DNA of 64,000 nucleotides, from assembly GCA_963675665.1 (NCBI GenBank), contig OY776510.1, positions 3,040,001-3,104,000 of the forward strand, given 5' to 3'. The position numbers were made by a program, and so were the translations under genes. The stretch comes from Spirochaetia bacterium. Its GTDB lineage: Bacteria > Spirochaetota > Spirochaetia > UBA9216. This document shows, piece after piece, positions 1 to 64,000 of this stretch. The notes beneath the pieces are model-generated. The model searched no databases, was not told the origin of the DNA, and saw only the letters and a list, made by a program, of their open reading frames with translations. How positions within the stretch are numbered: the stretch's first letter is position 1; each line of letters starts with the position of its first letter.

Positions 1-1
1 T

Positions 2-235
2 GAATTAGAACGGAATGGATATAGAGCAATTTTAAATTGTGCAGATAATGCTAAAGTTCTAAATAGACAGGAAGAAGGTAGCATTGTCGATGTTGATATT
101 TTTAAAAATATAGAGGAGTCAATTAATAAAGCTGATATTATGAATATTGCAGAAGAATTACATGATAATGAAAAATATTTATTTTATTCAATTATTAATC
201 CATCGATAATAGAAAATAGGAATCCCGAATATTAG
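2..235 (+). CDS. 3' end of a TIGR04255-like protein (truncated by window start)
   Basis: Hand translation of frame 2 is open: ELERNGYRAILNCADNAKVLNRQEEGSIVDVDIF...LHDNEKYLFYSIINPSIIENRNPEY*. The GSIVDVD...LH..EK.LF...NPEY ending resembles my recollection of TIGR04255 C-termini. The stop overlaps the AGGAG RBS of the next gene. Confidence 0.55.
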   Translation, partial: ELERNGYRAILNCADNAKVLNRQEEGSIVDVDIFKNIEESINKADIMNIAEELHDNEKYLFYSIINPSIIENRNPEY

Positions 236-247
236 GAGAGTTTTATA

Positions 248-781
248 ATGGTAACAATGAATTGTGTACCTAAAGAGAGCCAATGCAAATATTGGATAGA
301 TTCTGAAATTGGTACCTGTGCTCCATCAATACAGCCCATTTTAAACGAGGGTATTATTGATAATAATATTGAATTAGAAAAGTATATTAGCAGGCTTTCT
401 GATTATTCTCTTCCTATTTTCCTAAAGGATATTGATATTTTTACTGAAAAAGTTTCTATATTATCCGAAAGCTTTGAAGGGGAAATAGAAAGAAAGAACA
501 TTTTTATACATTCTATAATTCAAGAGCAAATAATGACTTTATTTCAAGATTTGGTTTTGTCAAATTATATTTTGGCTTCATTGGAAATTGTTGATAATGA
601 AAGTATTTTTTTTAATATAAAGTATAAGGATGATATAAATATTCATGTTGATGTCTATTTAGAGGATGAAGAATTATTTGGTAATGAAATATATTATGTG
701 GTTTATAAAGGTGATAATTTCCTGAAAAATGGAGAAACAAATTTATTCAATCTAAAAAAGGTAATTGTAGAATATACTTAA
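248..781 (+). CDS. Hypothetical acidic protein, middle gene of AT-rich three-gene module
   Basis: 177-aa ORF with an AGGAG RBS at about 234-238. The stop overlaps the next start (TAATG). Confidence 0.7.
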   Translation: MVTMNCVPKESQCKYWIDSEIGTCAPSIQPILNEGIIDNNIELEKYISRLSDYSLPIFLKDIDIFTEKVSILSESFEGEIERKNIFIHSIIQEQIMTLFQDLVLSNYILASLEIVDNESIFFNIKYKDDINIHVDVYLEDEELFGNEIYYVVYKGDNFLKNGETNLFNLKKVIVEYT

Positions 782-1395
782 TGGAAGGCTTATACCCAAA
801 AGAAATTTTACCTGAAGATAATTATATAATTATTGATAGGGATGACTATACGGAAGATTTATATTTTTCAAGAAGAGCAATAGCAAATGATCAGTTAGCA
901 GATGATTTAGGAGATGTAAGAATAGATGCAATAATTACATCTTCGCAAGATTTATATGGGCTTTCATTAAATTTACTTGGTAGATTTAATGCAGAGCATA
1001 ATTTTTATATTGTTGATAATAAATCTGGATTATTGGATCTTTGGGCGCCAGGGATGGACATACCAGATCCTGAAAATATTGAATATGAATATGAGAAATG
1101 TGCATTATTATTTCTTGAATTATCAAAAATAAATGGCTGTGATTATCCTTATCACTACTCGAATAGCGAATATAATGGAAGAGGAAAAGTTATACATAGT
1201 CCTATAAAATGCAACTACTGGCATTATGAATTGAAATTTATTGATAATGATGGAAAAGAAATAACTAGAGATAGTAAAAAATGGAAGCGTAGTGCAGCAA
1301 AATCTTTTATAAAATCATATTTAAAGAAGCATATAAAATTAGTAAAACCAGACTATAAATTGCTCGATGAATCGTTTTATATAAAAATTGTATAG
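781..1395 (+). CDS. Hypothetical protein, possible ADP-ribosyltransferase/RES-like fold
   Basis: 204-aa ORF translationally coupled to the upstream gene. Motifs LYFSRR, GLSLN and HSPIKCNYWHYEL are spaced like the R / S / H-x-E elements of ART-like toxins (inference). Confidence 0.5.
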   Translation: MEGLYPKEILPEDNYIIIDRDDYTEDLYFSRRAIANDQLADDLGDVRIDAIITSSQDLYGLSLNLLGRFNAEHNFYIVDNKSGLLDLWAPGMDIPDPENIEYEYEKCALLFLELSKINGCDYPYHYSNSEYNGRGKVIHSPIKCNYWHYELKFIDNDGKEITRDSKKWKRSAAKSFIKSYLKKHIKLVKPDYKLLDESFYIKIV

Positions 1396-1575
1396 ATAAT
1401 CCATTTAACAAGAGATTTGCAACAGTACTTGGTTTAAAGATAGAGAAGATTTATTGTAAATGAAGAAAAAACAAAAATTTTTTGATTTTTAAAATATTTC
1501 ATGATAGGCTTGTATAAAACAAACGTCAGCTAATAAAGATAATTTAAAAACGCTAATTATAAAAAGGATAGTTTT

Positions 1576-4500
1576 ATGAAGGGTGTCCGTAGTCTTTTTA
1601 CGGTGCTTCTCTGTTTTTACTCGTTTATTTTGATATCAAATGTTATTTCGCAGGACTCAGAGTACAATCACGCTGATATATCTTTTGACAATGTTCTTTT
1701 CAGATCCTACCTTGATACGGCGGACAAGAGAAAATCCTCGGAGCAGTGGCTCGATTACGCACGCTTCGGGCTTGAGAGCGCGTTATCTTCGTGGGAGAAG
1801 GAAATCATTCTGTTGCTGGGCGATGATTTCGATCTTTCAGATCTTCGCGATGACGCAGAGACGGAGCTTGACGAAATTCTGAAAGAGCGCTATGCCGAAT
1901 GGCTCAACAATAATTTTTTTAATTCGGTTGATCCGCCCTCACTGGGGGCTTTGAGCAGCGAGATAGTCGCGCTGAACGGGCAGTATCTGTATGAGACGGA
2001 CAAGAACGGGAATATTACATACAAGACAACAGTTAACTATTCCGATGTTTATACGACCGACGCGACGGGAAACGAGACGCTTGTACAAAAGGGCGAGAAG
2101 ACGCTCTGGGTCGAGGGGGTAAAGTCGAAGATTGCCGAACTTCTCGATGCCTGGAGTCAAAAAATGACGACGGCCTTTTCGGAGTTAAGGGCTTCAGTAA
2201 CGGAACTGGCCCTTCTTGAAGAACTTGAGCAGGATTACCTGCGCGATTATGAAAGCTATCAGGATAATTACCGCGATGAGCTTTACCGGCTCTACAATAC
2301 CGAACAGAGCAGGTTCACGAGGTTGAGGCTCTACGACCAGTATTCGCTTGAGCATCAGAGCGGGCAGGAAACTGCGTCAAATATATCGAACGAGCTTATT
2401 GCCGCGACCCGGGCCGAATTGAACAGTAAGCTTGAAGCGCTTGTAAGAGGATTAAACGCACAGGCTGCGTCCGGCGAAAGCGGCAACGGAATAGTTAATG
2501 CCGAAGACTGGCGCGAGTCTTTCTCGACTCTGCTTACGCTGGGAATGAACAGTTGGGACGAGGCCGAGCAGGAGCTTCTGATGAAGCGGATAGAATGGGA
2601 GCAGGACGCCGCAGGCGAGGTCTCCGACGGGGAAGAAGCCTGGGCGGACGCCTTCCGTCAACTGTCTGAAAAACGTACCGAGTGGATGAACGAATACCGC
2701 CGGACGCTGCAGGAAGGAAACCTGCTGTGGGCCGAAGAGAGCCTGGAGCTTGAAGAAGCAATAGCAAAGGCCGTGTCCGAGATAGATGAAAGCATAGCGA
2801 ATTCCGGGGCTTCTTTGCAGAGCCGGATAGACAACCTTGTAGGAATGCTTTTACAGTCTGTAAACATGATGCGTACGGCAAGGACCAGCTGGGAATACTG
2901 GATGGATCGTTTCGACGAGGGCGAAAAAGGTTCGTTTGATACGAGAGGAATAGATTTTGATCCGGATTCGATGCTGGCCGTTACGGAGGAAGTTAAAAAC
3001 AGACTTGATGAAGAAAAGCTGAATGAAAAATATTCAACCATTGCAGCTTATTCGGATTATGATCAGGAAGCCATGAAGCATGCAATGGCATGGATAGATG
3101 ATAAATACGGAATATATACGGAGGGATTGTGGTCCGAACCTCTGTCGTACTCAGACAAACTTGATATCTTCAATTCATATGACCCTTATAAATATAATAT
3201 CCCATACTATGGTCTTAATCCATATTATCTCTATAATGTCAGAAACCAATATTTTTCGGCTATTGACGATCTGTTTTCTGAAATGGCGGTACTTGGTTCC
3301 GTGCCTCAGACCGGAAGCGATGTTTATGACGAAGCCGTATACTGGATAGATATGTTCAGGACCTATCAGGAGTATGCCCTTGACGCCCGGCAGGGGCTTG
3401 CTGAAACCTACGGGATAGTTGTTTTTGACAATGCCTCGCTTCAGACGGCCTTTAACGGAGACGAGCTGAACGATGCCCTGCTTGATAATGATCTTTTATT
3501 CGATCAGGATTCCTGGGAATCTATTTATCTGGATGAGTATCAGGTGGAGCTTTTAAAGGCCAGGGCATACATGCAGTACTGGCGGAAACAGCAGGAGATT
3601 GCCCGGGCTGTCTATGATTACGCGGCCGACAACTCTTCCACCAAGGAGAATGCCGGGGTTACTTTAGGAAGACTCGCCGATGCGAAGGCAGCCTATGAAG
3701 AGGTCCTTGCCGAATACTCCGATTGTCTCGACAGGCTTTCGAACATCAGCACCGACCTTGAGACGCTGCAGGCCGATATGCAGACCATTCAGGAAGAGAT
3801 AGACGGTTACCAGCAGCAATTGGACGACGTTCGGTCTCAATATAACAGTGCAATCACCGATCTCGATCTGGGCAATGCGGAATACCTTGCCGGACAATAT
3901 CGCGAATACTACATCCGGCTTCTGGAAAGTATGGGCATGACAGGAGATTCTGAGGAAAGTCCGTCGACTGCGCTCGAAGAATACCTTCTTGCGGCCTCGG
4001 AATACGGGCTTGAAGACCGGATCTCGCTTGTATCAAACAGGATTGTCGGGCTTTTAAGCGGCGGCGAGAATACAAACCTGGACGGCAGCATGTTCAATCC
4101 GGAAACCGCGTCGCTGTCCGAGCTTGGAAGACGGATGCAAACCGTTTCGGACGCAGGCTTCATTTCGGGCCCTTCAACGGATGAGCTGTTCGGGTTTGAA
4201 GGAAACGAAGAGGCGATTGATCAGTTCAATGCCTATCTGTCCGACAAACTGCTTCTGCCGATGAGCGATTACCGCCATGACAAGCTGATTGAATACTTTA
4301 CAGCCTATACCGACGCGGACACGGAAGAGATTGAAAAGAGCAGGCTGCTCTGGCAGATGCAGCTTATTGCGGAGGAAGTCCGAAACGAAAACAGCATGAA
4401 CTATGAGCTGAGGCTGGCGGAGCTCAGACTTCTTTCGACCGACGACTTTTCGTCCTGGGCACAGCAGCACTTCGGCGACGAAGCGGCTGATGCCGATCCT

Positions 4501-7500
4501 GAAGGATTAATCGGAAGCGCGGAAGAATCCGGGCTGACCGGTATTACCGAAGCAGTTGTGCGGGATTTACAAGTGTATGAGGAAATCCTTGAACTGTATC
4601 AGCAGCAAGCCGATTCGGGCGGCGGGGAGTTCGTAATATATGAATGGGGTTCCGCACCCGGCGACACGCCTCCGGAACTTTCGAAACAGCAGGCCCTGCA
4701 GATTCTGTGGGACTACAGGGGCGGCGATACAGATGAAGAAACCGCATCGGACATTTTCGGGGTAGTCGAATCGCTCGGGGCCCTTGTTTCCTGGCTTGAA
4801 TCCCTCGGAAGTCTTGATGATGATATATCCGTACTCGAATCGGCAGTGCTTAATCCCGACGAGGCCCTGGGGCAGCAGTATCTTAAAGCCTGTCTAAGCG
4901 GACGCCGTAATCTTGCAACCGATATGGGCGATATGTATTCAGTGATCTATTCCGATTCCGTCAGCAGGCAGAAATACACAAAAGGGTTTGCCGAATTGTT
5001 GTCGGAAAATATCGATTACGCGCCCTGTCTGTCGGCTTACGGATATGAAAAATCCCGCGCGGGGCTGATAGAGATGCTTGCGCAGTTCGGGATAATAGAT
5101 GCCGATACCCTGATTTTTCATGCTCCCGAGGCCGTTTGGGAAGTCCGGGGATTTTCAACCGTCGAGGAAGTGGCCGGTTTCTTTACCGGGCTTGATAAGG
5201 CGGCATCGGGCCTTCAACTGCCTGAATATCTTGCGGAGATCTTTGAAGGGTACAGAGGCGAGCTGAAGGATTATTTCGCTATAAGGACCGCTTCGGCATT
5301 TTTCGGGGAGTTTTCCGGCGATCCGGGTCCTGTTAACGAAAAAATCAGGCTTGTAACGAACAGCATGAGCAGTCTGGGAGCGTTGACGGGCACACTTCAG
5401 AAAAGCAGTGATCAGAGCGTGAAACTTTTGGCTCTGGCCGTCTCCGATGATGTTTCGGACGAATTGCGGGAGGAAGCGGATTTTCGGCTGATAGAGACCG
5501 CTGGATTCGATCTGGCGGCCGACGCTCTGGACACGGACGGTTTCAGCGGCGCCGGGGCTGAATGGAACGAATTGTTCGACAATTATATATCAGCGGTGAG
5601 GACCGGCCTTGGTCAGGAAGACGGAATAGAGGACTACCGTTCGGCCATGACAGACCGGGCAGCGGAGCTTTGGGAGCTGTCTATTGCACTTGCCGATCCT
5701 GATTCGGTAGATCCGGACAGCGCTCCGGAACAATGGCTTGAATCCTACAGCGCCATGATCTGGAACAGTTTTGACTTTGACGAGGCGCTTGACCGGATTA
5801 CCGGGACCGACAGTACGATAAATATTTCTCAGCTTGAGCAACTTCGAATAATAGATCAGCTGATGCCCGAAACCGCAGGCGATTTTCCTTCCGATGTTGA
5901 GCTGGAGTGGCTTTACGAAGGAAATGAGGTCCTTCGTGAAGTTGATTCGATGATAGTCCTGGGACTGCCGGAATTGTGGGCCGGCGATTCGTTTGATATT
6001 GCGGAAACCGTAAAAAGCCGGTACTACAGTGATGAAGATATAAGCATAATGGAAGATATGCTTGTTTTGTCGATTGAAGAGTCGGAAGCAGGCGTTACAA
6101 CTGTAGACAAGGCCGTACAGCTCTGGAATGATCAATTCGACGGCGGTTTGGCGGACGGAAGCATTGACGGACTCCTGAAGGCCTTCTGCGGACTGGGGCT
6201 TATAAACCCGGCTGTGGAAGCGGCAGGGGAGTATTCGGCAGAATACGGATATGAAGACCTTCTTGACGAACTTTTGGCCGGGGCAGTCCTGAGCGAAGAC
6301 GATCTGGCCATTTTGGAGGAGGCTGTCCTGAATCCGGCGGAAGCCCTTGAAGCACGGCTTGACAAGCTTGCCGAGCTTGATGCCGAAGCCCTGTCGGGTG
6401 AAGAGCTTTACTGGAACCTTGCCTGGAATATCCGCTCGGACGCTGCGGAAGACGACTATTCCCGGACTGCCGCGCGCGGCGCCCGGATTTTTGACGATAT
6501 TGAAGCTGCCGGAGTAATCAGTAACTGGATTTCAAGCTTTGACGAAGCAGGTTTTGAATCGTATTCGGAGGAACTTGCGGACCTTTTTGATTCACAGATG
6601 AGCAGGATTGCAGGGCTTGCCCAAAGCCCGGCCGGAGGCGTCTATGCCTCCATAGCGGCATGCGGTATCGGCGAGGTACTGGTTGAGCAGGCCGGATATT
6701 CGGATGCGGACGCGGCTGATTTTGTAAACTGGTTTATGACAAAAAAAGGTATAGACGAAGCATTCGACCGGGAATCGTTGACCGATTATCTGTCGCTGGA
6801 ACCGGATGCGCGTTTTTATTCGGTTTTGGCCGATTATCCCGATGCGGCAAGCCACTATCTAAAGAAACAGATAGCGGAAGGAGCGTTTACCTCAACAACC
6901 CTGTCTGTTTTACTTGACTCCGTCAATCTTGCCGATGAGACGGAGGCGGAACTGGTTGAAATTCAGGGAATACTCGATGATGTAGAAGTCTATAACGAGC
7001 TTCTGCATGGAGATTTCGAGGATTTTCTTGACGAACGTTACGGCAGTGAAGAACAGAAGCGCACGGCGCGCGAGATCTACATGAGGTTTATGGGCAGCGC
7101 GGAGGTCCAGTGGGATGATGCCGTGTTCATGCTGTCTTCGGGTTGCGGAGCAGGCGCAAGGGAGATTCTTGATAACCTTTCGTTCAACCGGACAAGGGGC
7201 AGCAACCTTAGCGGGCTTAATCCCGGATCGGGAACAGGCTCAAACGAAGTGTTCTTAAACGAGGCCCTGATGACGATCTATGAGAAACTCTACGAAAGAG
7301 ATGACGCGCTGACGGCTGAACTGTCCGCTCTTCAGTCGGAGAGGGACCTTCAAGTCAGAGCAGCGGACTATCTCGGTTCTCTTGAAACTATCGATTCCGA
7401 CAACTGGCGAAGCTTCCTGAACGATGAATGCCTGTCCTCCGAAGACGATGAGCTGAATCTGGTTCCCGCTTCGACGGTTGATTATAATTATTCTGATTAT

Positions 7501-10500
7501 ACAAGAAATCTTCAGATAAACAATAATGACGGGGACCCGGTTTTTCAGAATTTTGATTCGCTTACGCTTTTTTCCGGCACGGGTAATGACCAGCTGAATA
7601 TAATTCTGGAAGCCGCAAACTCGTATCTTGATTACGCGGCATATCTGACCGCGGCAATCAACAGCTGGGACGACGGAACAATTTCGGCTACCGAAACCAT
7701 GAGAACCCTTCATGAAGGGCTTGGTTCCGCAGACGGCAGTGATTTCCGGAACAGCCTTGAATCCAAATCGTATGCTGAAATAAATCAGGCCTATTCATAC
7801 GAGATCGACGCGTCGGTTGAAAACGGATATAAAGAAGCCCGGAGTGAGTTTTATAACCTTACGGCAAAGATAGAATCAATTAAGGAAAGCCTTTCAAACT
7901 TCGGCTACAGAAGGGCGCGGCTTGTCAGAATGGCTGCTATGGGAAGTAGTGAACAGCTTGCGGAGCTCCGGCCCCTGAACGACGAGATAAGCGCGCTTGA
8001 GGCTGATATCGACGCGGCCCAGGCTGAATGGCAGGAGCTGATAGACGGCGCCGACGGATACAAAACGCTTGAAGAAGAATACGCCGGTGTTTACGCGCAG
8101 ACAAAAGCCGCCCTGGAGGAACTGAATGTACTGAAGCAGGAGTATTCTACTGCAAGGGCGATATACGAATACGCTTCGGCAGGCTACCTGAGTATAGACG
8201 ACGAAATACTCAGCGAGTTTGACCCGGTAGAGACCGGCGCCGAAGACGATTCAACAGCGCCGGAAGACGATGAAACCGAGGTAGAAAGCGGAATAACCGG
8301 CGGAACAATGGTGGCCTCTGATGTTGATCTAGGTGAACAGACCGCGGATCAGGTCTACCGCGATGCCCTGCTTGCGACCATCAACAAGGTAAGTCCCGCG
8401 GAAAGGCTTGTATATATAAATGAAAAGCTTGCAAGGGCCGGGGCCGCAAACGATGCGCTTGAGACGATAATAAACGGAGGCTCCGTGACCGGGTCAATCT
8501 ATTCGAAAGACGAGGTCTACCGGGCTTATTTCGATAATTACCTTGAAACCTTCCGCGAATCGCTTGTGTTGAACAAGATCAATCTCGTGCTCAACAAGGC
8601 AATCGCAAGGCAGGAGACCGTGACCCGTGAAGCCCTGTCCGACTGGAATACGGCGATTAGCGAAAGCTATGGAACGCCGGGCTATCTTGATTCAGAAGGC
8701 AACGCAATCGTTCCCGCCGGACTTGACTCATGCTCTATAGTACAAAATGCCGACGGAAGCCGGGACATAAACTGGGACGGCGCCGGCTCTAACGCGGAAA
8801 CATTCAGGCAATATTTTGAAGCAAATGAGAACTCCGAAACCGGTTCAAGTGATTTTCAAAACGATCTGATGCTCTGGCTGGAAAAAGTCAGCGGGATAAT
8901 GAACGGCAGCGGGGCCCGGGACCTTTTCACAACCTGGGCCATGGCGCTTAAATGGGAAGAGTTCCAGGCAGCAGGAGCCCCCGGCGATATAAACGACAAT
9001 TTCTGGACTGATTTCCTGAATAAAAACGGCGAAGGCGACCTGGACCGCGAAGGCGCCAGGACCCTGCTCATTACAGAATGGCAAAACGCCTTTAATAAGG
9101 TTAATTCCTGCACCGGTGAAAATAAACGGCTGTACAGTTTTTACAAGCTGCTCGATAAGGGCGGAATAATGCAGCTGAATACTGAAACAACAACGGGCGA
9201 CAGTTTTGAGACCTTTGATCTTCTCGGAGAAAATGAAAGCGTGATTCTGGCAAACCAGTATTTGTCGGATGAATATAATCAGGATGCCAATAACTTTTTT
9301 ATTGCCTCAATTCCAATGTTCAGCATGGCCGTAGCATATTTTGCTGCGGCAACACTTGCGCTTGCAATTCCGTTCAACTGGGTTGCCGCCATAATACTTT
9401 TCGCTTTGGGTACGGCAGCGGCCCTGGGCGGGGCTCATATGGTTGGAGAAGGAAACGCGAAAAAGGCCGCTGCAGATTATATTCAAAATAAGATTGTAAA
9501 ACCTGCGGAGTATAACAGTACGAAGTTTATGCTGAATTTCAAGCAAAACACATCATTGATTCTTGATAAGAAACAGGTGTATGAAGAAGAGTTCGCGAAA
9601 TTACAGAGGATGGAGGGAGAAGCCGACGGTGATGAAATCCTCACCGACGAACAGCGAATCGGGCTTTTAAAAATCTCGACTATTGAAGCCTTTAACAATG
9701 AAGGTGAAGATCTTCATGCCCTTCTGTTTCAGGGCGGACTTGTATCGGAAACCGGAAATACCGACGCTGATACCGCGGCGCTTGAAGCGCTGTTTGGCGA
9801 TTATCAGGAAATGATGGACCAGAGCGAGAAGGACGAAAGTGTCAACAGCAGCCTGTTTATAAGCGCGCTTGAAGAAGAATCGCAGGACTACAAACAGATT
9901 ACCGCGAGAGAGCTTAACGATTACCTGACCGGAGAAGACGGCGTTGCAAGAGAGCAGGTCGAGGCGGAAGAAGTGTACCGGAGTGCATACTATCAGTATC
10001 TGGCCGAAGAAATAAGCCTTGAGGAATTTGAAGAAGCGGCCGAATCGGCATTCGGAAACCCCGCCTTCTCGGTAAGGGAACACATGCTGAGGCTGTATGA
10101 ACAACAGGCCGGGATAGCGGAAATAATAATGGGCAGCGATCAGTTTAACGCCGCCATAAGCGCCGAGTTGCTTGAAAGCCGGGAACTCCTGCTATGCGGA
10201 AGCGGGAGCCGAAAAGGCATTTATGATTACAAGATGAGCAATTACCGTGAAGTCAGGATGTACGATCTGCAGATGCTGCAACTTGAAATGAACGAGAAAT
10301 ACCGCAACTGGGAGAACCGGATGAGGGCCATATCGGCACGGGGCGAGCTTGAATGGAGCGCCGGCGAACGGAAGCTTACCAGGAAATACACCGAATGGCA
10401 GAAAGAAACAAAGCGCCTGTACAACAGGCAGTCCGAAGCCTGGGACGATAAATACCTTGACTTTCTGAGCGATAAACAGGCATGGCTTGATGCGGTAATG

Positions 10501-13500
10501 ATCCAGAGCACGAAAGTCGGCGACATGGACGTGCTCGAAAACTTCGGAGAAATGACCGGAGCAGCCATAGCCGCAGCCGGAGCCGACGTGCTTGCAGGTG
10601 ATTTCAGCAGCCTGGAAACAGATCCTGGCGCGCTTCTGTCGGAGGTAGTAGACTTTGAGCTGTTGGGGACCCTGCTTGAAAACGCGCAGAACCTGAACGA
10701 CTCGATAAACGATACGGAGAACGTAATATTTACAGCCGCTGCGCCGGACAGCTTCACAACCGCCGACAGCCTGCAGGCGATAAAAGACTTTCAGTCTGTT
10801 CAGAATGAAGAGTATGAAAAGCACCTTGCCGAACTGGAACTTGAGCGTATGCTGGAACAGGTTGAGGATGCCGAGGAGAGCTTTAATGAGAGTATCGACT
10901 CCGCCAATAAAAGCCTGGACAGCAATATAAATCAAACAATGAGAAACGACGGCTACACGCGCAGCGGCGGACGCTATGAAAGAGAGCTTGTGGTAGGGGC
11001 AACAATAGGCGGGTACGTATATGAAGACGGTTATGTGAGCACATACGATGATTACCTCCCTGAAAATATTGATTTCGGAAGCGAATTGAAGGATGCCCGA
11101 AACAATGTTGCGAACCTTGATTCGAAAGGCCTGCAGGGGCTCGTTGCAAGGGCCATGGAGAACATACGGGAGCAGCTGAAACGGATATTCGGTTCGGACG
11201 ACGAGACGGAAAACGCCGAAATGCTTGTGGAGCTTGGTTTTCCGGTGACTGTGGAAAAAGATAAAGAAGGCACAGTAAAATATAAAAGAGAAGATACCAA
11301 TCACTCCATACTTGAGAGCGTAGCAGACTGGGTAGGGGAGCATCTTGATTTGAATATGGATACAAAAGAAAACTCTCCCGAAATATCACCGGGATTATTC
11401 GGAATACATGTAGGCTACGCGCCCGAGTTTGCCGATACCGCCGATACAGGCAGGGAATGGAACGACGAGGGGCAGCTGAAAGACGAAGGGCTTGGCGAAA
11501 TGGGAAGAATCATGGGTGAGTTTATCTTCAACAAAATGAAGGAAGGAGCCGGCTGGGCCGAGGTGAACATGCCGCATTACAAGAAACCGTTGTGGGAAGG
11601 CGAAATTTTCGGAATAGAAGCGCCGAGCGCTGCGGACCTGACGAGCCTTGCGGTTACTATCTGCACCGCCGGAGCTGCAAGCGGCGCAGGGGCCATACTT
11701 TCAGCGACAATAAACCTGAGCGATGATTTTGCGCTATCTGCAATGGACATAGTCACCGGAGACAAAAGCCTGCTTGAGGGAACGCTCGACTTTGGGAAAA
11801 AAGCATTTGTATCACTGGCAGGAGCAGGGATTGGCGAAGGCGGAGATGCTCTAAGCAGTACCCTGGATCTGGACTTGGGAGGGGAACTTCTGCTTGGCAC
11901 AGGAGAGCAGATAGTAACAAACACCGCCTCTGGAGCAATAAACGCCATAGAATACAGCGAAGAAGGAGGGTGGAACTACAACTGGAACACCCTTGTGCAG
12001 AGCGTGGCCGGAGAAGGTGCAGTAGCCGGGTATGTAGGAAGCGCCGCAGGAACGGCTGCAACATTCGGCTTGAACGAGTTGAATAACAGCATCGATGCCA
12101 ACGGATTTTATCTTGGAGATCTCAAAATAGATCAGGAACAAATAGGCCGTGTAAACTCGATGATAGGCGGTATTGCCGGTGAAGCGGCAGGTTCGCTTGT
12201 AGACAAGGATTTCTCGCTTAATGTTCTGAATCTGGCGGATATAATGGCGCTTGCGGGAGTTGAGGAAGAGAACACCAGTGACCTCGGCCTGTTTGAAGTG
12301 CATATGGGTTTTGACGAAGACGGAAACTTTACAAGCCGCAACAAGATAGGCACCGGCGGGGCCCAGGTAAGCTACCGCGATATTTTGTTTGATGCAGATT
12401 CAGTATTTAATAATATGGCAAGAATAAAGAGCATAAACGAAGACACTGCGGCAGCCGCGGCAAACCGCGACGTGATGCTGGGGATAACCGACAGAAGCAT
12501 AGGTGTTGATGAATTGACATTTGATGGAGCCAGCGAGGTAAGCGCGTTGCTTAGATCGCAGCTTGAAGGGACCCGAACCGAACAGAGTTACAAGAATATA
12601 AACGCATCGATGCATTCCATGACCGGTGTAATAAACAGCGGCTATTTGTCTGAAGGCAGTTCCGGGTATATAGAAGGTGATTCGGCAATGGCTGTAATGA
12701 TGCGTGAGCTTCTTGAAAATGACAAAAGCGGCATCAGCCATGAAAACCTGTTCGAAATGTTCGGCACCGAAGAAGGGCGCGAGCAGTTTGCAGAAGCAGT
12801 CCTTGATGCCAACCTGCTGCTTGCCTACAATCAGGGTGACATAGGCACTGATGAGTTTATGGGCAGTGATATCTTTAATACAACAGGAAGCTTCAGCCTT
12901 GCCTATGAGATGTATTCCGGAGCATACGGAGAAGAAACCTCGGCAGTAGTAACGCTTGCACGGATGTTTGAAAGCGGCAAAGCGTATGCGGGAACAATCA
13001 CAGATGCCGATATACAGGCGGATATAATTTCACAGAAGGAAGCCCTGGTAAATGAATATTTCAAGGAAGATATTGCCAATGCCGATGCTCTTTTGGGAGG
13101 AAATTTCTTTAATGCTGAATCGCATATTAATGAGGGAATAATATCGAACAGGATGGAACAGATAGGTGATGAAATGGCGGCAATAGCAGCGGCACATCTG
13201 GCCCATCAGTCATTAGCTTCCGGTGTAACCGGATATGACTCAAATACCATAACATATAAGAAAACGGAGCTGGATGAACTGAAGAAAAATTGGCTTGATT
13301 CTGCAATTGAACTGTCAAAAATAGCAAATGATAACGGCATCAAGTTTAATTATGAATATGCTTTAATAAGCAAGAACCCTGTCATGAATGAGGCCGGAAC
13401 GGCGGCATCACCGGTATATGGGGGAACAGGATTATATACACTGTATGGATGGGAAGTAATAACCCCGGAAATGGCGGAAGCGACCGGAAGAGCTGTATAC

Positions 13501-14109
13501 AGTAACAGATTACACGAAGCATATGATATTTCCAAAACCTGGGCGGAAGAACAGCAGTATGGAACTGATGAATACTTCACAGCTCCGGAAGCCGGAAGCT
13601 TTGATATTAGCTGGAATTCGGGAGGTGCCGGGATTGAGATAGTCTTAACATCAAGCGATGGTGCATATCAGCACCGATTAGGGCATAATTTTATAAACAG
13701 CATTGATGCTATGACGGAGCTGTTGATATTAAACGGTTCGACCGAAGTGGCCGCCGGAACTGTTATCGGGGAGTATCAGGATTATAAGACAAACGAATCT
13801 ACGGGATCTCATTCGCATTGGGAAGTATACAGAAATATGAGTGAAAGTCTTTTTACAAATTATATACAAATGGATAACAATGATTGGTTAACGGAAAGAT
13901 ACGGCAGTAATCCCTTTACGGCATCGGAAAGAGCGCAGAACCTGAGCGGTTTATCGGAACCGGGCACATATGAATATAATATAAACCTGACAAAGAAATA
14001 CGCTGCAGAGGAATACTGGAACTACAGAAGCAATCAGGAATTCGGTATAGAGCTTTCAACCAGGACAGAATTTTTATTCTATTTAAGGATGATGAATCAA
14101 TGGATGTAA
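1576..14109 (+). CDS. Giant secreted protein (4177 aa) with coiled-coil body, hydrophobic hairpin and C-terminal M23-peptidase-like domain; candidate polymorphic toxin
   Basis: Uninterrupted 12.5-kb ORF with an AAGGA RBS and a signal peptide (MKGVRSLFTVLLCFYSFILISNVIS). It has Trp-punctuated acidic helical segments. The C-terminal HEAYD...APEAG...GGAGIEIVL...HRLGH...VAAGTVIG...STGSHSHWEV matches the M23 HxxxD/HxH pattern. Confidence 0.8.
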   Translation: MKGVRSLFTVLLCFYSFILISNVISQDSEYNHADISFDNVLFRSYLDTADKRKSSEQWLDYARFGLESALSSWEKEIILLLGDDFDLSDLRDDAETELDEILKERYAEWLNNNFFNSVDPPSLGALSSEIVALNGQYLYETDKNGNITYKTTVNYSDVYTTDATGNETLVQKGEKTLWVEGVKSKIAELLDAWSQKMTTAFSELRASVTELALLEELEQDYLRDYESYQDNYRDELYRLYNTEQSRFTRLRLYDQYSLEHQSGQETASNISNELIAATRAELNSKLEALVRGLNAQAASGESGNGIVNAEDWRESFSTLLTLGMNSWDEAEQELLMKRIEWEQDAAGEVSDGEEAWADAFRQLSEKRTEWMNEYRRTLQEGNLLWAEESLELEEAIAKAVSEIDESIANSGASLQSRIDNLVGMLLQSVNMMRTARTSWEYWMDRFDEGEKGSFDTRGIDFDPDSMLAVTEEVKNRLDEEKLNEKYSTIAAYSDYDQEAMKHAMAWIDDKYGIYTEGLWSEPLSYSDKLDIFNSYDPYKYNIPYYGLNPYYLYNVRNQYFSAIDDLFSEMAVLGSVPQTGSDVYDEAVYWIDMFRTYQEYALDARQGLAETYGIVVFDNASLQTAFNGDELNDALLDNDLLFDQDSWESIYLDEYQVELLKARAYMQYWRKQQEIARAVYDYAADNSSTKENAGVTLGRLADAKAAYEEVLAEYSDCLDRLSNISTDLETLQADMQTIQEEIDGYQQQLDDVRSQYNSAITDLDLGNAEYLAGQYREYYIRLLESMGMTGDSEESPSTALEEYLLAASEYGLEDRISLVSNRIVGLLSGGENTNLDGSMFNPETASLSELGRRMQTVSDAGFISGPSTDELFGFEGNEEAIDQFNAYLSDKLLLPMSDYRHDKLIEYFTAYTDADTEEIEKSRLLWQMQLIAEEVRNENSMNYELRLAELRLLSTDDFSSWAQQHFGDEAADADPEGLIGSAEESGLTGITEAVVRDLQVYEEILELYQQQADSGGGEFVIYEWGSAPGDTPPELSKQQALQILWDYRGGDTDEETASDIFGVVESLGALVSWLESLGSLDDDISVLESAVLNPDEALGQQYLKACLSGRRNLATDMGDMYSVIYSDSVSRQKYTKGFAELLSENIDYAPCLSAYGYEKSRAGLIEMLAQFGIIDADTLIFHAPEAVWEVRGFSTVEEVAGFFTGLDKAASGLQLPEYLAEIFEGYRGELKDYFAIRTASAFFGEFSGDPGPVNEKIRLVTNSMSSLGALTGTLQKSSDQSVKLLALAVSDDVSDELREEADFRLIETAGFDLAADALDTDGFSGAGAEWNELFDNYISAVRTGLGQEDGIEDYRSAMTDRAAELWELSIALADPDSVDPDSAPEQWLESYSAMIWNSFDFDEALDRITGTDSTINISQLEQLRIIDQLMPETAGDFPSDVELEWLYEGNEVLREVDSMIVLGLPELWAGDSFDIAETVKSRYYSDEDISIMEDMLVLSIEESEAGVTTVDKAVQLWNDQFDGGLADGSIDGLLKAFCGLGLINPAVEAAGEYSAEYGYEDLLDELLAGAVLSEDDLAILEEAVLNPAEALEARLDKLAELDAEALSGEELYWNLAWNIRSDAAEDDYSRTAARGARIFDDIEAAGVISNWISSFDEAGFESYSEELADLFDSQMSRIAGLAQSPAGGVYASIAACGIGEVLVEQAGYSDADAADFVNWFMTKKGIDEAFDRESLTDYLSLEPDARFYSVLADYPDAASHYLKKQIAEGAFTSTTLSVLLDSVNLADETEAELVEIQGILDDVEVYNELLHGDFEDFLDERYGSEEQKRTAREIYMRFMGSAEVQWDDAVFMLSSGCGAGAREILDNLSFNRTRGSNLSGLNPGSGTGSNEVFLNEALMTIYEKLYERDDALTAELSALQSERDLQVRAADYLGSLETIDSDNWRSFLNDECLSSEDDELNLVPASTVDYNYSDYTRNLQINNNDGDPVFQNFDSLTLFSGTGNDQLNIILEAANSYLDYAAYLTAAINSWDDGTISATETMRTLHEGLGSADGSDFRNSLESKSYAEINQAYSYEIDASVENGYKEARSEFYNLTAKIESIKESLSNFGYRRARLVRMAAMGSSEQLAELRPLNDEISALEADIDAAQAEWQELIDGADGYKTLEEEYAGVYAQTKAALEELNVLKQEYSTARAIYEYASAGYLSIDDEILSEFDPVETGAEDDSTAPEDDETEVESGITGGTMVASDVDLGEQTADQVYRDALLATINKVSPAERLVYINEKLARAGAANDALETIINGGSVTGSIYSKDEVYRAYFDNYLETFRESLVLNKINLVLNKAIARQETVTREALSDWNTAISESYGTPGYLDSEGNAIVPAGLDSCSIVQNADGSRDINWDGAGSNAETFRQYFEANENSETGSSDFQNDLMLWLEKVSGIMNGSGARDLFTTWAMALKWEEFQAAGAPGDINDNFWTDFLNKNGEGDLDREGARTLLITEWQNAFNKVNSCTGENKRLYSFYKLLDKGGIMQLNTETTTGDSFETFDLLGENESVILANQYLSDEYNQDANNFFIASIPMFSMAVAYFAAATLALAIPFNWVAAIILFALGTAAALGGAHMVGEGNAKKAAADYIQNKIVKPAEYNSTKFMLNFKQNTSLILDKKQVYEEEFAKLQRMEGEADGDEILTDEQRIGLLKISTIEAFNNEGEDLHALLFQGGLVSETGNTDADTAALEALFGDYQEMMDQSEKDESVNSSLFISALEEESQDYKQITARELNDYLTGEDGVAREQVEAEEVYRSAYYQYLAEEISLEEFEEAAESAFGNPAFSVREHMLRLYEQQAGIAEIIMGSDQFNAAISAELLESRELLLCGSGSRKGIYDYKMSNYREVRMYDLQMLQLEMNEKYRNWENRMRAISARGELEWSAGERKLTRKYTEWQKETKRLYNRQSEAWDDKYLDFLSDKQAWLDAVMIQSTKVGDMDVLENFGEMTGAAIAAAGADVLAGDFSSLETDPGALLSEVVDFELLGTLLENAQNLNDSINDTENVIFTAAAPDSFTTADSLQAIKDFQSVQNEEYEKHLAELELERMLEQVEDAEESFNESIDSANKSLDSNINQTMRNDGYTRSGGRYERELVVGATIGGYVYEDGYVSTYDDYLPENIDFGSELKDARNNVANLDSKGLQGLVARAMENIREQLKRIFGSDDETENAEMLVELGFPVTVEKDKEGTVKYKREDTNHSILESVADWVGEHLDLNMDTKENSPEISPGLFGIHVGYAPEFADTADTGREWNDEGQLKDEGLGEMGRIMGEFIFNKMKEGAGWAEVNMPHYKKPLWEGEIFGIEAPSAADLTSLAVTICTAGAASGAGAILSATINLSDDFALSAMDIVTGDKSLLEGTLDFGKKAFVSLAGAGIGEGGDALSSTLDLDLGGELLLGTGEQIVTNTASGAINAIEYSEEGGWNYNWNTLVQSVAGEGAVAGYVGSAAGTAATFGLNELNNSIDANGFYLGDLKIDQEQIGRVNSMIGGIAGEAAGSLVDKDFSLNVLNLADIMALAGVEEENTSDLGLFEVHMGFDEDGNFTSRNKIGTGGAQVSYRDILFDADSVFNNMARIKSINEDTAAAAANRDVMLGITDRSIGVDELTFDGASEVSALLRSQLEGTRTEQSYKNINASMHSMTGVINSGYLSEGSSGYIEGDSAMAVMMRELLENDKSGISHENLFEMFGTEEGREQFAEAVLDANLLLAYNQGDIGTDEFMGSDIFNTTGSFSLAYEMYSGAYGEETSAVVTLARMFESGKAYAGTITDADIQADIISQKEALVNEYFKEDIANADALLGGNFFNAESHINEGIISNRMEQIGDEMAAIAAAHLAHQSLASGVTGYDSNTITYKKTELDELKKNWLDSAIELSKIANDNGIKFNYEYALISKNPVMNEAGTAASPVYGGTGLYTLYGWEVITPEMAEATGRAVYSNRLHEAYDISKTWAEEQQYGTDEYFTAPEAGSFDISWNSGGAGIEIVLTSSDGAYQHRLGHNFINSIDAMTELLILNGSTEVAAGTVIGEYQDYKTNESTGSHSHWEVYRNMSESLFTNYIQMDNNDWLTERYGSNPFTASERAQNLSGLSEPGTYEYNINLTKKYAAEEYWNYRSNQEFGIELSTRTEFLFYLRMMNQWM

Positions 14110-15119
14110 TGATGAAGAGAAGAATAATTGCGATACTGATATTTGGGATATTAATAACGGCAACTGCATTTTGTGAGTATGAGATAAGGATTGTCAAGCC
14201 GCTGCCCGCGAAATATATTATGGAGTCTTATATCTGGCTCAATGATGAAGAGATTGTCTATAATATATCCGGGCATAATCCGAGTCAGTTGAGAAGATTG
14301 AATATAATAAACGAAGATGATGAATTATTGCTTGATGGGGAAGCAAGAGATGAAGATTACCATATTTTCTCTCTTTCCCTGATTAGTGTTGATAAGGAAT
14401 CACTAATTATAGGTATAAGCAAAGGAAGAAGTACTTATATTAACTCCTATTTTTTTAATTTAAGAACTAAAAATCTCGAAGAAATTAAATATAATTATCA
14501 AAATAATCCAGGCATTAAGTATCAAAATAATTTAGGGTTTAATGAGAATTTATTTGAATTTGGTGCGGGACGAACAGACGCAGGTTTTACTTACATTCAA
14601 AAATATCCTGAAACCGGAAGGGTGGTAAGATATGACTATACATGGGAAGAATCAGGCATTCAGAGGGTTGTTAGTAATACTGAATTTTTTAATGTCTCCG
14701 ATGTACTGGATGATAATCTGCTGATAACTCATGTCGAAGCCAATTTGGGAGTCAATTATCTGACGCATTTTGACGGCGATGGATTTTCCCGAGCAGTAGT
14801 CGTTCCAAATAGCGACTCGCAGAGGAGTTTAAAAACCAATTGGGGAGCATATTTTCTTAAAGACGGCAATATACTTTTCGGTGAGGATATGAACGATGAT
14901 ACCGATTATTTTGATCCGGATGAGGCATATTGCAGGTTGAGGATCTGTAACCGGGAAGGGGATACTATTTATACCTTTGATGATTTTTTGTATATGAGAG
15001 ATGCCTATCAATATTTTACAATGAGTCCGGACAGAACAAAGATAATAATACAGGGTTATGATATGACCATGTGGCCGCCGCAGACAAAAGCTTATCTGCT
15101 GGAGATAATATATAATTAA
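14100..15119 (+). CDS. Secreted beta-rich (propeller-like) protein; candidate cognate immunity protein
   Basis: Overlaps the giant gene stop (likely start at ATG 14109 or 14112). Signal peptide MMKRRIIAILIFGILITATAFC. Paralogous to 15363..16274. Confidence 0.7.
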   Translation: MDVMMKRRIIAILIFGILITATAFCEYEIRIVKPLPAKYIMESYIWLNDEEIVYNISGHNPSQLRRLNIINEDDELLLDGEARDEDYHIFSLSLISVDKESLIIGISKGRSTYINSYFFNLRTKNLEEIKYNYQNNPGIKYQNNLGFNENLFEFGAGRTDAGFTYIQKYPETGRVVRYDYTWEESGIQRVVSNTEFFNVSDVLDDNLLITHVEANLGVNYLTHFDGDGFSRAVVVPNSDSQRSLKTNWGAYFLKDGNILFGEDMNDDTDYFDPDEAYCRLRICNREGDTIYTFDDFLYMRDAYQYFTMSPDRTKIIIQGYDMTMWPPQTKAYLLEIIYN

Positions 15120-15232
15120 TATGATAAACGGAAGCGTTAAAAATGAAAACATGAACTGAAACATTTGCATGTTTATTACAGGATTGGTTGTTTTGAGGAA
15201 TACTTGAAGGTATTTCCCGAAATGAGAAATAG

Positions 15233-15361
15233 ACTAACTCCGATTATTTTGTTGATTATATGGAATCAAAATACGGAATAGACAACGCGGACTGGCAGGA
15301 TTATCTGAAGGCTTATTATTGGGAAAACTACACGATATATATGCAGGGAATGGGGTATTAG
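15233..15361 (+). pseudogene. Orphan C-terminal fragment (possible alternative toxin tip remnant)
   Basis: Open frame TNSDYFVDYMESKYGIDNADWQDYLKAYYWENYTIYMQGMGY* follows an in-frame TAG at 15230, has no evident RBS-start, and ends 1 nt before the ATG of the second paralogue. Confidence 0.4.
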
Positions 15362-15362
15362 A

Positions 15363-16274
15363 ATGAAATTTAAAAAATGGCTCATACTTTTATTATTAAA
15401 CATTATATTTTTAACAAGTTTTACAAATGCATATGAGATACGACTGGTAAGGGAAGATCCCCTCCATGTGATAAGATATCTGGGCTGGATCTCGAACCAT
15501 GAGGCGGCTTATTGTATTTACGGAACAGATAACATTGTTGTATACAAGAACCTGCTTGGAGATATGCCTTATGAGAAGCTGAAAGAATTTCCTGAACGAG
15601 TTATATATGTTGGTGATGATAATACAAAATATGAATTATTTATAGAAATTGGTGATGATGTTTATATATTAGATAAGGAAATTATGAAAATAGAACTATT
15701 ATCAACTCCTGATGGATATAAATACAGCGGGGGGCGTCAGTTACCTGAAAATATATATACATATAATATAAATACTTCACCTGGAAAGCTGTCTTTAAAC
15801 AGGGCTGATTATAAGAATTACGGGCATCTTGAAGCAGATATCAGGGATTTTGAACACTATAAAATTTTGAAGAAATTAGGTGTATATAAAAATGAAGAGA
15901 GCCCCGGATATTTAATAATCGGAAGTTATGGAACAGATTTTTATGAAGTTCAATTTGAATATCCGGAAATTAAGGCTGTAATTCCTATTGTTGAAGAATA
16001 TGGGTATGTTGATATAAAAAAACTGGATGAAGACATGTATCTCGGAATGTTCTACAGGGAAGATGTGGAATCAGATGATGAATATTCGAGGTGTTCGCTG
16101 CGGGTTTTTAACAGAGAAGGTGAAGTTTTTCTCGACTATAAAGACTATCTGCTTGTAAACCACCACGGTATTGGTGAAAGCTTTTATCTGAGTCCAGATA
16201 GGAGGTATATAATTGCCACCGGTTCAAAGACCCTGGGAAACCATAAAACGCTGATATTTGAATTGATAAAATAG
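15363..16274 (+). CDS. Secreted beta-rich protein, paralogue of 14100..15119; candidate orphan immunity protein
   Basis: Signal peptide MKFKKWLILLLLNIIFLTSFTNA. Shared motifs YEIRLVR/YEIRIVK, CSLRVFNREG/CRLRICNREG, SPDR and LIFELI/YLLEII. Confidence 0.7.
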   Translation: MKFKKWLILLLLNIIFLTSFTNAYEIRLVREDPLHVIRYLGWISNHEAAYCIYGTDNIVVYKNLLGDMPYEKLKEFPERVIYVGDDNTKYELFIEIGDDVYILDKEIMKIELLSTPDGYKYSGGRQLPENIYTYNINTSPGKLSLNRADYKNYGHLEADIRDFEHYKILKKLGVYKNEESPGYLIIGSYGTDFYEVQFEYPEIKAVIPIVEEYGYVDIKKLDEDMYLGMFYREDVESDDEYSRCSLRVFNREGEVFLDYKDYLLVNHHGIGESFYLSPDRRYIIATGSKTLGNHKTLIFELIK

Positions 16275-16410
16275 GAAGCTTTATAAAAGTAGATTGGTAA
16301 AAAGATCTTTGGAAAAGCAGAGATGGAGAGATTTGCTGATCATCCGGATTAATCAGAATTAGAACAATAATGCGGGAAAGCAAACAAGGATATAAGAATA
16401 CAGAACTGCA

Positions 16411-16523
16411 GCGTTAGGGATGGGAAGGGCGCAGGGACTTCGTCCCTGCGGTGGAAAACGGCGTTGCCGTTTTTTACGAAACCCCTGGACAGCCCGACCT
16501 TGCAGACTGCAAGGGAACGCCCG
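16411..16523. repeat. GC-rich multi-hairpin intergenic element (REP/MITE-like)
   Basis: Bounded by GCGTTAGGGA...GGGAACGCCC. Contains perfect stems cgcagggac-ttc-gtccctgcg (16430-16450), aaaacggc-gtt-gccgtttt (16455-16473) and ccttgcag-a-ctgcaagg (16498-16514). Only one copy seen in the window. Confidence 0.5.
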
Positions 16524-17011
16524 GGAAAAGAATTGAATACTCAGAAGAAGATGGGTGGAACTGTAAACAGATAACCTGTACGTAAATCTGAAATTGACAT
16601 ATTGTTCAATAATAGATTACAACTCTAAACCCGTCCGTGTTAAGGTTGGCAAGGGTGCAAACGCACAAGGCGCTTCAACACCGCTGATCTGCCTTATAAC
16701 AGCCGAGAAGATGTCAGACCGGGTATGTTTCCTCCGTATCTCGAGCTGGACGTTGTAAAGGATGCCTGAAGACCGGTGTTCAAGATTGTCGAACCCGGTT
16801 TCGGCAGGCTTTTCAAAAGTCCGGTCCGTTCGGGCGGTTGAGAAAGATGAAGAGCGTAACCGACAATGCAGAGGTGCTCAGAAATATCAGAAATGGTTTA
16901 TCCACTGCTTCAGAAAATTAAAACTATGATTGTAAAAAAAACGGCTTTCAGCTTACAATTGGAAAATGAAGCTGATTTTTTCGCAAATGTTTTACAAGGG
17001 ATAAAAGAGAA

Positions 17012-18442
17012 ATGAATAATAAAGATTTCAATGGCTTTTCCTCAAAAGATGAATATATCAAAGTAATGGAACAGGCAATTGAGAGAGGTCTTTCGGGAAT
17101 TGTTGTATATGATAAAGACGGTCGATTTATATATTGTAATAAAATACTGGAAATCCTGACGGGAATGCCGAGAGAACTGCTTGAATTGTCATCAGTAGAA
17201 GAATTAAAGGAACGGGAAAAACACGGAAGTTCTACAACCCTTATGGTCCTTGAAAAGAAAGAAGAAGTTCTTATTGAGCAGAATATGGTACATAACGGCA
17301 AATCTTATATTGCAAAGGGAATACCTTTTTTTGATGAAAATGATGAATTGAAATATGTGATTTCCAATATTATTGATATACCGCGGTTAGTGGATCTAAA
17401 AAAGAAACTTGAGAAAAACAATGATAGTGTCAAAAATGATAAAATCCTGAAAAATATGGGTTACGATCAAACAGATCTGGATGACAAGTTATTAATTTAC
17501 AGCAGCAGAGGGATGCAGAAGGTGATGGAAAAAATTCAGATGCTTAAAAGTTCTTCTGCAACTGTGCTGATTCAGGGAGAATCTGGAACGGGCAAAGAAG
17601 TTATTGCCAAAGTATTGCATGAAATCAGTGAAAGGAGAAATGAGAAATATGTGAAGATTAATTGTGGGGCAATTCCTGAAGCTTTATTTGAATCAGAATT
17701 GTTTGGTTATGCATCAGGTTCATTTACGGGTGGACATGCAAAAGGTAAAAAAGGATTGCTCGAGCATGCAAATAACGGTACGGTACTGCTTGATGAAATC
17801 AGCGAGATTCCTGTTAATTTGCAGTCAAAAATCTTAAGAGTATTGCAGGAAGGTGAATTACAGAAGATAGGCAGCAATGAACCTGTTAAAGTGGATATCA
17901 GATTTATCGCTGCATCCAATCTTGATCTGGCTGAGTTGGTTAAATCCGGTAAATTCAGAAGCGACCTGTATTACCGTTTGAATGTTATCCCGCTTGTATT
18001 GCCGCCGCTGCGTGAGCGGAAAGAAGATATTCCTCCATTGACATACCATTTTCTTCAGAAGCTTAACCGTAAATACTGTATGCAGAAGAAAATCTGTAAT
18101 GATGTAATCATTCAAATGCAAAAGATGATATTTAAAGGAAATATCAGAGAGCTCGAGAATCTGATCGAAAGGCTTTACTTTTTTTCAAAATCATCTGAAA
18201 TAACTGTTGAAGATTTCCTGCAGATGCAGACGGCATATGATTCATACGTAACGGAACAGAATGTGGGCGAACTTCAGCAATTGGATTATGGCAGGAGTTT
18301 GGATGAGTTGATGAACAGCCACGAAGAAAAAATACTTCGCCACTATAAATCTCTTTATGGAAGTTCAAGAAAAATCGCAGGAGTTCTTGATGTTGATCAG
18401 TCTACTATTTCCAGAAAATTTAAGAAATATAATATAAAATAA
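17012..18442 (+). CDS. PAS-domain sigma54-interacting transcriptional activator (RocR/TyrR-like EBP)
   Basis: N-terminal PAS-like region, Walker A GESGTGKE, INCGAIPE.LFESELFG, GSFTGG (GAFTGA loop), LLDEI, FRSDLYYRLNV and a C-terminal HTH. Confidence 0.92.
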   Translation: MNNKDFNGFSSKDEYIKVMEQAIERGLSGIVVYDKDGRFIYCNKILEILTGMPRELLELSSVEELKEREKHGSSTTLMVLEKKEEVLIEQNMVHNGKSYIAKGIPFFDENDELKYVISNIIDIPRLVDLKKKLEKNNDSVKNDKILKNMGYDQTDLDDKLLIYSSRGMQKVMEKIQMLKSSSATVLIQGESGTGKEVIAKVLHEISERRNEKYVKINCGAIPEALFESELFGYASGSFTGGHAKGKKGLLEHANNGTVLLDEISEIPVNLQSKILRVLQEGELQKIGSNEPVKVDIRFIAASNLDLAELVKSGKFRSDLYYRLNVIPLVLPPLRERKEDIPPLTYHFLQKLNRKYCMQKKICNDVIIQMQKMIFKGNIRELENLIERLYFFSKSSEITVEDFLQMQTAYDSYVTEQNVGELQQLDYGRSLDELMNSHEEKILRHYKSLYGSSRKIAGVLDVDQSTISRKFKKYNIK

Positions 18443-18516
18443 TGCATAAATGCATAAAATATGCAATTATGCAACATAAAACAAGAATAAATAGTGGTAT
18501 GGTGCATAAATGCAAC
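18442..18516. promoter_or_regulatory. Three TGCA-N4-TGCA palindromes; putative enhancer (UAS) for the adjacent EBP
   Basis: atgcataaatgcat (18442-18455), atgcaattatgcaa (18461-18474) and tgcataaatgca (18503-18514), located 160-230 bp upstream of a -24/-12 promoter. Confidence 0.65.
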
Positions 18517-18672
18517 ATATCTAATAAAAAATTGTCGTTTCTTCAGTTTTCAGGGACATATCAGATAAATCCAATAGATTAAAACCGTAGAAAATCCCTA
18601 AATCGTGAAAGTTTAGAAAAGAAAATCCTAAAAACAGACAGAATCCTCTATGCATATTTATTTGTTATGCTT

Positions 18673-18689
18673 TTGGCATAATACCTGCT
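18673..18689 (+). promoter_or_regulatory. sigma54 (-24/-12) promoter
   Basis: TTGGCATAATACCTGCT gives GG-N10-GC with TGGCA at -24, about 60 bp before the ATG at 18750, immediately downstream of an EBP gene. Confidence 0.75.
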
Positions 18690-18749
18690 AAATGATTACA
18701 AATTATCCGGATGGTAATAATTATACATACAAGGAGGAATAATAAAACA

Positions 18750-19748
18750 ATGATAAATCAGAGTTTTATAGGATGTCACTATGATATCGGCTTTAAATTG
18801 GGCAGCAAATTGAGATTCATGAGGATTGATTTTAATAAAATTATAAACCTTAATGAATTTCAAAAGGATTTTGGAAAGAAGTCTCATGAAATCCTTTTGG
18901 ATGTTTTTCCGGAAATTTGTGAAGAAATCAGAGGGATTACCGACGGTTTAAAATTCTCCCATGAAAGATTTGCGTCATGGTTATTATGCATGGCATGTTG
19001 TCTTTTTGATGAAGGCTGCACCGCTATAGGTTTCAGACATAACGGCAAAGTTATATACGGACGCAATGGGGATCTTCCTCCTGAAATGAAAAAAGTCTGT
19101 CAGAGTTTTTATTACAAACTGGAGAACGGAATGGAATTTATAGGAAACTCTTCAGCAATGATAAACTTTGAAGAAGGCTACAATAACAGGGGGCTTGCTG
19201 TCGGCATGACGTTTGTTTTTCCGGCTGATATAAAACCCGGATTAAGTGCGGTCTTTCTTGTCAGGTATTTACTGGAAAAATGCGGCACTACTGAAGAGGC
19301 TGTTGAAGAATTAAAAAAGATACCTGTTGCATCGGCATGTAATATTTTGCTTGCAGATTTAAAAGGAGATATTGCAGTTGCAGAATGTGCGCCTGAAAAA
19401 ATGGTTGTAAGAGCTGCAGGGGCTGATGATTTTATTGTTGCAACAAATCATTTTGTTTCAGACGAAATGCTGGAATATTCAGATACTGAAAAAAATAATT
19501 TCCATGCAGACAGAAGATATAAAACGGCATATGAAGCATTGAAAAATAAACAGGGGAAAGATGCCGTTGAGTATGCAAAAGAAATTCTCGGTGGACGTTA
19601 CGGATTCATCTGTCAATATGAGGAAGAGTTGGATTTTGATACTTTATGGTCGACTGTTATTGATATTACTGAAAATAAAATCTATAGAGCGGAAGGCAAT
19701 CCTTCAGTAAAGAAGTTTATTCAGGATAAGAGATTATCAGGAAGGTAG
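18750..19748 (+). CDS. C45 family autoproteolytic acyltransferase/peptidase (Ntn hydrolase)
   Basis: AGGAGG RBS before ATG 18750 (in frame with the track ORF at 18711). Motifs EEIRGITDG, G|CT nucleophile, GRNGD, EGYNNRGL and ATNHF. Confidence 0.85.
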   Translation: MINQSFIGCHYDIGFKLGSKLRFMRIDFNKIINLNEFQKDFGKKSHEILLDVFPEICEEIRGITDGLKFSHERFASWLLCMACCLFDEGCTAIGFRHNGKVIYGRNGDLPPEMKKVCQSFYYKLENGMEFIGNSSAMINFEEGYNNRGLAVGMTFVFPADIKPGLSAVFLVRYLLEKCGTTEEAVEELKKIPVASACNILLADLKGDIAVAECAPEKMVVRAAGADDFIVATNHFVSDEMLEYSDTEKNNFHADRRYKTAYEALKNKQGKDAVEYAKEILGGRYGFICQYEEELDFDTLWSTVIDITENKIYRAEGNPSVKKFIQDKRLSGR

Positions 19749-19754
19749 AGAGAT

Positions 19755-20003
19755 ATGAATGAAAGAGCGGAAAATAGAACGAAATACGGAAACAGGCTTT
19801 TTGTATTGCCGAAAAAGAAAAAAGAAATTGCGGTCTTTATAATGATGCTTATCGTAATACTTTTCGGGGTATCACCGGTTATTAACCTTGCAAACACGCC
19901 TTCTTTGATTTTTGGGGTCCCTTCAGTTATGGTTCTGGCCGTATTGGTGCCGGTTCTGATTGTGATTGTTTTATCACTGGCAAGAAAATGGGGGGTGAAG
20001 TAA
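19755..20003 (+). CDS. Small two-TM protein accompanying a solute:sodium symporter (DUF3311-like)
   Basis: 82 aa with two hydrophobic helices and a P.IFGVP motif. TAATG-coupled to the SSS gene. Confidence 0.7.
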   Translation: MNERAENRTKYGNRLFVLPKKKKEIAVFIMMLIVILFGVSPVINLANTPSLIFGVPSVMVLAVLVPVLIVIVLSLARKWGVK

Positions 20004-21520
20004 TGGAGAAGTGGATTCTTCCTTTTTGTATAACAATATCATATACGATTATTACGGTTTTCCTGGGTCTCAAATCGAGAGGCAAAATGAATATGCGGAA
20101 AATGGAGAACTGGTCGATAAGCGGAAATACTATCGGGGTTGTCGTCACTTTTTTTCTGTGCGGAGCAGCTAATATCAGTGCATATACTTTTATGGGTGCT
20201 CCTGCCTGGGGATATTTAAAAGGTGTTGCAGCCTTTTATATTCTGGTAGGTTTGTCATTAACTGCTTTTACCGGATATCTTGCCGGCCCAAGAATTAATA
20301 AACTTGCACAGAAAGAAAAGATAATTACCCTGGCTGAAGCATACGGGATAAGGTATGAAAGTAAATTCCTGAGGGCGGTAACCGGTATTGTAGGCGGATT
20401 GGCAACAATAGGAATGTCGGTAATACAGATAATCGGCGTCGGATATATTCTTTTTGTAATGAGCGGAAAACATCTGCCTTTATGGGCCGGTCAGCTGATT
20501 GTGTTAATTGCAATTTTTATCTATGTATTTATCAGCGGAGTGAGGGCTATAGGCTGGACGAATGTTCTGCAGGGCATAATGATGTTTATTTTATCCATCG
20601 CCGTATGCCTGCTGATTATGAATAAGATAAACGGGAATATAAACCTGGGTAGTGTGTTTACAGCTGTAGCTGAAGTAAAACCGGCACATTTAACTTTACC
20701 TGGTTCTTTGGGTGATATGCCGCCTGTTTTCTGGACGACTTCCGCTATAGTGACAATGTTGTCTTTCTGGCCCGGGTATTGGACAAGTTATGCCAGCGCC
20801 AAATCGGAAAGCACGGTAAGAAATGCAAATATTTACCTTCCCGTATATTATCTGATTATGGCTCCTATGATTATCGTCGGCTTTATCAGTGTTTATGCCT
20901 ATACGGAATATAAAGGTCCGGCCGACAGCGTGGCTTTAAGTTTTATTATGAAGGAGTTACCCTGGTGGGTTGTCGGTTTGTTCGGCGCCGGGGTTCTGGC
21001 TTCAGCCCAGTCGACCAGTGAACCGCAATTTCATACAACTGCTTTAACTCTTTCTCATGATGTGATTATGCCGTTTAAAAAAGAAAAAGCCGGGAAAACG
21101 GAAGGTCTGCTGCAACGATGGCTGCTTCTGCCTGTAATGTTTGGAATAGTCCTTCCTCTGGCAATATTAAAACCGGCCAATATGGTTTATATAAATCTTT
21201 TCTGTATTGGATTTGTGGTACAACTTACGCCGCTTTTATTATTCGGAATATTTCTCTGGCCCAGAAGCACAAAAGCCGGAGCTGCAGCGGGAGTTATAGC
21301 CGGAGTAATAGTGGTTATAGCATGCAATTTTATATGGAAGAATCCGCTTGGAATTCATGCCGGTATCTGGGGATGGATGTTTAATATACCAATTCACATT
21401 ATTGTCAGCCTTGTAACACGTCCTGTAAAGAGAGAGACGCTGGAAAAATTCCATGACAAAGAAATAGTTAATGAATTCTATAAAGTGAACGCAGCAGAAG
21501 GAATAAGCAGGCAAGGTTAG
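20003..21520 (+). CDS. Sodium:solute symporter (SSS family)
   Basis: About 13 TM helices. Motifs SAYTFMGAPAWGY, GVRAIGWTNVLQG, GVLASAQST and WPRSTKAGAAAG. Confidence 0.9.
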   Translation: MEKWILPFCITISYTIITVFLGLKSRGKMNMRKMENWSISGNTIGVVVTFFLCGAANISAYTFMGAPAWGYLKGVAAFYILVGLSLTAFTGYLAGPRINKLAQKEKIITLAEAYGIRYESKFLRAVTGIVGGLATIGMSVIQIIGVGYILFVMSGKHLPLWAGQLIVLIAIFIYVFISGVRAIGWTNVLQGIMMFILSIAVCLLIMNKINGNINLGSVFTAVAEVKPAHLTLPGSLGDMPPVFWTTSAIVTMLSFWPGYWTSYASAKSESTVRNANIYLPVYYLIMAPMIIVGFISVYAYTEYKGPADSVALSFIMKELPWWVVGLFGAGVLASAQSTSEPQFHTTALTLSHDVIMPFKKEKAGKTEGLLQRWLLLPVMFGIVLPLAILKPANMVYINLFCIGFVVQLTPLLLFGIFLWPRSTKAGAAAGVIAGVIVVIACNFIWKNPLGIHAGIWGWMFNIPIHIIVSLVTRPVKRETLEKFHDKEIVNEFYKVNAAEGISRQG

Positions 21521-21552
21521 CAAATTAAACTGCAAAATATCAGGAGTACTTA

Positions 21553-23193
21553 ATGAAAGAAATATATACAAATACGTATGAGCCCGAATATGCTGATACG
21601 GTATTTTTAAATGGTAAAGTAATAACTGTAAATTCCAGGAACGAGATAGCGGAAGCGGTTGCTGTAAAAGAAAATAAAATAAAATTTTGCGGTTCAAAAA
21701 ACAGAGTTAAAGACTGGATTGGAAGTGAAACCGAGGTTATAGATTTAAACGGCAGAATTCTTATGCCCGGATTTATTGACAGTCATATGCATTTTCAGGT
21801 GATGGGAATGCTGATGGGGCCGATACTGAATGTTAATTTTGAAAATGCAGAATCGATAAAAGATATTCAAAAATTGATAGCGGATAAAGTAAAAGACAAG
21901 AAGCCGGGAGAATGGATTGTCTGTGCCGGATACGATAATAACAAACTGAAAGAAAAAAGGCATCCGGGAATTGAAGAGCTTGATGTTGTCGCTCCGGATA
22001 ATCCTGTAAGAGTCGGCCGATGTGACGGGCATATGGGGGTCTGTAATTCTCTTGCTTTAAAAATTGCCGGGATATCGGCGGATTCCGGACCTTCGGATGA
22101 AGTAATAGTTGAAAACGGAAAACTGACCGGACTGCTGAAAGAGATGACTTTTATCAACGTGGCGAACCATTTTCAGTTTACTGAAGAAGATTTGCTTGAA
22201 GGTTTAAAGGCCGGAAACGAACTGATGCTGAAATACGGTATTACTACTGTTCATGATGCGGGGCTGGAAGGCCCCGGCGGTATGCGTTTTATTGAAACCG
22301 CCAGCAGAGCCGGGGATATTAAAGTAAGATTGCATGTAATGATTTCCGATCTTTCAGGTTTTGAGAAAAATGAAAGGTTACTGGAATCCTATATTAAAAC
22401 AGGTTTGACCAGCGGATTTGGTAATGAGCGTTTTTCGATTGGACCGTTTAAGATAATAACGGACGGCAGCAGCAGCGGACCCACATGTGTTATGAAGGAA
22501 CCATTTTCTCATGATTCGAATTTAAAAGGATTTCCGCTATGTACACCGGAAGACGCGGAGAGGGTGCTGACAAAGGCTCATAATGCAGGAAACCGGATAA
22601 CCGGTCACGCTCAGGGAGATTTCTCGATTGATTTTTTACTCGATATCATCGGGAAAATTATGAATGGCAATCAGGGTACAGCCTGCAGACCCCGAATTGA
22701 GCATGCCGGAATGATGACGCCTGCTCTTATTGAAAAGATGAAAAAGTATAATGTGATACCTACACCGAATCCGGGATTTATCGAATTATACGGCAGCGAT
22801 TATAAAAGGTTTTACGGAGAAAGGGTTGGTTATATGTATCCGCTTAAATCGTATCTGGATGCCGGTATTCCGGCTGCAATAGGTTCTGATGCGCCTGTAA
22901 ATAATTGTAATCCGATGCTGGCTTTATACGGAGCAGTTACACGTACCGATTCAAGAACAAAAGAGATTATAGGTGAAAAACAAAAAATTAATATTATCGA
23001 TGCAATCCGTATGTATACATATAACGGCGCTTATGCAAGCTTTGAAGAAAAAATCAAGGGGAGTATTGAGACCGGAAAGCTTGCGGATTTGATTGTTCTT
23101 TCTGAAGACATACTGTCCGTCGATTGCGAAGATATCAGGAAAATTGAAGTTGACCTGACAATGATAGACGGTGAAATAGTTTACAGGCGTTGA
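21553..23193 (+). CDS. Amidohydrolase family 3 (YtcJ-like)
   Basis: Motifs IDLNGRILMPGFIDSHMH, HAQGD, RIEHA, GSDAP and KGSIETGKLADLIVL. Confidence 0.92.
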   Translation: MKEIYTNTYEPEYADTVFLNGKVITVNSRNEIAEAVAVKENKIKFCGSKNRVKDWIGSETEVIDLNGRILMPGFIDSHMHFQVMGMLMGPILNVNFENAESIKDIQKLIADKVKDKKPGEWIVCAGYDNNKLKEKRHPGIEELDVVAPDNPVRVGRCDGHMGVCNSLALKIAGISADSGPSDEVIVENGKLTGLLKEMTFINVANHFQFTEEDLLEGLKAGNELMLKYGITTVHDAGLEGPGGMRFIETASRAGDIKVRLHVMISDLSGFEKNERLLESYIKTGLTSGFGNERFSIGPFKIITDGSSSGPTCVMKEPFSHDSNLKGFPLCTPEDAERVLTKAHNAGNRITGHAQGDFSIDFLLDIIGKIMNGNQGTACRPRIEHAGMMTPALIEKMKKYNVIPTPNPGFIELYGSDYKRFYGERVGYMYPLKSYLDAGIPAAIGSDAPVNNCNPMLALYGAVTRTDSRTKEIIGEKQKINIIDAIRMYTYNGAYASFEEKIKGSIETGKLADLIVLSEDILSVDCEDIRKIEVDLTMIDGEIVYRR

Positions 23194-23227
23194 TTATATT
23201 CAAATTGTATATTAACTGGAGAAGAAA

Positions 23228-24583
23228 ATGGAATATGGATTTTTATCAACAATACCGATACTTACTCTTATTATTGGAGTAGTAATAACAAAAAAGATGA
23301 CTGAAATGCTGCTTCTATCCACTCTGGTTGGGGCAGTGATTATATTTAGAGGAGGCTTTTTCAGCGGTTATATCAGTTTGCTCTATGGGACTATAAGTGC
23401 TGAATCATATCAGTTTCTTTTTCTAATCCTTCTCGGTTTCGGACCTTTTATTACCCTGTTTGAAAAATCCGGAGCAATGATGGGTTTTTCCAAAATAATG
23501 TCAAAACTTGCAAGAACTAAAAAACTTGCATTATTTTCAACCTGGCTCCTGGGGATAATTATTTTTATTGACGACTATTTAAACGCTCTCACTGTGTCAG
23601 CTTCAATGAAGCATATAACCGACAGGCTGGGAATCCCACGGGAACATCTCGCATATACGGTGAATTCAATGGGGGCCTGCGTCTGCGTGTTAATTCCGTT
23701 TACCAGCTGGGCGGCTTTTGCAATCGGGTGCATGGGAAATTTCAATATGGGGTTCTATGATTATATTAAGACGATTCCGTATATGTTTTATCCGTGGATT
23801 GCAATAGTAATAAGTCTTTTGCTGGGCATAGGTTTATTTCCAAAAATCGGGCCGATGAAAAAAGCCTACGTCCGTGTTGAAAACGGCGGAACAACAACAT
23901 TGCCGGTTGTTGAAGACGGACCAAAACCGATAATTAATATTGAGAGTGCGGAAGATGTTGCACCAGGAAACCCAATCAATTTTATTTTACCTGTTATTGT
24001 ATTGGTAGCTGCAATGATTTTTTTTAATAATGATTTAATTCACGGTTTGATAGCAGGTTTGATAACACAGGCCATACTGTATATCGGTCAGAAAATTATG
24101 AAACCGGTCGCGTTTGTTAATGGTTTTATGGAAGGTATTACCAATATGGCCAACCTGATATTCGTAATATTAATCGGCTTTACCCTTGCCGGTATTAACG
24201 AGCAGCTTGGTTTCTCGGAATACATGATAGATGTTTTTACAAGAAACATTCATCCCGCTTTTCTTCCTGCAATTACTTTTATATTAAGCGCGTTAGTTGC
24301 GTTTGCATCCGGCAGCTTCTGGGCTTTGGTAGTCATTGCCGCCCCGGTTTTTATTCCATTGGCCCAGAATCTCGGTATGAATCCACTGATTCTTGTTGCT
24401 GGTATCATGTCGGGAATTGCTTTGGGAAGTCAGGCCTGTTTTTATTCGGATGCTGTTTTTATGACGGCTGCGGGAACAGGTGTTTCAAATGTACCCCAGG
24501 TTAAAGCCGCTTTGCCGTATGTAGGCATAGGAACTGCAATTGCAATAATCGGATTCCTGATAGTTGGTTTTGCAGCAGTATAA
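23228..24583 (+). CDS. Na+/H+ antiporter NhaC-family transporter (probable amino-acid/organic-acid carrier)
   Basis: Polytopic. Motifs IFIDDYLNAL, REHLAY, FASGSFW and GSQACFYSDA. Confidence 0.85.
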   Translation: MEYGFLSTIPILTLIIGVVITKKMTEMLLLSTLVGAVIIFRGGFFSGYISLLYGTISAESYQFLFLILLGFGPFITLFEKSGAMMGFSKIMSKLARTKKLALFSTWLLGIIIFIDDYLNALTVSASMKHITDRLGIPREHLAYTVNSMGACVCVLIPFTSWAAFAIGCMGNFNMGFYDYIKTIPYMFYPWIAIVISLLLGIGLFPKIGPMKKAYVRVENGGTTTLPVVEDGPKPIINIESAEDVAPGNPINFILPVIVLVAAMIFFNNDLIHGLIAGLITQAILYIGQKIMKPVAFVNGFMEGITNMANLIFVILIGFTLAGINEQLGFSEYMIDVFTRNIHPAFLPAITFILSALVAFASGSFWALVVIAAPVFIPLAQNLGMNPLILVAGIMSGIALGSQACFYSDAVFMTAAGTGVSNVPQVKAALPYVGIGTAIAIIGFLIVGFAAV

Positions 24584-24601
24584 AATTAAAGGAGAAAAAT
24601 A

Positions 24602-25741
24602 ATGAAAAAAGCAACAGCATATTTACTTAATCACGAAGGGACAAATGAAGAAATCGGGCGGCGCCTGGGGGAATGGATTAAGTCCGTACCGGAAGGCGAG
24701 AAATGGCTGGATATCCCTGTGGATATTTTCCCGAAAAAAGATGTCCGCAAGATAGAAGAAATGTATAAAATATATGATAAATTCTGTCCCGGTATAAATG
24801 AGGAAATCAGCAGTTTTGCCGAAGCAATAGATACAGATGCTGAAAAGGTTTTCTTTTATTTAATAAGTTTTATGAATGCCGGATGTAACGTAATGGGTGT
24901 AAGACCGGAACGGAATATCGACGGGCATACCATTCTCGCATATACATATGATTTTACGGATACCCTCGAAGAAATGTGTCTTGCCGGCAACGCGGTAAAA
25001 AATAAGTACAGGTATGCCGGATCTCAGTGCAATGTTTTCGGCCGCAGCAACGGAATCAATGAGCATGGGCTTGCAATGTGCCAGTCTTCAAACGGGATTC
25101 CGGTAACTAATGTTGAAGGAATGGGCCTGGACGCAAAAGTAACCGGATTAACATTCTGGTGTGTGATACGAAGTCTGCTGGAGAATTGCAGGGATATTTA
25201 TGAAGCCCTTGCATATCTGAAAGATATGCCGATCGCATATAATATGAATTTGATGATGGGCGACAAGTCCGGGGATGTTGTTTTATTTGAAAATCTGGAC
25301 GGATTCAAACTTCATAAAATTGTTTCGAGTTCTGATGATCAAGAATGTATATTCGCAAGTAACCACGCTGTTTTACCCGAAATGCTCGATATTGAAAAAC
25401 AGAGATGGAATTGTTCGGTAATCCGGTATAGAAAAATCAGGGAACTTTTCTTATCAAAAGAAAAAATAAAAAAGGATGATATAAAACAGCTTATATCAAA
25501 AAAATATCCCGATGGATTATGTACTCATTATTACGGAATGGAATATATGTTCGGTATGCTTTACAGCGGCATACTTGATCCGCATGAAATGACAATCGAT
25601 GTTGTGTTCGGCAGTCCAGAATATAACCCGTGGCGAAAATTCGAAATAGACAAAAAGATTGATGAATCAGAGTTTGAGATTATACTTCCGTATGAAGATG
25701 CTCCTGACGGTTTTTATGAAATGACCGATGAATTGCCTTAA
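24602..25741 (+). CDS. C45 family peptidase/acyltransferase (second copy)
   Basis: Motifs CPGINEEISSFA, G|CN nucleophile, NGINEHGL, IRSLLENC and ASNH. Confidence 0.85.
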   Translation: MKKATAYLLNHEGTNEEIGRRLGEWIKSVPEGEKWLDIPVDIFPKKDVRKIEEMYKIYDKFCPGINEEISSFAEAIDTDAEKVFFYLISFMNAGCNVMGVRPERNIDGHTILAYTYDFTDTLEEMCLAGNAVKNKYRYAGSQCNVFGRSNGINEHGLAMCQSSNGIPVTNVEGMGLDAKVTGLTFWCVIRSLLENCRDIYEALAYLKDMPIAYNMNLMMGDKSGDVVLFENLDGFKLHKIVSSSDDQECIFASNHAVLPEMLDIEKQRWNCSVIRYRKIRELFLSKEKIKKDDIKQLISKKYPDGLCTHYYGMEYMFGMLYSGILDPHEMTIDVVFGSPEYNPWRKFEIDKKIDESEFEIILPYEDAPDGFYEMTDELP

Positions 25742-25760
25742 TCTGTCTTGATATAAATGT

Positions 25761-25786
25761 TCCGCAACAGCTGTAGCTGGTGCGGA
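25761..25786 (+). other. Intergenic stem-loop without U-tract (possible mRNA processing/stability hairpin)
   Basis: tccgca-a-cagct-gt-agctg-g-tgcgga. Confidence 0.35.
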
Positions 25787-25833
25787 GAAATCCTGACAAT
25801 CAGAATCCCTTTCAATAAATAGAGGATGCAAAT

Positions 25834-27045
25834 ATGAACAAAATTGAATCAAAAGTAAAATTATTACCAGGGGTATCAATAATCGTTTTTCTTGCAATTA
25901 TGCTATATCTGGGAATGTTGAGGATTGAAGAAACTCTTTTGGAAAGTCCGAAGATTTACGGATATTTTGAATTGGTTTCACAAATGCAAAACAGGATTAT
26001 GTCAAAGATTTTCTGGATACTGGGAGATTATACGGAAGCTGTTTTATATAAATCTTTACCGGCAAGCCTCGGTTTGCTGGCCGGAAGTATAATTGCTCAT
26101 ATTTTATGCAGGAAGAAGCCTGAGTTTAAAATTTATTCCGTTTCATTCGGAATGGGCTTACTTCCCTGGATTTTATTCAGTACCTTCATCGGATTAACAA
26201 TATCAACCTTTATATATTCCAAAGATGTCGCACTTCTTGGCTGGGCCCCGACTTTTTTGCCGGGATGCTCAATTCCTGCAGCGTTGATTGTCATGTATGG
26301 GGGCGGCTGGAGAACTACCGTCACAGGAGGAGTGCTGGCGGGAGTGATACAATTCCCGTTCGCAAAAATCGGGGTTTTTATTGCAACAAAGCTGCAACTG
26401 CCTCCGTTCACATTTATTACAATTATCGGAATGTGTATTTCCAGCATTATTGTAATAGAAATATTCAGAATCCTGCCGTGGAACAGGGGGCTGGTAAAAG
26501 GAAATGTCGCCCCGCATTATGATCCATATGTTAAAAAGAATGATATTGCTCCAAAGCTGTCTGTTTTCTGGCTTCTTCGCAGAGGAATAACGGATTTAAC
26601 AGAACTTTCCTTTATTGGAAGTGAGATTGCAGCCGTTGGTTTGCTTTTGGGAGCAGTAGTCAGCTGGCTGTTGAACCCCGCCCATATTTGTTACGGGATC
26701 CCGAAATTATTTCCTGCAATTCTGCTGACACAAATATTAAGCGGAGTTCTTTGTGCATATATCTATTTTAGTAAATGGAGAGATAAAGGATATCACTATA
26801 CTTTTGCTTCTGTCATAGGCGCCTCTGTTTGTGTAATGCATTTCGGAGTATCATTACCAATAATTCTTGTTTCAGTGATTTTAAATGTATTAATTACTAC
26901 TCCCATTGTCAGCTTCGGTGCCGAATTCATGATGAAAAAAGTTCGACGTTATCCTGTAATGTGTGGCGTAGTTGTTTGTATGGGCTTTTGTATTGGAGGA
27001 ATTTCATTTGTTATGAGATTTATTCTGACAGCAGTATTCCTATAA
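25834..27045 (+). CDS. Polytopic membrane protein with internal duplication; putative transporter/channel
   Basis: 403 aa with about 10-11 TM segments. The halves align: DYTEAVLYKSLPASLGLLAGSIIAHIL versus DLTELSFIGSEIAAVGLLLGAVVSWLL. Confidence 0.7.
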   Translation: MNKIESKVKLLPGVSIIVFLAIMLYLGMLRIEETLLESPKIYGYFELVSQMQNRIMSKIFWILGDYTEAVLYKSLPASLGLLAGSIIAHILCRKKPEFKIYSVSFGMGLLPWILFSTFIGLTISTFIYSKDVALLGWAPTFLPGCSIPAALIVMYGGGWRTTVTGGVLAGVIQFPFAKIGVFIATKLQLPPFTFITIIGMCISSIIVIEIFRILPWNRGLVKGNVAPHYDPYVKKNDIAPKLSVFWLLRRGITDLTELSFIGSEIAAVGLLLGAVVSWLLNPAHICYGIPKLFPAILLTQILSGVLCAYIYFSKWRDKGYHYTFASVIGASVCVMHFGVSLPIILVSVILNVLITTPIVSFGAEFMMKKVRRYPVMCGVVVCMGFCIGGISFVMRFILTAVFL

Positions 27046-27067
27046 ATGCTGAAGGAGGGGAAGCAGA

Positions 27068-27898
27068 ATGAAAATAAGTGTACTGATTGAAAATACTACA
27101 TATAAAAAGGATATTTTAGCAGAGCACGGTTTGTCGTTATTTATAGAAACAGATAACTGCAAAATTCTTTTTGATGCCGGGCAGACTGATGCATTGATAA
27201 AAAATGCTGAAACAATGAATATTTCTTTAGCCGATATTGATTATGTGGTAATAAGTCACGGCCATTTTGATCATACCGGAGGCTTGCCTCAATTCTGCAG
27301 AATCAATAAAAAGGCGGAAGTGTATATTCACCGGGACTCTTTTGGAGATTTTTACGGTGAAGATAAAGATGGATTGTCTGACGGTTTAAAAACAGGTATC
27401 TTATGGACAGAAAGAGAAACTGAAGAAACAAGAGACAGATTGTCATATACAGCAGGCCCATATTGGATTAACGACGATATGGTTATTTCAGGAACAATTC
27501 CCGATACGATTAGAGCTGAACAAACTGAAAAATTTCTTGTTAAAAAAGATAAAGATAAATACATAAAAGACAATATGGATCATGAACAGATCCTGGTTCT
27601 CAAAGAAAAAGAAAAACTATATATATTTTCCGGATGCAGTCATACCGGTGTTATTGCGGCTGTAAATTATGCAAAATATTTTTTTCCGGAAACTGAAATT
27701 AAACTGTTTGCCGCCGGGATGCATCTTTTTAACAGCAGTTCTGATGAAAGGAAAAAAATATTCAGGAATTTATTCGAAGAAAATATTGATTATATACTGC
27801 CTTTTCACTGTACGGGATCTATGGCCATTTTTGAATTAAAAAATTACCTTGAAGACAAATGTAAAATTCTTAATGCAGGTGATTGCATCGATGTTTAA
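27068..27898 (+). CDS. MBL-fold metallo-hydrolase (COG1237-like)
   Basis: Motifs AEHGLSL, ILFDAGQ, SHGHFDHTGG, HEQ, GCSHTG, GMHL and HCTG. Confidence 0.9.
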   Translation: MKISVLIENTTYKKDILAEHGLSLFIETDNCKILFDAGQTDALIKNAETMNISLADIDYVVISHGHFDHTGGLPQFCRINKKAEVYIHRDSFGDFYGEDKDGLSDGLKTGILWTERETEETRDRLSYTAGPYWINDDMVISGTIPDTIRAEQTEKFLVKKDKDKYIKDNMDHEQILVLKEKEKLYIFSGCSHTGVIAAVNYAKYFFPETEIKLFAAGMHLFNSSSDERKKIFRNLFEENIDYILPFHCTGSMAIFELKNYLEDKCKILNAGDCIDV

Positions 27899-27975
27899 TC
27901 CATTATAAAATTCAAAGATATTAAAAAACATTATTACAACTGAAGAACATGTGTTAGAATCGATCTGGCATAATT

Positions 27976-29187
27976 ATGGAACAGTACTTAACTCACGGTG
28001 TTATTTTTCTAATAAGCATGTTGCTGATTTTAACGGGGCTTATCGAGTATTATCTGCATAATAAAAAATTGTCTAAAATACCTGTCAGAATATTGGTTAA
28101 CGGAAGCCGGGGGAAATCTACTGTAACCAGATTAATTTCTTCAGTTCTGACAGAAGCGGGGTATTCGGTTACAGCCCGAGTGACCGGGACTAATGCAATG
28201 CATATTTTGGATGATGGTTCAGAGGCGCCGGTTAAAAGAAAAGCTGGTCCGCGGATTATTGAAATAATCGATACTATCAGGATTGCAGAAAAAAGAAATT
28301 CTGATGCTGTTGTTATTGAGTGTATGGCTCTCGTTCCCGAGTATCAGAAGTTACTGGCATCAACAATGGTAAAACCGGGCTTTACGGTTATTACAAATGT
28401 GAGAGCGGATCATCTTGATGTAATGGGTCCTGAATTGAATGATATTGCCGAATCTTTCGCTTCGACAATATATAAAAATGGAAAGGTGATCGAAGCCGGG
28501 TCCGATTATATGGGCGTTTTTAGAAAAGCGGCAAAAATCAATTCGGCAGAAATTATAAGTGCAAGTAACGGAATAAACCGGGTTGATTCTGAAATAATCA
28601 AAGACCTTTCCGGTATCAGAGAGAACCTGGAAATTGTTTTGGCCCTTGGCAGGGAAATGGGAATCCCGTCAGCGGACATTTTCGCAGGCATAAAAAAAGC
28701 AAGCCATGAAAGCGGAGGAGTGTTCAAGTTTCGAATATCAGTTGGCAATATTTGTATAAATGCTTTGAATTTTTTTTCAGCTAATGATCCTGAATCAACT
28801 GAAAAACTGATAAAAATGAATATAAATCGAAATGAACCAGTCATTTTAATATATAATCATAGAGCGGATCGTGTTGAACGAGGTCTCCAGTTCTGCAGTT
28901 TTTTTAATAAATGCAGCCGATTGTATAATGTCGAAGGTATTGTTTTTATAGGAGAGGGAACTTTTCCATTTGCACGAAGGCTGCAAAAAACGGGATGGCC
29001 AAAGCATAAACTGATAAGGAAAAGAAGATTGAACAGTATAGAGAATTTCATGCAGCAAATCCTGTTGCATTTTAATATAGATAACAATACATCTGCAGAA
29101 TATTCAGTTGCAGTAATCGGTGTCGGAAACATCTCGGGCTACGGTGCTGATATAGTTGACTACTGGAACAGTTGCAAAAGGATTTAG
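27976..29187 (+). CDS. pgsB: Poly-gamma-glutamate synthase PgsB/CapB
   Basis: Motifs RILVNGSRGKSTVTRLI, IECMALVPEYQ, ITNVRADHLDVMGP, FSANDPEST and RADR; next to pgsC. Confidence 0.9.
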   Translation: MEQYLTHGVIFLISMLLILTGLIEYYLHNKKLSKIPVRILVNGSRGKSTVTRLISSVLTEAGYSVTARVTGTNAMHILDDGSEAPVKRKAGPRIIEIIDTIRIAEKRNSDAVVIECMALVPEYQKLLASTMVKPGFTVITNVRADHLDVMGPELNDIAESFASTIYKNGKVIEAGSDYMGVFRKAAKINSAEIISASNGINRVDSEIIKDLSGIRENLEIVLALGREMGIPSADIFAGIKKASHESGGVFKFRISVGNICINALNFFSANDPESTEKLIKMNINRNEPVILIYNHRADRVERGLQFCSFFNKCSRLYNVEGIVFIGEGTFPFARRLQKTGWPKHKLIRKRRLNSIENFMQQILLHFNIDNNTSAEYSVAVIGVGNISGYGADIVDYWNSCKRI

Positions 29188-29188
29188 A

Positions 29189-29635
29189 ATGCTGGAACTT
29201 TCAATCGGTCTTGGAATTTTCGGAGGGTTGTTGCTTTTTGAGTTGCTTGGATATTCACCAGGCGGTATTGTAACACCCGGATATCTTGCATTATTTATAG
29301 ATCAACCACTCAGAATCCTGGGCACTATTATTGTAGCGCTTATCACATATTTAATTATCCATTATCTGTCAAAAGTAATTATTTTATTTGGAAAGCGGCG
29401 GTTTGCATTAACCATTCTAACAGGTTTTACAATAGGCTGGTTATGGAGTTTTCTGCTTGCTGAATATGCGGTGACCAGCCAGGAATTGAAGGTTATCGGT
29501 TTTATTATTCCGGGATTAATAGCCAATGAAATGAGTAAACAGGGGATAACAGAAACTGTTTCTTCAGTTGTAATTGTTACGGCATTTGTAAAGATAGCAA
29601 CGGCAGCGGTGGGGTCTGCATTAATACTCGTATGA
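29189..29635 (+). CDS. pgsC: Poly-gamma-glutamate biosynthesis protein PgsC/CapC
   Basis: Motifs SPGGIVTPGYLAL, LFGKRRF and IGFIIPGLIANEM. ATG 29189 follows the pgsB stop. Confidence 0.92.
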   Translation: MLELSIGLGIFGGLLLFELLGYSPGGIVTPGYLALFIDQPLRILGTIIVALITYLIIHYLSKVIILFGKRRFALTILTGFTIGWLWSFLLAEYAVTSQELKVIGFIIPGLIANEMSKQGITETVSSVVIVTAFVKIATAAVGSALILV

Positions 29636-30711
29636 AGAAAAAAAGGTCTACCTTACATCTTTTTATTATGGCAGCAGTATCGCTTGTTCTTATGTTTATA
29701 TCGGAATACACTCCTTTGAAAACCAAAGATGATTTATACGAATTAAAGGTTTCAGCAGCCTTAAACATGCAGGAAAGCCTGGCGGTTATTTACAATTACA
29801 GAATAGAAAATAATATTGATTATGATGAATTAAGTGATCCGAATAAGACAGGTGTAATTGGTACCGAATATTCAGAGATTACAACAACGCTTGGTCCTCT
29901 CGAAGTAAAACGTACCACCACAAACCCTGATTTTGCTGCCCTGATGGTTCAGCTTTTTACTGATATCGGTCTGGGAAAAGGAGACCTTATTGCCGTAGGT
30001 GCATCAGGTTCTTTCCCGGCATTGGCTATAGCAGTACAGGCGGCGGCAAATGTAATGGAAATGGATGTTCTGAGCATAATATCCATAGGCGCTTCAACAT
30101 ATGGAGCTACAGATATTGATTTGACTATTGCGGATATGGAAAGAGTATTGCTGGATGCAGGATATTATAAAACAAAATCTATCGGGGCCTCTGTAGGCGG
30201 TGAAGATGATGAATTGATTAATCCGATGTTTCCGGAGGCTTCCGCAATAGCAAATAATATAATCATCAGAAACAATATTACGACTATCGATACAGATTCT
30301 TTTCAGAATGCAGTTTTACAGCGCTGCGAACTTTATAGGAATAATGCCGGCGCAAGAGAAATATCAGCTTTTATAAATATTGGCGGTGCTGAAGTTAATG
30401 TCGGCAATGGAAGCGCGGGATATCGAATGGCGGCCGGACATGTAAAAAGAATGCCTGAATTGAAAAGCAGCGTTGCAGGCGTTATCCATTATATGTTTGA
30501 AGATAATATTCCGGTAATCAATCTGCTTAATATAAAAGAGTTATGCCTGAAGTACGATATTCCTTATGATCCGGTTCCTCTGCCGATACCCGGAACTTCC
30601 GGAATATATTATAAGAGTACGCCAACAGCATATTATGTTATTATTTTAATAATCTACCTGGGCATTATGTTCGGCATAATTATCAGAAACAGGAAAAAGA
30701 ATTATGTGTAA
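29632..30711 (+). CDS. pgsW: Poly-gamma-glutamate system protein (PgsW, TIGR04332-like)
   Basis: Motifs DPNKTGVIG.EYSEITTTLGPLEVKRTTTNPDFAA, GASGSFP, SIGASTYGA and INIGG; overlaps pgsC. Confidence 0.85.
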   Translation: MKKKRSTLHLFIMAAVSLVLMFISEYTPLKTKDDLYELKVSAALNMQESLAVIYNYRIENNIDYDELSDPNKTGVIGTEYSEITTTLGPLEVKRTTTNPDFAALMVQLFTDIGLGKGDLIAVGASGSFPALAIAVQAAANVMEMDVLSIISIGASTYGATDIDLTIADMERVLLDAGYYKTKSIGASVGGEDDELINPMFPEASAIANNIIIRNNITTIDTDSFQNAVLQRCELYRNNAGAREISAFINIGGAEVNVGNGSAGYRMAAGHVKRMPELKSSVAGVIHYMFEDNIPVINLLNIKELCLKYDIPYDPVPLPIPGTSGIYYKSTPTAYYVIILIIYLGIMFGIIIRNRKKNYV

Positions 30712-33700
30712 TAACAGGTCAATAACCAATTATTTAATCTGTATTCTGATATTACTATTTACGGCGCAGGTAATATATTCCATTGATTCCAATACCAGTC
30801 CCGATAGTTTTACTTTTGAAAAAATCCAGACGCCGGGCGTAAGTAATACCCTGCTTGAAGACCGGGACGGATTTATCTGGGTCGGCACAGATATGGGTTT
30901 ATGGCTTTATAACGGGTATGAGTTCAAGAGTTTCACCCATATAATCCCGGAGCGGATAGATGCCGGAATGTATCAGGACCATGACGGTTATATCTGGATT
31001 GGCACCGGAAACGGTCTAATTAAATTCGATCCGCTGTCCGGAGAACGAACAACCTACAGGCATGATGATAATATTTCCGGAAGCATAAGTAACCATGTTT
31101 TTCAGTATAAAAAATATACATTTTGCGAAGATCTTTCGGGACGGCTGTGGATTGCTACGGATAACGGGTTGAATTTGTTTAATAAAGAAGACGAGTCTTT
31201 TACTGCATATACAAGTGCCAACAGCGGTATGATAGATAATTTTATCACGGCAATTATTCCGTCGCGGGACGGGCTGATCTGGGTAGCCACATTCAGGGGG
31301 CTGCAGAAATTTGATCCGGTTAATAAAGAGGTGCTGCATTATTATCCGGGCGCGCCTTTTAATATGTATGCCCTCTGTGAAGATTGTCAGGGCGACTTGT
31401 GGATTGGTTCATATCTTGACGGTTTATACAGGCTTGATTACAGGTTTTCCAGGTTTTCCGAATATAAACATATCAAGGATGATGAAACTACCATCAGCAG
31501 CAATATGGTAACCTACTTATTGAATATCAATAAGTTACCCAATCTGATGTTTATTGCGACCTTTGACGGCGGCCTGAATGTTCTGAATATTAATACAGGA
31601 AAGATTACCCACTTCAGGGATGACTTAACATGTCAGGCAAAAAACGGGATAAGCGGAGATTCGCTGGCACAAATTATACAGGACAAAATGGGATCGTTAT
31701 TTATCCTTAATGAACATGGATTTTTAAACAGGATGGATCCTGAAACAAAACGGTTTTCAACTCTAACGGCTGCCGATGACGAGTCAATAAATGTTCCGAA
31801 AGCCTCATTATATTCGGTCTGGACGGATAATGACGGAAATATTTGGATGCTGGCCGGAAGAAACAAGATCAGTAAATATAATAAAGACGATAATGCATTT
31901 GTTTATCAATACAGACTTTCTGAAGATATCCTTGGTTTGGCGGCTGTCGACAATGACAATACTATCTGGATGTCGGGCGACGGCTTTATTGTAAATGTGA
32001 ACACTGATAATGGTCGTATAAATACTTCCATACCTATTGACGGCCTGAGATTGTTCGGATTAAACGATGTAAACAACAGCAATGTTCTCTGGTTTGGTTC
32101 TACCAACTCCGGACTTATAAAACTGGACAAGAATAAAAAACTTGTCAGTTATCTTGATGAGGAGAAACAGGCAAGGGTTAAAATTATCCTTGCACAGGAA
32201 GAAAGCGGGGGGTTGTGGATTTCGAGTTTTGGTGAGGGTTTGCAGAAGTTCGACACAAACAGTGAAAAATTAATCGCTGAATACAATCTTACCCTTGCAA
32301 AGACAGGTAATCCTTCAGGCTTTTTCAAGGACTCAAAAGAACGCTGCTGGGTTTCGTTTCAGAACGACGGGCCTGCTTTGTTTGATCCTGCAGACGGTAA
32401 CTTTATTTATTTTGAAAGTTATGCCGGGGCGCCATGGCCGGCAAAGGGGTCGTCCGGAATACTGGAAGACAGGAACGGCATATTATGGATAAGTGGTAAC
32501 GGAAGCGGCGAAATTGTCAAATTTGAACCGGATACGAAAAAAATCAGTCTCTATACTCAGTCCGACGGAGTTGCCCTGGGAACCTCGGGGACCTTCTGTC
32601 AACAGCCGGTTAAAGAAAATGACGGTTCATTCTGGTTTTCAGGAATGGGAGGCGTTACAAAGTTTTATCCTGAGACCGTAAAAGACAATGAATATAAACC
32701 TCCGGTCTTTATTTCAGAGTTAATGCAGAACGGGAAACGGTTATATTTAAGCAGAGATGAGAATACAATCCCTGTATTGAGAATCCCTTCTGAAAAGAAT
32801 TATTTCGAGTTTGAAGCAGTTGCTTTGAATTATCGGTTATCGGAAAATAATAAATACAAGTACAGGTTAATTGGCCGTGATAACGAATGGATTGAAACGG
32901 GCACCAGAAGAAACGGATTCTACTCCGGGCTGGAAGAAGGAATGTACCGTCTTGAAGTAATGGGATCAAATAATGATGGAATATGGTGTGACGAACCTGC
33001 GCAGTTAAACATCTATGTAGAACCCGATATTCCTGATGATTATGTATTTATTCAATATTCCGAATTAAACGGCGGCGAAAAGAGAAAGTTGAAACATAAC
33101 TCGAATAATCTTTTTATTGAAGCTGTAGAAATTGATTTCTCTATTTTAAACAGTCTAAAGTATAAATATAAACTGGAAGATTATGACGAAGACTGGAGCT
33201 ATATTATAAATGAAAGATATATTTCATATCAGAAGATACCGGCCGGCAAATATTTTTTTAAAGTTGTCAATACTGACAGTGGTAATGAAAAGAATCTGGA
33301 AATTATTATATCTCCTGCCTTTTACAAGTCATGGTGGTTCCTTTGTCTGATTATATTGGCAATTATTGTGATAAGCGGATTATTCTGGCATCAAAGTGTA
33401 AATCACCTGCGCAAAGAACAGGAAGAAATGAAAAGGCACAGGAAAGAGGAGCAGCTTCTTGATAAATCAAGAAAAGAAGCTCTTGAAGCAAGAATAACAG
33501 CGGCTACCGAGCGCGAAAATGCTGTTAAAGCTTTACAAATAAGTGAAGAAAGAAACAGTGAGCTTTTAGCGGCAATGACAGAGGGATTCATTATATCGGA
33601 TAAGAATTGGCAGCTTAAATATGCAAACGACAGGTTCTGTCAAATGATAGGTTATGGCGCAGATGAAATTAAACACAGAAATATTCTGGAATTTATAGAT

Positions 33701-34369
33701 GAAGTGTTTCAGGAAAAGTTGAAAAGTAATCTTACAAAATTAAAAAGCGGCGAAAAGACTACTTTTGAAATGCGCTGGATACGGAATGATAATAAAAGAA
33801 TAACCACACTAATCTCTTCAAGCCCTCTTGTCGGCAAGGACGGTGAATATAAGGAAAGTTTTGCAGTAATTACTGATATATCAAAGTTAAAGGAAACTGA
33901 AGAAATACTGCTGAACAGCCAAAAAGAATTAATGATGGAAAAAGACAAACTTGAAGAGGTTAATACCGCTTTAAAAGTATTGTTGAAGAAGAGAGATGAT
34001 GATATAGAAGAAGTAAAAAGCCGGCTGCAGTTAAATATCAGGAAACTTGTTGTTCCCTATACTGAGAAGCTTCTGAAAACCAGAATCGATGAACATCAGA
34101 AAAAGATGCTTGAGATAATAAACACCAACCTGTCGGATATTGCTATGGAATTATCACAGAAGCTGAAACTTGAATATGCTGATTTAACTTATTCTGAAAT
34201 CCAGGTCGCATACCTGATCCGGGACGGACTGGAGACCAAGGAGATTGCTTCTGACCTCAATATTTCAATGCGTACTGTTGAATTCCACAGAGCGAATATC
34301 AGGAAGAAGCTGGGATTGAAAGGTAAAAGTGTTAATTTGAGAGATTACCTGATGAATTTGCATGAATAG
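30704..34369 (+). CDS. Membrane one-component regulator: periplasmic Reg_prop beta-propellers, two Y_Y_Y domains, TM, PAS and LuxR HTH
   Basis: Repeated EDxDGxIWIGT.xGL blades; YKYRLIGRDNEW...YSGLEEGMYRLEV and YKYKLEDYDEDW...YQKIPAGKYFFKV; PAFYKSWWF TM; PAS (YANDRFCQMIGY...VITDISKLK); LTYSEIQVA...TVEFHRANIRKKLG. No HisKA or receiver domain. Confidence 0.88.
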   Translation: MCNNRSITNYLICILILLFTAQVIYSIDSNTSPDSFTFEKIQTPGVSNTLLEDRDGFIWVGTDMGLWLYNGYEFKSFTHIIPERIDAGMYQDHDGYIWIGTGNGLIKFDPLSGERTTYRHDDNISGSISNHVFQYKKYTFCEDLSGRLWIATDNGLNLFNKEDESFTAYTSANSGMIDNFITAIIPSRDGLIWVATFRGLQKFDPVNKEVLHYYPGAPFNMYALCEDCQGDLWIGSYLDGLYRLDYRFSRFSEYKHIKDDETTISSNMVTYLLNINKLPNLMFIATFDGGLNVLNINTGKITHFRDDLTCQAKNGISGDSLAQIIQDKMGSLFILNEHGFLNRMDPETKRFSTLTAADDESINVPKASLYSVWTDNDGNIWMLAGRNKISKYNKDDNAFVYQYRLSEDILGLAAVDNDNTIWMSGDGFIVNVNTDNGRINTSIPIDGLRLFGLNDVNNSNVLWFGSTNSGLIKLDKNKKLVSYLDEEKQARVKIILAQEESGGLWISSFGEGLQKFDTNSEKLIAEYNLTLAKTGNPSGFFKDSKERCWVSFQNDGPALFDPADGNFIYFESYAGAPWPAKGSSGILEDRNGILWISGNGSGEIVKFEPDTKKISLYTQSDGVALGTSGTFCQQPVKENDGSFWFSGMGGVTKFYPETVKDNEYKPPVFISELMQNGKRLYLSRDENTIPVLRIPSEKNYFEFEAVALNYRLSENNKYKYRLIGRDNEWIETGTRRNGFYSGLEEGMYRLEVMGSNNDGIWCDEPAQLNIYVEPDIPDDYVFIQYSELNGGEKRKLKHNSNNLFIEAVEIDFSILNSLKYKYKLEDYDEDWSYIINERYISYQKIPAGKYFFKVVNTDSGNEKNLEIIISPAFYKSWWFLCLIILAIIVISGLFWHQSVNHLRKEQEEMKRHRKEEQLLDKSRKEALEARITAATERENAVKALQISEERNSELLAAMTEGFIISDKNWQLKYANDRFCQMIGYGADEIKHRNILEFIDEVFQEKLKSNLTKLKSGEKTTFEMRWIRNDNKRITTLISSSPLVGKDGEYKESFAVITDISKLKETEEILLNSQKELMMEKDKLEEVNTALKVLLKKRDDDIEEVKSRLQLNIRKLVVPYTEKLLKTRIDEHQKKMLEIINTNLSDIAMELSQKLKLEYADLTYSEIQVAYLIRDGLETKEIASDLNISMRTVEFHRANIRKKLGLKGKSVNLRDYLMNLHE

Positions 34370-34401
34370 ATAGAAAAAGTGAAATTTAAAGTTCTCTCAC
34401 T

Positions 34402-34470
34402 ACTAGTAAAATGCCCGTAGTATTCCGGTAGTTTCCCAACGTTGACTGTCGGGAAATATGGCTTTTAAAT
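34402..34470 (+). promoter_or_regulatory. Putative sigma70 promoter with upstream direct repeats (LuxR-type activator site)
   Basis: ccGTAGT (34415) and cgGTAGT (34426) are 11 bp apart just upstream of TTGACT (34442) -17 bp- TTAAAT. An inverted repeat tttcccaac/gtcgggaaa flanks the -35. Confidence 0.45.
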
Positions 34471-34508
34471 AATAATTAAAATTACACATTTATTTTTTAG
34501 GAGGACTT

Positions 34509-35927
34509 ATGAAAGTGTTTAAATCCGAAACCTTCAAAGTCGTTATGCTATGTATTTTCATGGTTATGACGGCAGGAGTGTTATTTGCCGGAGGGCAGCA
34601 GGATGTTGCCGGAGAACGGATTATAACCGACGAAGTATTTGCACCCGAAAAGGTTGGTATGGACAGCGAAATTCTCGACGAAGGTATTTCCAGAATTGTC
34701 AATACTTATATAGACAGTAAGAATATACCCGGTGCTGTCGTTCTGGTTGCAAGACATGGAAAAATCTGTTACTTCGAAGCTTTCGGCGAAATGCAGGAAG
34801 GACAGCCGATGACCAAAGATGCTATTTTCAGTCTTGTTTCCATGAGTAAGACCCCTGTGGCAGCTGCTGCAATGACCCTGGTTGATCAGGGCAAAATACT
34901 TTTAACTGATCCAATCTCAATGTACATCCCTGAATTCGCCGAAATGATGGTTGCGGAACTCGATGAAAATGGAGAAATAGTTCTTGTTCCGGCTAAAAGA
35001 GAATTGACTCTTCATGATTTTCTGTCAATGACTACAGGGATTTTCAGACCGACAAACAACACCGGGGATCCTGCTGCTGATGCATATACCGGGGATCCGG
35101 TTATGGATTTTGTAGGCGATTTGATGAGAGATTCAGGAATTATGACAGGTTGTGACGACTATGATCTGACGATTGAAGAAAACGCGAAACTTGTAGCAAA
35201 ACTTCCGCTTATTTTTCATCCGGGTGAAGGTTTCGGTTATACCGATCCAAGTGCAGATGTGCTCGGTTACATTATTGAGGTAGTTTCAGGCATGCCTCTT
35301 GACGAATACATGGAAGAAAGTATTTTTAAACCGTTGGGTATGGTTGATTCGTCTTTTTATCCTGAAGATTCAAAGATTGAGCGGATACCTTCAATGTTCT
35401 GGGGCGGCGGACCAGGCACACCGGCAGAATTGTTAGGCGAATGGTGGGACAGGGATTTTGTTCACGGCGGTTACGGTTGTTGTCCGTTGGGGCTCGGAGG
35501 AGTTCTTGGTGAACATAAAAAGTGGTTCAGCGGAGCAGGCGGATTGTATTCAACTGCGGCCGACTTTTTCCCGTTTGCACAGATGATGCTGGACGGAGGA
35601 ATGTATAACGGAAAAAGAATTTTAAGTGAACAGTCGGTAAACAAAATGACAACAAACCAGATTGGAGAAAATCACAATTCATTCTGGGCAAACGACTGGG
35701 GTTATATGCTGGATATTCAGGACGATAATGTTGCAGATTTGCCGTTCGATCATGATAACGGTGGTCCCGGAGCGTACGGATGGATGGGTGCAGCAGGTAC
35801 CAGATGGTATGCAAATCCCAATGAAGATACAGTAATAATTTTTATGTCACAGTTATGGTTTCTGTGGAATATTCTTCCGGCAAGCGAAAGGATTGTCGGT
35901 GTAGTAAACCAGTCGATAATGGACTGA
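34509..35927 (+). CDS. Exported serine hydrolase (class C beta-lactamase/EstB-like)
   Basis: SxxK motif SMSK, HPGEGFGY, GAGGLYSTAADF and YGWMGAAGT. Spirochaete-style signal VLFAGGQQD and AGGAGG RBS. Confidence 0.88.
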   Translation: MKVFKSETFKVVMLCIFMVMTAGVLFAGGQQDVAGERIITDEVFAPEKVGMDSEILDEGISRIVNTYIDSKNIPGAVVLVARHGKICYFEAFGEMQEGQPMTKDAIFSLVSMSKTPVAAAAMTLVDQGKILLTDPISMYIPEFAEMMVAELDENGEIVLVPAKRELTLHDFLSMTTGIFRPTNNTGDPAADAYTGDPVMDFVGDLMRDSGIMTGCDDYDLTIEENAKLVAKLPLIFHPGEGFGYTDPSADVLGYIIEVVSGMPLDEYMEESIFKPLGMVDSSFYPEDSKIERIPSMFWGGGPGTPAELLGEWWDRDFVHGGYGCCPLGLGGVLGEHKKWFSGAGGLYSTAADFFPFAQMMLDGGMYNGKRILSEQSVNKMTTNQIGENHNSFWANDWGYMLDIQDDNVADLPFDHDNGGPGAYGWMGAAGTRWYANPNEDTVIIFMSQLWFLWNILPASERIVGVVNQSIMD

Positions 35928-35943
35928 ATATTTTTAAATTAAC

Positions 35944-35973
35944 TTTATCCCGGCAATTGCGCCGGGATATAAA
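35944..35973 (+). terminator. Stem-loop after serine hydrolase gene
   Basis: tatcccggc-aattgc-gccgggata 9-bp stem; weak U-tract. Confidence 0.5.
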
Positions 35974-35990
35974 ATTTGAGTGAGGAATAA

Positions 35991-36494
35991 ATGAATAAGA
36001 AAATAATCAGCATACTGTTATGCTTAATCATATCCGTATTTTTTTTACCAAATCTTTTTGCGGCACCTTCCCGCGTATCAGCACAGCCAATAGACGATGA
36101 TGTTATAAGAATCTACGCATACCGTACAGACCCGCTGGTGACTCTTGATGAGAACAATCCCGGGTTTCTGGTAGAGATAGTAAAAGAGGTTATCAGGCAC
36201 CCTGAATTCCCAGTCGAAGTCGAAGTCAGTCCTGTTGCTGTGCTTATGAAATACAGTCTGATCCAGGCTGTGGGTGTAGGTGCAATCGGTTTAACAAGTG
36301 ATTTTTCAAGTACTGACTTGAAGGACCTGAAAGAAATTCCCTTATACGAACTGAAAGGAAAAATCTATAAACTGTTTTTCAATTCTTTGAATCCGCAGGG
36401 CGTGGAATTATTCGAATCAACTGCAGAAAATGTTCAGGCTTTGAAAAGCAGCAGTAGATTTGAAGAGCTAATGAACAAGTACAAACTTAAATAA
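35991..36494 (+). CDS. Exported protein resembling a shortened family-3 solute-binding protein
   Basis: Signal peptide. PGFLVEIVKEV...VEVEVSP and LFFNSLNPQGVELFE...LKSSSRFEELMNKY resemble the N- and C-ends of family-3 SBPs, but the protein is only 167 aa. Confidence 0.55.
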   Translation: MNKKIISILLCLIISVFFLPNLFAAPSRVSAQPIDDDVIRIYAYRTDPLVTLDENNPGFLVEIVKEVIRHPEFPVEVEVSPVAVLMKYSLIQAVGVGAIGLTSDFSSTDLKDLKEIPLYELKGKIYKLFFNSLNPQGVELFESTAENVQALKSSSRFEELMNKYKLK

Positions 36495-36506
36495 GCAGGG
36501 TATTTT

Positions 36507-37802
36507 ATGATATCGGCAATAATTGCATTAATTGTTTTAATAACCGTAGTTGTATTAACGTCTACTGTAATAAAAGTCCCGGCTCCGTTTGGACTTGTAA
36601 TTTCGGCTGTGGCTGCCGGTCTTGTTGCCGGTGTCGGTTTGCCGCTGACAAATATTGTTGAGGGTTCTTTCGGTTTTTTCTATATAGTATTAACATTCGG
36701 CTGCGGATTGATTTTTGTTAAAGTCATGACTGAAATTGGATTTGACGAAGCAATAAAAAACCTGATTCTTGATAATCTCAGTGAAAAAAAAGCATTGCTG
36801 TTTTTAAGCTTGATGGCAATCCTTATGATTCCCGGCATGCTTACAGGAATCGGTTCGGTTGCAGTTATAAGCACCGGCACTGTTGTTGCATCGGTATTGA
36901 CAGGTATGGGGGTTCCAAAGTCATGGACCGCAGTATTTATTATTACCGGTGCCATTCTCGGAATGATTGCGCCGCCGGTAAATTTACCGTTGATGTATAT
37001 GGGAGTTTTGATAGCTTTGCCGTATGCGGGGTTTACTGAAATTCTCCTGCTGTTAACAGTTCCGCTCGCAATATTCTTTGCACTTTTTATCGGTTTTAAA
37101 TTTTCAGGAAAAGAATCAGTTGAAAATATGAAAATCATTCCTGCAGAACAGGCGAAGACTGACAATCCAAAAGAAAACAGAAAAAACCTGATTGTCTATC
37201 TGCCTATAACAGTTGTAATTGTGCTTTTGGTATTGGAACGCGTAATGCCTGTTTGGGTTGATTTGGGTTTGCCGCTTATTCTTTTGATAGGCGCGCTTGT
37301 CGGTTTGCCGATGATGGGGTTAAAAAGATTTTTTAATTTATCTGCAGAGGCTTTGCGAGGCCAGGGGTTTATCATTCTTATGATAATACTTACTGCCGGA
37401 GTAAAAGGAGAGTTTTTATCGTTGAGTGGAGTTCGGGGATTACTGGCGACATTTTTCTTTGCAGTTATTCCGGCATGGCTTTTCCTGCCGGGTCTTGTCA
37501 GTTTACCCCTGCTGGGAGCATTTGGCACTGTTTTCGGAGCAACCTTCATTTTGGGTTACCCTCTGGTTCTTGCCCTGTTGCCGAAAAGCAGCATTATTTG
37601 TGCAGCTGCGTTATCAATGATAGCGGCAGTAGCCGATATTATGCCGCCGACTGCATTATCTGGCAATATAGCTGCTCATCTTGTTGGAGAAAAGCTGTAT
37701 CGGAGGGTTTTTGCAAGAGCTTTATTTCCGGCGATTGTAATGATAGTTGTTGCAATTTTAGCGATTATATTTGCCGATCCTCTAAGCGCCTGGCTGACCT
37801 GA
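36507..37802 (+). CDS. DctM-like (TRAP large subunit / IT superfamily) permease
   Basis: About 12 TM segments. Motifs IPGMLTGIG, GMIAPPVNLP and DIMPPTALSG. Confidence 0.8.
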   Translation: MISAIIALIVLITVVVLTSTVIKVPAPFGLVISAVAAGLVAGVGLPLTNIVEGSFGFFYIVLTFGCGLIFVKVMTEIGFDEAIKNLILDNLSEKKALLFLSLMAILMIPGMLTGIGSVAVISTGTVVASVLTGMGVPKSWTAVFIITGAILGMIAPPVNLPLMYMGVLIALPYAGFTEILLLLTVPLAIFFALFIGFKFSGKESVENMKIIPAEQAKTDNPKENRKNLIVYLPITVVIVLLVLERVMPVWVDLGLPLILLIGALVGLPMMGLKRFFNLSAEALRGQGFIILMIILTAGVKGEFLSLSGVRGLLATFFFAVIPAWLFLPGLVSLPLLGAFGTVFGATFILGYPLVLALLPKSSIICAAALSMIAAVADIMPPTALSGNIAAHLVGEKLYRRVFARALFPAIVMIVVAILAIIFADPLSAWLT

Positions 37803-37815
37803 AAGGAGAAAGACG

Positions 37816-37980
37816 ATGAGTGAAATAATATTTATACAATGGCTTTACAAAGCGATAATAGCCTTTTTTATTGTGCTTTTTATTAAAAATATCATGGATA
37901 AAGAATCTACTGTTTTCGGCCAGATAATGAATGCTTTCATTATGATTCCATTTGTGTTGCGGCTTTTGTCAATCAGGTGA
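37816..37980 (+). CDS. Small (54 aa) two-TM protein, below the ORF-track cutoff
   Basis: AGGAG RBS then MSEIIFIQWLYKAIIAFFIVLFIKNIMDKESTVFGQIMNAFIMIPFVLRLLSIR*. Fills the gap between the permease and the deacylase. Confidence 0.7.
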   Translation: MSEIIFIQWLYKAIIAFFIVLFIKNIMDKESTVFGQIMNAFIMIPFVLRLLSIR

Positions 37981-37993
37981 TAAAGGAATAATA

Positions 37994-39151
37994 ATGAATA
38001 TAATATTCGATAAAATAAAATCAGCAGACAGAAGAGTAACCGGTATGATATTTCTGGTTTTGTCTGTAATCGCAATGATTTATACAGGCAACCAAATATT
38101 AAAGATGCATGAACCGGATATTTTGTATCCCGGGGAAGGCGTAACCGAAAAAAAGAGTCTAAGCGATTATGAACAGGGGCTTCAGAACAGCCCTGCAGAT
38201 ACAGATATTTATTTTCTTGAAAGCGGCGAACCGGGGGCAAAAGTCCTTGTGCTGGGAGGTACTCATAATGATGAACCGTCGGGGCAGTTGTCGGCAATAA
38301 CACTTCTTGAAAATGCGGTAGTAACCTGCGGCAGTCTTTATGTGATACCCCGTATAAATAACAGTGGGGCGACATATACCCAGGAAATGACAGGCCAGCC
38401 TAAATATGTTGAGTTGGAGACAGCAAAGGGGATTAGAAAAATAAGAACAGGATCAAGATATGCGAATACTGCGCATCAGTTTCCCGACCCGGATGTCTTT
38501 GAGAATACCGGTCATGCAAAATATCCCGGTCCCGAATCAAGAAATATGAACCGGGTATATCCCGGACGCACGGACGGATATCTTGCGGAGCGTGCTGCCC
38601 ATGCACTTGTGGAATTCGTTAAAAAGGAAGAAATCGATCTTGTAATAGATTTACATGAGGCAGTGCCTGAGCATTATGTTGTTAATTGCATGATTGGACA
38701 CGATACGGCAATGGAAGTTGTCGCATTCACTCTTATGAGTCTTCAGATGCAGGGAATAGATATCAAGATGTATCCGTCTCCAGATGTTCCGGGTTTTTCT
38801 CACAGATCAATAGGCGACAGTACCGGGGCAATGGTTGTCCTTGCCGAAACTACAAATATTCTTCAGGGAGCTTTCAGGGGAAAACCGACACAGGAATTGC
38901 TGCAGACCGGAAAAGATCCTTTCTACGATATACTTGTCAGGAAAGAAAAGGTATTTGTAGATTACTCATCAGAAATTGGGGTCTCATTGAGTGAAAGGGT
39001 AGGCAGGCATCTGACTACAGTTATGGAATTGACAAGAACCCTTTCTTTTTATGATCCGGAAAAAATGATCATGATTGAGAATGTCCCTGAAATACAGGAA
39101 TTAATGGACAATGGAATTGAAACATATCTTGAACCGAAATCGGACGTATAA
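37994..39151 (+). CDS. Membrane-anchored succinylglutamate desuccinylase/aspartoacylase (M14) family deacylase
   Basis: N-terminal TM; GGTHNDEPSG, NMNRVYPG, IDLHE and LAET. AAGGA RBS before ATG 37994. Confidence 0.85.
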   Translation: MNIIFDKIKSADRRVTGMIFLVLSVIAMIYTGNQILKMHEPDILYPGEGVTEKKSLSDYEQGLQNSPADTDIYFLESGEPGAKVLVLGGTHNDEPSGQLSAITLLENAVVTCGSLYVIPRINNSGATYTQEMTGQPKYVELETAKGIRKIRTGSRYANTAHQFPDPDVFENTGHAKYPGPESRNMNRVYPGRTDGYLAERAAHALVEFVKKEEIDLVIDLHEAVPEHYVVNCMIGHDTAMEVVAFTLMSLQMQGIDIKMYPSPDVPGFSHRSIGDSTGAMVVLAETTNILQGAFRGKPTQELLQTGKDPFYDILVRKEKVFVDYSSEIGVSLSERVGRHLTTVMELTRTLSFYDPEKMIMIENVPEIQELMDNGIETYLEPKSDV

Positions 39152-39174
39152 AAATATTAATTAGGAGATTACTT

Positions 39175-39756
39175 ATGAAGCAAGCAAGGAAACAGTTAAC
39201 AATTATAATTGTATTAATAATGATTTGTATTTTTCCAAACCTGTTAACAGCCCAGGAAATAAACGGCGTAAAGAATTATCCTGCACCGTTTTTAATGACG
39301 GCGGCCGGTCAAACACCGGACGCTTTAATGGTTAAAATAGTAGCCCAGAAGAATAAACTGGATTTTACTTTTGAAGCACTTGCCGAGGCAGATGATCTTG
39401 CGGGAAACAAAACTCTGGTTCTTGTAATGGGAGTGAGCATGAAAGGCCTCGGTTCCGCAGGGATTGATATGGATGAGGAATTCGATCGAATAAACGGAAT
39501 GATTGAAAAGGCAAGAAAAGATGATATCGGCATTATCGGAATATTTGCAGGAGGTGCCGGCGGAAGAGGCGGGCGTGATGAATTGACAGATTCAGTAATA
39601 GCAGAGGTCGCGCCAAGAGTAGATTACCTGGTTGTAATTAAAACAGGGGACAAGGACGGATATCTTAAATCTATTGCAGAAAAAAACAGTATTCCGCTGA
39701 CATATATGAATACAATCATGGATATGAACAAAATTGTTCCGCAAATCTTTCAGTAG
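39175..39756 (+). CDS. Exported DUF6305-like protein
   Basis: Signal peptide; TAAGQTPDA, GVSMKGLGSAGID...E..R and RGGRDELTD motifs recalled for this family. Confidence 0.7.
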   Translation: MKQARKQLTIIIVLIMICIFPNLLTAQEINGVKNYPAPFLMTAAGQTPDALMVKIVAQKNKLDFTFEALAEADDLAGNKTLVLVMGVSMKGLGSAGIDMDEEFDRINGMIEKARKDDIGIIGIFAGGAGGRGGRDELTDSVIAEVAPRVDYLVVIKTGDKDGYLKSIAEKNSIPLTYMNTIMDMNKIVPQIFQ

Positions 39757-39775
39757 ACAATCAGCAGGAGTGTAT

Positions 39776-41413
39776 ATGTATTTTAATATAAACAATAATG
39801 GAAGATTTCTGATATTTCTTGTTATTTTAACATTCTTGATTCCTTCGGTATTTATTTTCAGTGAAGGCATGCAGGAATATGAACAGTCGCTGCTTGAAAA
39901 GGAAGAACTGAGTCTGATGGTACAGCAATTGTCCGATGAAATTGAAGACATGAAAGAGCAGAATGTTGATCCCTATAAAGAGATAGGTTCTGTTCCCGGT
40001 TATAACCCGAGAGCAAAATACTATGAAGTTCCGGAAGGCTTTAAAAAGATTGATTCACGAGTCAGGTATATAGGTAACCTGCGCGGCAGCTGGGAAGAGA
40101 TGGGATATCAATACGGTGAAAGAACAGGCGATTTGATTCTTAATGTTTTTAACTATTCTGTAGATTTTTTTGCTCAAAGAAATAAAGATATTAATCAGCT
40201 TAAAACAGAACTGAAATTATATCAGGCTCAAATAGAAGCGTATGCGCCGGAGATGATGGAATTTATGAAGGGCATTGCCGACGGAGCTTCCTGGCAGTTG
40301 AGCGAATCTCCCTATGCTGAAGATATGAGCGATTTTGAAAAAATTCTTCTTGTAAATATCCATCTGGATCTTGATTTTTTTCCACCGAAAACAGACGGCG
40401 GAAAAGATTTTTCAATTGAGTATTCAACTCATGATTCTCTGGCTTTAAAAGAACATTGTACCGGTTTTGCATGCAGCGGAAAGGATAGCGGCGAATTACT
40501 GTCTCCCACGAAGAATGGAGAAACAATTGTTGTAAATAACTGTGATCTTGCACAATTTGTTCCATACGGCTGGAATTGCGTTTTTATAGCCACACCAAAT
40601 GATCCGGATGCAAATACTTTCTGGTCCATACAGCCTGCTGGTGTTGTCGGCGGGTTGAATTTATGTGCCAATGATGAAGGTGTTTCACTTGGTAATTTCT
40701 TCGGAGGTCAGAGTGAGGATACCTCGTATGATTACGGCGTTCCAATGGGCGTATTGCAGATCCATGCCCTGGCGTATGCAGATACTGCAGATGAAGCCGT
40801 TGAAATTATGGTTTTTGGAGACGAGAGATACAGGTTCGAAACCAATCGCAAAAAGGTCCTTCAGACCGGGTTATGGTCCTATCTTGCAGCCGATTCCAAT
40901 GAAGTTATGGTTCTTGAAACAACGCCGAATCGTCATGCCGTTCGTTCTCCCGGCGACATGAATGAAACAGGGAATTATGTCATTTATGCCAACTGGTACG
41001 GTTCGAAACACTATTATGATGAAAACAATGTTTTCGTAAATGAACCAATCGGCATTTGCCCTCCTGAATTCCCGGAGAGGTATTATACTTATGAATGGTT
41101 TATAAAATATAATTTTGGTCAGATTGACGAAGCTATGGCTAAAGAGGGACAGAAGATAACCTACTATTATGAAAAGGATACCGGGCGCAGAATTGATTTT
41201 CTTGAGGGCAGTTCGTATCCGCTGTATTTGGGTGTGCATACCATTTCAGCATACTGGGGTGCGGCTCTTGGAATGGATATCGGCGGAACGGCCCATGCTT
41301 CACAGGTTATTGTTGAACCGGCCGGACGAATAAAGTTGAACTGGGTCCAGGGGAGGCCGTGTGAATGGGTCGGCCCATGGCAGTCGGCAGATTTTTTCGG
41401 ATATCAGAAGTAG
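39776..41413 (+). CDS. Exported C45/Ntn-hydrolase-like protein (third copy)
   Basis: Signal peptide plus coiled coil; GSWEEMGYQYG, EFMKGIADG, H|CTGFA nucleophile and NDEGVS. AGGAG RBS before ATG 39776. Confidence 0.75.
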   Translation: MYFNINNNGRFLIFLVILTFLIPSVFIFSEGMQEYEQSLLEKEELSLMVQQLSDEIEDMKEQNVDPYKEIGSVPGYNPRAKYYEVPEGFKKIDSRVRYIGNLRGSWEEMGYQYGERTGDLILNVFNYSVDFFAQRNKDINQLKTELKLYQAQIEAYAPEMMEFMKGIADGASWQLSESPYAEDMSDFEKILLVNIHLDLDFFPPKTDGGKDFSIEYSTHDSLALKEHCTGFACSGKDSGELLSPTKNGETIVVNNCDLAQFVPYGWNCVFIATPNDPDANTFWSIQPAGVVGGLNLCANDEGVSLGNFFGGQSEDTSYDYGVPMGVLQIHALAYADTADEAVEIMVFGDERYRFETNRKKVLQTGLWSYLAADSNEVMVLETTPNRHAVRSPGDMNETGNYVIYANWYGSKHYYDENNVFVNEPIGICPPEFPERYYTYEWFIKYNFGQIDEAMAKEGQKITYYYEKDTGRRIDFLEGSSYPLYLGVHTISAYWGAALGMDIGGTAHASQVIVEPAGRIKLNWVQGRPCEWVGPWQSADFFGYQK

Positions 41414-41425
41414 CAAATATTTCAC

Positions 41426-41462
41426 ATTATATTCCCGGGAGGTTTTAACCCGGGAATATAAT
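41426..41462. terminator. Probable bidirectional terminator between convergent operons
   Basis: Perfect 14-bp stem attatattcccggg-aggttttaa-cccgggaatataat. Confidence 0.7.
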
Positions 41463-41683
41463 ATCAGTTCAGGTTCATGAATCACGGTTCGGATTTAGAA
41501 GCGTTATTTTATCGTGGGAGAAAGAAAGTAATTGTACTGACGGGCGATGATTTTTATCTTTCGGATTTGTGCGGCGAGTCCGAGGCCTAAGAAGAACTTG
41601 ATATTCTTCTGAAAAAGTTTTGTGCAGAATGATTAAACGCTGATATTTGAATTGATAAAATGATTATTTTATCTTGTGTTAAA

Positions 41684-43237
41684 TTACTCCTCGGTCCAGT
41701 CCAGGTAGTGAATATATGCTGCTCCGCCGCTGACGCCTCCTTCATCTTCGTAGGGCGCGCCGACAATAGCGTAATTGCCGTCTGCATTGACGGAAAAACC
41801 GAAATTGTCGCCTTCCTCAGCATCGAATGCAAAAATTTTCTCGCCTGAGTCCCAGGTGTTTGTTCCGGTTCGGTGAAACAGAACAACAGCTCCGGCGCTG
41901 GCTCCGGCGCTGTCGTTGCCCGGCGCGCTTATAAGAGCCCTGTCGCCCGCTATGGATACTTTTCTGCCGAAAAACTCTCCGGACTGGGCATTCGGCGCCG
42001 TAAGTTTATAACCGGCGTCCCAGGTTGTGGTATCTGTACGGCGAAAGATGTAGGCTGCGCCGGCATTTTCACCCATATCTTCATTACAATCTGCTCCGAC
42101 AACGGCATAGTCACCGTCTATGGCTACGTATGAGCCGAACTGGTTTTCGGCCCCGTCGATAACAGCCGAGGGCTCGGTAATCTTTATTCCCGAGTCCCAG
42201 GTATTGTTGTCGGTGTCGGTGCAATGAAAAAAATAGGCGGCACCTGCGCCTAAAAAGGGATACGGTCCTACAACGGCATAACTTCCGCTTATTGCAACTG
42301 AATTACCGAAAAGCTCATTTTCATAGGGTGCGGTCGACTTGATTTCTGTTCCGGCGTCCCAGATGTTTGAGGCCGTATCAGTACAATGAAAAATATAGGC
42401 GGAGCCTTCTCCAACATGGCTGTCATAATCACCTGTAGCCCCGATAATTGCATACTCCCCGTCGATATCAACCCTGTCGCCGAAATACTTGTTATTATTC
42501 GGATCAGAAGGAACAATTTTTGTGCCTGTGTCCCAGGTATTGCCGCCGGTACGTCTGAAGATATAGGCTGCGCCGCTGTCTGAACCTCCGCCGTTATCGT
42601 TGCGCCATGCGCCGACAATAATATAGTTTCCGTCGATTGCAACTGCAATTCCAAACTCGTCTTCTGCAGTCGGGTCAGTCGCAACAAGTCTTGTTGCTTC
42701 ACCCCAGCTGTTTGTTCCGGTTCGGTGAAAAACATAGGCGGCTCCCGCTTCGGTTGTAGCGCCGTAGTCTTCCTTGCTGGCTCCTACTACGGCGTAATCG
42801 CCGCTTACGTCGACGTAACGGCCGAAATTTGCGCCGTCAGCGGGGTTTTGCGACAGAAGTTTGATCATGTCGGGGTACCACTGGGCGTAGAGGGCAACAT
42901 CTTCAGTGCCCATGGAAAAGGTCTCACCAGGTTCATAGGAAATGCCGCTTCCGTTCGACGCTGTGTTCCATGATGAAAAAGTAAATCCGTCCCGGTCAAG
43001 GTTTCCCTCGTCAAGAACGGTGACTGAAGCATTTTCTTCGTAGGCGTTTGCGTCCAGGGGAACTGTGCCGCCGTCCGAATTATGACCCATATAGGTAACT
43101 GTAAAGGTCGGCGCTTCAGCGGTAAGCCCGAGATCGGAATTTATTTTCTGCTGGATTATATCTACAAATGAAGAGTTAAAGGTGCAGGCGGTAATAATAA
43201 CGGGTATTGCTGTCAGTATAAATACCTGAAAAACCAA
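41684..43237 (-). CDS. Lipoprotein: conserved N-terminal tag, InlB-B/Flg_new repeat and FG-GAP beta-propeller (5' end appears frameshifted)
   Basis: Lipobox ITA|C. VTYMGHNSDGGTVP...GFTFSSWNTASNGSG...LYAQW repeat; seven FGxxVxIxGDYAxVGA...GAAYIF repeats. The RBS-linked ATG at 43257 is out of frame by 1 nt. Confidence 0.85.
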   Translation of the reverse strand: MVFQVFILTAIPVIITACTFNSSFVDIIQQKINSDLGLTAEAPTFTVTYMGHNSDGGTVPLDANAYEENASVTVLDEGNLDRDGFTFSSWNTASNGSGISYEPGETFSMGTEDVALYAQWYPDMIKLLSQNPADGANFGRYVDVSGDYAVVGASKEDYGATTEAGAAYVFHRTGTNSWGEATRLVATDPTAEDEFGIAVAIDGNYIIVGAWRNDNGGGSDSGAAYIFRRTGGNTWDTGTKIVPSDPNNNKYFGDRVDIDGEYAIIGATGDYDSHVGEGSAYIFHCTDTASNIWDAGTEIKSTAPYENELFGNSVAISGSYAVVGPYPFLGAGAAYFFHCTDTDNNTWDSGIKITEPSAVIDGAENQFGSYVAIDGDYAVVGADCNEDMGENAGAAYIFRRTDTTTWDAGYKLTAPNAQSGEFFGRKVSIAGDRALISAPGNDSAGASAGAVVLFHRTGTNTWDSGEKIFAFDAEEGDNFGFSVNADGNYAIVGAPYEDEGGVSGGAAYIHYLDWTEE

Positions 43238-43273
43238 TTGTTTTTTTCTTTCTGCATCTTTTCCCCTTTTAAA

Positions 43274-44764
43274 TCAGTCCCTGTAAAACCAGGATACGGA
43301 ATCTGCTCTGTTGCCGGTGACATAGGCATAGGCGCCGTCGGCGGTTACAGCTATCGAGTCCGCTTCGTCAATGTAATCACTGCTGACTTCACACATATAG
43401 GTCATTTCGCCGGTGCCTGCGTCAGTTGAAAGACAGGCCACATCGGTGTCTCCCGGCACGTATACTGTAGCGTCATCAGGCGATAAGGCAACGCAGGAGG
43501 CAAAATACATGCTGTCGTTTGAAACCCTGTGCATATACGAGAGCGCGCCGGTGCCGGTATTTCTTGAAAATGCTGCTGCGCCGCTACCGCCGGATGTTGT
43601 ATAGACATTATTCCCGTCCGCTGTAACAGCTGCAAACGTTATAGTATCAATATTTGAATTGGTTAATTCACCAACATATGAAAGGGCCCCGGTTCCGGAA
43701 TCTCTGTTAAACCAGGCAACTGTATCGGTATTAAATGCATAGACGTGCAGCCCGTCAGGCGAGACGGTAACGAATGAAAAGAATGTACTATATGTGTATT
43801 CTCCCGTGTAAGTAAGGGTCCCGGTATCAGTGTTCCTGGTAAACCAGGTTACCTTGTTGGCGCTTGAGCAAACCGCATAAACATGTTTGTTGTCCGGTGA
43901 AACCGCTACGGATCTTGTATTTACTATAGATTGATGCCAGAGTTTGTCTATATAGGTCAGGGCGCCGGTGTCGGTGTTCCTGGAAAACCAGGCTACCGAG
44001 CTTTTGTTAAACGAGGCAAGATAGATGTGCTTTCCGTCGGGGGCAATTGTAATCTGGTAGGGATAGCTCAGGTTATCGGAATCAACGTACCGGTCTGTAT
44101 AGGAAAGGGCCCCGGTATCAGCGTCTCTGGAAAACCAGGCAATCCCGGCGTCGCCTAACAGGCAGACATAAACATGCTTATTATCAGGCGAAAGGATAAT
44201 ATCGGTTGGAGAGTTTATTGTAGTTTCATCCGAATAGCTGCCGATATAAGAGAGCTCGCCGGGGTTATTTATTCCGGTAACCGAGAATATATAGTTCTTC
44301 TCATCAGTGTCGTTTGTTGTCACCATTACCGTTGCTGACTTGTTCCCGCTGGATAGGGGATCAAACCTTACTGTAAAGGTTGTTGAACCTGAAGGTGTAA
44401 CGGAGGCTGATGTTCCGTCGGTCAGATCAAAGTCAGCTGTATTCCCTGACGATAAAGATACGCTTTCGATAACAAGGTCGGCTGTTCCCGTGTTTTCGAT
44501 CGTAAAGGTTATTTCTCCGCTCGCGTAGCCCCCGTCGCCGTCGTTATGCATATGGCCGAAGCTGTATGTCCCCATGCCTGAAGCCAGTTCGGTTGAACCC
44601 TGCTTTACGGCAATTTCCGGTTCCGCAACCTCGTCGGTAATACCCAGATCGGTATTAATCTTGTCCTGGATCAAATCGACAAAGGACGACTCAAAGCTGC
44701 ATGACGCTGAGAAGGCTGTCAGGATTATAATTAATAATATTATTTTTCTATTTACATTTTTCAT
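43274..44764 (-). CDS. Lipoprotein: conserved N-terminal tag, ASH/choice-of-anchor-D Ig domain and lactonase-like beta-propeller
   Basis: Lipobox SAS|C. PEIAV...FTIENTGTADL...FTVRFDP...NDTDE Ig domain; repeated SPDNKHVY...WFSRNTDTGALTY blades. Confidence 0.88.
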   Translation of the reverse strand: MKNVNRKIILLIIILTAFSASCSFESSFVDLIQDKINTDLGITDEVAEPEIAVKQGSTELASGMGTYSFGHMHNDGDGGYASGEITFTIENTGTADLVIESVSLSSGNTADFDLTDGTSASVTPSGSTTFTVRFDPLSSGNKSATVMVTTNDTDEKNYIFSVTGINNPGELSYIGSYSDETTINSPTDIILSPDNKHVYVCLLGDAGIAWFSRDADTGALSYTDRYVDSDNLSYPYQITIAPDGKHIYLASFNKSSVAWFSRNTDTGALTYIDKLWHQSIVNTRSVAVSPDNKHVYAVCSSANKVTWFTRNTDTGTLTYTGEYTYSTFFSFVTVSPDGLHVYAFNTDTVAWFNRDSGTGALSYVGELTNSNIDTITFAAVTADGNNVYTTSGGSGAAAFSRNTGTGALSYMHRVSNDSMYFASCVALSPDDATVYVPGDTDVACLSTDAGTGEMTYMCEVSSDYIDEADSIAVTADGAYAYVTGNRADSVSWFYRD

Positions 44765-44789
44765 TATGCCATATCCTGTTTTCTCCGGA

Positions 44790-46394
44790 TTACCTGAACC
44801 GATATACTATATTAAGATCATCGGAAGAACTCCCTGCGACGACTATCTTGCCGTCTGAATCCGTTGCTATTCCCGCGCCGGTAGCGGAGGTGCCGTCGTC
44901 GCAGACAAAAGCGCCGTCTGTACCGAAGGTCGGGTCGGAGGTCCCGTCGGGCAGGTACCTCCAGATTGCTATCCGCCCCGTATGTGATGCATCTACATCA
45001 ACCCTTCCTGTAACCAGGATGTTACCTGCGTTATCCAGACAGAGGCCGTAACCATAGTTAAACATGTAACCATAGCTGTACTCCAGGTATCCGTTTATGC
45101 CGAATGAGGTATCCAGTGAACCGTCATCATTCAGACGTAACAGAATCATATAGTAGTTACTGCCGTCATAGGCGTATCCTGTCACGAGGATTTTCCCGTT
45201 GGCATCAATGATGACGTCCTGACCGTAATTGCTGGTGTTTCCCAGTTCGGCACTGCCTAATATTACTGCGCCGGATGTTCCGAAGGTGCTGTCGGCTGTA
45301 CCGTCGTTTTTGTATCTCCAGACACCAAGGTTTCGCACTGCACCGGAATAAATATATCCGGTTACAACAATATTATTCTCTTCGTCAAGGGTAACCGCAG
45401 AACCCCAATCGTTTTCGCCGTGGTCTATTGTGACGGTGCCGTCGTCATCAAAGGATGTATTTTCTGAACCGTCGTCGTTGTATCGTTGGATTAAAATGTC
45501 GTCGTCGGAAACAGGCCTTGTATAACCGGCAACTACAATCTTGCCGCTGTCGTCGATAACAATGCCGTTTGCAACGTCTGAATCGTTGGTTACGTCACCT
45601 TCGTAGTTAACCATAGAAAATGATGAGTCTGTATTCCCGTTTTCCAGATAGCGCCAGATAGCCAGATCAACAAAACCTGCTCCATCTCCGGTTTTCCCTG
45701 CAATTAAAATATTATTGCTGCCGTCGGTAGTTATATCGCAACCTTCAACAGGATCAGTGCCTGAAGAGCTGATTATTCCGTCGGTATTGAAGGTCTGGTC
45801 AAGACTACCGTTGCTGTTATAACGGCAGGAGTACATGTCCATTTCTCCACCCATAAGTGTATCGGCCCAACCGGTTACAAGGATTCTGCCCTCAGTATCG
45901 AAATGGACAGCATTCCATCCTCCCTGGCTCAGGCTCTGGCCTTTTAATTCCTGGCGAACGTAGCCCAGCGTATTGAAGTCGGTATCGATTTCACCCTTCG
46001 GGAGCACCAGGAACTCGCATGTTGCTGAAAATTCCCCGTCGGAGGTTGTCGCGGTAATGGTTGCGCTTCCAGGTCCGGTGCCGGTCACAAGGCCCGTATC
46101 GCTGACTGCGGCTTTGTTCCCGTCGTTGCTGGACCAGTTGACGACCTGGTTTGTTGCATTGGCGGGTTCAAAAACTGCCGTCAGCTGCTGTGTATACCCC
46201 GAGGTGACTGTAATATCAGATTTGTCGAGAGTGATGCCGGTTGCAGCCACATTACCTGCAATCCCAAGGTCGGTATTAATCTTGTCCTGGATAAGATCGA
46301 CAAAGGACGACTCAAAGCTGCAGGAGAATATCAGAAATACAAACGGTATGACGGTAAATGAGATTGACGCTGATAAAAAAAGTTTTTTTCTCAT
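44790..46394 (-). CDS. Lipoprotein: conserved N-terminal tag, Big_2 Ig domain and delta-60-repeat propeller
   Basis: ATG 46394 overlaps the upstream TGA (ATGA). Lipobox IFS|C. ATGITLDK...PANATNQVVNWSS...GSATITATT; repeated GKIVVAG...RYNxDGSLDxSFG. Confidence 0.88.
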   Translation of the reverse strand: MRKKLFLSASISFTVIPFVFLIFSCSFESSFVDLIQDKINTDLGIAGNVAATGITLDKSDITVTSGYTQQLTAVFEPANATNQVVNWSSNDGNKAAVSDTGLVTGTGPGSATITATTSDGEFSATCEFLVLPKGEIDTDFNTLGYVRQELKGQSLSQGGWNAVHFDTEGRILVTGWADTLMGGEMDMYSCRYNSNGSLDQTFNTDGIISSSGTDPVEGCDITTDGSNNILIAGKTGDGAGFVDLAIWRYLENGNTDSSFSMVNYEGDVTNDSDVANGIVIDDSGKIVVAGYTRPVSDDDILIQRYNDDGSENTSFDDDGTVTIDHGENDWGSAVTLDEENNIVVTGYIYSGAVRNLGVWRYKNDGTADSTFGTSGAVILGSAELGNTSNYGQDVIIDANGKILVTGYAYDGSNYYMILLRLNDDGSLDTSFGINGYLEYSYGYMFNYGYGLCLDNAGNILVTGRVDVDASHTGRIAIWRYLPDGTSDPTFGTDGAFVCDDGTSATGAGIATDSDGKIVVAGSSSDDLNIVYRFR

Positions 46395-48505
46395 TCTTCT
46401 TCTTCCCATAAAACCGTATCGCGGAGTCCTGCTGTATCGGCCGCCCTTACGGCTTCTTCGCCCCTCAGGTCAAGATACGCAAACTGTGATGCCGTTTCGG
46501 GGGAAAGAATTTTTAACCGTTCGTATGTTTCCCCTACCATGCCGTAGTTTTCAAGTTCATGATTGCAGCGTGAAATACCCAGCAGGGCGGTTTTATCTTC
46601 GCTGTTAACAGCAAGCGCCTGCTGATAATACCCGAGCGCCTGTTTAAAATCATCCTGGATGAAATAAATATTTCCAAGGTTATTTAATGACGGTCTGTAT
46701 TTTACAGTGCTGATGATTTTCTTAAAAAGATCGGCCGCGCGATCGTATAGACCGTAGCGGGCGTATAAAACAGCCAGTCTGTTCTGCAGCTTGTATTTTG
46801 TATTGCTTTGCTCGATCTTTGCCTGCAACTGGGCCGTCTGGGGGTAAATTTCCTGCTCAATGTGCCTGGAGAGGGTATTTTTAAAGGAATCTTGTACCTT
46901 ATCCTTGTCCGGAAGGTTGATAGCAACAGAGCTTTCACTGAAACCGACGGCCTGATAGGTCTTCCATGATTCCCTGGTAGGGTAGAGTACGGCCTGTTCC
47001 TTCGATGCGTTCTCGCGCCACTCCTTTGCCCCGGACTGCCAGGCATTTCTGAAATTGTCCTGGAACATCGTGATCTCAACCGGGACCCATGCCTTGTTTT
47101 CGCGGAAGATAAGTTCGTCCGACCGGCTGAAGACGTTCCGCGCCTCGTCAGGACCTGTTTTCAGCGCAAATGCGGTGTAAATATGACCCGGAATGGTTAT
47201 GACTGCAGTCTCAACGCCTACTGCCTCAAGCAGAGCTGTGTACAAGGCGGAAAGATCATCGCAGTCGCCGTTGGTGTATTCCAGGGTCTGCCTTGGAAAC
47301 TGGAGAAAATCAACAACTGTTGTCTCCTGTGATAATTCGGAAAAAGGAGTAGAAGGATCAATTTCATATTGTATCCCGTAGATTTGTATCGCGTTAAACA
47401 GCGCCATTGCCTTTTGTAAATTCTCATCCACAGCAGGATTCTCTACTTCATGCATCCAGCTCATAACGTTCTTTGAGAAACTCAGCACAATAGGGTCTTT
47501 TGCGGTAATAAATGATGATATCTTTCGATCGTCGTCCCAAACCAGGGCGTTACGGTTATGAAACTCAAGCACGGGGTTATACTCGGCCGAATAGAGTTGA
47601 CCGTCCAGAGTATACGAAACAGTGATCTTTGTGGAAGCCTTGGTGCCTTCGGTAATATCCATAAGATCTTCGGTAAAGAGTCCCAGAAGATTTATTACAG
47701 TTTCTTCTCTCGGTTCCAGGTTAAAGCTCGCGCCGCTTTCCATCGGGTTGTCCATATAGCGTTCAACATAGAATTTTATCTTTATGTCCTTTACCGGCTT
47801 TTTCTCATGATTAACAACCCTTGCAGTTCCTACAGGATTATTATCGTAGTATTTGTAGAGGACCGGAAAAAGCTGGTTGAGAGTAATATCCTGAAGGCCT
47901 ATGCCCCTTCCGTCTTCAAGGGTCTGCGGCTGCATTCCGCCGGGCATGAATGATGTGCCGGAAGATGATTTTACGGGAACATCCATCTTCAGCAACAGGC
48001 TGAAATTGATTCCATTATAAAGATTTTTCATGAAATCATATGAAGTGCCGATTCCGAGAGAAAACGGTCCGGCAAGTTTAAACGTTCCTGCCGCGCTGGT
48101 TTTTATATAAAAGTCTCCGCCGTTCCCGTCGCCTGCGTCCCAGCCGACAGGGTTCCAGGAATAATAACCGAAATTACCGAAAATATTCAAACCGAAGCGA
48201 TTGCCAAGAGGAAAGTTGATAACAGGTCCGGCCCCGAAGCCGAGCGTTCTGATTGAATCCGCCGTCTCAAGCGGAAGAACGGTGAAGTCTCCGCCTATAC
48301 CCAGGCCGAAATATTTTAAGAATGAGGGAATAAAAAAGGCTTCAACTTCAGCGCCGGCCCCCATTTTAAATAATGCGGTACTGCTGGCACCGAGAGGGAC
48401 AGCTCCGTGGGGAACAACATTAATCGACAAAATATTTTCCTGCTGACTGAAAACCACGGGGGCTACAAGTATCAAAACAAACAATATTGCTATAAACTTT
48501 TTCAT
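46391..48505 (-). CDS. Outer-membrane beta-barrel, Ig-like, transglutaminase-like and TPR protein
   Basis: AGGAGA RBS before ATG 48505 and a signal peptide. About 8 amphipathic aromatic strands (GFGAGPVINFPLGNRFGLNIFGNFGYYSW). Transglutaminase-like core GDCDD...PGHIY...WVPVEIT and TPRs NRLAVLYARYG, NNLGNIYF. Confidence 0.8.
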   Translation of the reverse strand: MKKFIAILFVLILVAPVVFSQQENILSINVVPHGAVPLGASSTALFKMGAGAEVEAFFIPSFLKYFGLGIGGDFTVLPLETADSIRTLGFGAGPVINFPLGNRFGLNIFGNFGYYSWNPVGWDAGDGNGGDFYIKTSAAGTFKLAGPFSLGIGTSYDFMKNLYNGINFSLLLKMDVPVKSSSGTSFMPGGMQPQTLEDGRGIGLQDITLNQLFPVLYKYYDNNPVGTARVVNHEKKPVKDIKIKFYVERYMDNPMESGASFNLEPREETVINLLGLFTEDLMDITEGTKASTKITVSYTLDGQLYSAEYNPVLEFHNRNALVWDDDRKISSFITAKDPIVLSFSKNVMSWMHEVENPAVDENLQKAMALFNAIQIYGIQYEIDPSTPFSELSQETTVVDFLQFPRQTLEYTNGDCDDLSALYTALLEAVGVETAVITIPGHIYTAFALKTGPDEARNVFSRSDELIFRENKAWVPVEITMFQDNFRNAWQSGAKEWRENASKEQAVLYPTRESWKTYQAVGFSESSVAINLPDKDKVQDSFKNTLSRHIEQEIYPQTAQLQAKIEQSNTKYKLQNRLAVLYARYGLYDRAADLFKKIISTVKYRPSLNNLGNIYFIQDDFKQALGYYQQALAVNSEDKTALLGISRCNHELENYGMVGETYERLKILSPETASQFAYLDLRGEEAVRAADTAGLRDTVLWEEEE

Positions 48506-48563
48506 TATTTCTCTCCTAATGCAGCGTGAAAATAAGCTTTGCTGATATTGTAACATCTATTTC

Positions 48564-48579
48564 GGCATACTTCATGCCA
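48564..48579 (-). promoter_or_regulatory. Candidate sigma54 promoter or palindromic operator for the barrel-lipoprotein operon
   Basis: Minus strand reads TGGCATGAAGTATGCC (GG-N10-GC), about 60 bp upstream of ATG 48505. It is also an inverted repeat (ggcat-N-atgcc). Confidence 0.5.
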
Positions 48580-48633
48580 TATTTATATAAAGAGTAATAT
48601 TTTATCTAAAGAGATTTACATTTGTATAGGTAA

Positions 48634-48665
48634 ATTAAATTAAAGCCCTGCAGATAACGGGGCTT
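48634..48665 (-). terminator. Intrinsic terminator of hisS
   Basis: Minus strand aagccccg-ttatctg-cagggctt followed by a U-rich taatttaat tract, directly at the hisS stop. Confidence 0.55.
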
Positions 48666-49971
48666 ATCCCTTAAGCTCTTTTATTTTATTAACAGCCTCT
48701 TCAAGAGAAATCATATCATAGTTTTCCCTGGCGTTGAGATCTTTCAGATTGATCTTGCCGGCTTGGTATTCTTCTTCGCCGCAGATTACTGCAAAAGGAA
48801 TGTTCTTGCGTTCTGCAAAATTAAACTGGTTTTTCATTTTCCTGTTTTCAAGGAAAATTTCACAGTTCAGGCCGGCTTCGCGAAGTTTGGATGCAAGGCT
48901 GAAATAGTGTCCCTTCAGATTGTCGTCCATGTTGATGACAAGCACATCGGTAAGGCTCTTTCTTGGGGAAGATACGCCGAGCTCTTCAAGGGCCGCCATA
49001 AGACGGTCGAGACCGATTGAAGATCCTACCCCCGGCATTTCGGTTTTTGAATAGATGGACGCCAGATTGTTATATCGTCCGCCCGAGCAGACTGAGCCGA
49101 TGCCCGGCAGGGCATCAAGGAAGGTTTCGTATACTATGCCGGTGTAATAATCAAGGCCGCGTGTTATTGAGGGGTTGAGCACGAACAGTTCATCAATTCC
49201 GCATTCAACCATCATTGAACGTACAACTCTTAAACGTTCGCTGCCTGCCGACGAACCGCCGGAAAGGGATTCTATACGGTCGAGAATTTCATCAAAGCCG
49301 CCTTCGGCGCTGATATATTCAAGAATCCTGCCGGCCTTTTCCGGGTCGGAGATTTCTTCCAGCATTTCGCGGACATTGTCTTCTCCGACCTTTCCCAGCT
49401 TGTCTACAATTCTCAAAACCTCCGCCGAGTTGTCGGAAATGCCGAGGTGATCGAGAAAAGTGTTGAATATGCCGCGGTGCGACAGGTGGATATGGATATC
49501 GGGCACGCCCATTGCGGCCATTGATGCGTGCATTATCGAAAGTATTTCAAAATCGGCTTCAGGGCTGTCCACGCCGACAATGTCAAAATCGCACTGGGTA
49601 AACTCGCGGTATCTTCCGCGCTGGGTGTTTTCGCCGCGCCAGACCTTTGAAATATGGTAGCGCTTGAAAGGCAGGTAGAGTTCGTTTATATGGGCTGCCA
49701 TGAACCTGGCGAAAGGAACGGTAAGATCAAAACGCATTGCAACATCGCGTCCTCCGTGGTCTTCAAAACGGTAAATCTGTTTGTCTGTTTCGCCGCTGCC
49801 TTTTCCGAGCAGAACATCAGTGTATTCGAGAACAGGCGTGTCTATCGGGACCATTCCGAACGATTTAAAGGTCTGCTCAAGAACAGACTGGATATCTTTG
49901 CGGGAGATCTCGGTTTCGGGCAGAAAATCCCTGAATCCCTTTAAAACTTTCGGTTGTACAAGCTCAGCCAT
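48664..49971 (-). CDS. hisS: Histidine--tRNA ligase
   Basis: Motifs KGFRDFLP, MRFDLTVPFAR, WRGENTQRGRYREFTQCDFD, RGLDYYTG, SGGRYNNL and GLDR. Confidence 0.97.
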   Translation of the reverse strand: MAELVQPKVLKGFRDFLPETEISRKDIQSVLEQTFKSFGMVPIDTPVLEYTDVLLGKGSGETDKQIYRFEDHGGRDVAMRFDLTVPFARFMAAHINELYLPFKRYHISKVWRGENTQRGRYREFTQCDFDIVGVDSPEADFEILSIMHASMAAMGVPDIHIHLSHRGIFNTFLDHLGISDNSAEVLRIVDKLGKVGEDNVREMLEEISDPEKAGRILEYISAEGGFDEILDRIESLSGGSSAGSERLRVVRSMMVECGIDELFVLNPSITRGLDYYTGIVYETFLDALPGIGSVCSGGRYNNLASIYSKTEMPGVGSSIGLDRLMAALEELGVSSPRKSLTDVLVINMDDNLKGHYFSLASKLREAGLNCEIFLENRKMKNQFNFAERKNIPFAVICGEEEYQAGKINLKDLNARENYDMISLEEAVNKIKELKG

Positions 49972-50133
49972 GCTAACTCCTATAAAAACTTACACCAGGG
50001 AAGGTGTTTATTACGTGCAGATTTTAATAAAAAAAAGGCAAGTATTCAACCAGCGGTAATTTGGTAAAAACATACTTGCAATTTATGGATAATCGAATTA
50101 TAAATTTAACAATAATATGACACGGAATTCAAT

Positions 50134-51246
50134 TTGCTGATAAGATACGGAACTAATGAAAAAGGAAAACGCGTAAAGATTGCAAATATCTATACCGTAG
50201 ATGAGCATGGTATAACAACCGGAAAAATCGACAGCGAGGCCCTTAAGATAATAAAAAAACTGAGGCATGCCGGCTTTAATGCTTATGTTGTAGGCGGAGC
50301 TGTCCGTGATCTGCTTTTGGATAAAAAACCCAAGGATTTTGATATTGTAACGGATGCTCATCCGCGTCAGATAAGAAAGTTATTCTGGAACGCGAAGATA
50401 ATAGGAAGAAGATTTCGGCTTGTCCATATCCATTTTGAAAATAAAATAATAGAGGTTTCGACTTTCAGGGGGCTTACGCCTGGAGATGAACAGAATACTT
50501 TCGGGACTATTGAGGATGATGTAAAACGCAGGGATTTTTCATTTAATGCATTATATTATCAACCTGTTGAAGAACAGTTAATCGACTACATAGGCGGCTT
50601 CGAGGATGTCAGGCAGGCAAGAATAAGATCCATGATACCGCTTGATGTAACTTTTAAGGAAGATCCCGTACGCCTGATTCGTACGGTTAAGTATGCTGCT
50701 ACAACCGGGTTCGTTTTACCGGGCAAAATAAAAAAAGCTTTGAAGAAATATGCACCGGAACTCGGGAGAGCGGCAGTATCCAGATTAACCGAGGAGTTGA
50801 TGAAGATTCTGTCATCAGGGAACTCAGTGCAGATTTTCAATTACTGTATTGAATATAACATGCTTAAATATATTGTTCCGGGGATCAGTGAACGGAAGAA
50901 TGAAGAGATGATGAATAGCCTGGAAAAGCTCGACAGCGAGATCTCTTTGAAAGGCAGTGTTAAACGTGAATATATGATTTATTCGCTGACACGCAGCTTT
51001 CTTGAACCTCCGACAAATTTAATGATAAAAACAAAGACAGCATTTCGTGAAGTTTTCAAGGCAATGAAAGAGGTTATTGCCCCGCTTACGCCGCCGAATA
51101 TTGAGATTGAAAAAGCGGTTGTTCTGTATTTCAGGGAACTGGGAATTACGGTAAAAATACCGAATGCACACAACCCCAGACAACGCAGAACTAACAGAAG
51201 AAGGCCCAGAAGTCCCAAAAAAAGCAGACCGACAACATCGGGTTAA
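50134..51246 (+). CDS. pcnB: Poly(A) polymerase PcnB
   Basis: Motifs VGGAVRDLL..KPKDFDI, IGRRFRLVHI (PAP signature), RRDFSFNAL and EDPVRLIR; basic C-terminal tail. Confidence 0.92.
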   Translation: MLIRYGTNEKGKRVKIANIYTVDEHGITTGKIDSEALKIIKKLRHAGFNAYVVGGAVRDLLLDKKPKDFDIVTDAHPRQIRKLFWNAKIIGRRFRLVHIHFENKIIEVSTFRGLTPGDEQNTFGTIEDDVKRRDFSFNALYYQPVEEQLIDYIGGFEDVRQARIRSMIPLDVTFKEDPVRLIRTVKYAATTGFVLPGKIKKALKKYAPELGRAAVSRLTEELMKILSSGNSVQIFNYCIEYNMLKYIVPGISERKNEEMMNSLEKLDSEISLKGSVKREYMIYSLTRSFLEPPTNLMIKTKTAFREVFKAMKEVIAPLTPPNIEIEKAVVLYFRELGITVKIPNAHNPRQRRTNRRRPRSPKKSRPTTSG

Positions 51247-51290
51247 GAAAAAAATAAACGGTTATATTAATCCGGTTGTGAAAATATGAA

Positions 51291-51329
51291 AGGGGCTGTA
51301 CGGCTATTGCCGAACTGCCCCTGTTTTTT
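51291..51329 (+). terminator. Intrinsic terminator after pcnB
   Basis: aggggc-tgta-cggc-tatt-gccg-aact-gcccct followed by gtttttt. Confidence 0.7.
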
Positions 51330-51337
51330 GAGTGTTG

Positions 51338-52609
51338 TTAAAAAGCGCTTAACGCAGCGTCTATTTCAGCCTGTGTAATTCCTAAAGTTTCCAGGTAGGA
51401 AGTTACAAATCCCGGCTGCTCCTTATCCATCTGGACCAGAAGCGAAACCGATTTTTCTCCGTAAAAATCAGGATCATCACGGAATGAGTATACAAGGTCT
51501 TCTACAGCATCTTCGAATCTGTTGTCCGCGTATGAATTAACGCCCAGAGCGTAATAGGTAATACCTTCTTCGCCGCCCATCTGGATTGCTGTTTCGTAGT
51601 AGTATTCCGCCATCATATAGTCTCTTTCTGCATAGTAGATAAGTCCGAGGTAATAATAGGGAACCGGATGATCATCTCTCATGCTGAGAGCTTTTATAAA
51701 TGTTCTTTCTGCAAGTGCCAGATCGCCTTCGGCGTATAAATCCATTCCGTCCTGAACAAGATCAGGGAATGTTTTAATTCTGTCTATATAGGTTGCAAAA
51801 TCCTTTGAGAATTCATTTTTCCCGACCCATTCAAAAGCGTTTTTAATGATCGCGACCTCATTGTTTTTTCTGTCGGAAGCCGGAGAAAGGGTTTTTATTG
51901 AATCCCAGATAATCCTGTTATATGCGTTATCGCTGCTGTTTAAAAGGAAATGTACAAGGCCCCAGGATTGTGCATAAAAAACATCTATGCTTGCGTTTGC
52001 ATTCTCGACATTCATCGTCAGCAGGGTGGGGAACGGGATGATCGAATTCTCATAACCTGCTGCGGTATTGCTGAGATATTTTTTAAGAGTAAAAAGCCAA
52101 CTGAGGTTTTCCTTGTATTCCACCTCTTTTGATTCTGCCGAGTAATAGCATTCTTCAAAATAAATTGCGAAGCCTTTCTGCATCCAGAGCGGCGGATTCG
52201 GAATAAAAGTTTTTAAAAACTGCATGAAACCGTGATGTGCAAGATATTTGTTGTACGAGGCATCTTCCGAGTAGTAACATACCAGTTCATTTTTATCGGG
52301 TTGATTATACTGCAAAAATACAAAAGAATTCTTTTTGTCGGGGATAATATCTGCAAGATAAGAGTCAAAAGATGCTTTATCCCTGAAGACCTTGACTTTC
52401 ATTTTGTAGGAAAGAGCTTCTTTATTAAAATGGAAGTAGTCGTTATAGAAATCAAAATATGCGTCAAGAATTTCCGCAGTTTCGGCAGCATGACCTACAC
52501 TCACTTCGGAATAAACCTTGTAATAATCACTTTCAATAAGGTTCATATCCTGCGAGAAGAGAAAAACCGAAAGGAAAATAAAAACTGCACAAAATATCAA
52601 TTTTTTCAT
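51338..52609 (-). CDS. Exported protein with degenerate zincin-like (DUF1570/peptidase MA-like) domain and TPRs
   Basis: Signal peptide; LAHHGFMQF, PLWMQKGFAIYFE and FYAQSWGLVHFLL; C-terminal TPRs YYYLGLIYY and YYALGV. Confidence 0.7.
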   Translation of the reverse strand: MKKLIFCAVFIFLSVFLFSQDMNLIESDYYKVYSEVSVGHAAETAEILDAYFDFYNDYFHFNKEALSYKMKVKVFRDKASFDSYLADIIPDKKNSFVFLQYNQPDKNELVCYYSEDASYNKYLAHHGFMQFLKTFIPNPPLWMQKGFAIYFEECYYSAESKEVEYKENLSWLFTLKKYLSNTAAGYENSIIPFPTLLTMNVENANASIDVFYAQSWGLVHFLLNSSDNAYNRIIWDSIKTLSPASDRKNNEVAIIKNAFEWVGKNEFSKDFATYIDRIKTFPDLVQDGMDLYAEGDLALAERTFIKALSMRDDHPVPYYYLGLIYYAERDYMMAEYYYETAIQMGGEEGITYYALGVNSYADNRFEDAVEDLVYSFRDDPDFYGEKSVSLLVQMDKEQPGFVTSYLETLGITQAEIDAALSAF

Positions 52610-52668
52610 GTTGGATCTCCTTACGTCTTAAGTAGACAGCCAAATTTTATGCAATAGTTTACGATCTG

Positions 52669-53547
52669 TCAAACCTTTTTCTTTTTTGTGAAAAAATCTT
52701 CAACATTTATGCTCACAGAATCAATCATAATGCCCGAATAACGCTCTAAATTGTCAATAAGGTATTCCCTGAAGCTGTGAACAGTGTTTGAAACCTCGAT
52801 TCCGTACGGAAGGCTTATCTTGAGCTTCAGTATATATCCTTTAATTTCTTCCCGTACCGAGATTTTTGTAATTGCAATAGAGCTGTCGTATTCATCGGCA
52901 CAGTGAAGTATCATCTGGGTAAGCGCTGATTCGGAAATGCTGACACGGCCTTTCTTGCTGAATTCGGGTCTGACTACTGTTTTTTCAAAATACTTGCCTT
53001 TCTTGGTAAAGTTAAGAAACTTCTTTTCCATAAAAACTTTTACAGAATCGTAGACCATCTGTGAATAATTCCGGTTGATTTCAACTGCGGGGACGGGAAT
53101 GACATGTTTCCCTTCAAGTTTCCGGGATCTGACTGCAGTATTAATTTCTTCGGTAGTAGCAATATCTTCTATACGGATAACCTTGCTGATTTGCGGCAGG
53201 TTCAGACGTGAAGCTATCTTGTGGGTCATTCGTTCAGAAGTTCCAATTATAAGGATTCGTTTAAATTTTTCTTCCCTTAAAGTATTAATAACCGAATCGC
53301 GATGTATTTTGTCATCGAAAAGTGCGGTTTTAATCGCACCGAGATAGGTATGTTCCTTTTTTGCAGATTTTCCGGCGATTATTTTTTTACCGCGGATAAG
53401 AAGCCCGTCATCTATTATCAGTTCAATTCCAAGTTTATCTGCAATAAGTTTCGCCCTGAAGCTTTTACCAGTTCCGCTTTTCCCAACCAGTGAAAAAACT
53501 TTAACCCCTCTGAGTACCCATTGAATATGTCTGAATAGATGGTTCAT
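52669..53547 (-). CDS. P-loop NTPase-like domain fused to an Asp23/Gls24-like domain
   Basis: Motifs LVGKSGTGKSFRA, IIDDGLLI, GKHVIPVP and EKTVVRPEFS.KG; C-terminus ERYSGIMIDSVSINVED. Confidence 0.8.
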   Translation of the reverse strand: MNHLFRHIQWVLRGVKVFSLVGKSGTGKSFRAKLIADKLGIELIIDDGLLIRGKKIIAGKSAKKEHTYLGAIKTALFDDKIHRDSVINTLREEKFKRILIIGTSERMTHKIASRLNLPQISKVIRIEDIATTEEINTAVRSRKLEGKHVIPVPAVEINRNYSQMVYDSVKVFMEKKFLNFTKKGKYFEKTVVRPEFSKKGRVSISESALTQMILHCADEYDSSIAITKISVREEIKGYILKLKISLPYGIEVSNTVHSFREYLIDNLERYSGIMIDSVSINVEDFFTKKKKV

Positions 53548-53585
53548 ATAAGTATAATAGTTATAAAGAGTTAAATATCCAAGTA

Positions 53586-54563
53586 TTATATTGAAATTAT
53601 TTTGGATTTTGCTTTCTGTAAGGCTGAGTCAATATGACTTTTCCCCCAGATTCCGGATAAAATTTTCAACTGCCCGGACGGAAGATCAGCAAAAACAGAG
53701 CGGAATCCGCAGATGTCGTCATACTCCGGAAGAACCATGGCCCAGGAGTGCAGGATATATCTTTTAAAGTCTTTTGTTCTTCTCCCGCCGTATTTTGAAT
53801 CTCCTGCAAGCGGAAAACCGGCTGCCGCGGCCTGGCTGCGAATCTGGTGAGTTAAGCCTGTTTCTATCCTGAAAAGGCATAATGTAAGGTTATCAGTACT
53901 GCATAGCGGTTCGACCTCGGTGATCCCTGTTTTTGAGTCATTATCGGTTCCGGATGAAGCCTTTCTTGTGATGTTGCCGCTGCGTTCAAGGCTGTCTACC
54001 AGCCGTATCGGTTCTGCGGGGCCGTTAATACAGACGCCGAGATAATATTTTCTGATTTTACGCTGTTGCATCAGCTTACTGAACCTTGCGGCCCCTTTAA
54101 TAGAAGCTGATATTGTAATTAATCCCGATGTGTTTCTGTCAAGCCGGTGCAGGGGAGCGGGTTTGAATGAGAGTGAATCTTCTATTCCGACAAGGTGGCA
54201 AGGCAGCAGCTCTGCAAGCGAATTGCTGCCGTGAGTAAGCATGCCGGAAGGTTTGTTTATAAAAACCAGGTTGTCGGTTCGCAGGACAGTAATAGAATCG
54301 AGATCTGCCTTACTGCCGGAGTTTTCCGGAACAGGTTTTTCTGTAGAAGACGAATGCTGAATTGTTTCCTTTACAGCAATAACGTCATCTTCCTGAATTC
54401 TGTATGACTGACAGCTCTTTTTGCCGTTAACCCTGATGGTTCCCTTTCGAATCGAAGAATAAATCAGTCCGGCAGGAATATCGGGCAGCATTTTTTTTAC
54501 TACCCTGTCGAGTCTTCGTTCCTGATCATTTGAGCGGCAATAAAAAAGTTTATATCCTTTCAC
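53586..54563 (-). CDS. RluA/RluC-family RNA pseudouridine synthase with S4 domain
   Basis: RRLDRV S4 domain; INKPSG, HRLDRNTSG, TGLTHQIR and GDSKYG. Confidence 0.93.
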   Translation of the reverse strand: MKGYKLFYCRSNDQERRLDRVVKKMLPDIPAGLIYSSIRKGTIRVNGKKSCQSYRIQEDDVIAVKETIQHSSSTEKPVPENSGSKADLDSITVLRTDNLVFINKPSGMLTHGSNSLAELLPCHLVGIEDSLSFKPAPLHRLDRNTSGLITISASIKGAARFSKLMQQRKIRKYYLGVCINGPAEPIRLVDSLERSGNITRKASSGTDNDSKTGITEVEPLCSTDNLTLCLFRIETGLTHQIRSQAAAAGFPLAGDSKYGGRRTKDFKRYILHSWAMVLPEYDDICGFRSVFADLPSGQLKILSGIWGKSHIDSALQKAKSKIISI

Positions 54564-54602
54564 CGATTGTCATACTAACACGCCTCGTTTATAATATCCA
54601 CA

Positions 54603-56111
54603 ATGCTTAGACGTTGTATTTATAATTTCCCATTGATGTGTGTCTTTGTACTTCTCTGTGCGGTAACATTTTTCCTGGCTGCAGGCAAGAATGAGATAAA
54701 ACTGTGGGATGATTATTTTATAATTGCAGTGCCGGAAGGTCAGGCTGAGTCAGCGGCGGCAAGAATATGCAGCACTGAAAAACTGCGCGCCGAAGCTGTA
54801 ACCGAATATAATACTGAATTCATTTTCAACGATTTCGGCAGGGATGAGACAGTAAAGCTGACTGATCTTGAAGAGAGATTTGTAGAAGGCGATCCGCGGG
54901 TTGATCCTTTTATGGAGAACGCGGCAAGTTTTTTCCATACAGTAACACAAGACGGAGCGGGCAGGGAGCTGATTTACGTAAAAAGCGGTCTCAAAGGTTT
55001 TTCGTTTTATTACAGGATAAAAAAAATATTCGGTGAAGAAACAGACAGCTGGGTATTTCCTGATTTCAGACTGGAGAACAGGCTGTATCCGTTGTTGCTG
55101 TTTGCTGTTTGCTGCTTTTTTGTGATATTGCTTTTAAAAGGGTTGAGAATACCGGCAATTGCAGCAAGTCTGCCATGGATTGCAGCAATTGCGGCAAACG
55201 GTGCCGGGATTCTGCCTGCTGCTGTCGCTGTTTATATTTTTACTGCCTTTCTTGTGCGTGAGACATTCAGCGATATGCTTTATTACCTGAATTACAGGCA
55301 GATAAGAGTCGGCCGGAATTTTCTTGTGTATGCTTCGGCTTTTATAGTTTCCATATTTATTTATACAATACTGAATTATTTATCCGAAAAACCAGTTCTT
55401 CCTGTTTTTACTGCTGTAGCAGCTGATGCGGTCTTTTTTTTAATTTTCTACAGTATCAAAAGCCAGAAAGTGACAATGCAGGAACACCGGTTGTTTTTTC
55501 CGGTCAGCATATCCAACGAAACTGAAAATGAATATAACGTGCGAAAACTTCCTGAAACAGCAGCCGCAGCCGCAGCCGTGATAATTCTACCCATGTTTAT
55601 GCTTTTTTTTAACGACAGCGTTTCTTTGGAAATCCCAAAACCGGAAAAATCAGAAAATGTACTGGAGTGGAACTGGGAAAATCTTGAATACCTGAATAAA
55701 ACCGGGGAAGGGCTAATCAATGCTTCAGATTATATTACACACAGGGCTTTTCAGGACGGTTTTATGTACGACAGGGATTATATTTTCCCGTTGCGCGGAG
55801 AAAGCCTGATGCAGGGGAGTTTTGTTTCCGAAAACAATGAAATTCTATATAGAGAGTATTGTATCCGACAGTTTACAGATGAATGGTATACAAGTATAAT
55901 CAGCCAGGGGTCGAAAACAGGTTTGACGGCACTTCTGCTGAGCCAGAAGTCGCCGGGCGGAATATCTATAACTTCAGATATCTCTGACACAGCAGGCGGT
56001 TTTAATCCCGTAAGGCATATAATAGCAGGCTTGCTCGCGTTTATACCGCTGACAGGTCAATTACTGATAAAAGTACGAATTACAGTAAGGAGAAAGGGTC
56101 AAGAAGCATGA
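54603..56111 (+). CDS. Hypothetical multi-pass membrane protein, first gene of the rnf operon
   Basis: 502 aa with an N-terminal anchor, a central TM bundle and a C-terminal TM. ATGA overlap with rnfC. Confidence 0.75.
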   Translation: MLRRCIYNFPLMCVFVLLCAVTFFLAAGKNEIKLWDDYFIIAVPEGQAESAAARICSTEKLRAEAVTEYNTEFIFNDFGRDETVKLTDLEERFVEGDPRVDPFMENAASFFHTVTQDGAGRELIYVKSGLKGFSFYYRIKKIFGEETDSWVFPDFRLENRLYPLLLFAVCCFFVILLLKGLRIPAIAASLPWIAAIAANGAGILPAAVAVYIFTAFLVRETFSDMLYYLNYRQIRVGRNFLVYASAFIVSIFIYTILNYLSEKPVLPVFTAVAADAVFFLIFYSIKSQKVTMQEHRLFFPVSISNETENEYNVRKLPETAAAAAAVIILPMFMLFFNDSVSLEIPKPEKSENVLEWNWENLEYLNKTGEGLINASDYITHRAFQDGFMYDRDYIFPLRGESLMQGSFVSENNEILYREYCIRQFTDEWYTSIISQGSKTGLTALLLSQKSPGGISITSDISDTAGGFNPVRHIIAGLLAFIPLTGQLLIKVRITVRRKGQEA

Positions 56112-57433
56112 AAGGAGAAAAGACTTTTCCCAGGGGTGGAATCCATCCTCACGGGAAAAAACATTTGACGAACGGTAAAGCAGTCGTCAAAGCAGAAATT
56201 CCCGATACTCTTATTATTCCAATGGGACAGCATCTCGGGGCTCCCGCAGAAGCTGTTGTAGCTGCGGGCGACGAAGTGACTGAAGGAATGCTGATAGGCA
56301 AGCCGGCAGGGTTTATCTCCGCCGGAATTCACAGCCCGGTAGACGGAACAGTAAAAGAATTGAGAGATGTTTTTCTTGCAAACGGTATGAAATCCATAGC
56401 CGTTGTGATTGAGAAAAAAGAGGGTTTCAAGCCGGCTGAAAGGAACAGAAACGACGGCTGGAAAGACAAAACTCCGCAGGAGCTGAACGAAATTGTCAAA
56501 GACTCCGGTATTGTCGGATTGGGAGGCGCAACATTTCCTGCAAATGTAAAATACGCAGTACCAAAAGGCGAGAAGGCCGAATATCTGATTATAAATGCTG
56601 TTGAATGTGAACCTTATCTTTCAGCTGATCACAGGCTTATGCTGGAGAAGACTTCGGAAATTATTGAGGGGCTGAGGATTTTAAAGAAGATTGTTGATCC
56701 TGAAAAGATCGCAATCGGGATAGAAATAAACAAACCGGATGCAATTGAAATTATACGAAAGCAGGCTGCAGAGGAGAACTTCGAACTTGAGGTAGTTCCC
56801 CTGAAACTGAAATATCCGCAGGGAGACGAAAAACAGCTTATAAAGGCTGTTACCGGTCGGGAAGTTCCTTCCGGAGCACTTCCTATAGCAGTAGGATGCG
56901 TTGTTTCAAATGTCGGAACGGTAAATGCTGTTTACGAAGCTGTTGTTCTTGAAAAACCGCTGTATGAAAGAATTGTATCGGTAACAGGTCTGGGTGTTAA
57001 AAATCCCGGGAATTACCTTGTAAGGGTAGGAACTCCGATATCACTTCTGCTTGAAGCATGCGGCGGAACTGTTAAAAGACCTGCCAAAATTGTTGTAGGC
57101 GGACCGATGATGGGTTTTTCCATCTATGATACCGATACCCCGGTTACCAAGGGCACTTCAGGTATACTGGTACTGACTGAAAAGGAAGCAGGTGCTGCCG
57201 CAAGAACGGCCTGTCTGTCATGCGGAAAATGTGTAAGCGCCTGCCCGATGGGACTTAACCCAACCAGAATGTTTAAATTTATCGATCATTCTGATTATGA
57301 TACTGCCATGGAGATCGGCCTTATGGACTGTAAGGAATGCGGATGCTGTGCATTTACATGTCCGGCGCATATTCCGCTGGTTCAGGGGATGAGGCTTGGA
57401 AAGAAAATGGCAAGGAAAAAGAAGGTAAGCTGA
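56108..57433 (+). CDS. rnfC: Rnf complex subunit C
   Basis: Motifs GGIHP, QHLGAPA, GIVGLGGATFP, ECEPYL, YPQGDEKQLI, GGPMMG and two 4Fe-4S motifs. Confidence 0.96.
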   Translation: MKGEKTFPRGGIHPHGKKHLTNGKAVVKAEIPDTLIIPMGQHLGAPAEAVVAAGDEVTEGMLIGKPAGFISAGIHSPVDGTVKELRDVFLANGMKSIAVVIEKKEGFKPAERNRNDGWKDKTPQELNEIVKDSGIVGLGGATFPANVKYAVPKGEKAEYLIINAVECEPYLSADHRLMLEKTSEIIEGLRILKKIVDPEKIAIGIEINKPDAIEIIRKQAAEENFELEVVPLKLKYPQGDEKQLIKAVTGREVPSGALPIAVGCVVSNVGTVNAVYEAVVLEKPLYERIVSVTGLGVKNPGNYLVRVGTPISLLLEACGGTVKRPAKIVVGGPMMGFSIYDTDTPVTKGTSGILVLTEKEAGAAARTACLSCGKCVSACPMGLNPTRMFKFIDHSDYDTAMEIGLMDCKECGCCAFTCPAHIPLVQGMRLGKKMARKKKVS

Positions 57434-58464
57434 TGTCGGAAGAAGTGAAATTAACAATTGGCAGTTCTCCGCAGATACACTCACCCGCATCAACCGCAAG
57501 AATTATGTGGCTGGTTGTGCTGAGCCTTGTACCTGCAGGAGTCTGGGGAGTCTATGCGTTCGGACTGCGGTCATTAGCTGTTCTTGCAGCCTCCATTATA
57601 GCGGCCGTAGTTGCCGAATATTTTATGTGCCGGATTTTCAAAAAGGGCAATATTGCCGACGGCAGCGCATTTCTTACGGGGCTGCTGGTAGGCTACAATA
57701 TGCCGGCCGAAGTTCCGATTTACATTGCGGTAATAGCATCTCTGTTTGCTATTATTGTTGTTAAATGGACTTTCGGCGGATTGGGAACAAACTGGATGAA
57801 TCCTGCGCTTGCAGGACGTGTGTTCGTGTTCTTTTCATGGACCGGTGGTATGAGCCGCTGGTCAATGCCGCATATGGTTGCCGATACGGTCAGCGGTGCA
57901 AGTCCGCTCGGTTTTCTGAAAACCAATATGATGACCTTCAGCGGCAGCGCTGCCGGACCAATGGATTTTCTGGCCGGACAGGGCTATCCGGTAGACAGTT
58001 ATCTGGATTTGTTTATCGGAAGAATTCCCGGCTGTATCGGAGAGGTTTCAACCTTGCTGCTTCTTATCGGAGGATTGTTTCTTATAATCGTAAAAATAGT
58101 TGACTGGGAAATACCTGTTTTTTATATCGGAAGTTTTGCGCTGCTGTCGTGGATTTTCGGAGGACTGGGATTCGGGAACGGTTTTTTCAGCGGAGATGTT
58201 CTGTTTCATCTGTTTACCGGCGGCCTGATGCTTGGAGCGTTGTTTATGGCAACAGACATGGTTACCTCTCCGATAACGCGAAAGGGAATGATTATTTACG
58301 CAATCGGATGCGGTTTCCTGACTTTTCTGATTCGTTTTTACGGCTCATTTCCGGAAGGCGTATCTCTGGCAATTATTCTTATGAACATTTTTGTACCGTT
58401 AATCAACAGGGCGACACAGCCCGTCAAGTTCGGTGCTTTGCCAAAGGAAAAGAAAAATGACTGA
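57433..58464 (+). CDS. rnfD: Rnf complex subunit D
   Basis: TGATG coupling; FGGLGTNWMNPALAGR, DTVSGASPL, GCIGEVS and FMATDMVTSP. Confidence 0.95.
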   Translation: MSEEVKLTIGSSPQIHSPASTARIMWLVVLSLVPAGVWGVYAFGLRSLAVLAASIIAAVVAEYFMCRIFKKGNIADGSAFLTGLLVGYNMPAEVPIYIAVIASLFAIIVVKWTFGGLGTNWMNPALAGRVFVFFSWTGGMSRWSMPHMVADTVSGASPLGFLKTNMMTFSGSAAGPMDFLAGQGYPVDSYLDLFIGRIPGCIGEVSTLLLLIGGLFLIIVKIVDWEIPVFYIGSFALLSWIFGGLGFGNGFFSGDVLFHLFTGGLMLGALFMATDMVTSPITRKGMIIYAIGCGFLTFLIRFYGSFPEGVSLAIILMNIFVPLINRATQPVKFGALPKEKKND

Positions 58465-59005
58465 TATGTTGAAGATAGGCGGAAAACTTGCACTGATATG
58501 TGCTGTAGCAGCCCTGTGCCTGGGAGCTGTAAATATGATTACTGAACCGCAGATAGCATTATTCAGGGAGCAGAAGCTTCAGGCAGCTCTTGAACAGGTT
58601 TCGCCGGGGGGAACCATCGGTGAAGAAACTGCTGCTGATAACTCTGTTGTAGGCAGTTATTACAAGGTTGAAGAAGGCGGTGCATGCACCGGATACATTC
58701 TGAACCTGAAAGGATCAGGGTACGGCGGCGATTTGAATCTACTGGCCAGTTATACGCCTGACGGCGCTCTTTTCGGTTCGGTACTGATGGATAATGATGA
58801 AACTCCGGGACTGGGAAAAGAGGCGGAGAAAGAATGGTATATGAAAAAATATATCGGTTTTACCGGAAACAATATTCCTACCTCGAAAACACAGCTGAAA
58901 CAGGAAGACGCGGATGCAATCTCGGGAGCAACAATAACCTTTGCCGGTGTTGGAACAGCGCTGATTGCAGGTTCTGAATTTGCGTTGAAGATGGGGGGTA
59001 AATGA
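58457..59005 (+). CDS. rnfG: Rnf complex subunit G
   Basis: N-terminal TM; GYGG, ETPGLG and the DAISGATIT FMN motif. Confidence 0.93.
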   Translation: MTDMLKIGGKLALICAVAALCLGAVNMITEPQIALFREQKLQAALEQVSPGGTIGEETAADNSVVGSYYKVEEGGACTGYILNLKGSGYGGDLNLLASYTPDGALFGSVLMDNDETPGLGKEAEKEWYMKKYIGFTGNNIPTSKTQLKQEDADAISGATITFAGVGTALIAGSEFALKMGGK

Positions 59006-59628
59006 TGCTTAAAGAATTTACAAAGGGTCTTATCAAGGAAAACCCTGTTTTTGTATTGGCGCTTGGATTATGCCCCGCACTCGGTGTTACTTCGAAGGTT
59101 GTAAATGCACTTGGTATGGGTTCCGGAGTTATTTTTGTATTGCTTGGATCAAATATCTTTGTTTCGCTGCTCAAGAATTTTATCCCCGAAAAAGTCAGAA
59201 TCCCTTCCTACATAGTTATTATTGCGTCGTTTGTAACTATTGTCGAGATGGTTATGGAAGCGTTCATTCCGTCCTTGTATGAAGCTCTCGGGGTGTTTGT
59301 ACCGCTGATAGTCGTAAACTGCGTAATTCTCGGCAGGGCTGAGGCTTTTGCCAATAAAAACACACTTGGTGCATCGATACTTGACGCACTTGGAATGGGT
59401 ATAGGTTTCACCCTCTCTATTGTTGTAATAGCTTTGGTAAGAGAGATACTGGGAGCGGGTACGGTTACACTTGTTCCGATAGGTAGCTGGGACGGTGTAA
59501 TAACCATCCCCGGACTTTCCTCATCTCCGGCACGTGTTTTTTCACTTGCCGCCGGGGCGCTTCTGGTTATGGGATACCTTCAGGCCCTGATAAAATGGAG
59601 CACATCCAAAAAGGCGGAGGCGAAATAA
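59002..59628 (+). CDS. rnfE: Rnf complex subunit E
   Basis: Motifs ENPVFVLALGLCPALGVT, RIPSYIVIIA and PLIVVNCVILGRAEAFA. Confidence 0.95.
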   Translation: MMLKEFTKGLIKENPVFVLALGLCPALGVTSKVVNALGMGSGVIFVLLGSNIFVSLLKNFIPEKVRIPSYIVIIASFVTIVEMVMEAFIPSLYEALGVFVPLIVVNCVILGRAEAFANKNTLGASILDALGMGIGFTLSIVVIALVREILGAGTVTLVPIGSWDGVITIPGLSSSPARVFSLAAGALLVMGYLQALIKWSTSKKAEAK

Positions 59629-60218
59629 TGACTTATATTGGAATAATAATAACATTTGTTTTTATAAATAACTTTATTCTGACCCAGTTTATGGGATTAT
59701 GCCCTTTTATCGGTGTTTCAAAGAATGTTGAATCAGCGGTTGGAATGGGCTTTGCTGTAACTTTTGTAATGTCTCTTGCTGCACTTGCAACCTGGGCTAT
59801 CCAGAATTTTATACTGGTTCCGCTTAATGTTGAGTTTTTGCAGACAATTACGTTCATTCTGATGATTGCAGCTCTGGTGCAGTTTGTAGAGATGTTCATA
59901 CAAAAATCATCGCCGTCTCTTTACAAGGCGCTTGGTATATATCTTCCTCTTATTACAACAAACTGTGCCGTTCTCGGTATAGCACTGATAGCGGTTAGAA
60001 GCAATTATAATGCGATTGAAAGCTTTATAGCAGGAATAGCAGCCGGGCTTGGTTTTCTGCTTGCTATTGTGCTGATGTCAGCGATACGTGAAAAACTTGA
60101 TTCGGAATGGGTACCAAAACCGTTAAGGGGAACTCCGATTGCATTTATAACAGGCGGTCTGATGGCCCTTGCCTTCATGGCATTCGACAAGGCGCTGCTT
60201 AACAACCTTATAGGCTAG
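59628..60218 (+). CDS. rnfA: Rnf complex subunit A
   Basis: Motifs NNFILTQFMGLCPFIGVS and LGIYLPLITTNCAVLG. Confidence 0.95.
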   Translation: MTYIGIIITFVFINNFILTQFMGLCPFIGVSKNVESAVGMGFAVTFVMSLAALATWAIQNFILVPLNVEFLQTITFILMIAALVQFVEMFIQKSSPSLYKALGIYLPLITTNCAVLGIALIAVRSNYNAIESFIAGIAAGLGFLLAIVLMSAIREKLDSEWVPKPLRGTPIAFITGGLMALAFMAFDKALLNNLIG

Positions 60219-60228
60219 GAGAATTAAG

Positions 60229-61038
60229 ATGATAGACAGAGTAATTTATGCTTTTCTTTCTGTAGGGGTTCTCGGCGGCTTGCTTGGTCTGGCGCTGGCT
60301 TATGCGGCAAAGGTTTTTGCTGTCAAGAAAGATGAAAGAGTCGGAATAATTGAGGAAATTCTGCCTGGAGCAAATTGCGGAGCATGCGGTTATCCCGGAT
60401 GTTCAGGTTATGCTGAAGCAATAGTGCATGAGCAGGCTGATATGACACTGTGCAGCCCGGGAGGACCGGAAACAGCCGCAAAAGTCGGCGAAGTTATGGG
60501 ACAGGTTGTAAACGTCAGCGGCGAAAAGATGGTAGCCCAGATACATTGCAGGGGAACAAGAGATACCAGCCAAGTAAAATACGATTATAACGGAATTGAA
60601 GACTGCAACGCGATGCATTCTTCATTCGGAGGTGATAAAACCTGTCCATACGGATGTCTCGGTCTGGGCAGCTGTATCAAGGTTTGTCCTGTAGATGCAA
60701 TAGAAAAAACAGAAGCGGGATATCTGAATATTGATAAAGACAAATGTATAGCATGCGGAAAATGTATTGATGTCTGCCCGACAGGCGTTATAAAAATGAT
60801 TCCCTATAAAGCCTCCGTGATTGTAGCATGCAATTCAACAGATAAAGGCGGAGCTGTAAGAAAGTACTGTTCAGTCGGATGTATAGGGTGTAAAATGTGT
60901 GAAAAGAAATCGCCTGAAGGCGGATTCAAAATAGAGAATTTCCTGGCGACTATTGATTATAGCGCTGAGGGCAGCCGTGATGAAGCCATGGAAGTCTGTC
61001 CTGCAAAATGTATAGTAGATCTGGATGTTGCTGATTAG
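60229..61038 (+). CDS. rnfB: Rnf complex subunit B
   Basis: LPGANCGACGYPGC and multiple ferredoxin motifs. Confidence 0.95.
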   Translation: MIDRVIYAFLSVGVLGGLLGLALAYAAKVFAVKKDERVGIIEEILPGANCGACGYPGCSGYAEAIVHEQADMTLCSPGGPETAAKVGEVMGQVVNVSGEKMVAQIHCRGTRDTSQVKYDYNGIEDCNAMHSSFGGDKTCPYGCLGLGSCIKVCPVDAIEKTEAGYLNIDKDKCIACGKCIDVCPTGVIKMIPYKASVIVACNSTDKGGAVRKYCSVGCIGCKMCEKKSPEGGFKIENFLATIDYSAEGSRDEAMEVCPAKCIVDLDVAD

Positions 61039-61067
61039 GGAGGGGCGGCAGCCGGAGTTGGCGCGTA

Positions 61068-63077
61068 GTGAAGAAAGTTAAACTGATAATTGGTACTGTA
61101 AACAGCTGTTCTGTATCAATAGGCACAGATAAGCTCGAAGAAATATATGAAAGCTCATATAAGCCCTTCCTGCGGACTGTGCACAAGAACAGCCTTCCGG
61201 TAACATTTTATTACAGCGGAGAGCTGCTGTCCTGGTTGATTGATAATCATGACGGTATTCAAATGCTGTTCAATGACATTATAAAAAGCCGCAAAATTGA
61301 AATACTTGGGGGAGGGTTTTACTCTCCTCTGTTTTCACTAATCCCGAGAAAGGATCGGGTTGGTCAGATAGAAATGATGACAACGGAGATCCGGAAAAGA
61401 TTCGGCCGCAGACCACGCGGTATGTGGATTACCGAAAAGGTATGGGAGCCGTCCATGCCTATGACAATGAATTATGCCGGGATGGAATTTTCATTTATAG
61501 ACGAAGAATTTTTTGAAGATGCAGGTTTATATAACGGAGAGTTATACAGGCCGTGCGTAACCGAAGATCAGGGGAAAAAAGTCATACTTTTTCCGGTTTC
61601 AAACAGGCTTATAAGTCAGTTTATGCTTGATAAACCCGAGGAAGTACTGGAACAGATAATCGGGTGCGGTTCAGAGAAAGAAGAACGTATTATTACAATG
61701 ATGATTCCCGGAGAAGATCTTGATTACAATAACGGCGCCGGAGTAAAGATTGAAAAATTCTTCAATCTGATAGAAAAAAACAAAAAGCATATAGACGTTG
61801 TTCTGCCGGGTAAAATTGTGCGTGAACTTGGTTGTATGAAAAAAGTATATTTCGGTTGTGTTTCTCCCGGAGAAATAGGCAGGTGGAGCGGGCCGGTTTT
61901 CAGGGAAAAGATAGAATCCAACGGCACAGAATTGAACAACCAGATAGCAAAAGGGCGGGCTGTAAACAACCAGAGTTTTTTTAGACATTTTCTGTCAAAA
62001 TATCCTGAAAGTAATTACCTGTATACCCGTATGCTGGATATTCATAAACTTATTGCACAGATGCGCGGGGATCGTCAAAGAAAAAAAACTGCTGAATGTG
62101 AATTGTATAAAAGCCAGAACCATTCAGCATTCTGGCACGGCGGAGGAAGCCCGGGAATTTATTCATTTGAGTCAAGAAGCAAGGCGTATGCAAGTCTTAT
62201 AGAAGCTGAAAAGCTGACACGCGAACGAACCGGGTTCAGATCTTCTCTGCAGAAAGATGATTTTGATCTTGACGGTCTAGATGAATTCATCTACCGGGGG
62301 TTAAGTCTTAATATAAATTTGCATCGCAAAGGCGGCGTAATATTTGAACTGGATTATTTCAGAACGCCGCATAATTATCTGTCTACAATGGCACGTCACA
62401 GGGAATGGTACCATACAGAAGGAGTGTATGATAAATATACCCGGAATGCTTTTATAGATCATTTCTTTCAAAGAGACGTCGCAATTGAAAATTTCTTCGA
62501 TATGAGTTACAGGGAAACAGGAGATTTTGTTTCCGGAATATATGATGTCGAAAAATATAACCGTGAGCGCAGAATTGTTAATTTCATAAGAAACGGAAGC
62601 GTTATAACGAAGAAAAACAAATTTGCCGTTCAGTTAAAGAAGAATTACAGTTTTAAACGTAATACCGTTATCATCGATTATGAAATAATAAACAAATCAG
62701 ATGCAGTACTTAATACTTCTTTCGGAACGGAATTGAACCTGGCTCTAAGTTCTGAAAAGGGAAGGCAGATAGAGATAACCCTGTTTAAAAATGAAGAAAA
62801 AACTTCACCGGACAGCGACTGTTTCGCGGCAGAACGAAAAACAAAGATGCTGGTTAAGGACAACAGCCGGAAGGCAAATATTATATTCAACAGCGATCTT
62901 GATTTTGACGTTTGGGGCTTTCCTGTTTATACAAAAACCGGAACAGGTAAAGTTGTAGAAGAACTTTACCAGGCCGACTGTTTTATGCCTTTCTGGTTTA
63001 TATCGCTTGGACCGGGAAAATGCTGGAAGAATCAGCTGCAATTAAGGATTGATCGAAGATCCAGAGGTTCCGATTAA
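61068..63077 (+). CDS. GH57 alpha-amylase/4-alpha-glucanotransferase-like protein (DUF1925/DUF1926), divergent
   Basis: Motifs SYKPFL, EILGGGFYSP, PRGMWITEKVWEP, FLSKYPESN, WHGG and DFDLDGLDE. The usual HxHQP and DDGEKFG motifs are altered. Confidence 0.8.
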   Translation: MKKVKLIIGTVNSCSVSIGTDKLEEIYESSYKPFLRTVHKNSLPVTFYYSGELLSWLIDNHDGIQMLFNDIIKSRKIEILGGGFYSPLFSLIPRKDRVGQIEMMTTEIRKRFGRRPRGMWITEKVWEPSMPMTMNYAGMEFSFIDEEFFEDAGLYNGELYRPCVTEDQGKKVILFPVSNRLISQFMLDKPEEVLEQIIGCGSEKEERIITMMIPGEDLDYNNGAGVKIEKFFNLIEKNKKHIDVVLPGKIVRELGCMKKVYFGCVSPGEIGRWSGPVFREKIESNGTELNNQIAKGRAVNNQSFFRHFLSKYPESNYLYTRMLDIHKLIAQMRGDRQRKKTAECELYKSQNHSAFWHGGGSPGIYSFESRSKAYASLIEAEKLTRERTGFRSSLQKDDFDLDGLDEFIYRGLSLNINLHRKGGVIFELDYFRTPHNYLSTMARHREWYHTEGVYDKYTRNAFIDHFFQRDVAIENFFDMSYRETGDFVSGIYDVEKYNRERRIVNFIRNGSVITKKNKFAVQLKKNYSFKRNTVIIDYEIINKSDAVLNTSFGTELNLALSSEKGRQIEITLFKNEEKTSPDSDCFAAERKTKMLVKDNSRKANIIFNSDLDFDVWGFPVYTKTGTGKVVEELYQADCFMPFWFISLGPGKCWKNQLQLRIDRRSRGSD

Positions 63078-64000
63078 TTTTTAAGTCTGAGCTTCCTGAA
63101 AAGATTTTCAATCCAGGGACGAGAAGCCATATAGAAATATTCTTCGGCAAAAAGGAATTCAGTAAAAGAATTATTGTACTCACCAAGGAAATAGTAAATC
63201 TGTCCAAGATAAAAATGTACAGATGCTTCCAGTTCACGATTACGTTTGATTTTCTGGTATTCCTGCAGTTTAACCATGGCTGATTCAAAATTACCAGTTA
63301 TAAAATCAGTATTGAGTATTTCAGTCAACATGGCGCGTTCGCTGCCGGCTTCAGGTGATTTATCCTGTTTAAGAATTACAGGCTCAAGCGGGTGCAAGGC
63401 TACAGGTTTTGTATTCTTTAAAATAGCGGCAATACTCTTCTCGGTTTCAGATGATACATCTTTTAGATCGGGTATGGTATAAATAACTGATGATGAAAGC
63501 TGGCGGCCGCTTTGATAACCGCGGGAGATAGAAAGATACGGAAGAGGTTTTGGGCGGGAAGACGGCTTTTCAGGAAGACCGATACGATCAGTTGAAGTTA
63601 ATTCAAGTTCAACCGGAACAATTGTAATATTTTCTCCTGCTTTAAAGATATAACTGCCGGTTTTTATCAGATTGGAATCAATAATACCGTAATAGTAACC
63701 GATTCCCGGAACGGGATAATCAGTAAAAGATGTTTTTGAACCCGGCAATGTTGCAATAAGATTGGCATTAAGAATATCATCCTGATCTTCTATAGGCTCA
63801 GTATTTCTGTAAATAAATAATTCTGACGATGGTTTGCTGCATTTAAATGAGAGTTCAACTGATTCCTTGCCGGCCCATGCTTTTATTCCGGTAATAAGAG
63901 CTGGAGTGTCATCCTTGGTTTTTTCCGTTATATAGGACGGTTTGCTTGAAATGTTTCTGAAAGGGATGAACACTTCATGCAGAAGAGAATCCTTGTCCTC
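63074..64000 (-). CDS. Hypothetical protein with FN3-like region and C-terminal TPR (5' end beyond window)
   Basis: The frame stays open to the window edge. IYRNTEPI...SFTDYPVPGIGYYY (FN3-like) and HFYLGQIYYFLGEY (TPR). Confidence 0.7.
   Translation of the reverse strand, partial: EDKDSLLHEVFIPFRNISSKPSYITEKTKDDTPALITGIKAWAGKESVELSFKCSKPSSELFIYRNTEPIEDQDDILNANLIATLPGSKTSFTDYPVPGIGYYYGIIDSNLIKTGSYIFKAGENITIVPVELELTSTDRIGLPEKPSSRPKPLPYLSISRGYQSGRQLSSSVIYTIPDLKDVSSETEKSIAAILKNTKPVALHPLEPVILKQDKSPEAGSERAMLTEILNTDFITGNFESAMVKLQEYQKIKRNRELEASVHFYLGQIYYFLGEYNNSFTEFLFAEEYFYMASRPWIENLFRKLRLKN

Follow-up and report, generated by a model that had tools for sequence, protein, structure and literature searches.

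A giant spirochaetal protein with an exchangeable M23-like tail and adjoining secreted partners: a probable polymorphic-toxin-like system

A giant gene and two downstream genes

The window (the whole stretch of DNA analysed, 64,000 nucleotides) contains a giant gene, here called W (P0001), predicted to encode an acidic protein of 4177 amino acids with a pI of 4.1 and an Asp plus Glu content of 18.5%, together with two smaller downstream genes. The features of the locus, in window coordinates, are as follows.

1576..14109, + strand: W, giant gene, an open ORF of 4177 aa
1576..1650, + strand: signal-peptide-like segment of W, residues 1–25, with a basic start before a hydrophobic window (residues 6–24)
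9295..9411, + strand: two adjoining hydrophobic helices, residues 2574–2612, a likely membrane hairpin (Kyte-Doolittle windows 1.8–2.2)
10213..12060, + strand: most widely conserved body region, residues 2880–3495, including a Gly/Ala/Ser-rich stretch (matches in 109 of 401 class genomes)
12049..12087, + strand: recombination breakpoint against the sister-genome gene P0004, at about residues 3495–3500 (drop of identity in the alignment)
12286..12375, + strand: family-wide junction motif GLFEVHMG...GTGGAQVSY, residues 3571–3600 (alignment of 15 family members)
12757..13185, + strand: tail subdomain A, residues 3728–3870, helical (AF2 pLDDT 80–90)
13483..13860, + strand: M23-like metallopeptidase domain with H3980, D3984, H4037, H4079 and H4081 (motifs and homologous tail)
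13861..14106, + strand: C-terminal helical extension, conserved in W-type tails
14100..15119, + strand: partner 1 (W_d1, P0002), 339 aa, signal-peptide protein with a hydrophobic N-terminus, candidate inhibitor or immunity protein
15363..16274, + strand: partner 2 (P0003), 303 aa, signal-peptide protein, diverged paralogue of partner 1 (BLASTP)
16448..16467, + strand: hairpin resembling a terminator, with a T run behind it, downstream of partner 2 (match to the consensus only)

The initial annotation of this DNA described W as a 4177-aa signal-peptide protein, which agrees with the open reading frame and the hydrophobic N-terminus; the signal-peptide call is based on a hydrophobicity window rather than on a dedicated predictor. 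Most homologues have the same type of N-terminal start, and the hydrophobic helix pair is kept in relatives from the same genus. Pfam searches at E ≤ 0.1 also confirmed that W has no RHS/YD, haemagglutinin, RTX, VgrG or LXG domain, and Pfam gave no CdiA, FHA, PAAR or HINT domain and none of the T5SS, T6SS or T7SS domains. At E ≤ 0.1 only three sub-threshold matches were returned, among them the M23 peptidase family PF01551, and the body matched no Pfam or NCBIfam family; residues 1–870 had no usable match in the ESM Atlas. GC3 is 0.55 in the body, 0.37–0.49 in the tail and 0.30–0.34 in the partner genes, a difference in composition that speaks for a toxin reading of the locus.

The tail of W ends in an M23-like domain

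The motifs on which an M23-like tip had been proposed are exactly where they were annotated, with HEAYD starting at residue 3980 (nt 13513) and HSHWE at residue 4079 (nt 13810). With the mid-domain H4037 they make up a complete M23 set of HxxxD (H3980/D3984), H and HxH (H4079/H4081), which is kept wherever the region is present in an 11-row alignment of W-type tails (A3). Comparison with PF01551 gave a divided answer: W itself matches over residues 4013–4088 with an E of 0.062 and 13.9 bits, below the gathering threshold of 28.7, and the homologous tail P0017 is above it with 44.9 bits. P0017 also matches ten solved M23 proteins by sequence; neither phmmer with the W tip nor the A3 profile matched any PDB sequence.

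The structure model covers the last 456 residues of W and is a poor fold model in its M23 part (AF2 pLDDT 30–65); an AF2 model built from the last 294 residues as a single sequence reached a pLDDT of 32.8 and was unusable. In Foldseek searches with the tail model, M23 structures made up most of the best 20 rows (best E 0.014), with no match at E ≤ 0.001. On its motifs and its relation to P0017, the W tip looks like a cell-wall-cutting peptidase. It has the HxxxD ... H ... HxH set in common with the M23 endopeptidases lysostaphin, LytM and Csd3, which are among the sequence matches of the homologous tail and also the best Foldseek rows, but differs from them in its low identity (about 20%), in extra insertions and in forming the C-terminal end of a giant carrier protein. 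Tail subdomain A is also found in non-M23 proteins. The sub-threshold Pfam score of W itself and the low pLDDT of its M23 model count against a toxin reading of the locus.

The body of W defines a spirochaete family with exchanged tails

The body of W represents an unannotated family. Of 401 genomes from the spirochaete class, 109 carry it, spread over 56 of 156 genera and mostly with one locus per genome, in keeping with the spirochaetal system proposed in the initial annotation. It was not found in the other 292 class genomes and is therefore not a core gene. The family is undescribed, and a full-text literature search found no published account of it; although neither Pfam nor NCBIfam has a model for it, about a quarter of the sampled class genomes carry it. 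Only six W homologues were found in 5.8 billion clusters, none with a Pfam family, and none of 314 pattern matches for related loci in metagenome contigs (alignment A4) was confirmed. A genus with small genomes (g21) was considered as a host-restricted low-GC lineage and dropped, its loci having 47–49% GC.

BLASTP matches of W to all 14 other giants end at W residues ~3500–3680, and the W tail has no match among the 14 other tails at E ≤ 0.01. In the alignment of 15 members all tails diverge downstream of the junction motif, so that the W homologues combine a conserved N-terminal part with unrelated C-terminal domains, the arrangement that a polymorphic-toxin interpretation had anticipated, and the family breakpoint lies around residues 3500–3600. 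The tails of other members share a conserved module, 'HE..R[DN]G', which corresponds to no Pfam family and has a sole, unconvincing PDB match to harmonin (E 0.0013).

The breakpoint was located by comparison with P0004 of the sister genome, which is 86–98% identical to W over residues 3301–3500; identity falls from 88% in residues 3451–3500 to 24% in 3501–3550, with a different tail thereafter. The same 5,378,709-bp contig holds a separate ORF of 661 aa (P0013) that is 82–92% identical to W residues 3492–3641 and about 30% identical beyond these, and P0010 is 66–84% identical over W residues 3728–4177. As judged from these alignments, tails have been exchanged between family members.

Truncated copies with alternative tails are found in other genomes. 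In G400 a gene of 3699 aa is followed by six truncated copies, which are 70–92% identical to its conserved region and divergent thereafter; each of the five copies whose downstream region was examined has its own downstream gene. Three of these orphan copies start about 25–35 residues upstream of the equivalent of the junction motif, and the orphan copies in genomes other than that of W begin within the equivalent of W residues 2880–3495. Similar arrays occur in G389 and G045; the three array genomes were picked for showing two loci and are therefore not a random sample. The orphan cassettes that the initial annotation named among the hallmarks of polymorphic toxin loci occur in the family, including P0013 in the sister genome, and not in the window, which has a second partner paralogue but no orphan tip: tblastn of all giants against 14110–17100 and 1–1575 gave nothing better than E 0.33. 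The genome of W has a single copy of the giant and no orphan tip, an observation that counts against a toxin reading.

Downstream partners co-vary with the tail

Partner 1 starts 10 nt before the stop codon of the giant, with AAGGA about 10 nt upstream of its own start, confirming the overlapping gene for a secreted protein. Partner 2 is its paralogue as initially described, if a distant one, with a BLASTP match (E 5e-7, 32% identity over 65 aa), a further collinear match at the N-terminus and 23% identity overall. In the ESM Atlas partner 1 has 164 features in common with PD40/TolB-like clusters (0.92), which we take as a lead only towards a PD40/TolB-like propeller fold.

The proposal that the adjacent secreted gene is matched to the tip is supported by co-variation in other loci. 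In G101, from a different family, a gene whose tail is 42% identical to that of W overlaps at its stop codon with a downstream homologue of W_d1 (tblastn E 7e-16 and 3e-8), and P0010 lies on one contig with P0025, which is 77% identical to W_d1. For all 14 pairs of similar partners from different loci (E ≤ 1e-4), the two loci also have distal tails of one similarity cluster, and other tail types adjoin other secreted partners. The exceptions are L25, with a tail like that of L24 and a dissimilar partner, and the alike tails of L7 and G400 o4, whose partners have no detectable similarity. At the level of sequence the downstream gene changes with the tip, these two cases excepted. Most partners have a signal peptide or lipobox, and those at other loci include FGE-sulfatase-like, F5/8 type C, SH3_3, RCC1 and propeller-like proteins. 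Complex prediction for the tip (A3 residues 205–456) with partner 1 (A5 residues 26–339) scored 0.00 and was uninformative either way.

Secretion and localisation

None of the 14 neighbouring ORFs scanned encodes secretion machinery, as had been noted for the window, and neither a secretin (PF00263) nor a T6SS sheath (PF05943, VipB) was found in the genome of W. The signal peptide is the only trafficking element recognised in W. With no secretin, T6SS sheath or T5SS/T6SS/T7SS domain there is no evident route across the outer membrane, which also counts against a toxin reading. Given its signal peptide and internal hairpin, W is predicted to be tethered to the inner membrane of the producing cell, a further point against a toxin reading.

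Interpretation of the locus

We consider it probable that this locus represents, in full length, a polymorphic-toxin-like system of spirochaetes that has not been described before; the earlier toxin interpretation is supported in large part, though not throughout, mainly by other genomes. In such a system the Sec signal peptide would export the giant, and the long acidic body, with its hydrophobic hairpin and Gly-rich conserved region, would serve as a carrier leading through the conserved junction motif to an exchangeable tail. The tail would end in an M23 zinc endopeptidase of LytM/lysostaphin type that, delivered to other cells, may cut peptidoglycan cross-links in a periplasm. The product of the translationally coupled downstream gene would be the cognate periplasmic inhibitor (immunity protein), and the second, diverged partner copy may protect against a related tip. 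If this is correct, W brings a new carrier architecture to the polymorphic toxins, and the tail–partner pairs amount to a collection of enzymes directed at the wall, together with inhibitors.

On the toxin reading, the lack of the usual export machines makes the question of delivery sharp and testable. One answer, possible if rather doubtful, is that this spirochaete class has its own polymorphic-toxin route, in which a hairpin-tethered, Sec-exported giant helical carrier reaches the periplasm of a neighbour without a T2SS, T5SS or T6SS. The carrier might get there where outer membranes touch or fuse, in vesicles, or by a translocating activity of its Gly-rich conserved region. Such a route would be a new mode of secretion or delivery and would offer a first way into the study of antagonism between bacteria among free-living spirochaetes.

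The same tethering could serve the producing cell itself, a reading that we regard as unlikely: W would be a periplasmic scaffold anchored in the inner membrane that positions a peptidoglycan hydrolase for remodelling of its own wall (for shape, division or room for the periplasmic flagella), the downstream protein would be a regulator or inhibitor, and the variety of tails would reflect differences in wall chemistry or in other pressures. The signal peptide and hairpin, the single copy of W and the lack of secretin and T6SS sheath genes agree with this, and the distribution over 56 genera with mostly one locus per genome could also suit a housekeeping role. EnvC and PcsB, coiled-coil regulators of wall hydrolases, are among the weaker Foldseek rows (E 0.19–0.4, low probability). 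Against such a role stand the arrays of truncated copies that have alternative tails and their own partners, the sharp mosaic breakpoints between near-identical bodies, the tip–partner cassettes common to different families and the 292 class genomes in which the family was not found. Were it true, the family would be an unexplored giant wall-remodelling scaffold of spirochaetes.

It is highly improbable that W is the relic of a phage-tail-like or otherwise mobile apparatus, or is carried by one. On that reading it would be a tape-measure-like protein, long, presumably helical, containing hydrophobic segments and ending in an M23 domain. Its general layout resembles that of tape-measure proteins, tail subdomain A follows an eCIS_core domain (PF13699) in P0019, and a cyanophage pre-ejectosome protein is among the weak Foldseek rows (probability 0.14); against this, W has an N-terminal signal peptide and no tape-measure Pfam match, the 14 neighbours scanned include no phage or eCIS gene, and no gene set of obvious phage type stands out in the ORF lists and translations of L003, L004, L005 and L007. 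W could also be a surface adhesin or an effector aimed at eukaryotes, its M23-like domain being degenerate or acting on something other than the wall; this would fit the weak Pfam M23 score of W and the carbohydrate- or surface-binding-type F5/8 type C, SH3_3 and RCC1 domains in partners elsewhere, but is very unlikely given the retention of all M23 catalytic residues in W-type tails, the periplasm-directed partners and the other peptidase-like motifs in alternative tails.

Comparison with known systems

Polymorphic toxins of the Rhs, CdiA, MafB and LXG types were defined by Zhang et al. (2012; PMC3482391), whose searched text lists NlpC/P60, L,D-peptidase and muramidase-like domains as wall-degrading tips and does not contain the term M23. 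As described there, these toxins have a long conserved N-terminal part with C-terminal domains swapped by recombination, a cognate gene directly downstream and rows of orphan tips, truncated at the 5' end and each accompanied by a partner gene. The W family resembles them in these respects, the orphan arrays being seen in genomes other than that of W. W differs in a body without a known family or RHS, FHA, LXG, PAAR, VgrG or HINT domain, in having no recognised secretion partner and in its internal membrane hairpin.

In T6SS amidase/immunity pairs, pesticin and colicin M, a peptidoglycan-acting enzyme is encoded alongside an exported protector; the enzymes are small and are delivered by the T6SS or taken up from the medium. 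The W locus similarly pairs a putative peptidoglycan enzyme with an adjoining exported candidate protector, but W has 4177 aa and is predicted to be Sec-exported.

A relation to the Leptospira TIGR04388-type (Lepto_longest) proteins, suggested in the initial annotation, had to be abandoned: the HMM matched neither W nor its genome (cut-off 45 bits), none of the 15 family giants had BLAST similarity at E ≤ 1e-3, and hhalign profile comparison gave a probability below 1%. Across 301 genomes of the phylum the model scores in 33, with 31 of these above the cut-off; one W family member, G264, has a sub-threshold match of 28.7 bits. TIGR04388 proteins carry PT-HINT (PF07591, 56–67 bits), unlike the W family. 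The TIGR04388 proteins of Leptospiraceae-type genomes are nevertheless also giant and from the same phylum, and the two loci examined have variable ends and small downstream ORFs too.

Organization of the giant locus

The locus is made up of a giant gene, two partner genes directly downstream and a possible terminator:

1576..14109 (+): giant gene W, an uninterrupted ORF of 4177 aa
14100..15119: partner 1, 339 aa, starting 10 nt before the stop codon of the giant, with AAGGA ahead of it
15363..16274: partner 2, 303 aa, following partner 1
16448–16467: terminator-like hairpin, a consensus match only

W has a basic N-terminus followed by a hydrophobic segment (residues 6–24), is strongly acidic (pI 4.1; D+E 18.5%) and contains two hydrophobic helices lying side by side at residues 2574–2612. 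Both partners carry a hydrophobic N-terminal leader and are distant paralogues of one another (BLASTP E 5e-7; overall identity 23%). The initial annotation had described a giant ORF with a leader segment, an overlapping gene for a secreted-type protein with its paralogue, and the motifs HEAYD at nt 13513 and HSHWE at nt 13810; all were found, the motif positions being exact, and the W locus is real and out of the ordinary.

GC3 is approximately 0.55 in the body of the giant, 0.37–0.49 in its tail and 0.30–0.34 in the two downstream genes, against approximately 0.35–0.40 for typical genes of the window. A minus-strand gene run at 41684–49971 has a GC3 of 0.50–0.53, a level that resembles the body of the giant and sets the run apart from most genes of the window. 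Immediately upstream of the giant, two back-to-back ORFs (248–781 and 781–1395; 177 and 204 aa) look foreign by composition (GC 26–28%; GC3 0.18–0.20); neither has a Pfam family or a signal peptide. Downstream, the region 17012–27045 contains a gene for a sigma-54 activator (PAS, AAA+ and HTH) and a gene cluster in which two AAT-family acyltransferase-like genes are accompanied by genes for an amidohydrolase, a sodium:solute symporter and a Na+/H+ antiporter-family protein.

The body is conserved and the tail is exchangeable

BLASTP comparison of W with 14 other giants, the check proposed with the initial annotation, revealed a conserved body followed by variable C-termini, similarity always being lost between W residues ~3500 and 3680 and leaving tails of 226–619 aa. 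The aligned giants share a junction motif, GLFEVHMG...GTGGAQVSY (W residues 3571–3600), and the tail of W had no match at E ≤ 0.01 to the tails of the other 14. Beyond the junction most members have a conserved module, 'HE..R[DN]G ... ET.RAV..H ... YDSSADYWKL', before lineage-specific ends; it is aligned at L003:20513-21385, L004:20114-20986, L007:12176-13048 and six more loci (alignment A6) and is missing from W. No Pfam family covers this module, and its single PDB match is unconvincing; it may represent a novel metallopeptidase-like domain with a pre-toxin or processing role. Tail ends read off the printed sequences were as follows:

P0004, L7: classic M23 end
L3, L4, P0006, P0009: Cys...His ends
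P0008: HExxH

The sharpest evidence for an exchangeable tail comes from a sister genome. Its giant P0004, the closest homologue, is 86–98% identical to W over residues 3301–3500 and 24% identical over 3501–3550. On the same 5,378,709-bp contig, a separate 661-aa ORF (P0013) begins at the position corresponding to W 3492, is 82–92% identical to W through residue 3641 and approximately 30% identical thereafter, and keeps the M23 motifs. P0010, on yet another contig, is 66–84% identical to W from residue 3728 onwards. From this pattern of identity we conclude that W is a mosaic drawn from three or more sources. P0004 was called as 3085 aa, and its first residue corresponds to W residue 1091.

The tip resembles M23 peptidases

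A Pfam scan of W (E ≤ 0.1) gave only three matches, all sub-threshold, among them Peptidase_M23 (E 0.062; 13.9 bits versus a cut-off of 28.7), and no RHS, FHA, RTX, VgrG or LXG domain; an NCBIfam scan gave no relevant match. An exhaustive search of 1.84 billion representatives with W 3560–4177 recovered 15 proteins at E ≤ 0.001, and R-x-H-x-A-x-D, H-N-F and S-T-G-x-H-x-H-W are conserved in the tail alignment wherever the region is present. P0017, a fragment of a family member aligning with W 3077–4088, exceeds the Pfam M23 threshold (44.9 bits); P0023, P0011 and P0010 score 16–20 bits and the other 11 tail homologues have no M23 match. By sequence, P0017 matched ten solved M23 proteins (Csd3, TagE, lysostaphin, LytM and others; best E 1.4e-6), and the catalytic blocks are paired in its alignment with W. 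An AF2 model of the tail from an 11-row alignment (mean pLDDT 65) was good for a helical subdomain A (80–90) and poor for the M23 part (30–65). Foldseek found nothing at E ≤ 0.001 with this model; M23 structures made up most of the 20 best rows, headed by lysostaphin (E 0.014). From motifs and transitive homology we conclude that the tip is a predicted M23-type peptidase; the M23 assignment of the initial annotation is thus upheld by the catalytic motifs and P0017 homology, and not by the score of W itself or by the low-confidence model.

Subdomain A (W residues 3728–3870) precedes different ends in P0016 and P0020. In P0019, a 491-aa metagenome protein, a stretch homologous to W 3742–3872 comes after an eCIS_core domain (PF13699, 90.9 bits), so that subdomain A also occurs behind a toxin-associated leader of another kind. 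The tail is therefore itself modular.

Orphan arrays in relatives

Arrays were surveyed in three genomes picked for having two separate matches, and not as a random sample. In G400 a 3699-aa gene is followed by six truncated copies that are 70–92% identical to its residues 2362–3445 and divergent beyond; three begin ~25–35 residues ahead of the junction motif. Downstream sequence was retrieved for five of the copies, and each of the five is followed by a gene of its own. In G389 three copies (~1200–1280 aa) stand in tandem, each with a partner behind it, and G045 has two of the same kind. This layout is like the orphan arrays of Rhs and CDI loci. In G400, an AcrB-family RND transporter gene (L039:148-3180) overlaps the giant gene at its annotated start; neither the window nor the other loci show a neighbour of this type.

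Partners co-vary with tails

A search of 5.8 billion clusters found a single homologue of partner 1, P0025 (77% identical), whose 167,544-bp contig also carries P0010 and P0016. The W-type tail is present in six of 401 class genomes. In one of these, from a different family and with enough downstream DNA (G101), the tail is 42% identical to that of W and a partner 1 homologue overlaps the stop codon of the tail gene by 13 nt; this homologue is divided between two ORFs (E 7e-16 and 3e-8 by tblastn). Most partners have a lipobox or a signal peptide, and other tails have other partners:

Cys...His tails (L3, L4): FGE-sulfatase-domain lipoproteins and a second lipoprotein
L24, L30, L50, G400 o3 and G400 o5 (truncated copies): F5/8 type C proteins
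L23: RCC1 propeller
G400 o1: SH3_3 protein

All-against-all comparison (E ≤ 1e-4) yielded 14 similar partner pairs across loci, and for each of the 14 the distal tails of its two loci shared a single-linkage cluster. There were exceptions: L25 has an L24-like tail, yet its partner has no detectable similarity, and L7 and G400 o4 have related tails with small lipoprotein partners that are not detectably similar.

Distribution and proposed function

A word-indexed search identified six W homologues among 1690 scored candidates, none with a Pfam family in the body; the titles of the five loci obtained from species genomes all name Spirochaetales, Spirochaeta or Thalassospirochaeta MAGs. W 2401–3600 had matches in 13 of the 41 nearest genomes (9 of 35 genera), and W 2880–3600 in 109 of 401 class genomes (80 of 306 high-quality genomes; 56 of 156 genera), mostly at one locus per positive genome and at two in a few. 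The genome of W has a single copy. Small-genome spirochaetes of genus g21 (L051, L052, L053, L027; 1.2–1.8 Mb) retain members of ~1930–2200 aa, with two tail types inside the one genus; bodies are ~35% identical between types and homology stops 330–420 residues short of the C-terminus.

The best-supported reading of these sequences is a polymorphic-toxin-like system, its tip here putatively aimed at peptidoglycan. W would be an exported carrier with an exchangeable enzyme tip that attacks peptidoglycan, and the downstream gene would encode a cognate periplasmic protector. That the locus is a cassette-swapping tip–partner system we consider highly probable; that it serves as a weapon between bacteria, in the sense given here, we consider more likely than not. 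The signal peptide and the paired hydrophobic helices, a likely membrane hairpin, together predict tethering of W to the inner membrane of its producer, and neither secretin nor T6SS sheath genes were found in its own genome (positive controls: secretin in six and sheath in one of 14 reference genomes). The chief alternative, in which W would be a scaffold for remodelling the producer's own wall and would be paired with an inhibitor, accounts for this topology and for the wide distribution, but leaves the orphan arrays and the mosaic breakpoints unexplained.

Relation to known systems

Read as a polymorphic-toxin-like system, the W locus would be a novel form of an already known kind. Spirochaetes are among the phyla listed for polymorphic toxins by Zhang et al. 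(2012; PMC3482391), where the term M23 is absent from the portion of text searched. Openly available full-text literature yielded no paper on the W family.

Kinship with the TIGR04388 giants, suggested initially, was rejected as membership: neither W nor its genome has an HMM match, and BLAST and hhalign comparisons of the two families gave nothing significant. One member of the W family has a sub-threshold match (28.7 bits). The TIGR04388 model itself has matches in 33 of 301 phylum genomes, of which 32 belong to a single family. Its giants bear PT-HINT domains and represent a distinct type of polymorphic toxin that could already be recognised. In the 'Lepto_longest' giants at L048:3507-12872 (-), L049:5763-12455 (-) and L049:15233-19999 (-), PT-HINT (PF07591) is followed by differing C-termini, with small tandem ORFs downstream; at L049 one ORF terminates directly at the HINT domain, and a Peptidase_C39_2 domain lies in the ORF that comes after it.

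Follow-up and report, generated by a model that had tools for sequence, protein, structure and literature searches.

A conserved spirochaetal gene cassette pairs a predicted outer-membrane transglutaminase-fold protein with lipoproteins that carry a modular post-cysteine helix

Introduction

How spirochaetes sort, display and release their many lipoproteins is largely unsolved, and we know of no consensus tether motif in Borrelia. Two reports (PMC2987989; bioRxiv 10.1101/2022.12.21.521298) indicate that in Borrelia the tether that follows the lipidated cysteine matters for localisation. A defined, selected and modular tether element that is genetically tied to one enzyme family makes the question testable. 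The locus analysed here lies in a 64,000-nucleotide stretch of a spirochaetal genome (the window), and the question that it raises is whether it encodes such an element, and what the enzyme encoded beside it might do with the lipoproteins that carry it.

Results

The operon encodes one multidomain protein and three lipoproteins with unrelated bodies

The locus consists of a minus-strand operon in which gene A is followed by three lipoprotein genes, B, C and D. A preliminary description of this DNA had proposed an operon for a barrel-transglutaminase-TPR protein plus three lipoproteins, and all four open reading frames are present:

46391..48505, minus strand: gene A, 704 aa from the MKKF start; secreted barrel, middle region, transglutaminase-like core and TPR
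44790..46409, minus strand: gene B, lipoprotein with domain matches to Big_2 and a delta-60/DUF5122 propeller
43274..44764, minus strand: gene C, lipoprotein with domain matches to a choice-of-anchor D / HYDIN-like Ig domain and a lactonase-type propeller
41684..43237, minus strand: gene D, lipoprotein with domain matches to a Flg_new repeat and seven FG-GAP_2 repeats

The longest open reading frame of gene A extends to 48556. Genes A and B are coupled through an ATGA, as had been described, in that the stop codon of A is overlapped by an ATG of B at 46392-46394 (overlap 46391-46394). The bodies of B, C and D are indeed unrelated; no BLASTP match was found between them at E<=1e-3, and their Pfam domains differ. 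By sequence, all three are lipoproteins: the signal peptides of B and C show both n- and h-regions and finish in a lipobox-like S-C, and that of D has an h-region and a T-A-C lipobox.

Gene A combines a predicted small barrel with a conserved transglutaminase-like core

The following parts of gene A can be told apart:

47936..48445, minus strand: residues ~21-190, predicted 8-stranded outer-membrane beta-barrel (profile of 35 homologues)
47516..47908, minus strand: residues ~200-330, conserved beta-rich region before the core, kept in A1 and A3 and labelled Ig-like in the preliminary description
46946..47503, minus strand: residues ~335-520, transglutaminase-like core (Transglut_core in 40/49 family members)
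47255-47269, 47177-47191 and 47069-47083, minus strand: core motifs GDCDD, PGHIY and PVEIT, respectively
46436..46843, minus strand: residues ~555-690, TPR repeats and a conserved acidic C-terminus

The profile of the N-terminal region (35 homologues) matches NspA (1p4t, E 9.7e-4), the designed 8-strand barrel 6x1k, and Opa60. Four of the 35 homologues match Pfam OMP_b-brl and one matches OMP_b-brl_2; the window's own copy matched no family. Note that the eight amphipathic strands were recognised by eye; a crude script did not separate individual strands. The putative barrel would equal the OmpA, NspA and Opa barrels in length and strand pattern and, as in those proteins, a C-terminal functional part follows the barrel; in A, however, this part is made up of enzyme and TPRs rather than a peptidoglycan-binding domain. 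The resemblance to the pore-less 8-stranded NspA and Opa makes export through the barrel, a role entertained in the preliminary description, unlikely. We suggest that the small N-terminal barrel holds A in the outer membrane. Because a barrel of this kind at the N-terminus would place the catalytic part in the periplasm and not on the surface, the transglutaminase-fold domain and the TPRs would face the periplasm, beside the inner leaflet.

The core contains Cys415, His441 and Glu477, which are invariant across 50 homologues. Among 49 members of the wider family, all three residues are present in 46 and are lost together in three, two of which sit in tandem with an intact copy; the D-C-D-D around the catalytic Cys, part of the GDCDD motif that we confirmed, is retained in 47-48 of the 49. 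The predicted triad of Cys, His and an acidic residue that had been proposed for A is conserved in sequence, with Cys and His in canonical order and with Glu, not Asp, as its third member. A itself falls below the cut-off of 23 bits for Pfam PF01841 (Transglut_core), at 19.7 bits for the whole protein and 21.1 bits for the middle region, and the 40 relatives that match this profile do so at E<=0.01 (best 1.8e-6).

Other family assignments of A were considered and rejected. Membership of Peptidase_C93 (PF06035, the LapG family) was rejected since no match of A to this profile was listed at E<=0.01 and since the four families that the 49 relatives matched do not include it; the sole PF06035 match in the genome is a separate 163-aa open reading frame and is below the cut-off. 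A is also not a Slam, given that no Slam family occurs among its Pfam or NCBIfam matches and that its barrel is N-terminal and small. Finally, residues 244-518, which take in the core and part of the middle region, give a match to the N-terminal portion of NCBIfam NF058533, the anti-phage protein ProA. This match reaches 46.2 bits against a cut-off of 1500 bits and covers profile positions 14-294 of 1903, so that A and ProA appear to have in common an N-terminal module only. The PADLOC defence families gave nothing in A beyond weak TPR and LmuB matches.

Enzymes of this family are mostly encoded next to lipoproteins

The enzyme family comprises 1835 representative proteins (clusters) at E<=1e-30, whose members are annotated merely as 'TPR protein' or 'hypothetical', and a function for it would annotate thousands of genes. 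This genome has 7 copies. Six of them directly adjoin a lipoprotein gene, and the seventh has one ~1.4 kb off, beyond a transposase-like open reading frame. In relatives, a lipoprotein gene on the same strand overlaps the family gene or lies within 30 nt of it in 32 of 46 cases (27 downstream, 5 upstream), which bears out the expected association of homologous enzymes with lipoprotein genes. Among close relatives, pairing is seen at 13 of the 14 loci with visible downstream DNA. The pairing is kept between enzyme clades that are only ~30-40% identical, the start/stop overlap between enzyme and lipoprotein genes is conserved across clades, and the coupled lipoproteins of relatives start with a clade-specific amphipathic helix. 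Some partner lipoproteins reach 1750-2000 aa of repeated domains. Moreover, the two kinds of module can occur in one polypeptide: in P0114, enzyme-TPR is fused in frame to an fn3-like region and an LVIVD propeller, and neither a lipobox nor a tag intervenes, and P0155 has a WD40 propeller ahead of the same enzyme core. The best explanation of these observations is that free-living spirochaetes have a conserved and undescribed envelope cassette, of which this locus is one copy; a literature search found no description of an enzyme-tagged-lipoprotein cassette.

The tag after the lipobox Cys behaves as a modular element

Each of the three lipoproteins carries a tag directly at its lipobox Cys:

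46260..46322, minus strand: tag of B, lipobox Cys plus 20 residues
44639..44701, minus strand: tag of C, peptide identical to that of B, with 5 base differences, all synonymous
43124..43186, minus strand: tag of D, a variant of the B/C peptide

The 21-mer that had been described as the same in all three is therefore identical in B and C and varied in D. The five all-synonymous differences between the tags of B and C, whose flanks cannot be aligned, point to purifying selection on the peptide. A strict tag pattern finds only B, C and D in the whole 5.15-Mb genome. The predicted tag helix begins 3-4 residues past the lipobox Cys and is ~16 residues long. When 17 tags of A's clade are placed in register, conservation is seen at Ser5 and at positions 3, 7, 11 and 15, which are hydrophobic and are predicted to form one helix face. 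In close relatives, lipoproteins whose first domains are of at least three unrelated kinds carry a homologous tag, and all 10 enzymes of the 'KRxTGDCDDLTV' clade pair with a C-P-x-P tag type. A tag profile built solely from the tags of other genomes was scored on the 385 predicted lipoproteins of this genome, where the enzyme-adjacent lipoproteins ranked 1, 4, 5, 10, 27 and 35. On the window's own tags this profile gave 4.1 and 2.3 bits, scores that are not significant, so that 'one tag family' is valid within clades and only the helix type is common across clades.

Judged from these comparisons, the tag has the properties of a modular recognition element linked to the barrel-transglutaminase-TPR enzyme. 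The earlier proposal of a recognition signal thereby gains support from the enzyme-lipoprotein pairing, from the presence of the tag on unrelated bodies and from the apparent purifying selection on the peptide. Note that enzyme and lipoprotein genes are co-inherited as pairs, so that the correspondence of tag type to enzyme clade does not count as independent evidence for recognition.

The preliminary description had also pointed to an invariant I-Q-x-K in the tag. Such invariance is limited to the window, where all three tags have Q-x-K; within A's clade, Gln is found in 8 of 17 tags and Lys in 10 of 17 (5 and 7, respectively, of the 14 outside the window). The partner of the closest paralogue in this genome has Lys-Glu-Lys at the Q-x-K site, and in other enzyme clades neither Gln nor Lys stands at the corresponding sites. 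These counts bear on the idea that A is a genuine transglutaminase and cross-links or polymerises the lipoproteins through the Gln and Lys of their tags. Cross-linking enzymes do exist in the fold superfamily, and the Q-x-K of the window tags would suit one. However, non-conservation of Gln and Lys had been set beforehand as the result that would speak against cross-linking, and both the acidic triad residue and the acidic flanks of the Cys resemble the protease branch. We thus consider cross-linking by A through the Gln and Lys of the tag to be very improbable.

Alternatively, A and the tag may not interact directly; general machinery (Lol, Bam or an LptD-like flippase) would then read the helix, which would serve as a structural element or one of the membrane surface, and the enzyme gene would merely be co-regulated. 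A helix 3-4 residues from the lipid anchor would indeed rest on the membrane surface, binding does not follow from pairing alone, and at least five C-P-x-P-tagged lipoproteins in the genome have no enzyme gene nearby. What argues against this explanation, which we regard as quite unlikely, is that pairing persists across such divergent enzyme clades, that the clade of the enzyme predicts the type of tag, that fusions of the enzyme with partner-type domains exist, and that 32 other lipoproteins in the same loci are without such a helix.

A may act on the tether of its cognate lipoproteins

We tentatively favour the interpretation that A is a cysteine peptidase which is tethered to the outer membrane, faces the periplasm, recognises the tether helix and either cuts or docks its cognate adhesin-like lipoproteins; processing, which the preliminary description had listed as well, remains the leading option. 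The post-Cys amphipathic helix, of a type specific to the enzyme clade, would be how A recognises these lipoproteins. Acting as a cysteine endopeptidase on the tether, A would free or mature the beta-propeller or Ig-domain body from its lipid anchor, following the same logic as LapG, which cleaves LapA at its N-terminal anchor, behind a targeting helix. If the lipoproteins are finally located on the surface, they could meet a periplasmic enzyme only before export.

LapG/LapA is the closest analogue of the cassette, but A is not a member of that family. Both LapG/LapA and DvhG/DvhA comprise a periplasmic cysteine enzyme of transglutaminase fold, as we infer for A, and in both the enzyme acts on the N-terminal end by which large adhesin-like proteins are anchored. 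One report (PMC13090378) describes calcium-site residues D316 and E318 on either side of the catalytic C317 of DvhG, a LapG-type protease, to which the D-C-D-D of A is a parallel in sequence only; it also describes a 'targeting helix' ahead of the scissile site of LapG substrates, a position comparable to that of the tag helix in the cassette lipoproteins. In contrast to LapG and DvhG, A has no listed Peptidase_C93 match, has a triad that ends in Glu rather than Asp, contains TPRs, and has a barrel of its own that is predicted to fix it to the outer membrane. Its partners are lipid-anchored lipoproteins rather than type 1 secretion substrates that plug a TolC-like pore, its operon has no LapD-like c-di-GMP receptor, and the 17 clade tags have no conserved scissile motif behind the helix like the di-alanine T/A/P-A-A-G site of LapA. 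If A does cut at the tether, adhesin control on the LapG principle would exist in a second version that was built independently, and A could be turned into a tool with which proteins are released from membranes in a tag-specific way.

Removal of a lipidated N-terminus by a cysteine protease before assembly is also described (PMC8512630, PMC5954841) for type V pilus biogenesis (Porphyromonas FimA/Mfa1). There, however, the protease is a surface gingipain and not a barrel-anchored transglutaminase-fold enzyme, and the pilins are mutually homologous and polymerise, whereas the cassette bodies are unrelated propeller and Ig proteins.

A stable holo-complex, which we consider possible though rather doubtful, would also account for the pairing. 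Here the tag helix would permanently dock the lipoproteins on the TPR/enzyme body, the propellers and Ig domains would be interchangeable substrate-binding adaptors, and the catalytic site would work on a third molecule (another envelope protein, peptidoglycan or a polymer). The start/stop overlaps conserved across clades suggest stoichiometric co-production, and together with the P0114 fusion they fit a stable complex better than a release protease. The propeller placed before the core in P0155, the conserved hydrophobic face expected of a docking helix, and the three different bodies served by one enzyme gene at the window locus point the same way. On the other hand, the tagged lipoproteins encoded far from any enzyme gene argue that stoichiometry is not fixed, partners of up to 1750-2000 aa are long for a periplasmic adaptor, and the neighbouring genes give no hint of a third-party substrate.

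A might instead serve as an export or sorting receptor, the helix being a spirochaetal surface-export signal and the barrel-TPR protein passing cognate lipoproteins to an outer-membrane flippase; the helix would then function like the Bacteroidetes LES, and the enzyme like a Neisseria Slam encoded beside its substrates. Slam has N-terminal TPRs, a larger C-terminal barrel and no enzyme domain, and the LES consists of a few charged residues and is used genome-wide. The cassette resembles Slam in that a receptor-like, predicted outer-membrane protein with TPRs and a barrel is encoded beside the lipoproteins that it would serve, and the bodies of these are adhesin-like and beta-rich, as is typical of surface proteins. 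The LES is described as a short conserved motif that immediately follows the lipidated Cys and decides the fate of the lipoprotein (PMC5080379), and the cassette tag is likewise a short post-Cys element. Unlike the LES, the tag is a ~16-residue helix of clade-specific type, limited to neighbours of one enzyme family; unlike Slam, the cassette has a small N-terminal barrel, a catalytic domain and an N-terminal signal. Furthermore, the barrel is of a kind that, by its profile matches, would have no translocation pore, the Slam barrel is unmatched (a sub-threshold TPR_Slam match occurs in one long relative only), and a receptor role leaves unexplained both the strict conservation of the triad and its joint loss in 3/49. 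The enzyme family was also not found in most spirochaete families sampled (33/201 genomes), which argues against a general export route. We therefore regard a receptor role as improbable.

More broadly, the cassettes may embody a 'tether code', in which clade-specific post-Cys helices are read by dedicated outer-membrane-anchored transglutaminase-fold enzymes that set lipoprotein fate, whether release, surface display or covalent hand-over of interchangeable adhesin-like lipoproteins. We put this forward as a speculative generalisation that is somewhat unlikely to hold; if true, it would define a class of lipoprotein-processing machinery without a described counterpart and the phylum's first sequence-defined tether signal.

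Gene D has an unusual start region

The sole in-frame start of gene D is a TTG, from which a charged n-region is absent. Another possible start lies just upstream:

43240..43257, minus strand: out-of-frame ATG (43255-43257) with a good ribosome-binding site, followed by a seven-A run (43241-47)

A -1 slip at the seven-A run would supply D with a canonical lipoprotein signal peptide. The seven A are unchanged in the contigs of three public runs, which come from two samples.

Predicted operon and gene products

The window belongs to a 5.15-Mb genome assembled as one contig, and its positions 41684-48556 are occupied by four ORFs, all on the minus strand. The products are an enzyme (A) and three lipoproteins (B, C and D). 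The lipoprotein bodies had been described as unrelated, and indeed no mutual BLASTP match was obtained at E ≤ 1e-3 after the first 24 mature residues had been removed.

Genes of the predicted operon (minus strand)
A: MKKF start at 48505, 704 aa; a cleavable signal peptide precedes an N-terminal domain (~170 residues, rich in Gly and aromatics), which leads into a conserved middle region, then a transglutaminase-like core and finally TPRs
B: lipoprotein with Big_2 and a delta-60/DUF5122 propeller
C: lipoprotein with a choice-of-anchor D/HYDIN-type Ig domain and a lactonase-type propeller
D: lipoprotein with Flg_new and seven FG-GAP_2 repeats

The stop codon of A overlaps an ATG of B (ATGA at 46391-46394). 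Note that the same bases (window 46391-46409) encode the conserved acidic C-terminus of the enzyme (…W-E-E-E) and, in another frame, the M-G-R-R start of the lipoprotein; enzyme/lipoprotein gene overlaps of 14-25 nt recur across clades at many loci (for example L024, L025, L038 and L050).

At the 5' end of D (window 43240-43270, minus strand) there is a good ribosome-binding site with an ATG (43255-43257) that is out of the frame of D and whose own frame ends at a stop after 14 codons. For D the sole in-frame start codon is TTG, and no charged n-region goes with it. Near the start, seven consecutive A form A_AAA_AAC when read in the frame of the out-of-frame ATG, and a -1 slip, or one extra A, at this site would produce a canonical lipoprotein signal peptide for D. 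The seven A are kept in contigs from three public runs of two samples. The start of D may reflect programmed frameshifting, transcriptional slippage or phase variation.

Elsewhere in the window, an ORF of 4177 aa (1576-14109, plus strand), which has a signal peptide, matched no Pfam family at E ≤ 1e-5; its region has a G+C content of ~50% and is flanked by DNA of 31-39%. A search of the whole window with Rfam returned zero families.

The enzyme has a conserved triad and a predicted barrel

The GDCDD motif of A is located at 47255-47269, exactly where the preliminary description placed it. Residues Cys415, His441 and Glu477, together with D414, D416 and D417 around the cysteine, are invariant across 50 homologues. 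When the comparison was widened to 49 middle regions, Cys, His and Glu occurred together in 46 and had all been lost in the other three, two of which stand in tandem with an intact copy. Joint keeping or joint loss of the three residues is the pattern expected from a working catalytic triad.

Family members without the triad (pseudo-enzymes)
L056:2446-4539, in tandem with an intact copy
L057:2378-4477, in tandem with an intact copy
L045:7982-11149

Pfam Transglut_core matched 40 of the 49 middle regions at E ≤ 0.01, with A itself just below the cut-off, and Peptidase_C93 (the LapG family) was absent from the Pfam matches of A and of the 49 relatives. When the PDB was searched by sequence and by profile with the middle region, the sole match was a weak one to a transglutaminase-like domain (E 0.45), and whole A retrieved TPR proteins only. 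Look-alikes of A in the ESM Atlas, found on the basis of features, fell into clusters that are unnamed or transglutaminase-like. (A stand-alone 163-aa ORF of this genome, L090 at G000:C1 4491556-4492044, gave a weak Peptidase_C93 match of 22.8 bits, under the cut-off, and also a weak match to the family's middle-region profile, E 1.5e-6.)

When 35 N-terminal domains were combined into a profile, its matches were to 8-stranded barrels: NspA (E 9.7e-4) and Opa60, as well as a designed barrel with eight strands. Pfam OMP_b-brl matched four of the 35, the window's copy not being among them. Eight amphipathic strands could be discerned by eye, and a crude script did not separate individual strands. 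Both ends of OmpA-type barrels are periplasmic. By analogy, the predicted barrel would place the enzyme and TPR parts of A beneath the outer membrane, on its periplasmic side.

A phage-defence reading, which arose from a partial, sub-cut-off match of A to the anti-phage protein ProA (NCBIfam NF058533), was rejected; no PADLOC defence family was found, and a literature search retrieved nothing on ProA.

Enzyme genes are paired with lipoprotein genes

The genome carries seven copies of the enzyme family. A lipoprotein gene lies directly downstream of five of them, directly upstream of one, and ~1.4 kb upstream of the remaining one, with a transposase-like ORF in between. Note that this ORF is one of two copies of a transposase-like repeat outside the window (G000:C1 3765016-3766128 and 3773915-3775027), the N-terminal 75 residues of which are identical.

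Because the genomes are related, and because lipoproteins were called with a home-made rule set that over-predicts (385 in this genome), the pairing counts are descriptive and carry no test: among 46 family ORFs at 40 loci of relatives, 34 have an adjacent predicted lipoprotein gene on the same strand, and for 32 it is at most 30 nt away or overlapping (27 downstream, 5 upstream only). Among the 14 ORFs without such a tight partner, the contig ends less than 100 nt downstream in four and the ORF is the second of a tandem enzyme pair in three. For close relatives (47-64% identity; 19 loci taken by name or from metagenomes), downstream DNA was visible at 14 loci. A script recognized a homologously tagged lipoprotein at 12 of these and inspection by eye added another, giving 13 of 14; the remaining locus has none.

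In another enzyme clade, which is marked by a KRxTGDCDDLTV motif and whose partners carry a C-P-x-P type of tag, what looks like a secreted WD40-type protein, as read by eye from the N-termini, is encoded directly upstream of the enzyme at three loci. Such proteins may be a third conserved partner in this clade.

WD40-like upstream neighbours (N-terminal reading by eye)
G000:C1 4156112-4158154
L058 8526-10580
L048 10247-12343

The tag is a modular putative helix under selection

Partner lipoproteins share a pattern after the lipobox Cys: one polar position comes first, next a helix-capping one (Pro, Ser, Asp or Asn), and the following ~16 residues include a hydrophobic residue at every fourth position; 32 other lipoproteins from the same loci do not have it. 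The strict form of the 21-residue tag that the preliminary description reported for B, C and D occurs three times in the whole genome, each time in these proteins. B and C have one and the same tag peptide, encoded with differences at five bases in four codons, all synonymous, which argues that the peptide is under purifying selection. Recent gene conversion as the source of the identical tags was rejected in light of these five differences and of the flanks, as neither the signal peptides nor the sequences downstream of the tag can be aligned.

When 17 tags of the window's clade were placed in register, Cys1 and Ser5 were invariant, position 3 was hydrophobic in 17/17, position 4 was Asp or Glu in 15/17 and position 7 was Phe or Tyr in 16/17, with hydrophobic residues also at positions 11 (17/17) and 15 (15/17). 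These tags are modular, preceding bodies that start with Flg_new, with Big_2 or otherwise. Only 8 of the 17 have Gln12 and only 10 have Lys14. Of the earlier proposal, the tag as a recognition signal is well supported by the genetics, and the Gln/Lys chemistry is unsupported since Gln and Lys vary. The enzyme probably recognizes the tag.

A blind profile, trained on 31 tightly coupled tags from other genomes only, ranked the enzyme-adjacent lipoproteins of this genome 1, 4, 5, 10, 27 and 35 of 385. The window's own tags scored only 4.1 and 2.3 bits, which is non-significant and indicates that what is common across clades is a kind of helix rather than one sequence family. A single tag profile for all clades, which fits some of them, was given up on these grounds, together with the idea of a genome-wide census of tags in other genomes. 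The C-P-x-P tag type is the partner of 10/10 enzymes with the KRxTGDCDDLTV motif, a match between enzyme clade and tag type that is expected with or without binding because the pairs are inherited as units.

Four "orphan" LVIVD lipoproteins ranked 2, 3, 9 and 11 of 385 with the blind profile. Five LVIVD-type lipoproteins outside the window carry the C-P-x-P tag type with no enzyme gene nearby.

Orphan LVIVD lipoproteins with C-P-x-P tags (G000:C1)
3020524-3023235
1096708-1099464
4564480-4567569
4568935-4571952
3365924-3368779

With at least five tagged LVIVD lipoproteins far from any enzyme gene, action of the enzyme in trans is presumably possible, and these five are candidates for it, through the three enzymes whose clade matches.

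Relation to LapG-type systems and possible function

The nearest worked-out system is LapG/LapA with its relative DvhG, a periplasmic, calcium-dependent transglutaminase-like cysteine protease whose catalytic C317 is flanked by the calcium-site residues D316 and E318 (PMC13090378). Its substrates are described as giant adhesins with an N-terminal anchoring region and a "targeting helix" before a T/A/P-A-A-G cut site (PMC13090378). At the sequence level, the invariant D-C-D-D of A would parallel the acidic flanks of C317, and the tagged lipoproteins likewise have a helix beside their anchor.

Cleavage of the lipoprotein tether by the enzyme is the reading that we rank first, since an invariant D-C-D-D and an anchor-adjacent helix are in keeping with LapG/DvhG logic; taken as a whole statement, it is tentative and falls somewhat short of probable. 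The points against cleavage favour a stable enzyme-lipoprotein complex instead. In particular, none of the 17 clade tags is followed by a conserved scissile motif, and the start/stop overlaps of enzyme and lipoprotein genes are conserved. Moreover, domains of partner type occur fused to the enzyme itself. The family protein P0114 continues in frame from enzyme-TPR into a C-terminal fn3-like region and LVIVD propeller, with neither lipobox nor tag at the junction, and in P0155 an N-terminal WD40 propeller is fused before the core, replacing the barrel. Less probably, A could be an export receptor, Slam-like or LES-like, although this would leave the conserved triad unexplained.

No description of a cassette of enzyme and tagged lipoprotein was found in the literature. 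We class the system under a known principle, that of a periplasmic transglutaminase-fold enzyme acting on the anchoring end of adhesin-like proteins, with an architecture and a substrate class that are undescribed.

Distribution of the family

Of 7999 scored candidates, 369 reach E ≤ 1e-10 against A; these proteins come from Spirochaetales metagenome bins and Oceanispirochaeta, and are named in their sources only as "TPR repeat protein", "hypothetical", "LapB" or "transglutaminase-like putative cysteine protease". A match to A is present in 23 of 41 relatives, this genome counted. In a phylum-wide sample of 201 genomes, several well-sampled families have zero matches (0/16, 0/23 and 0/24), and the 33 genomes that match at E ≤ 1e-20 are clustered in few families (15/17 in one). 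The middle-region profile, run against representative proteins, matched 5304 at E ≤ 1e-3, 2712 at 1e-10 and 1835 at 1e-30.
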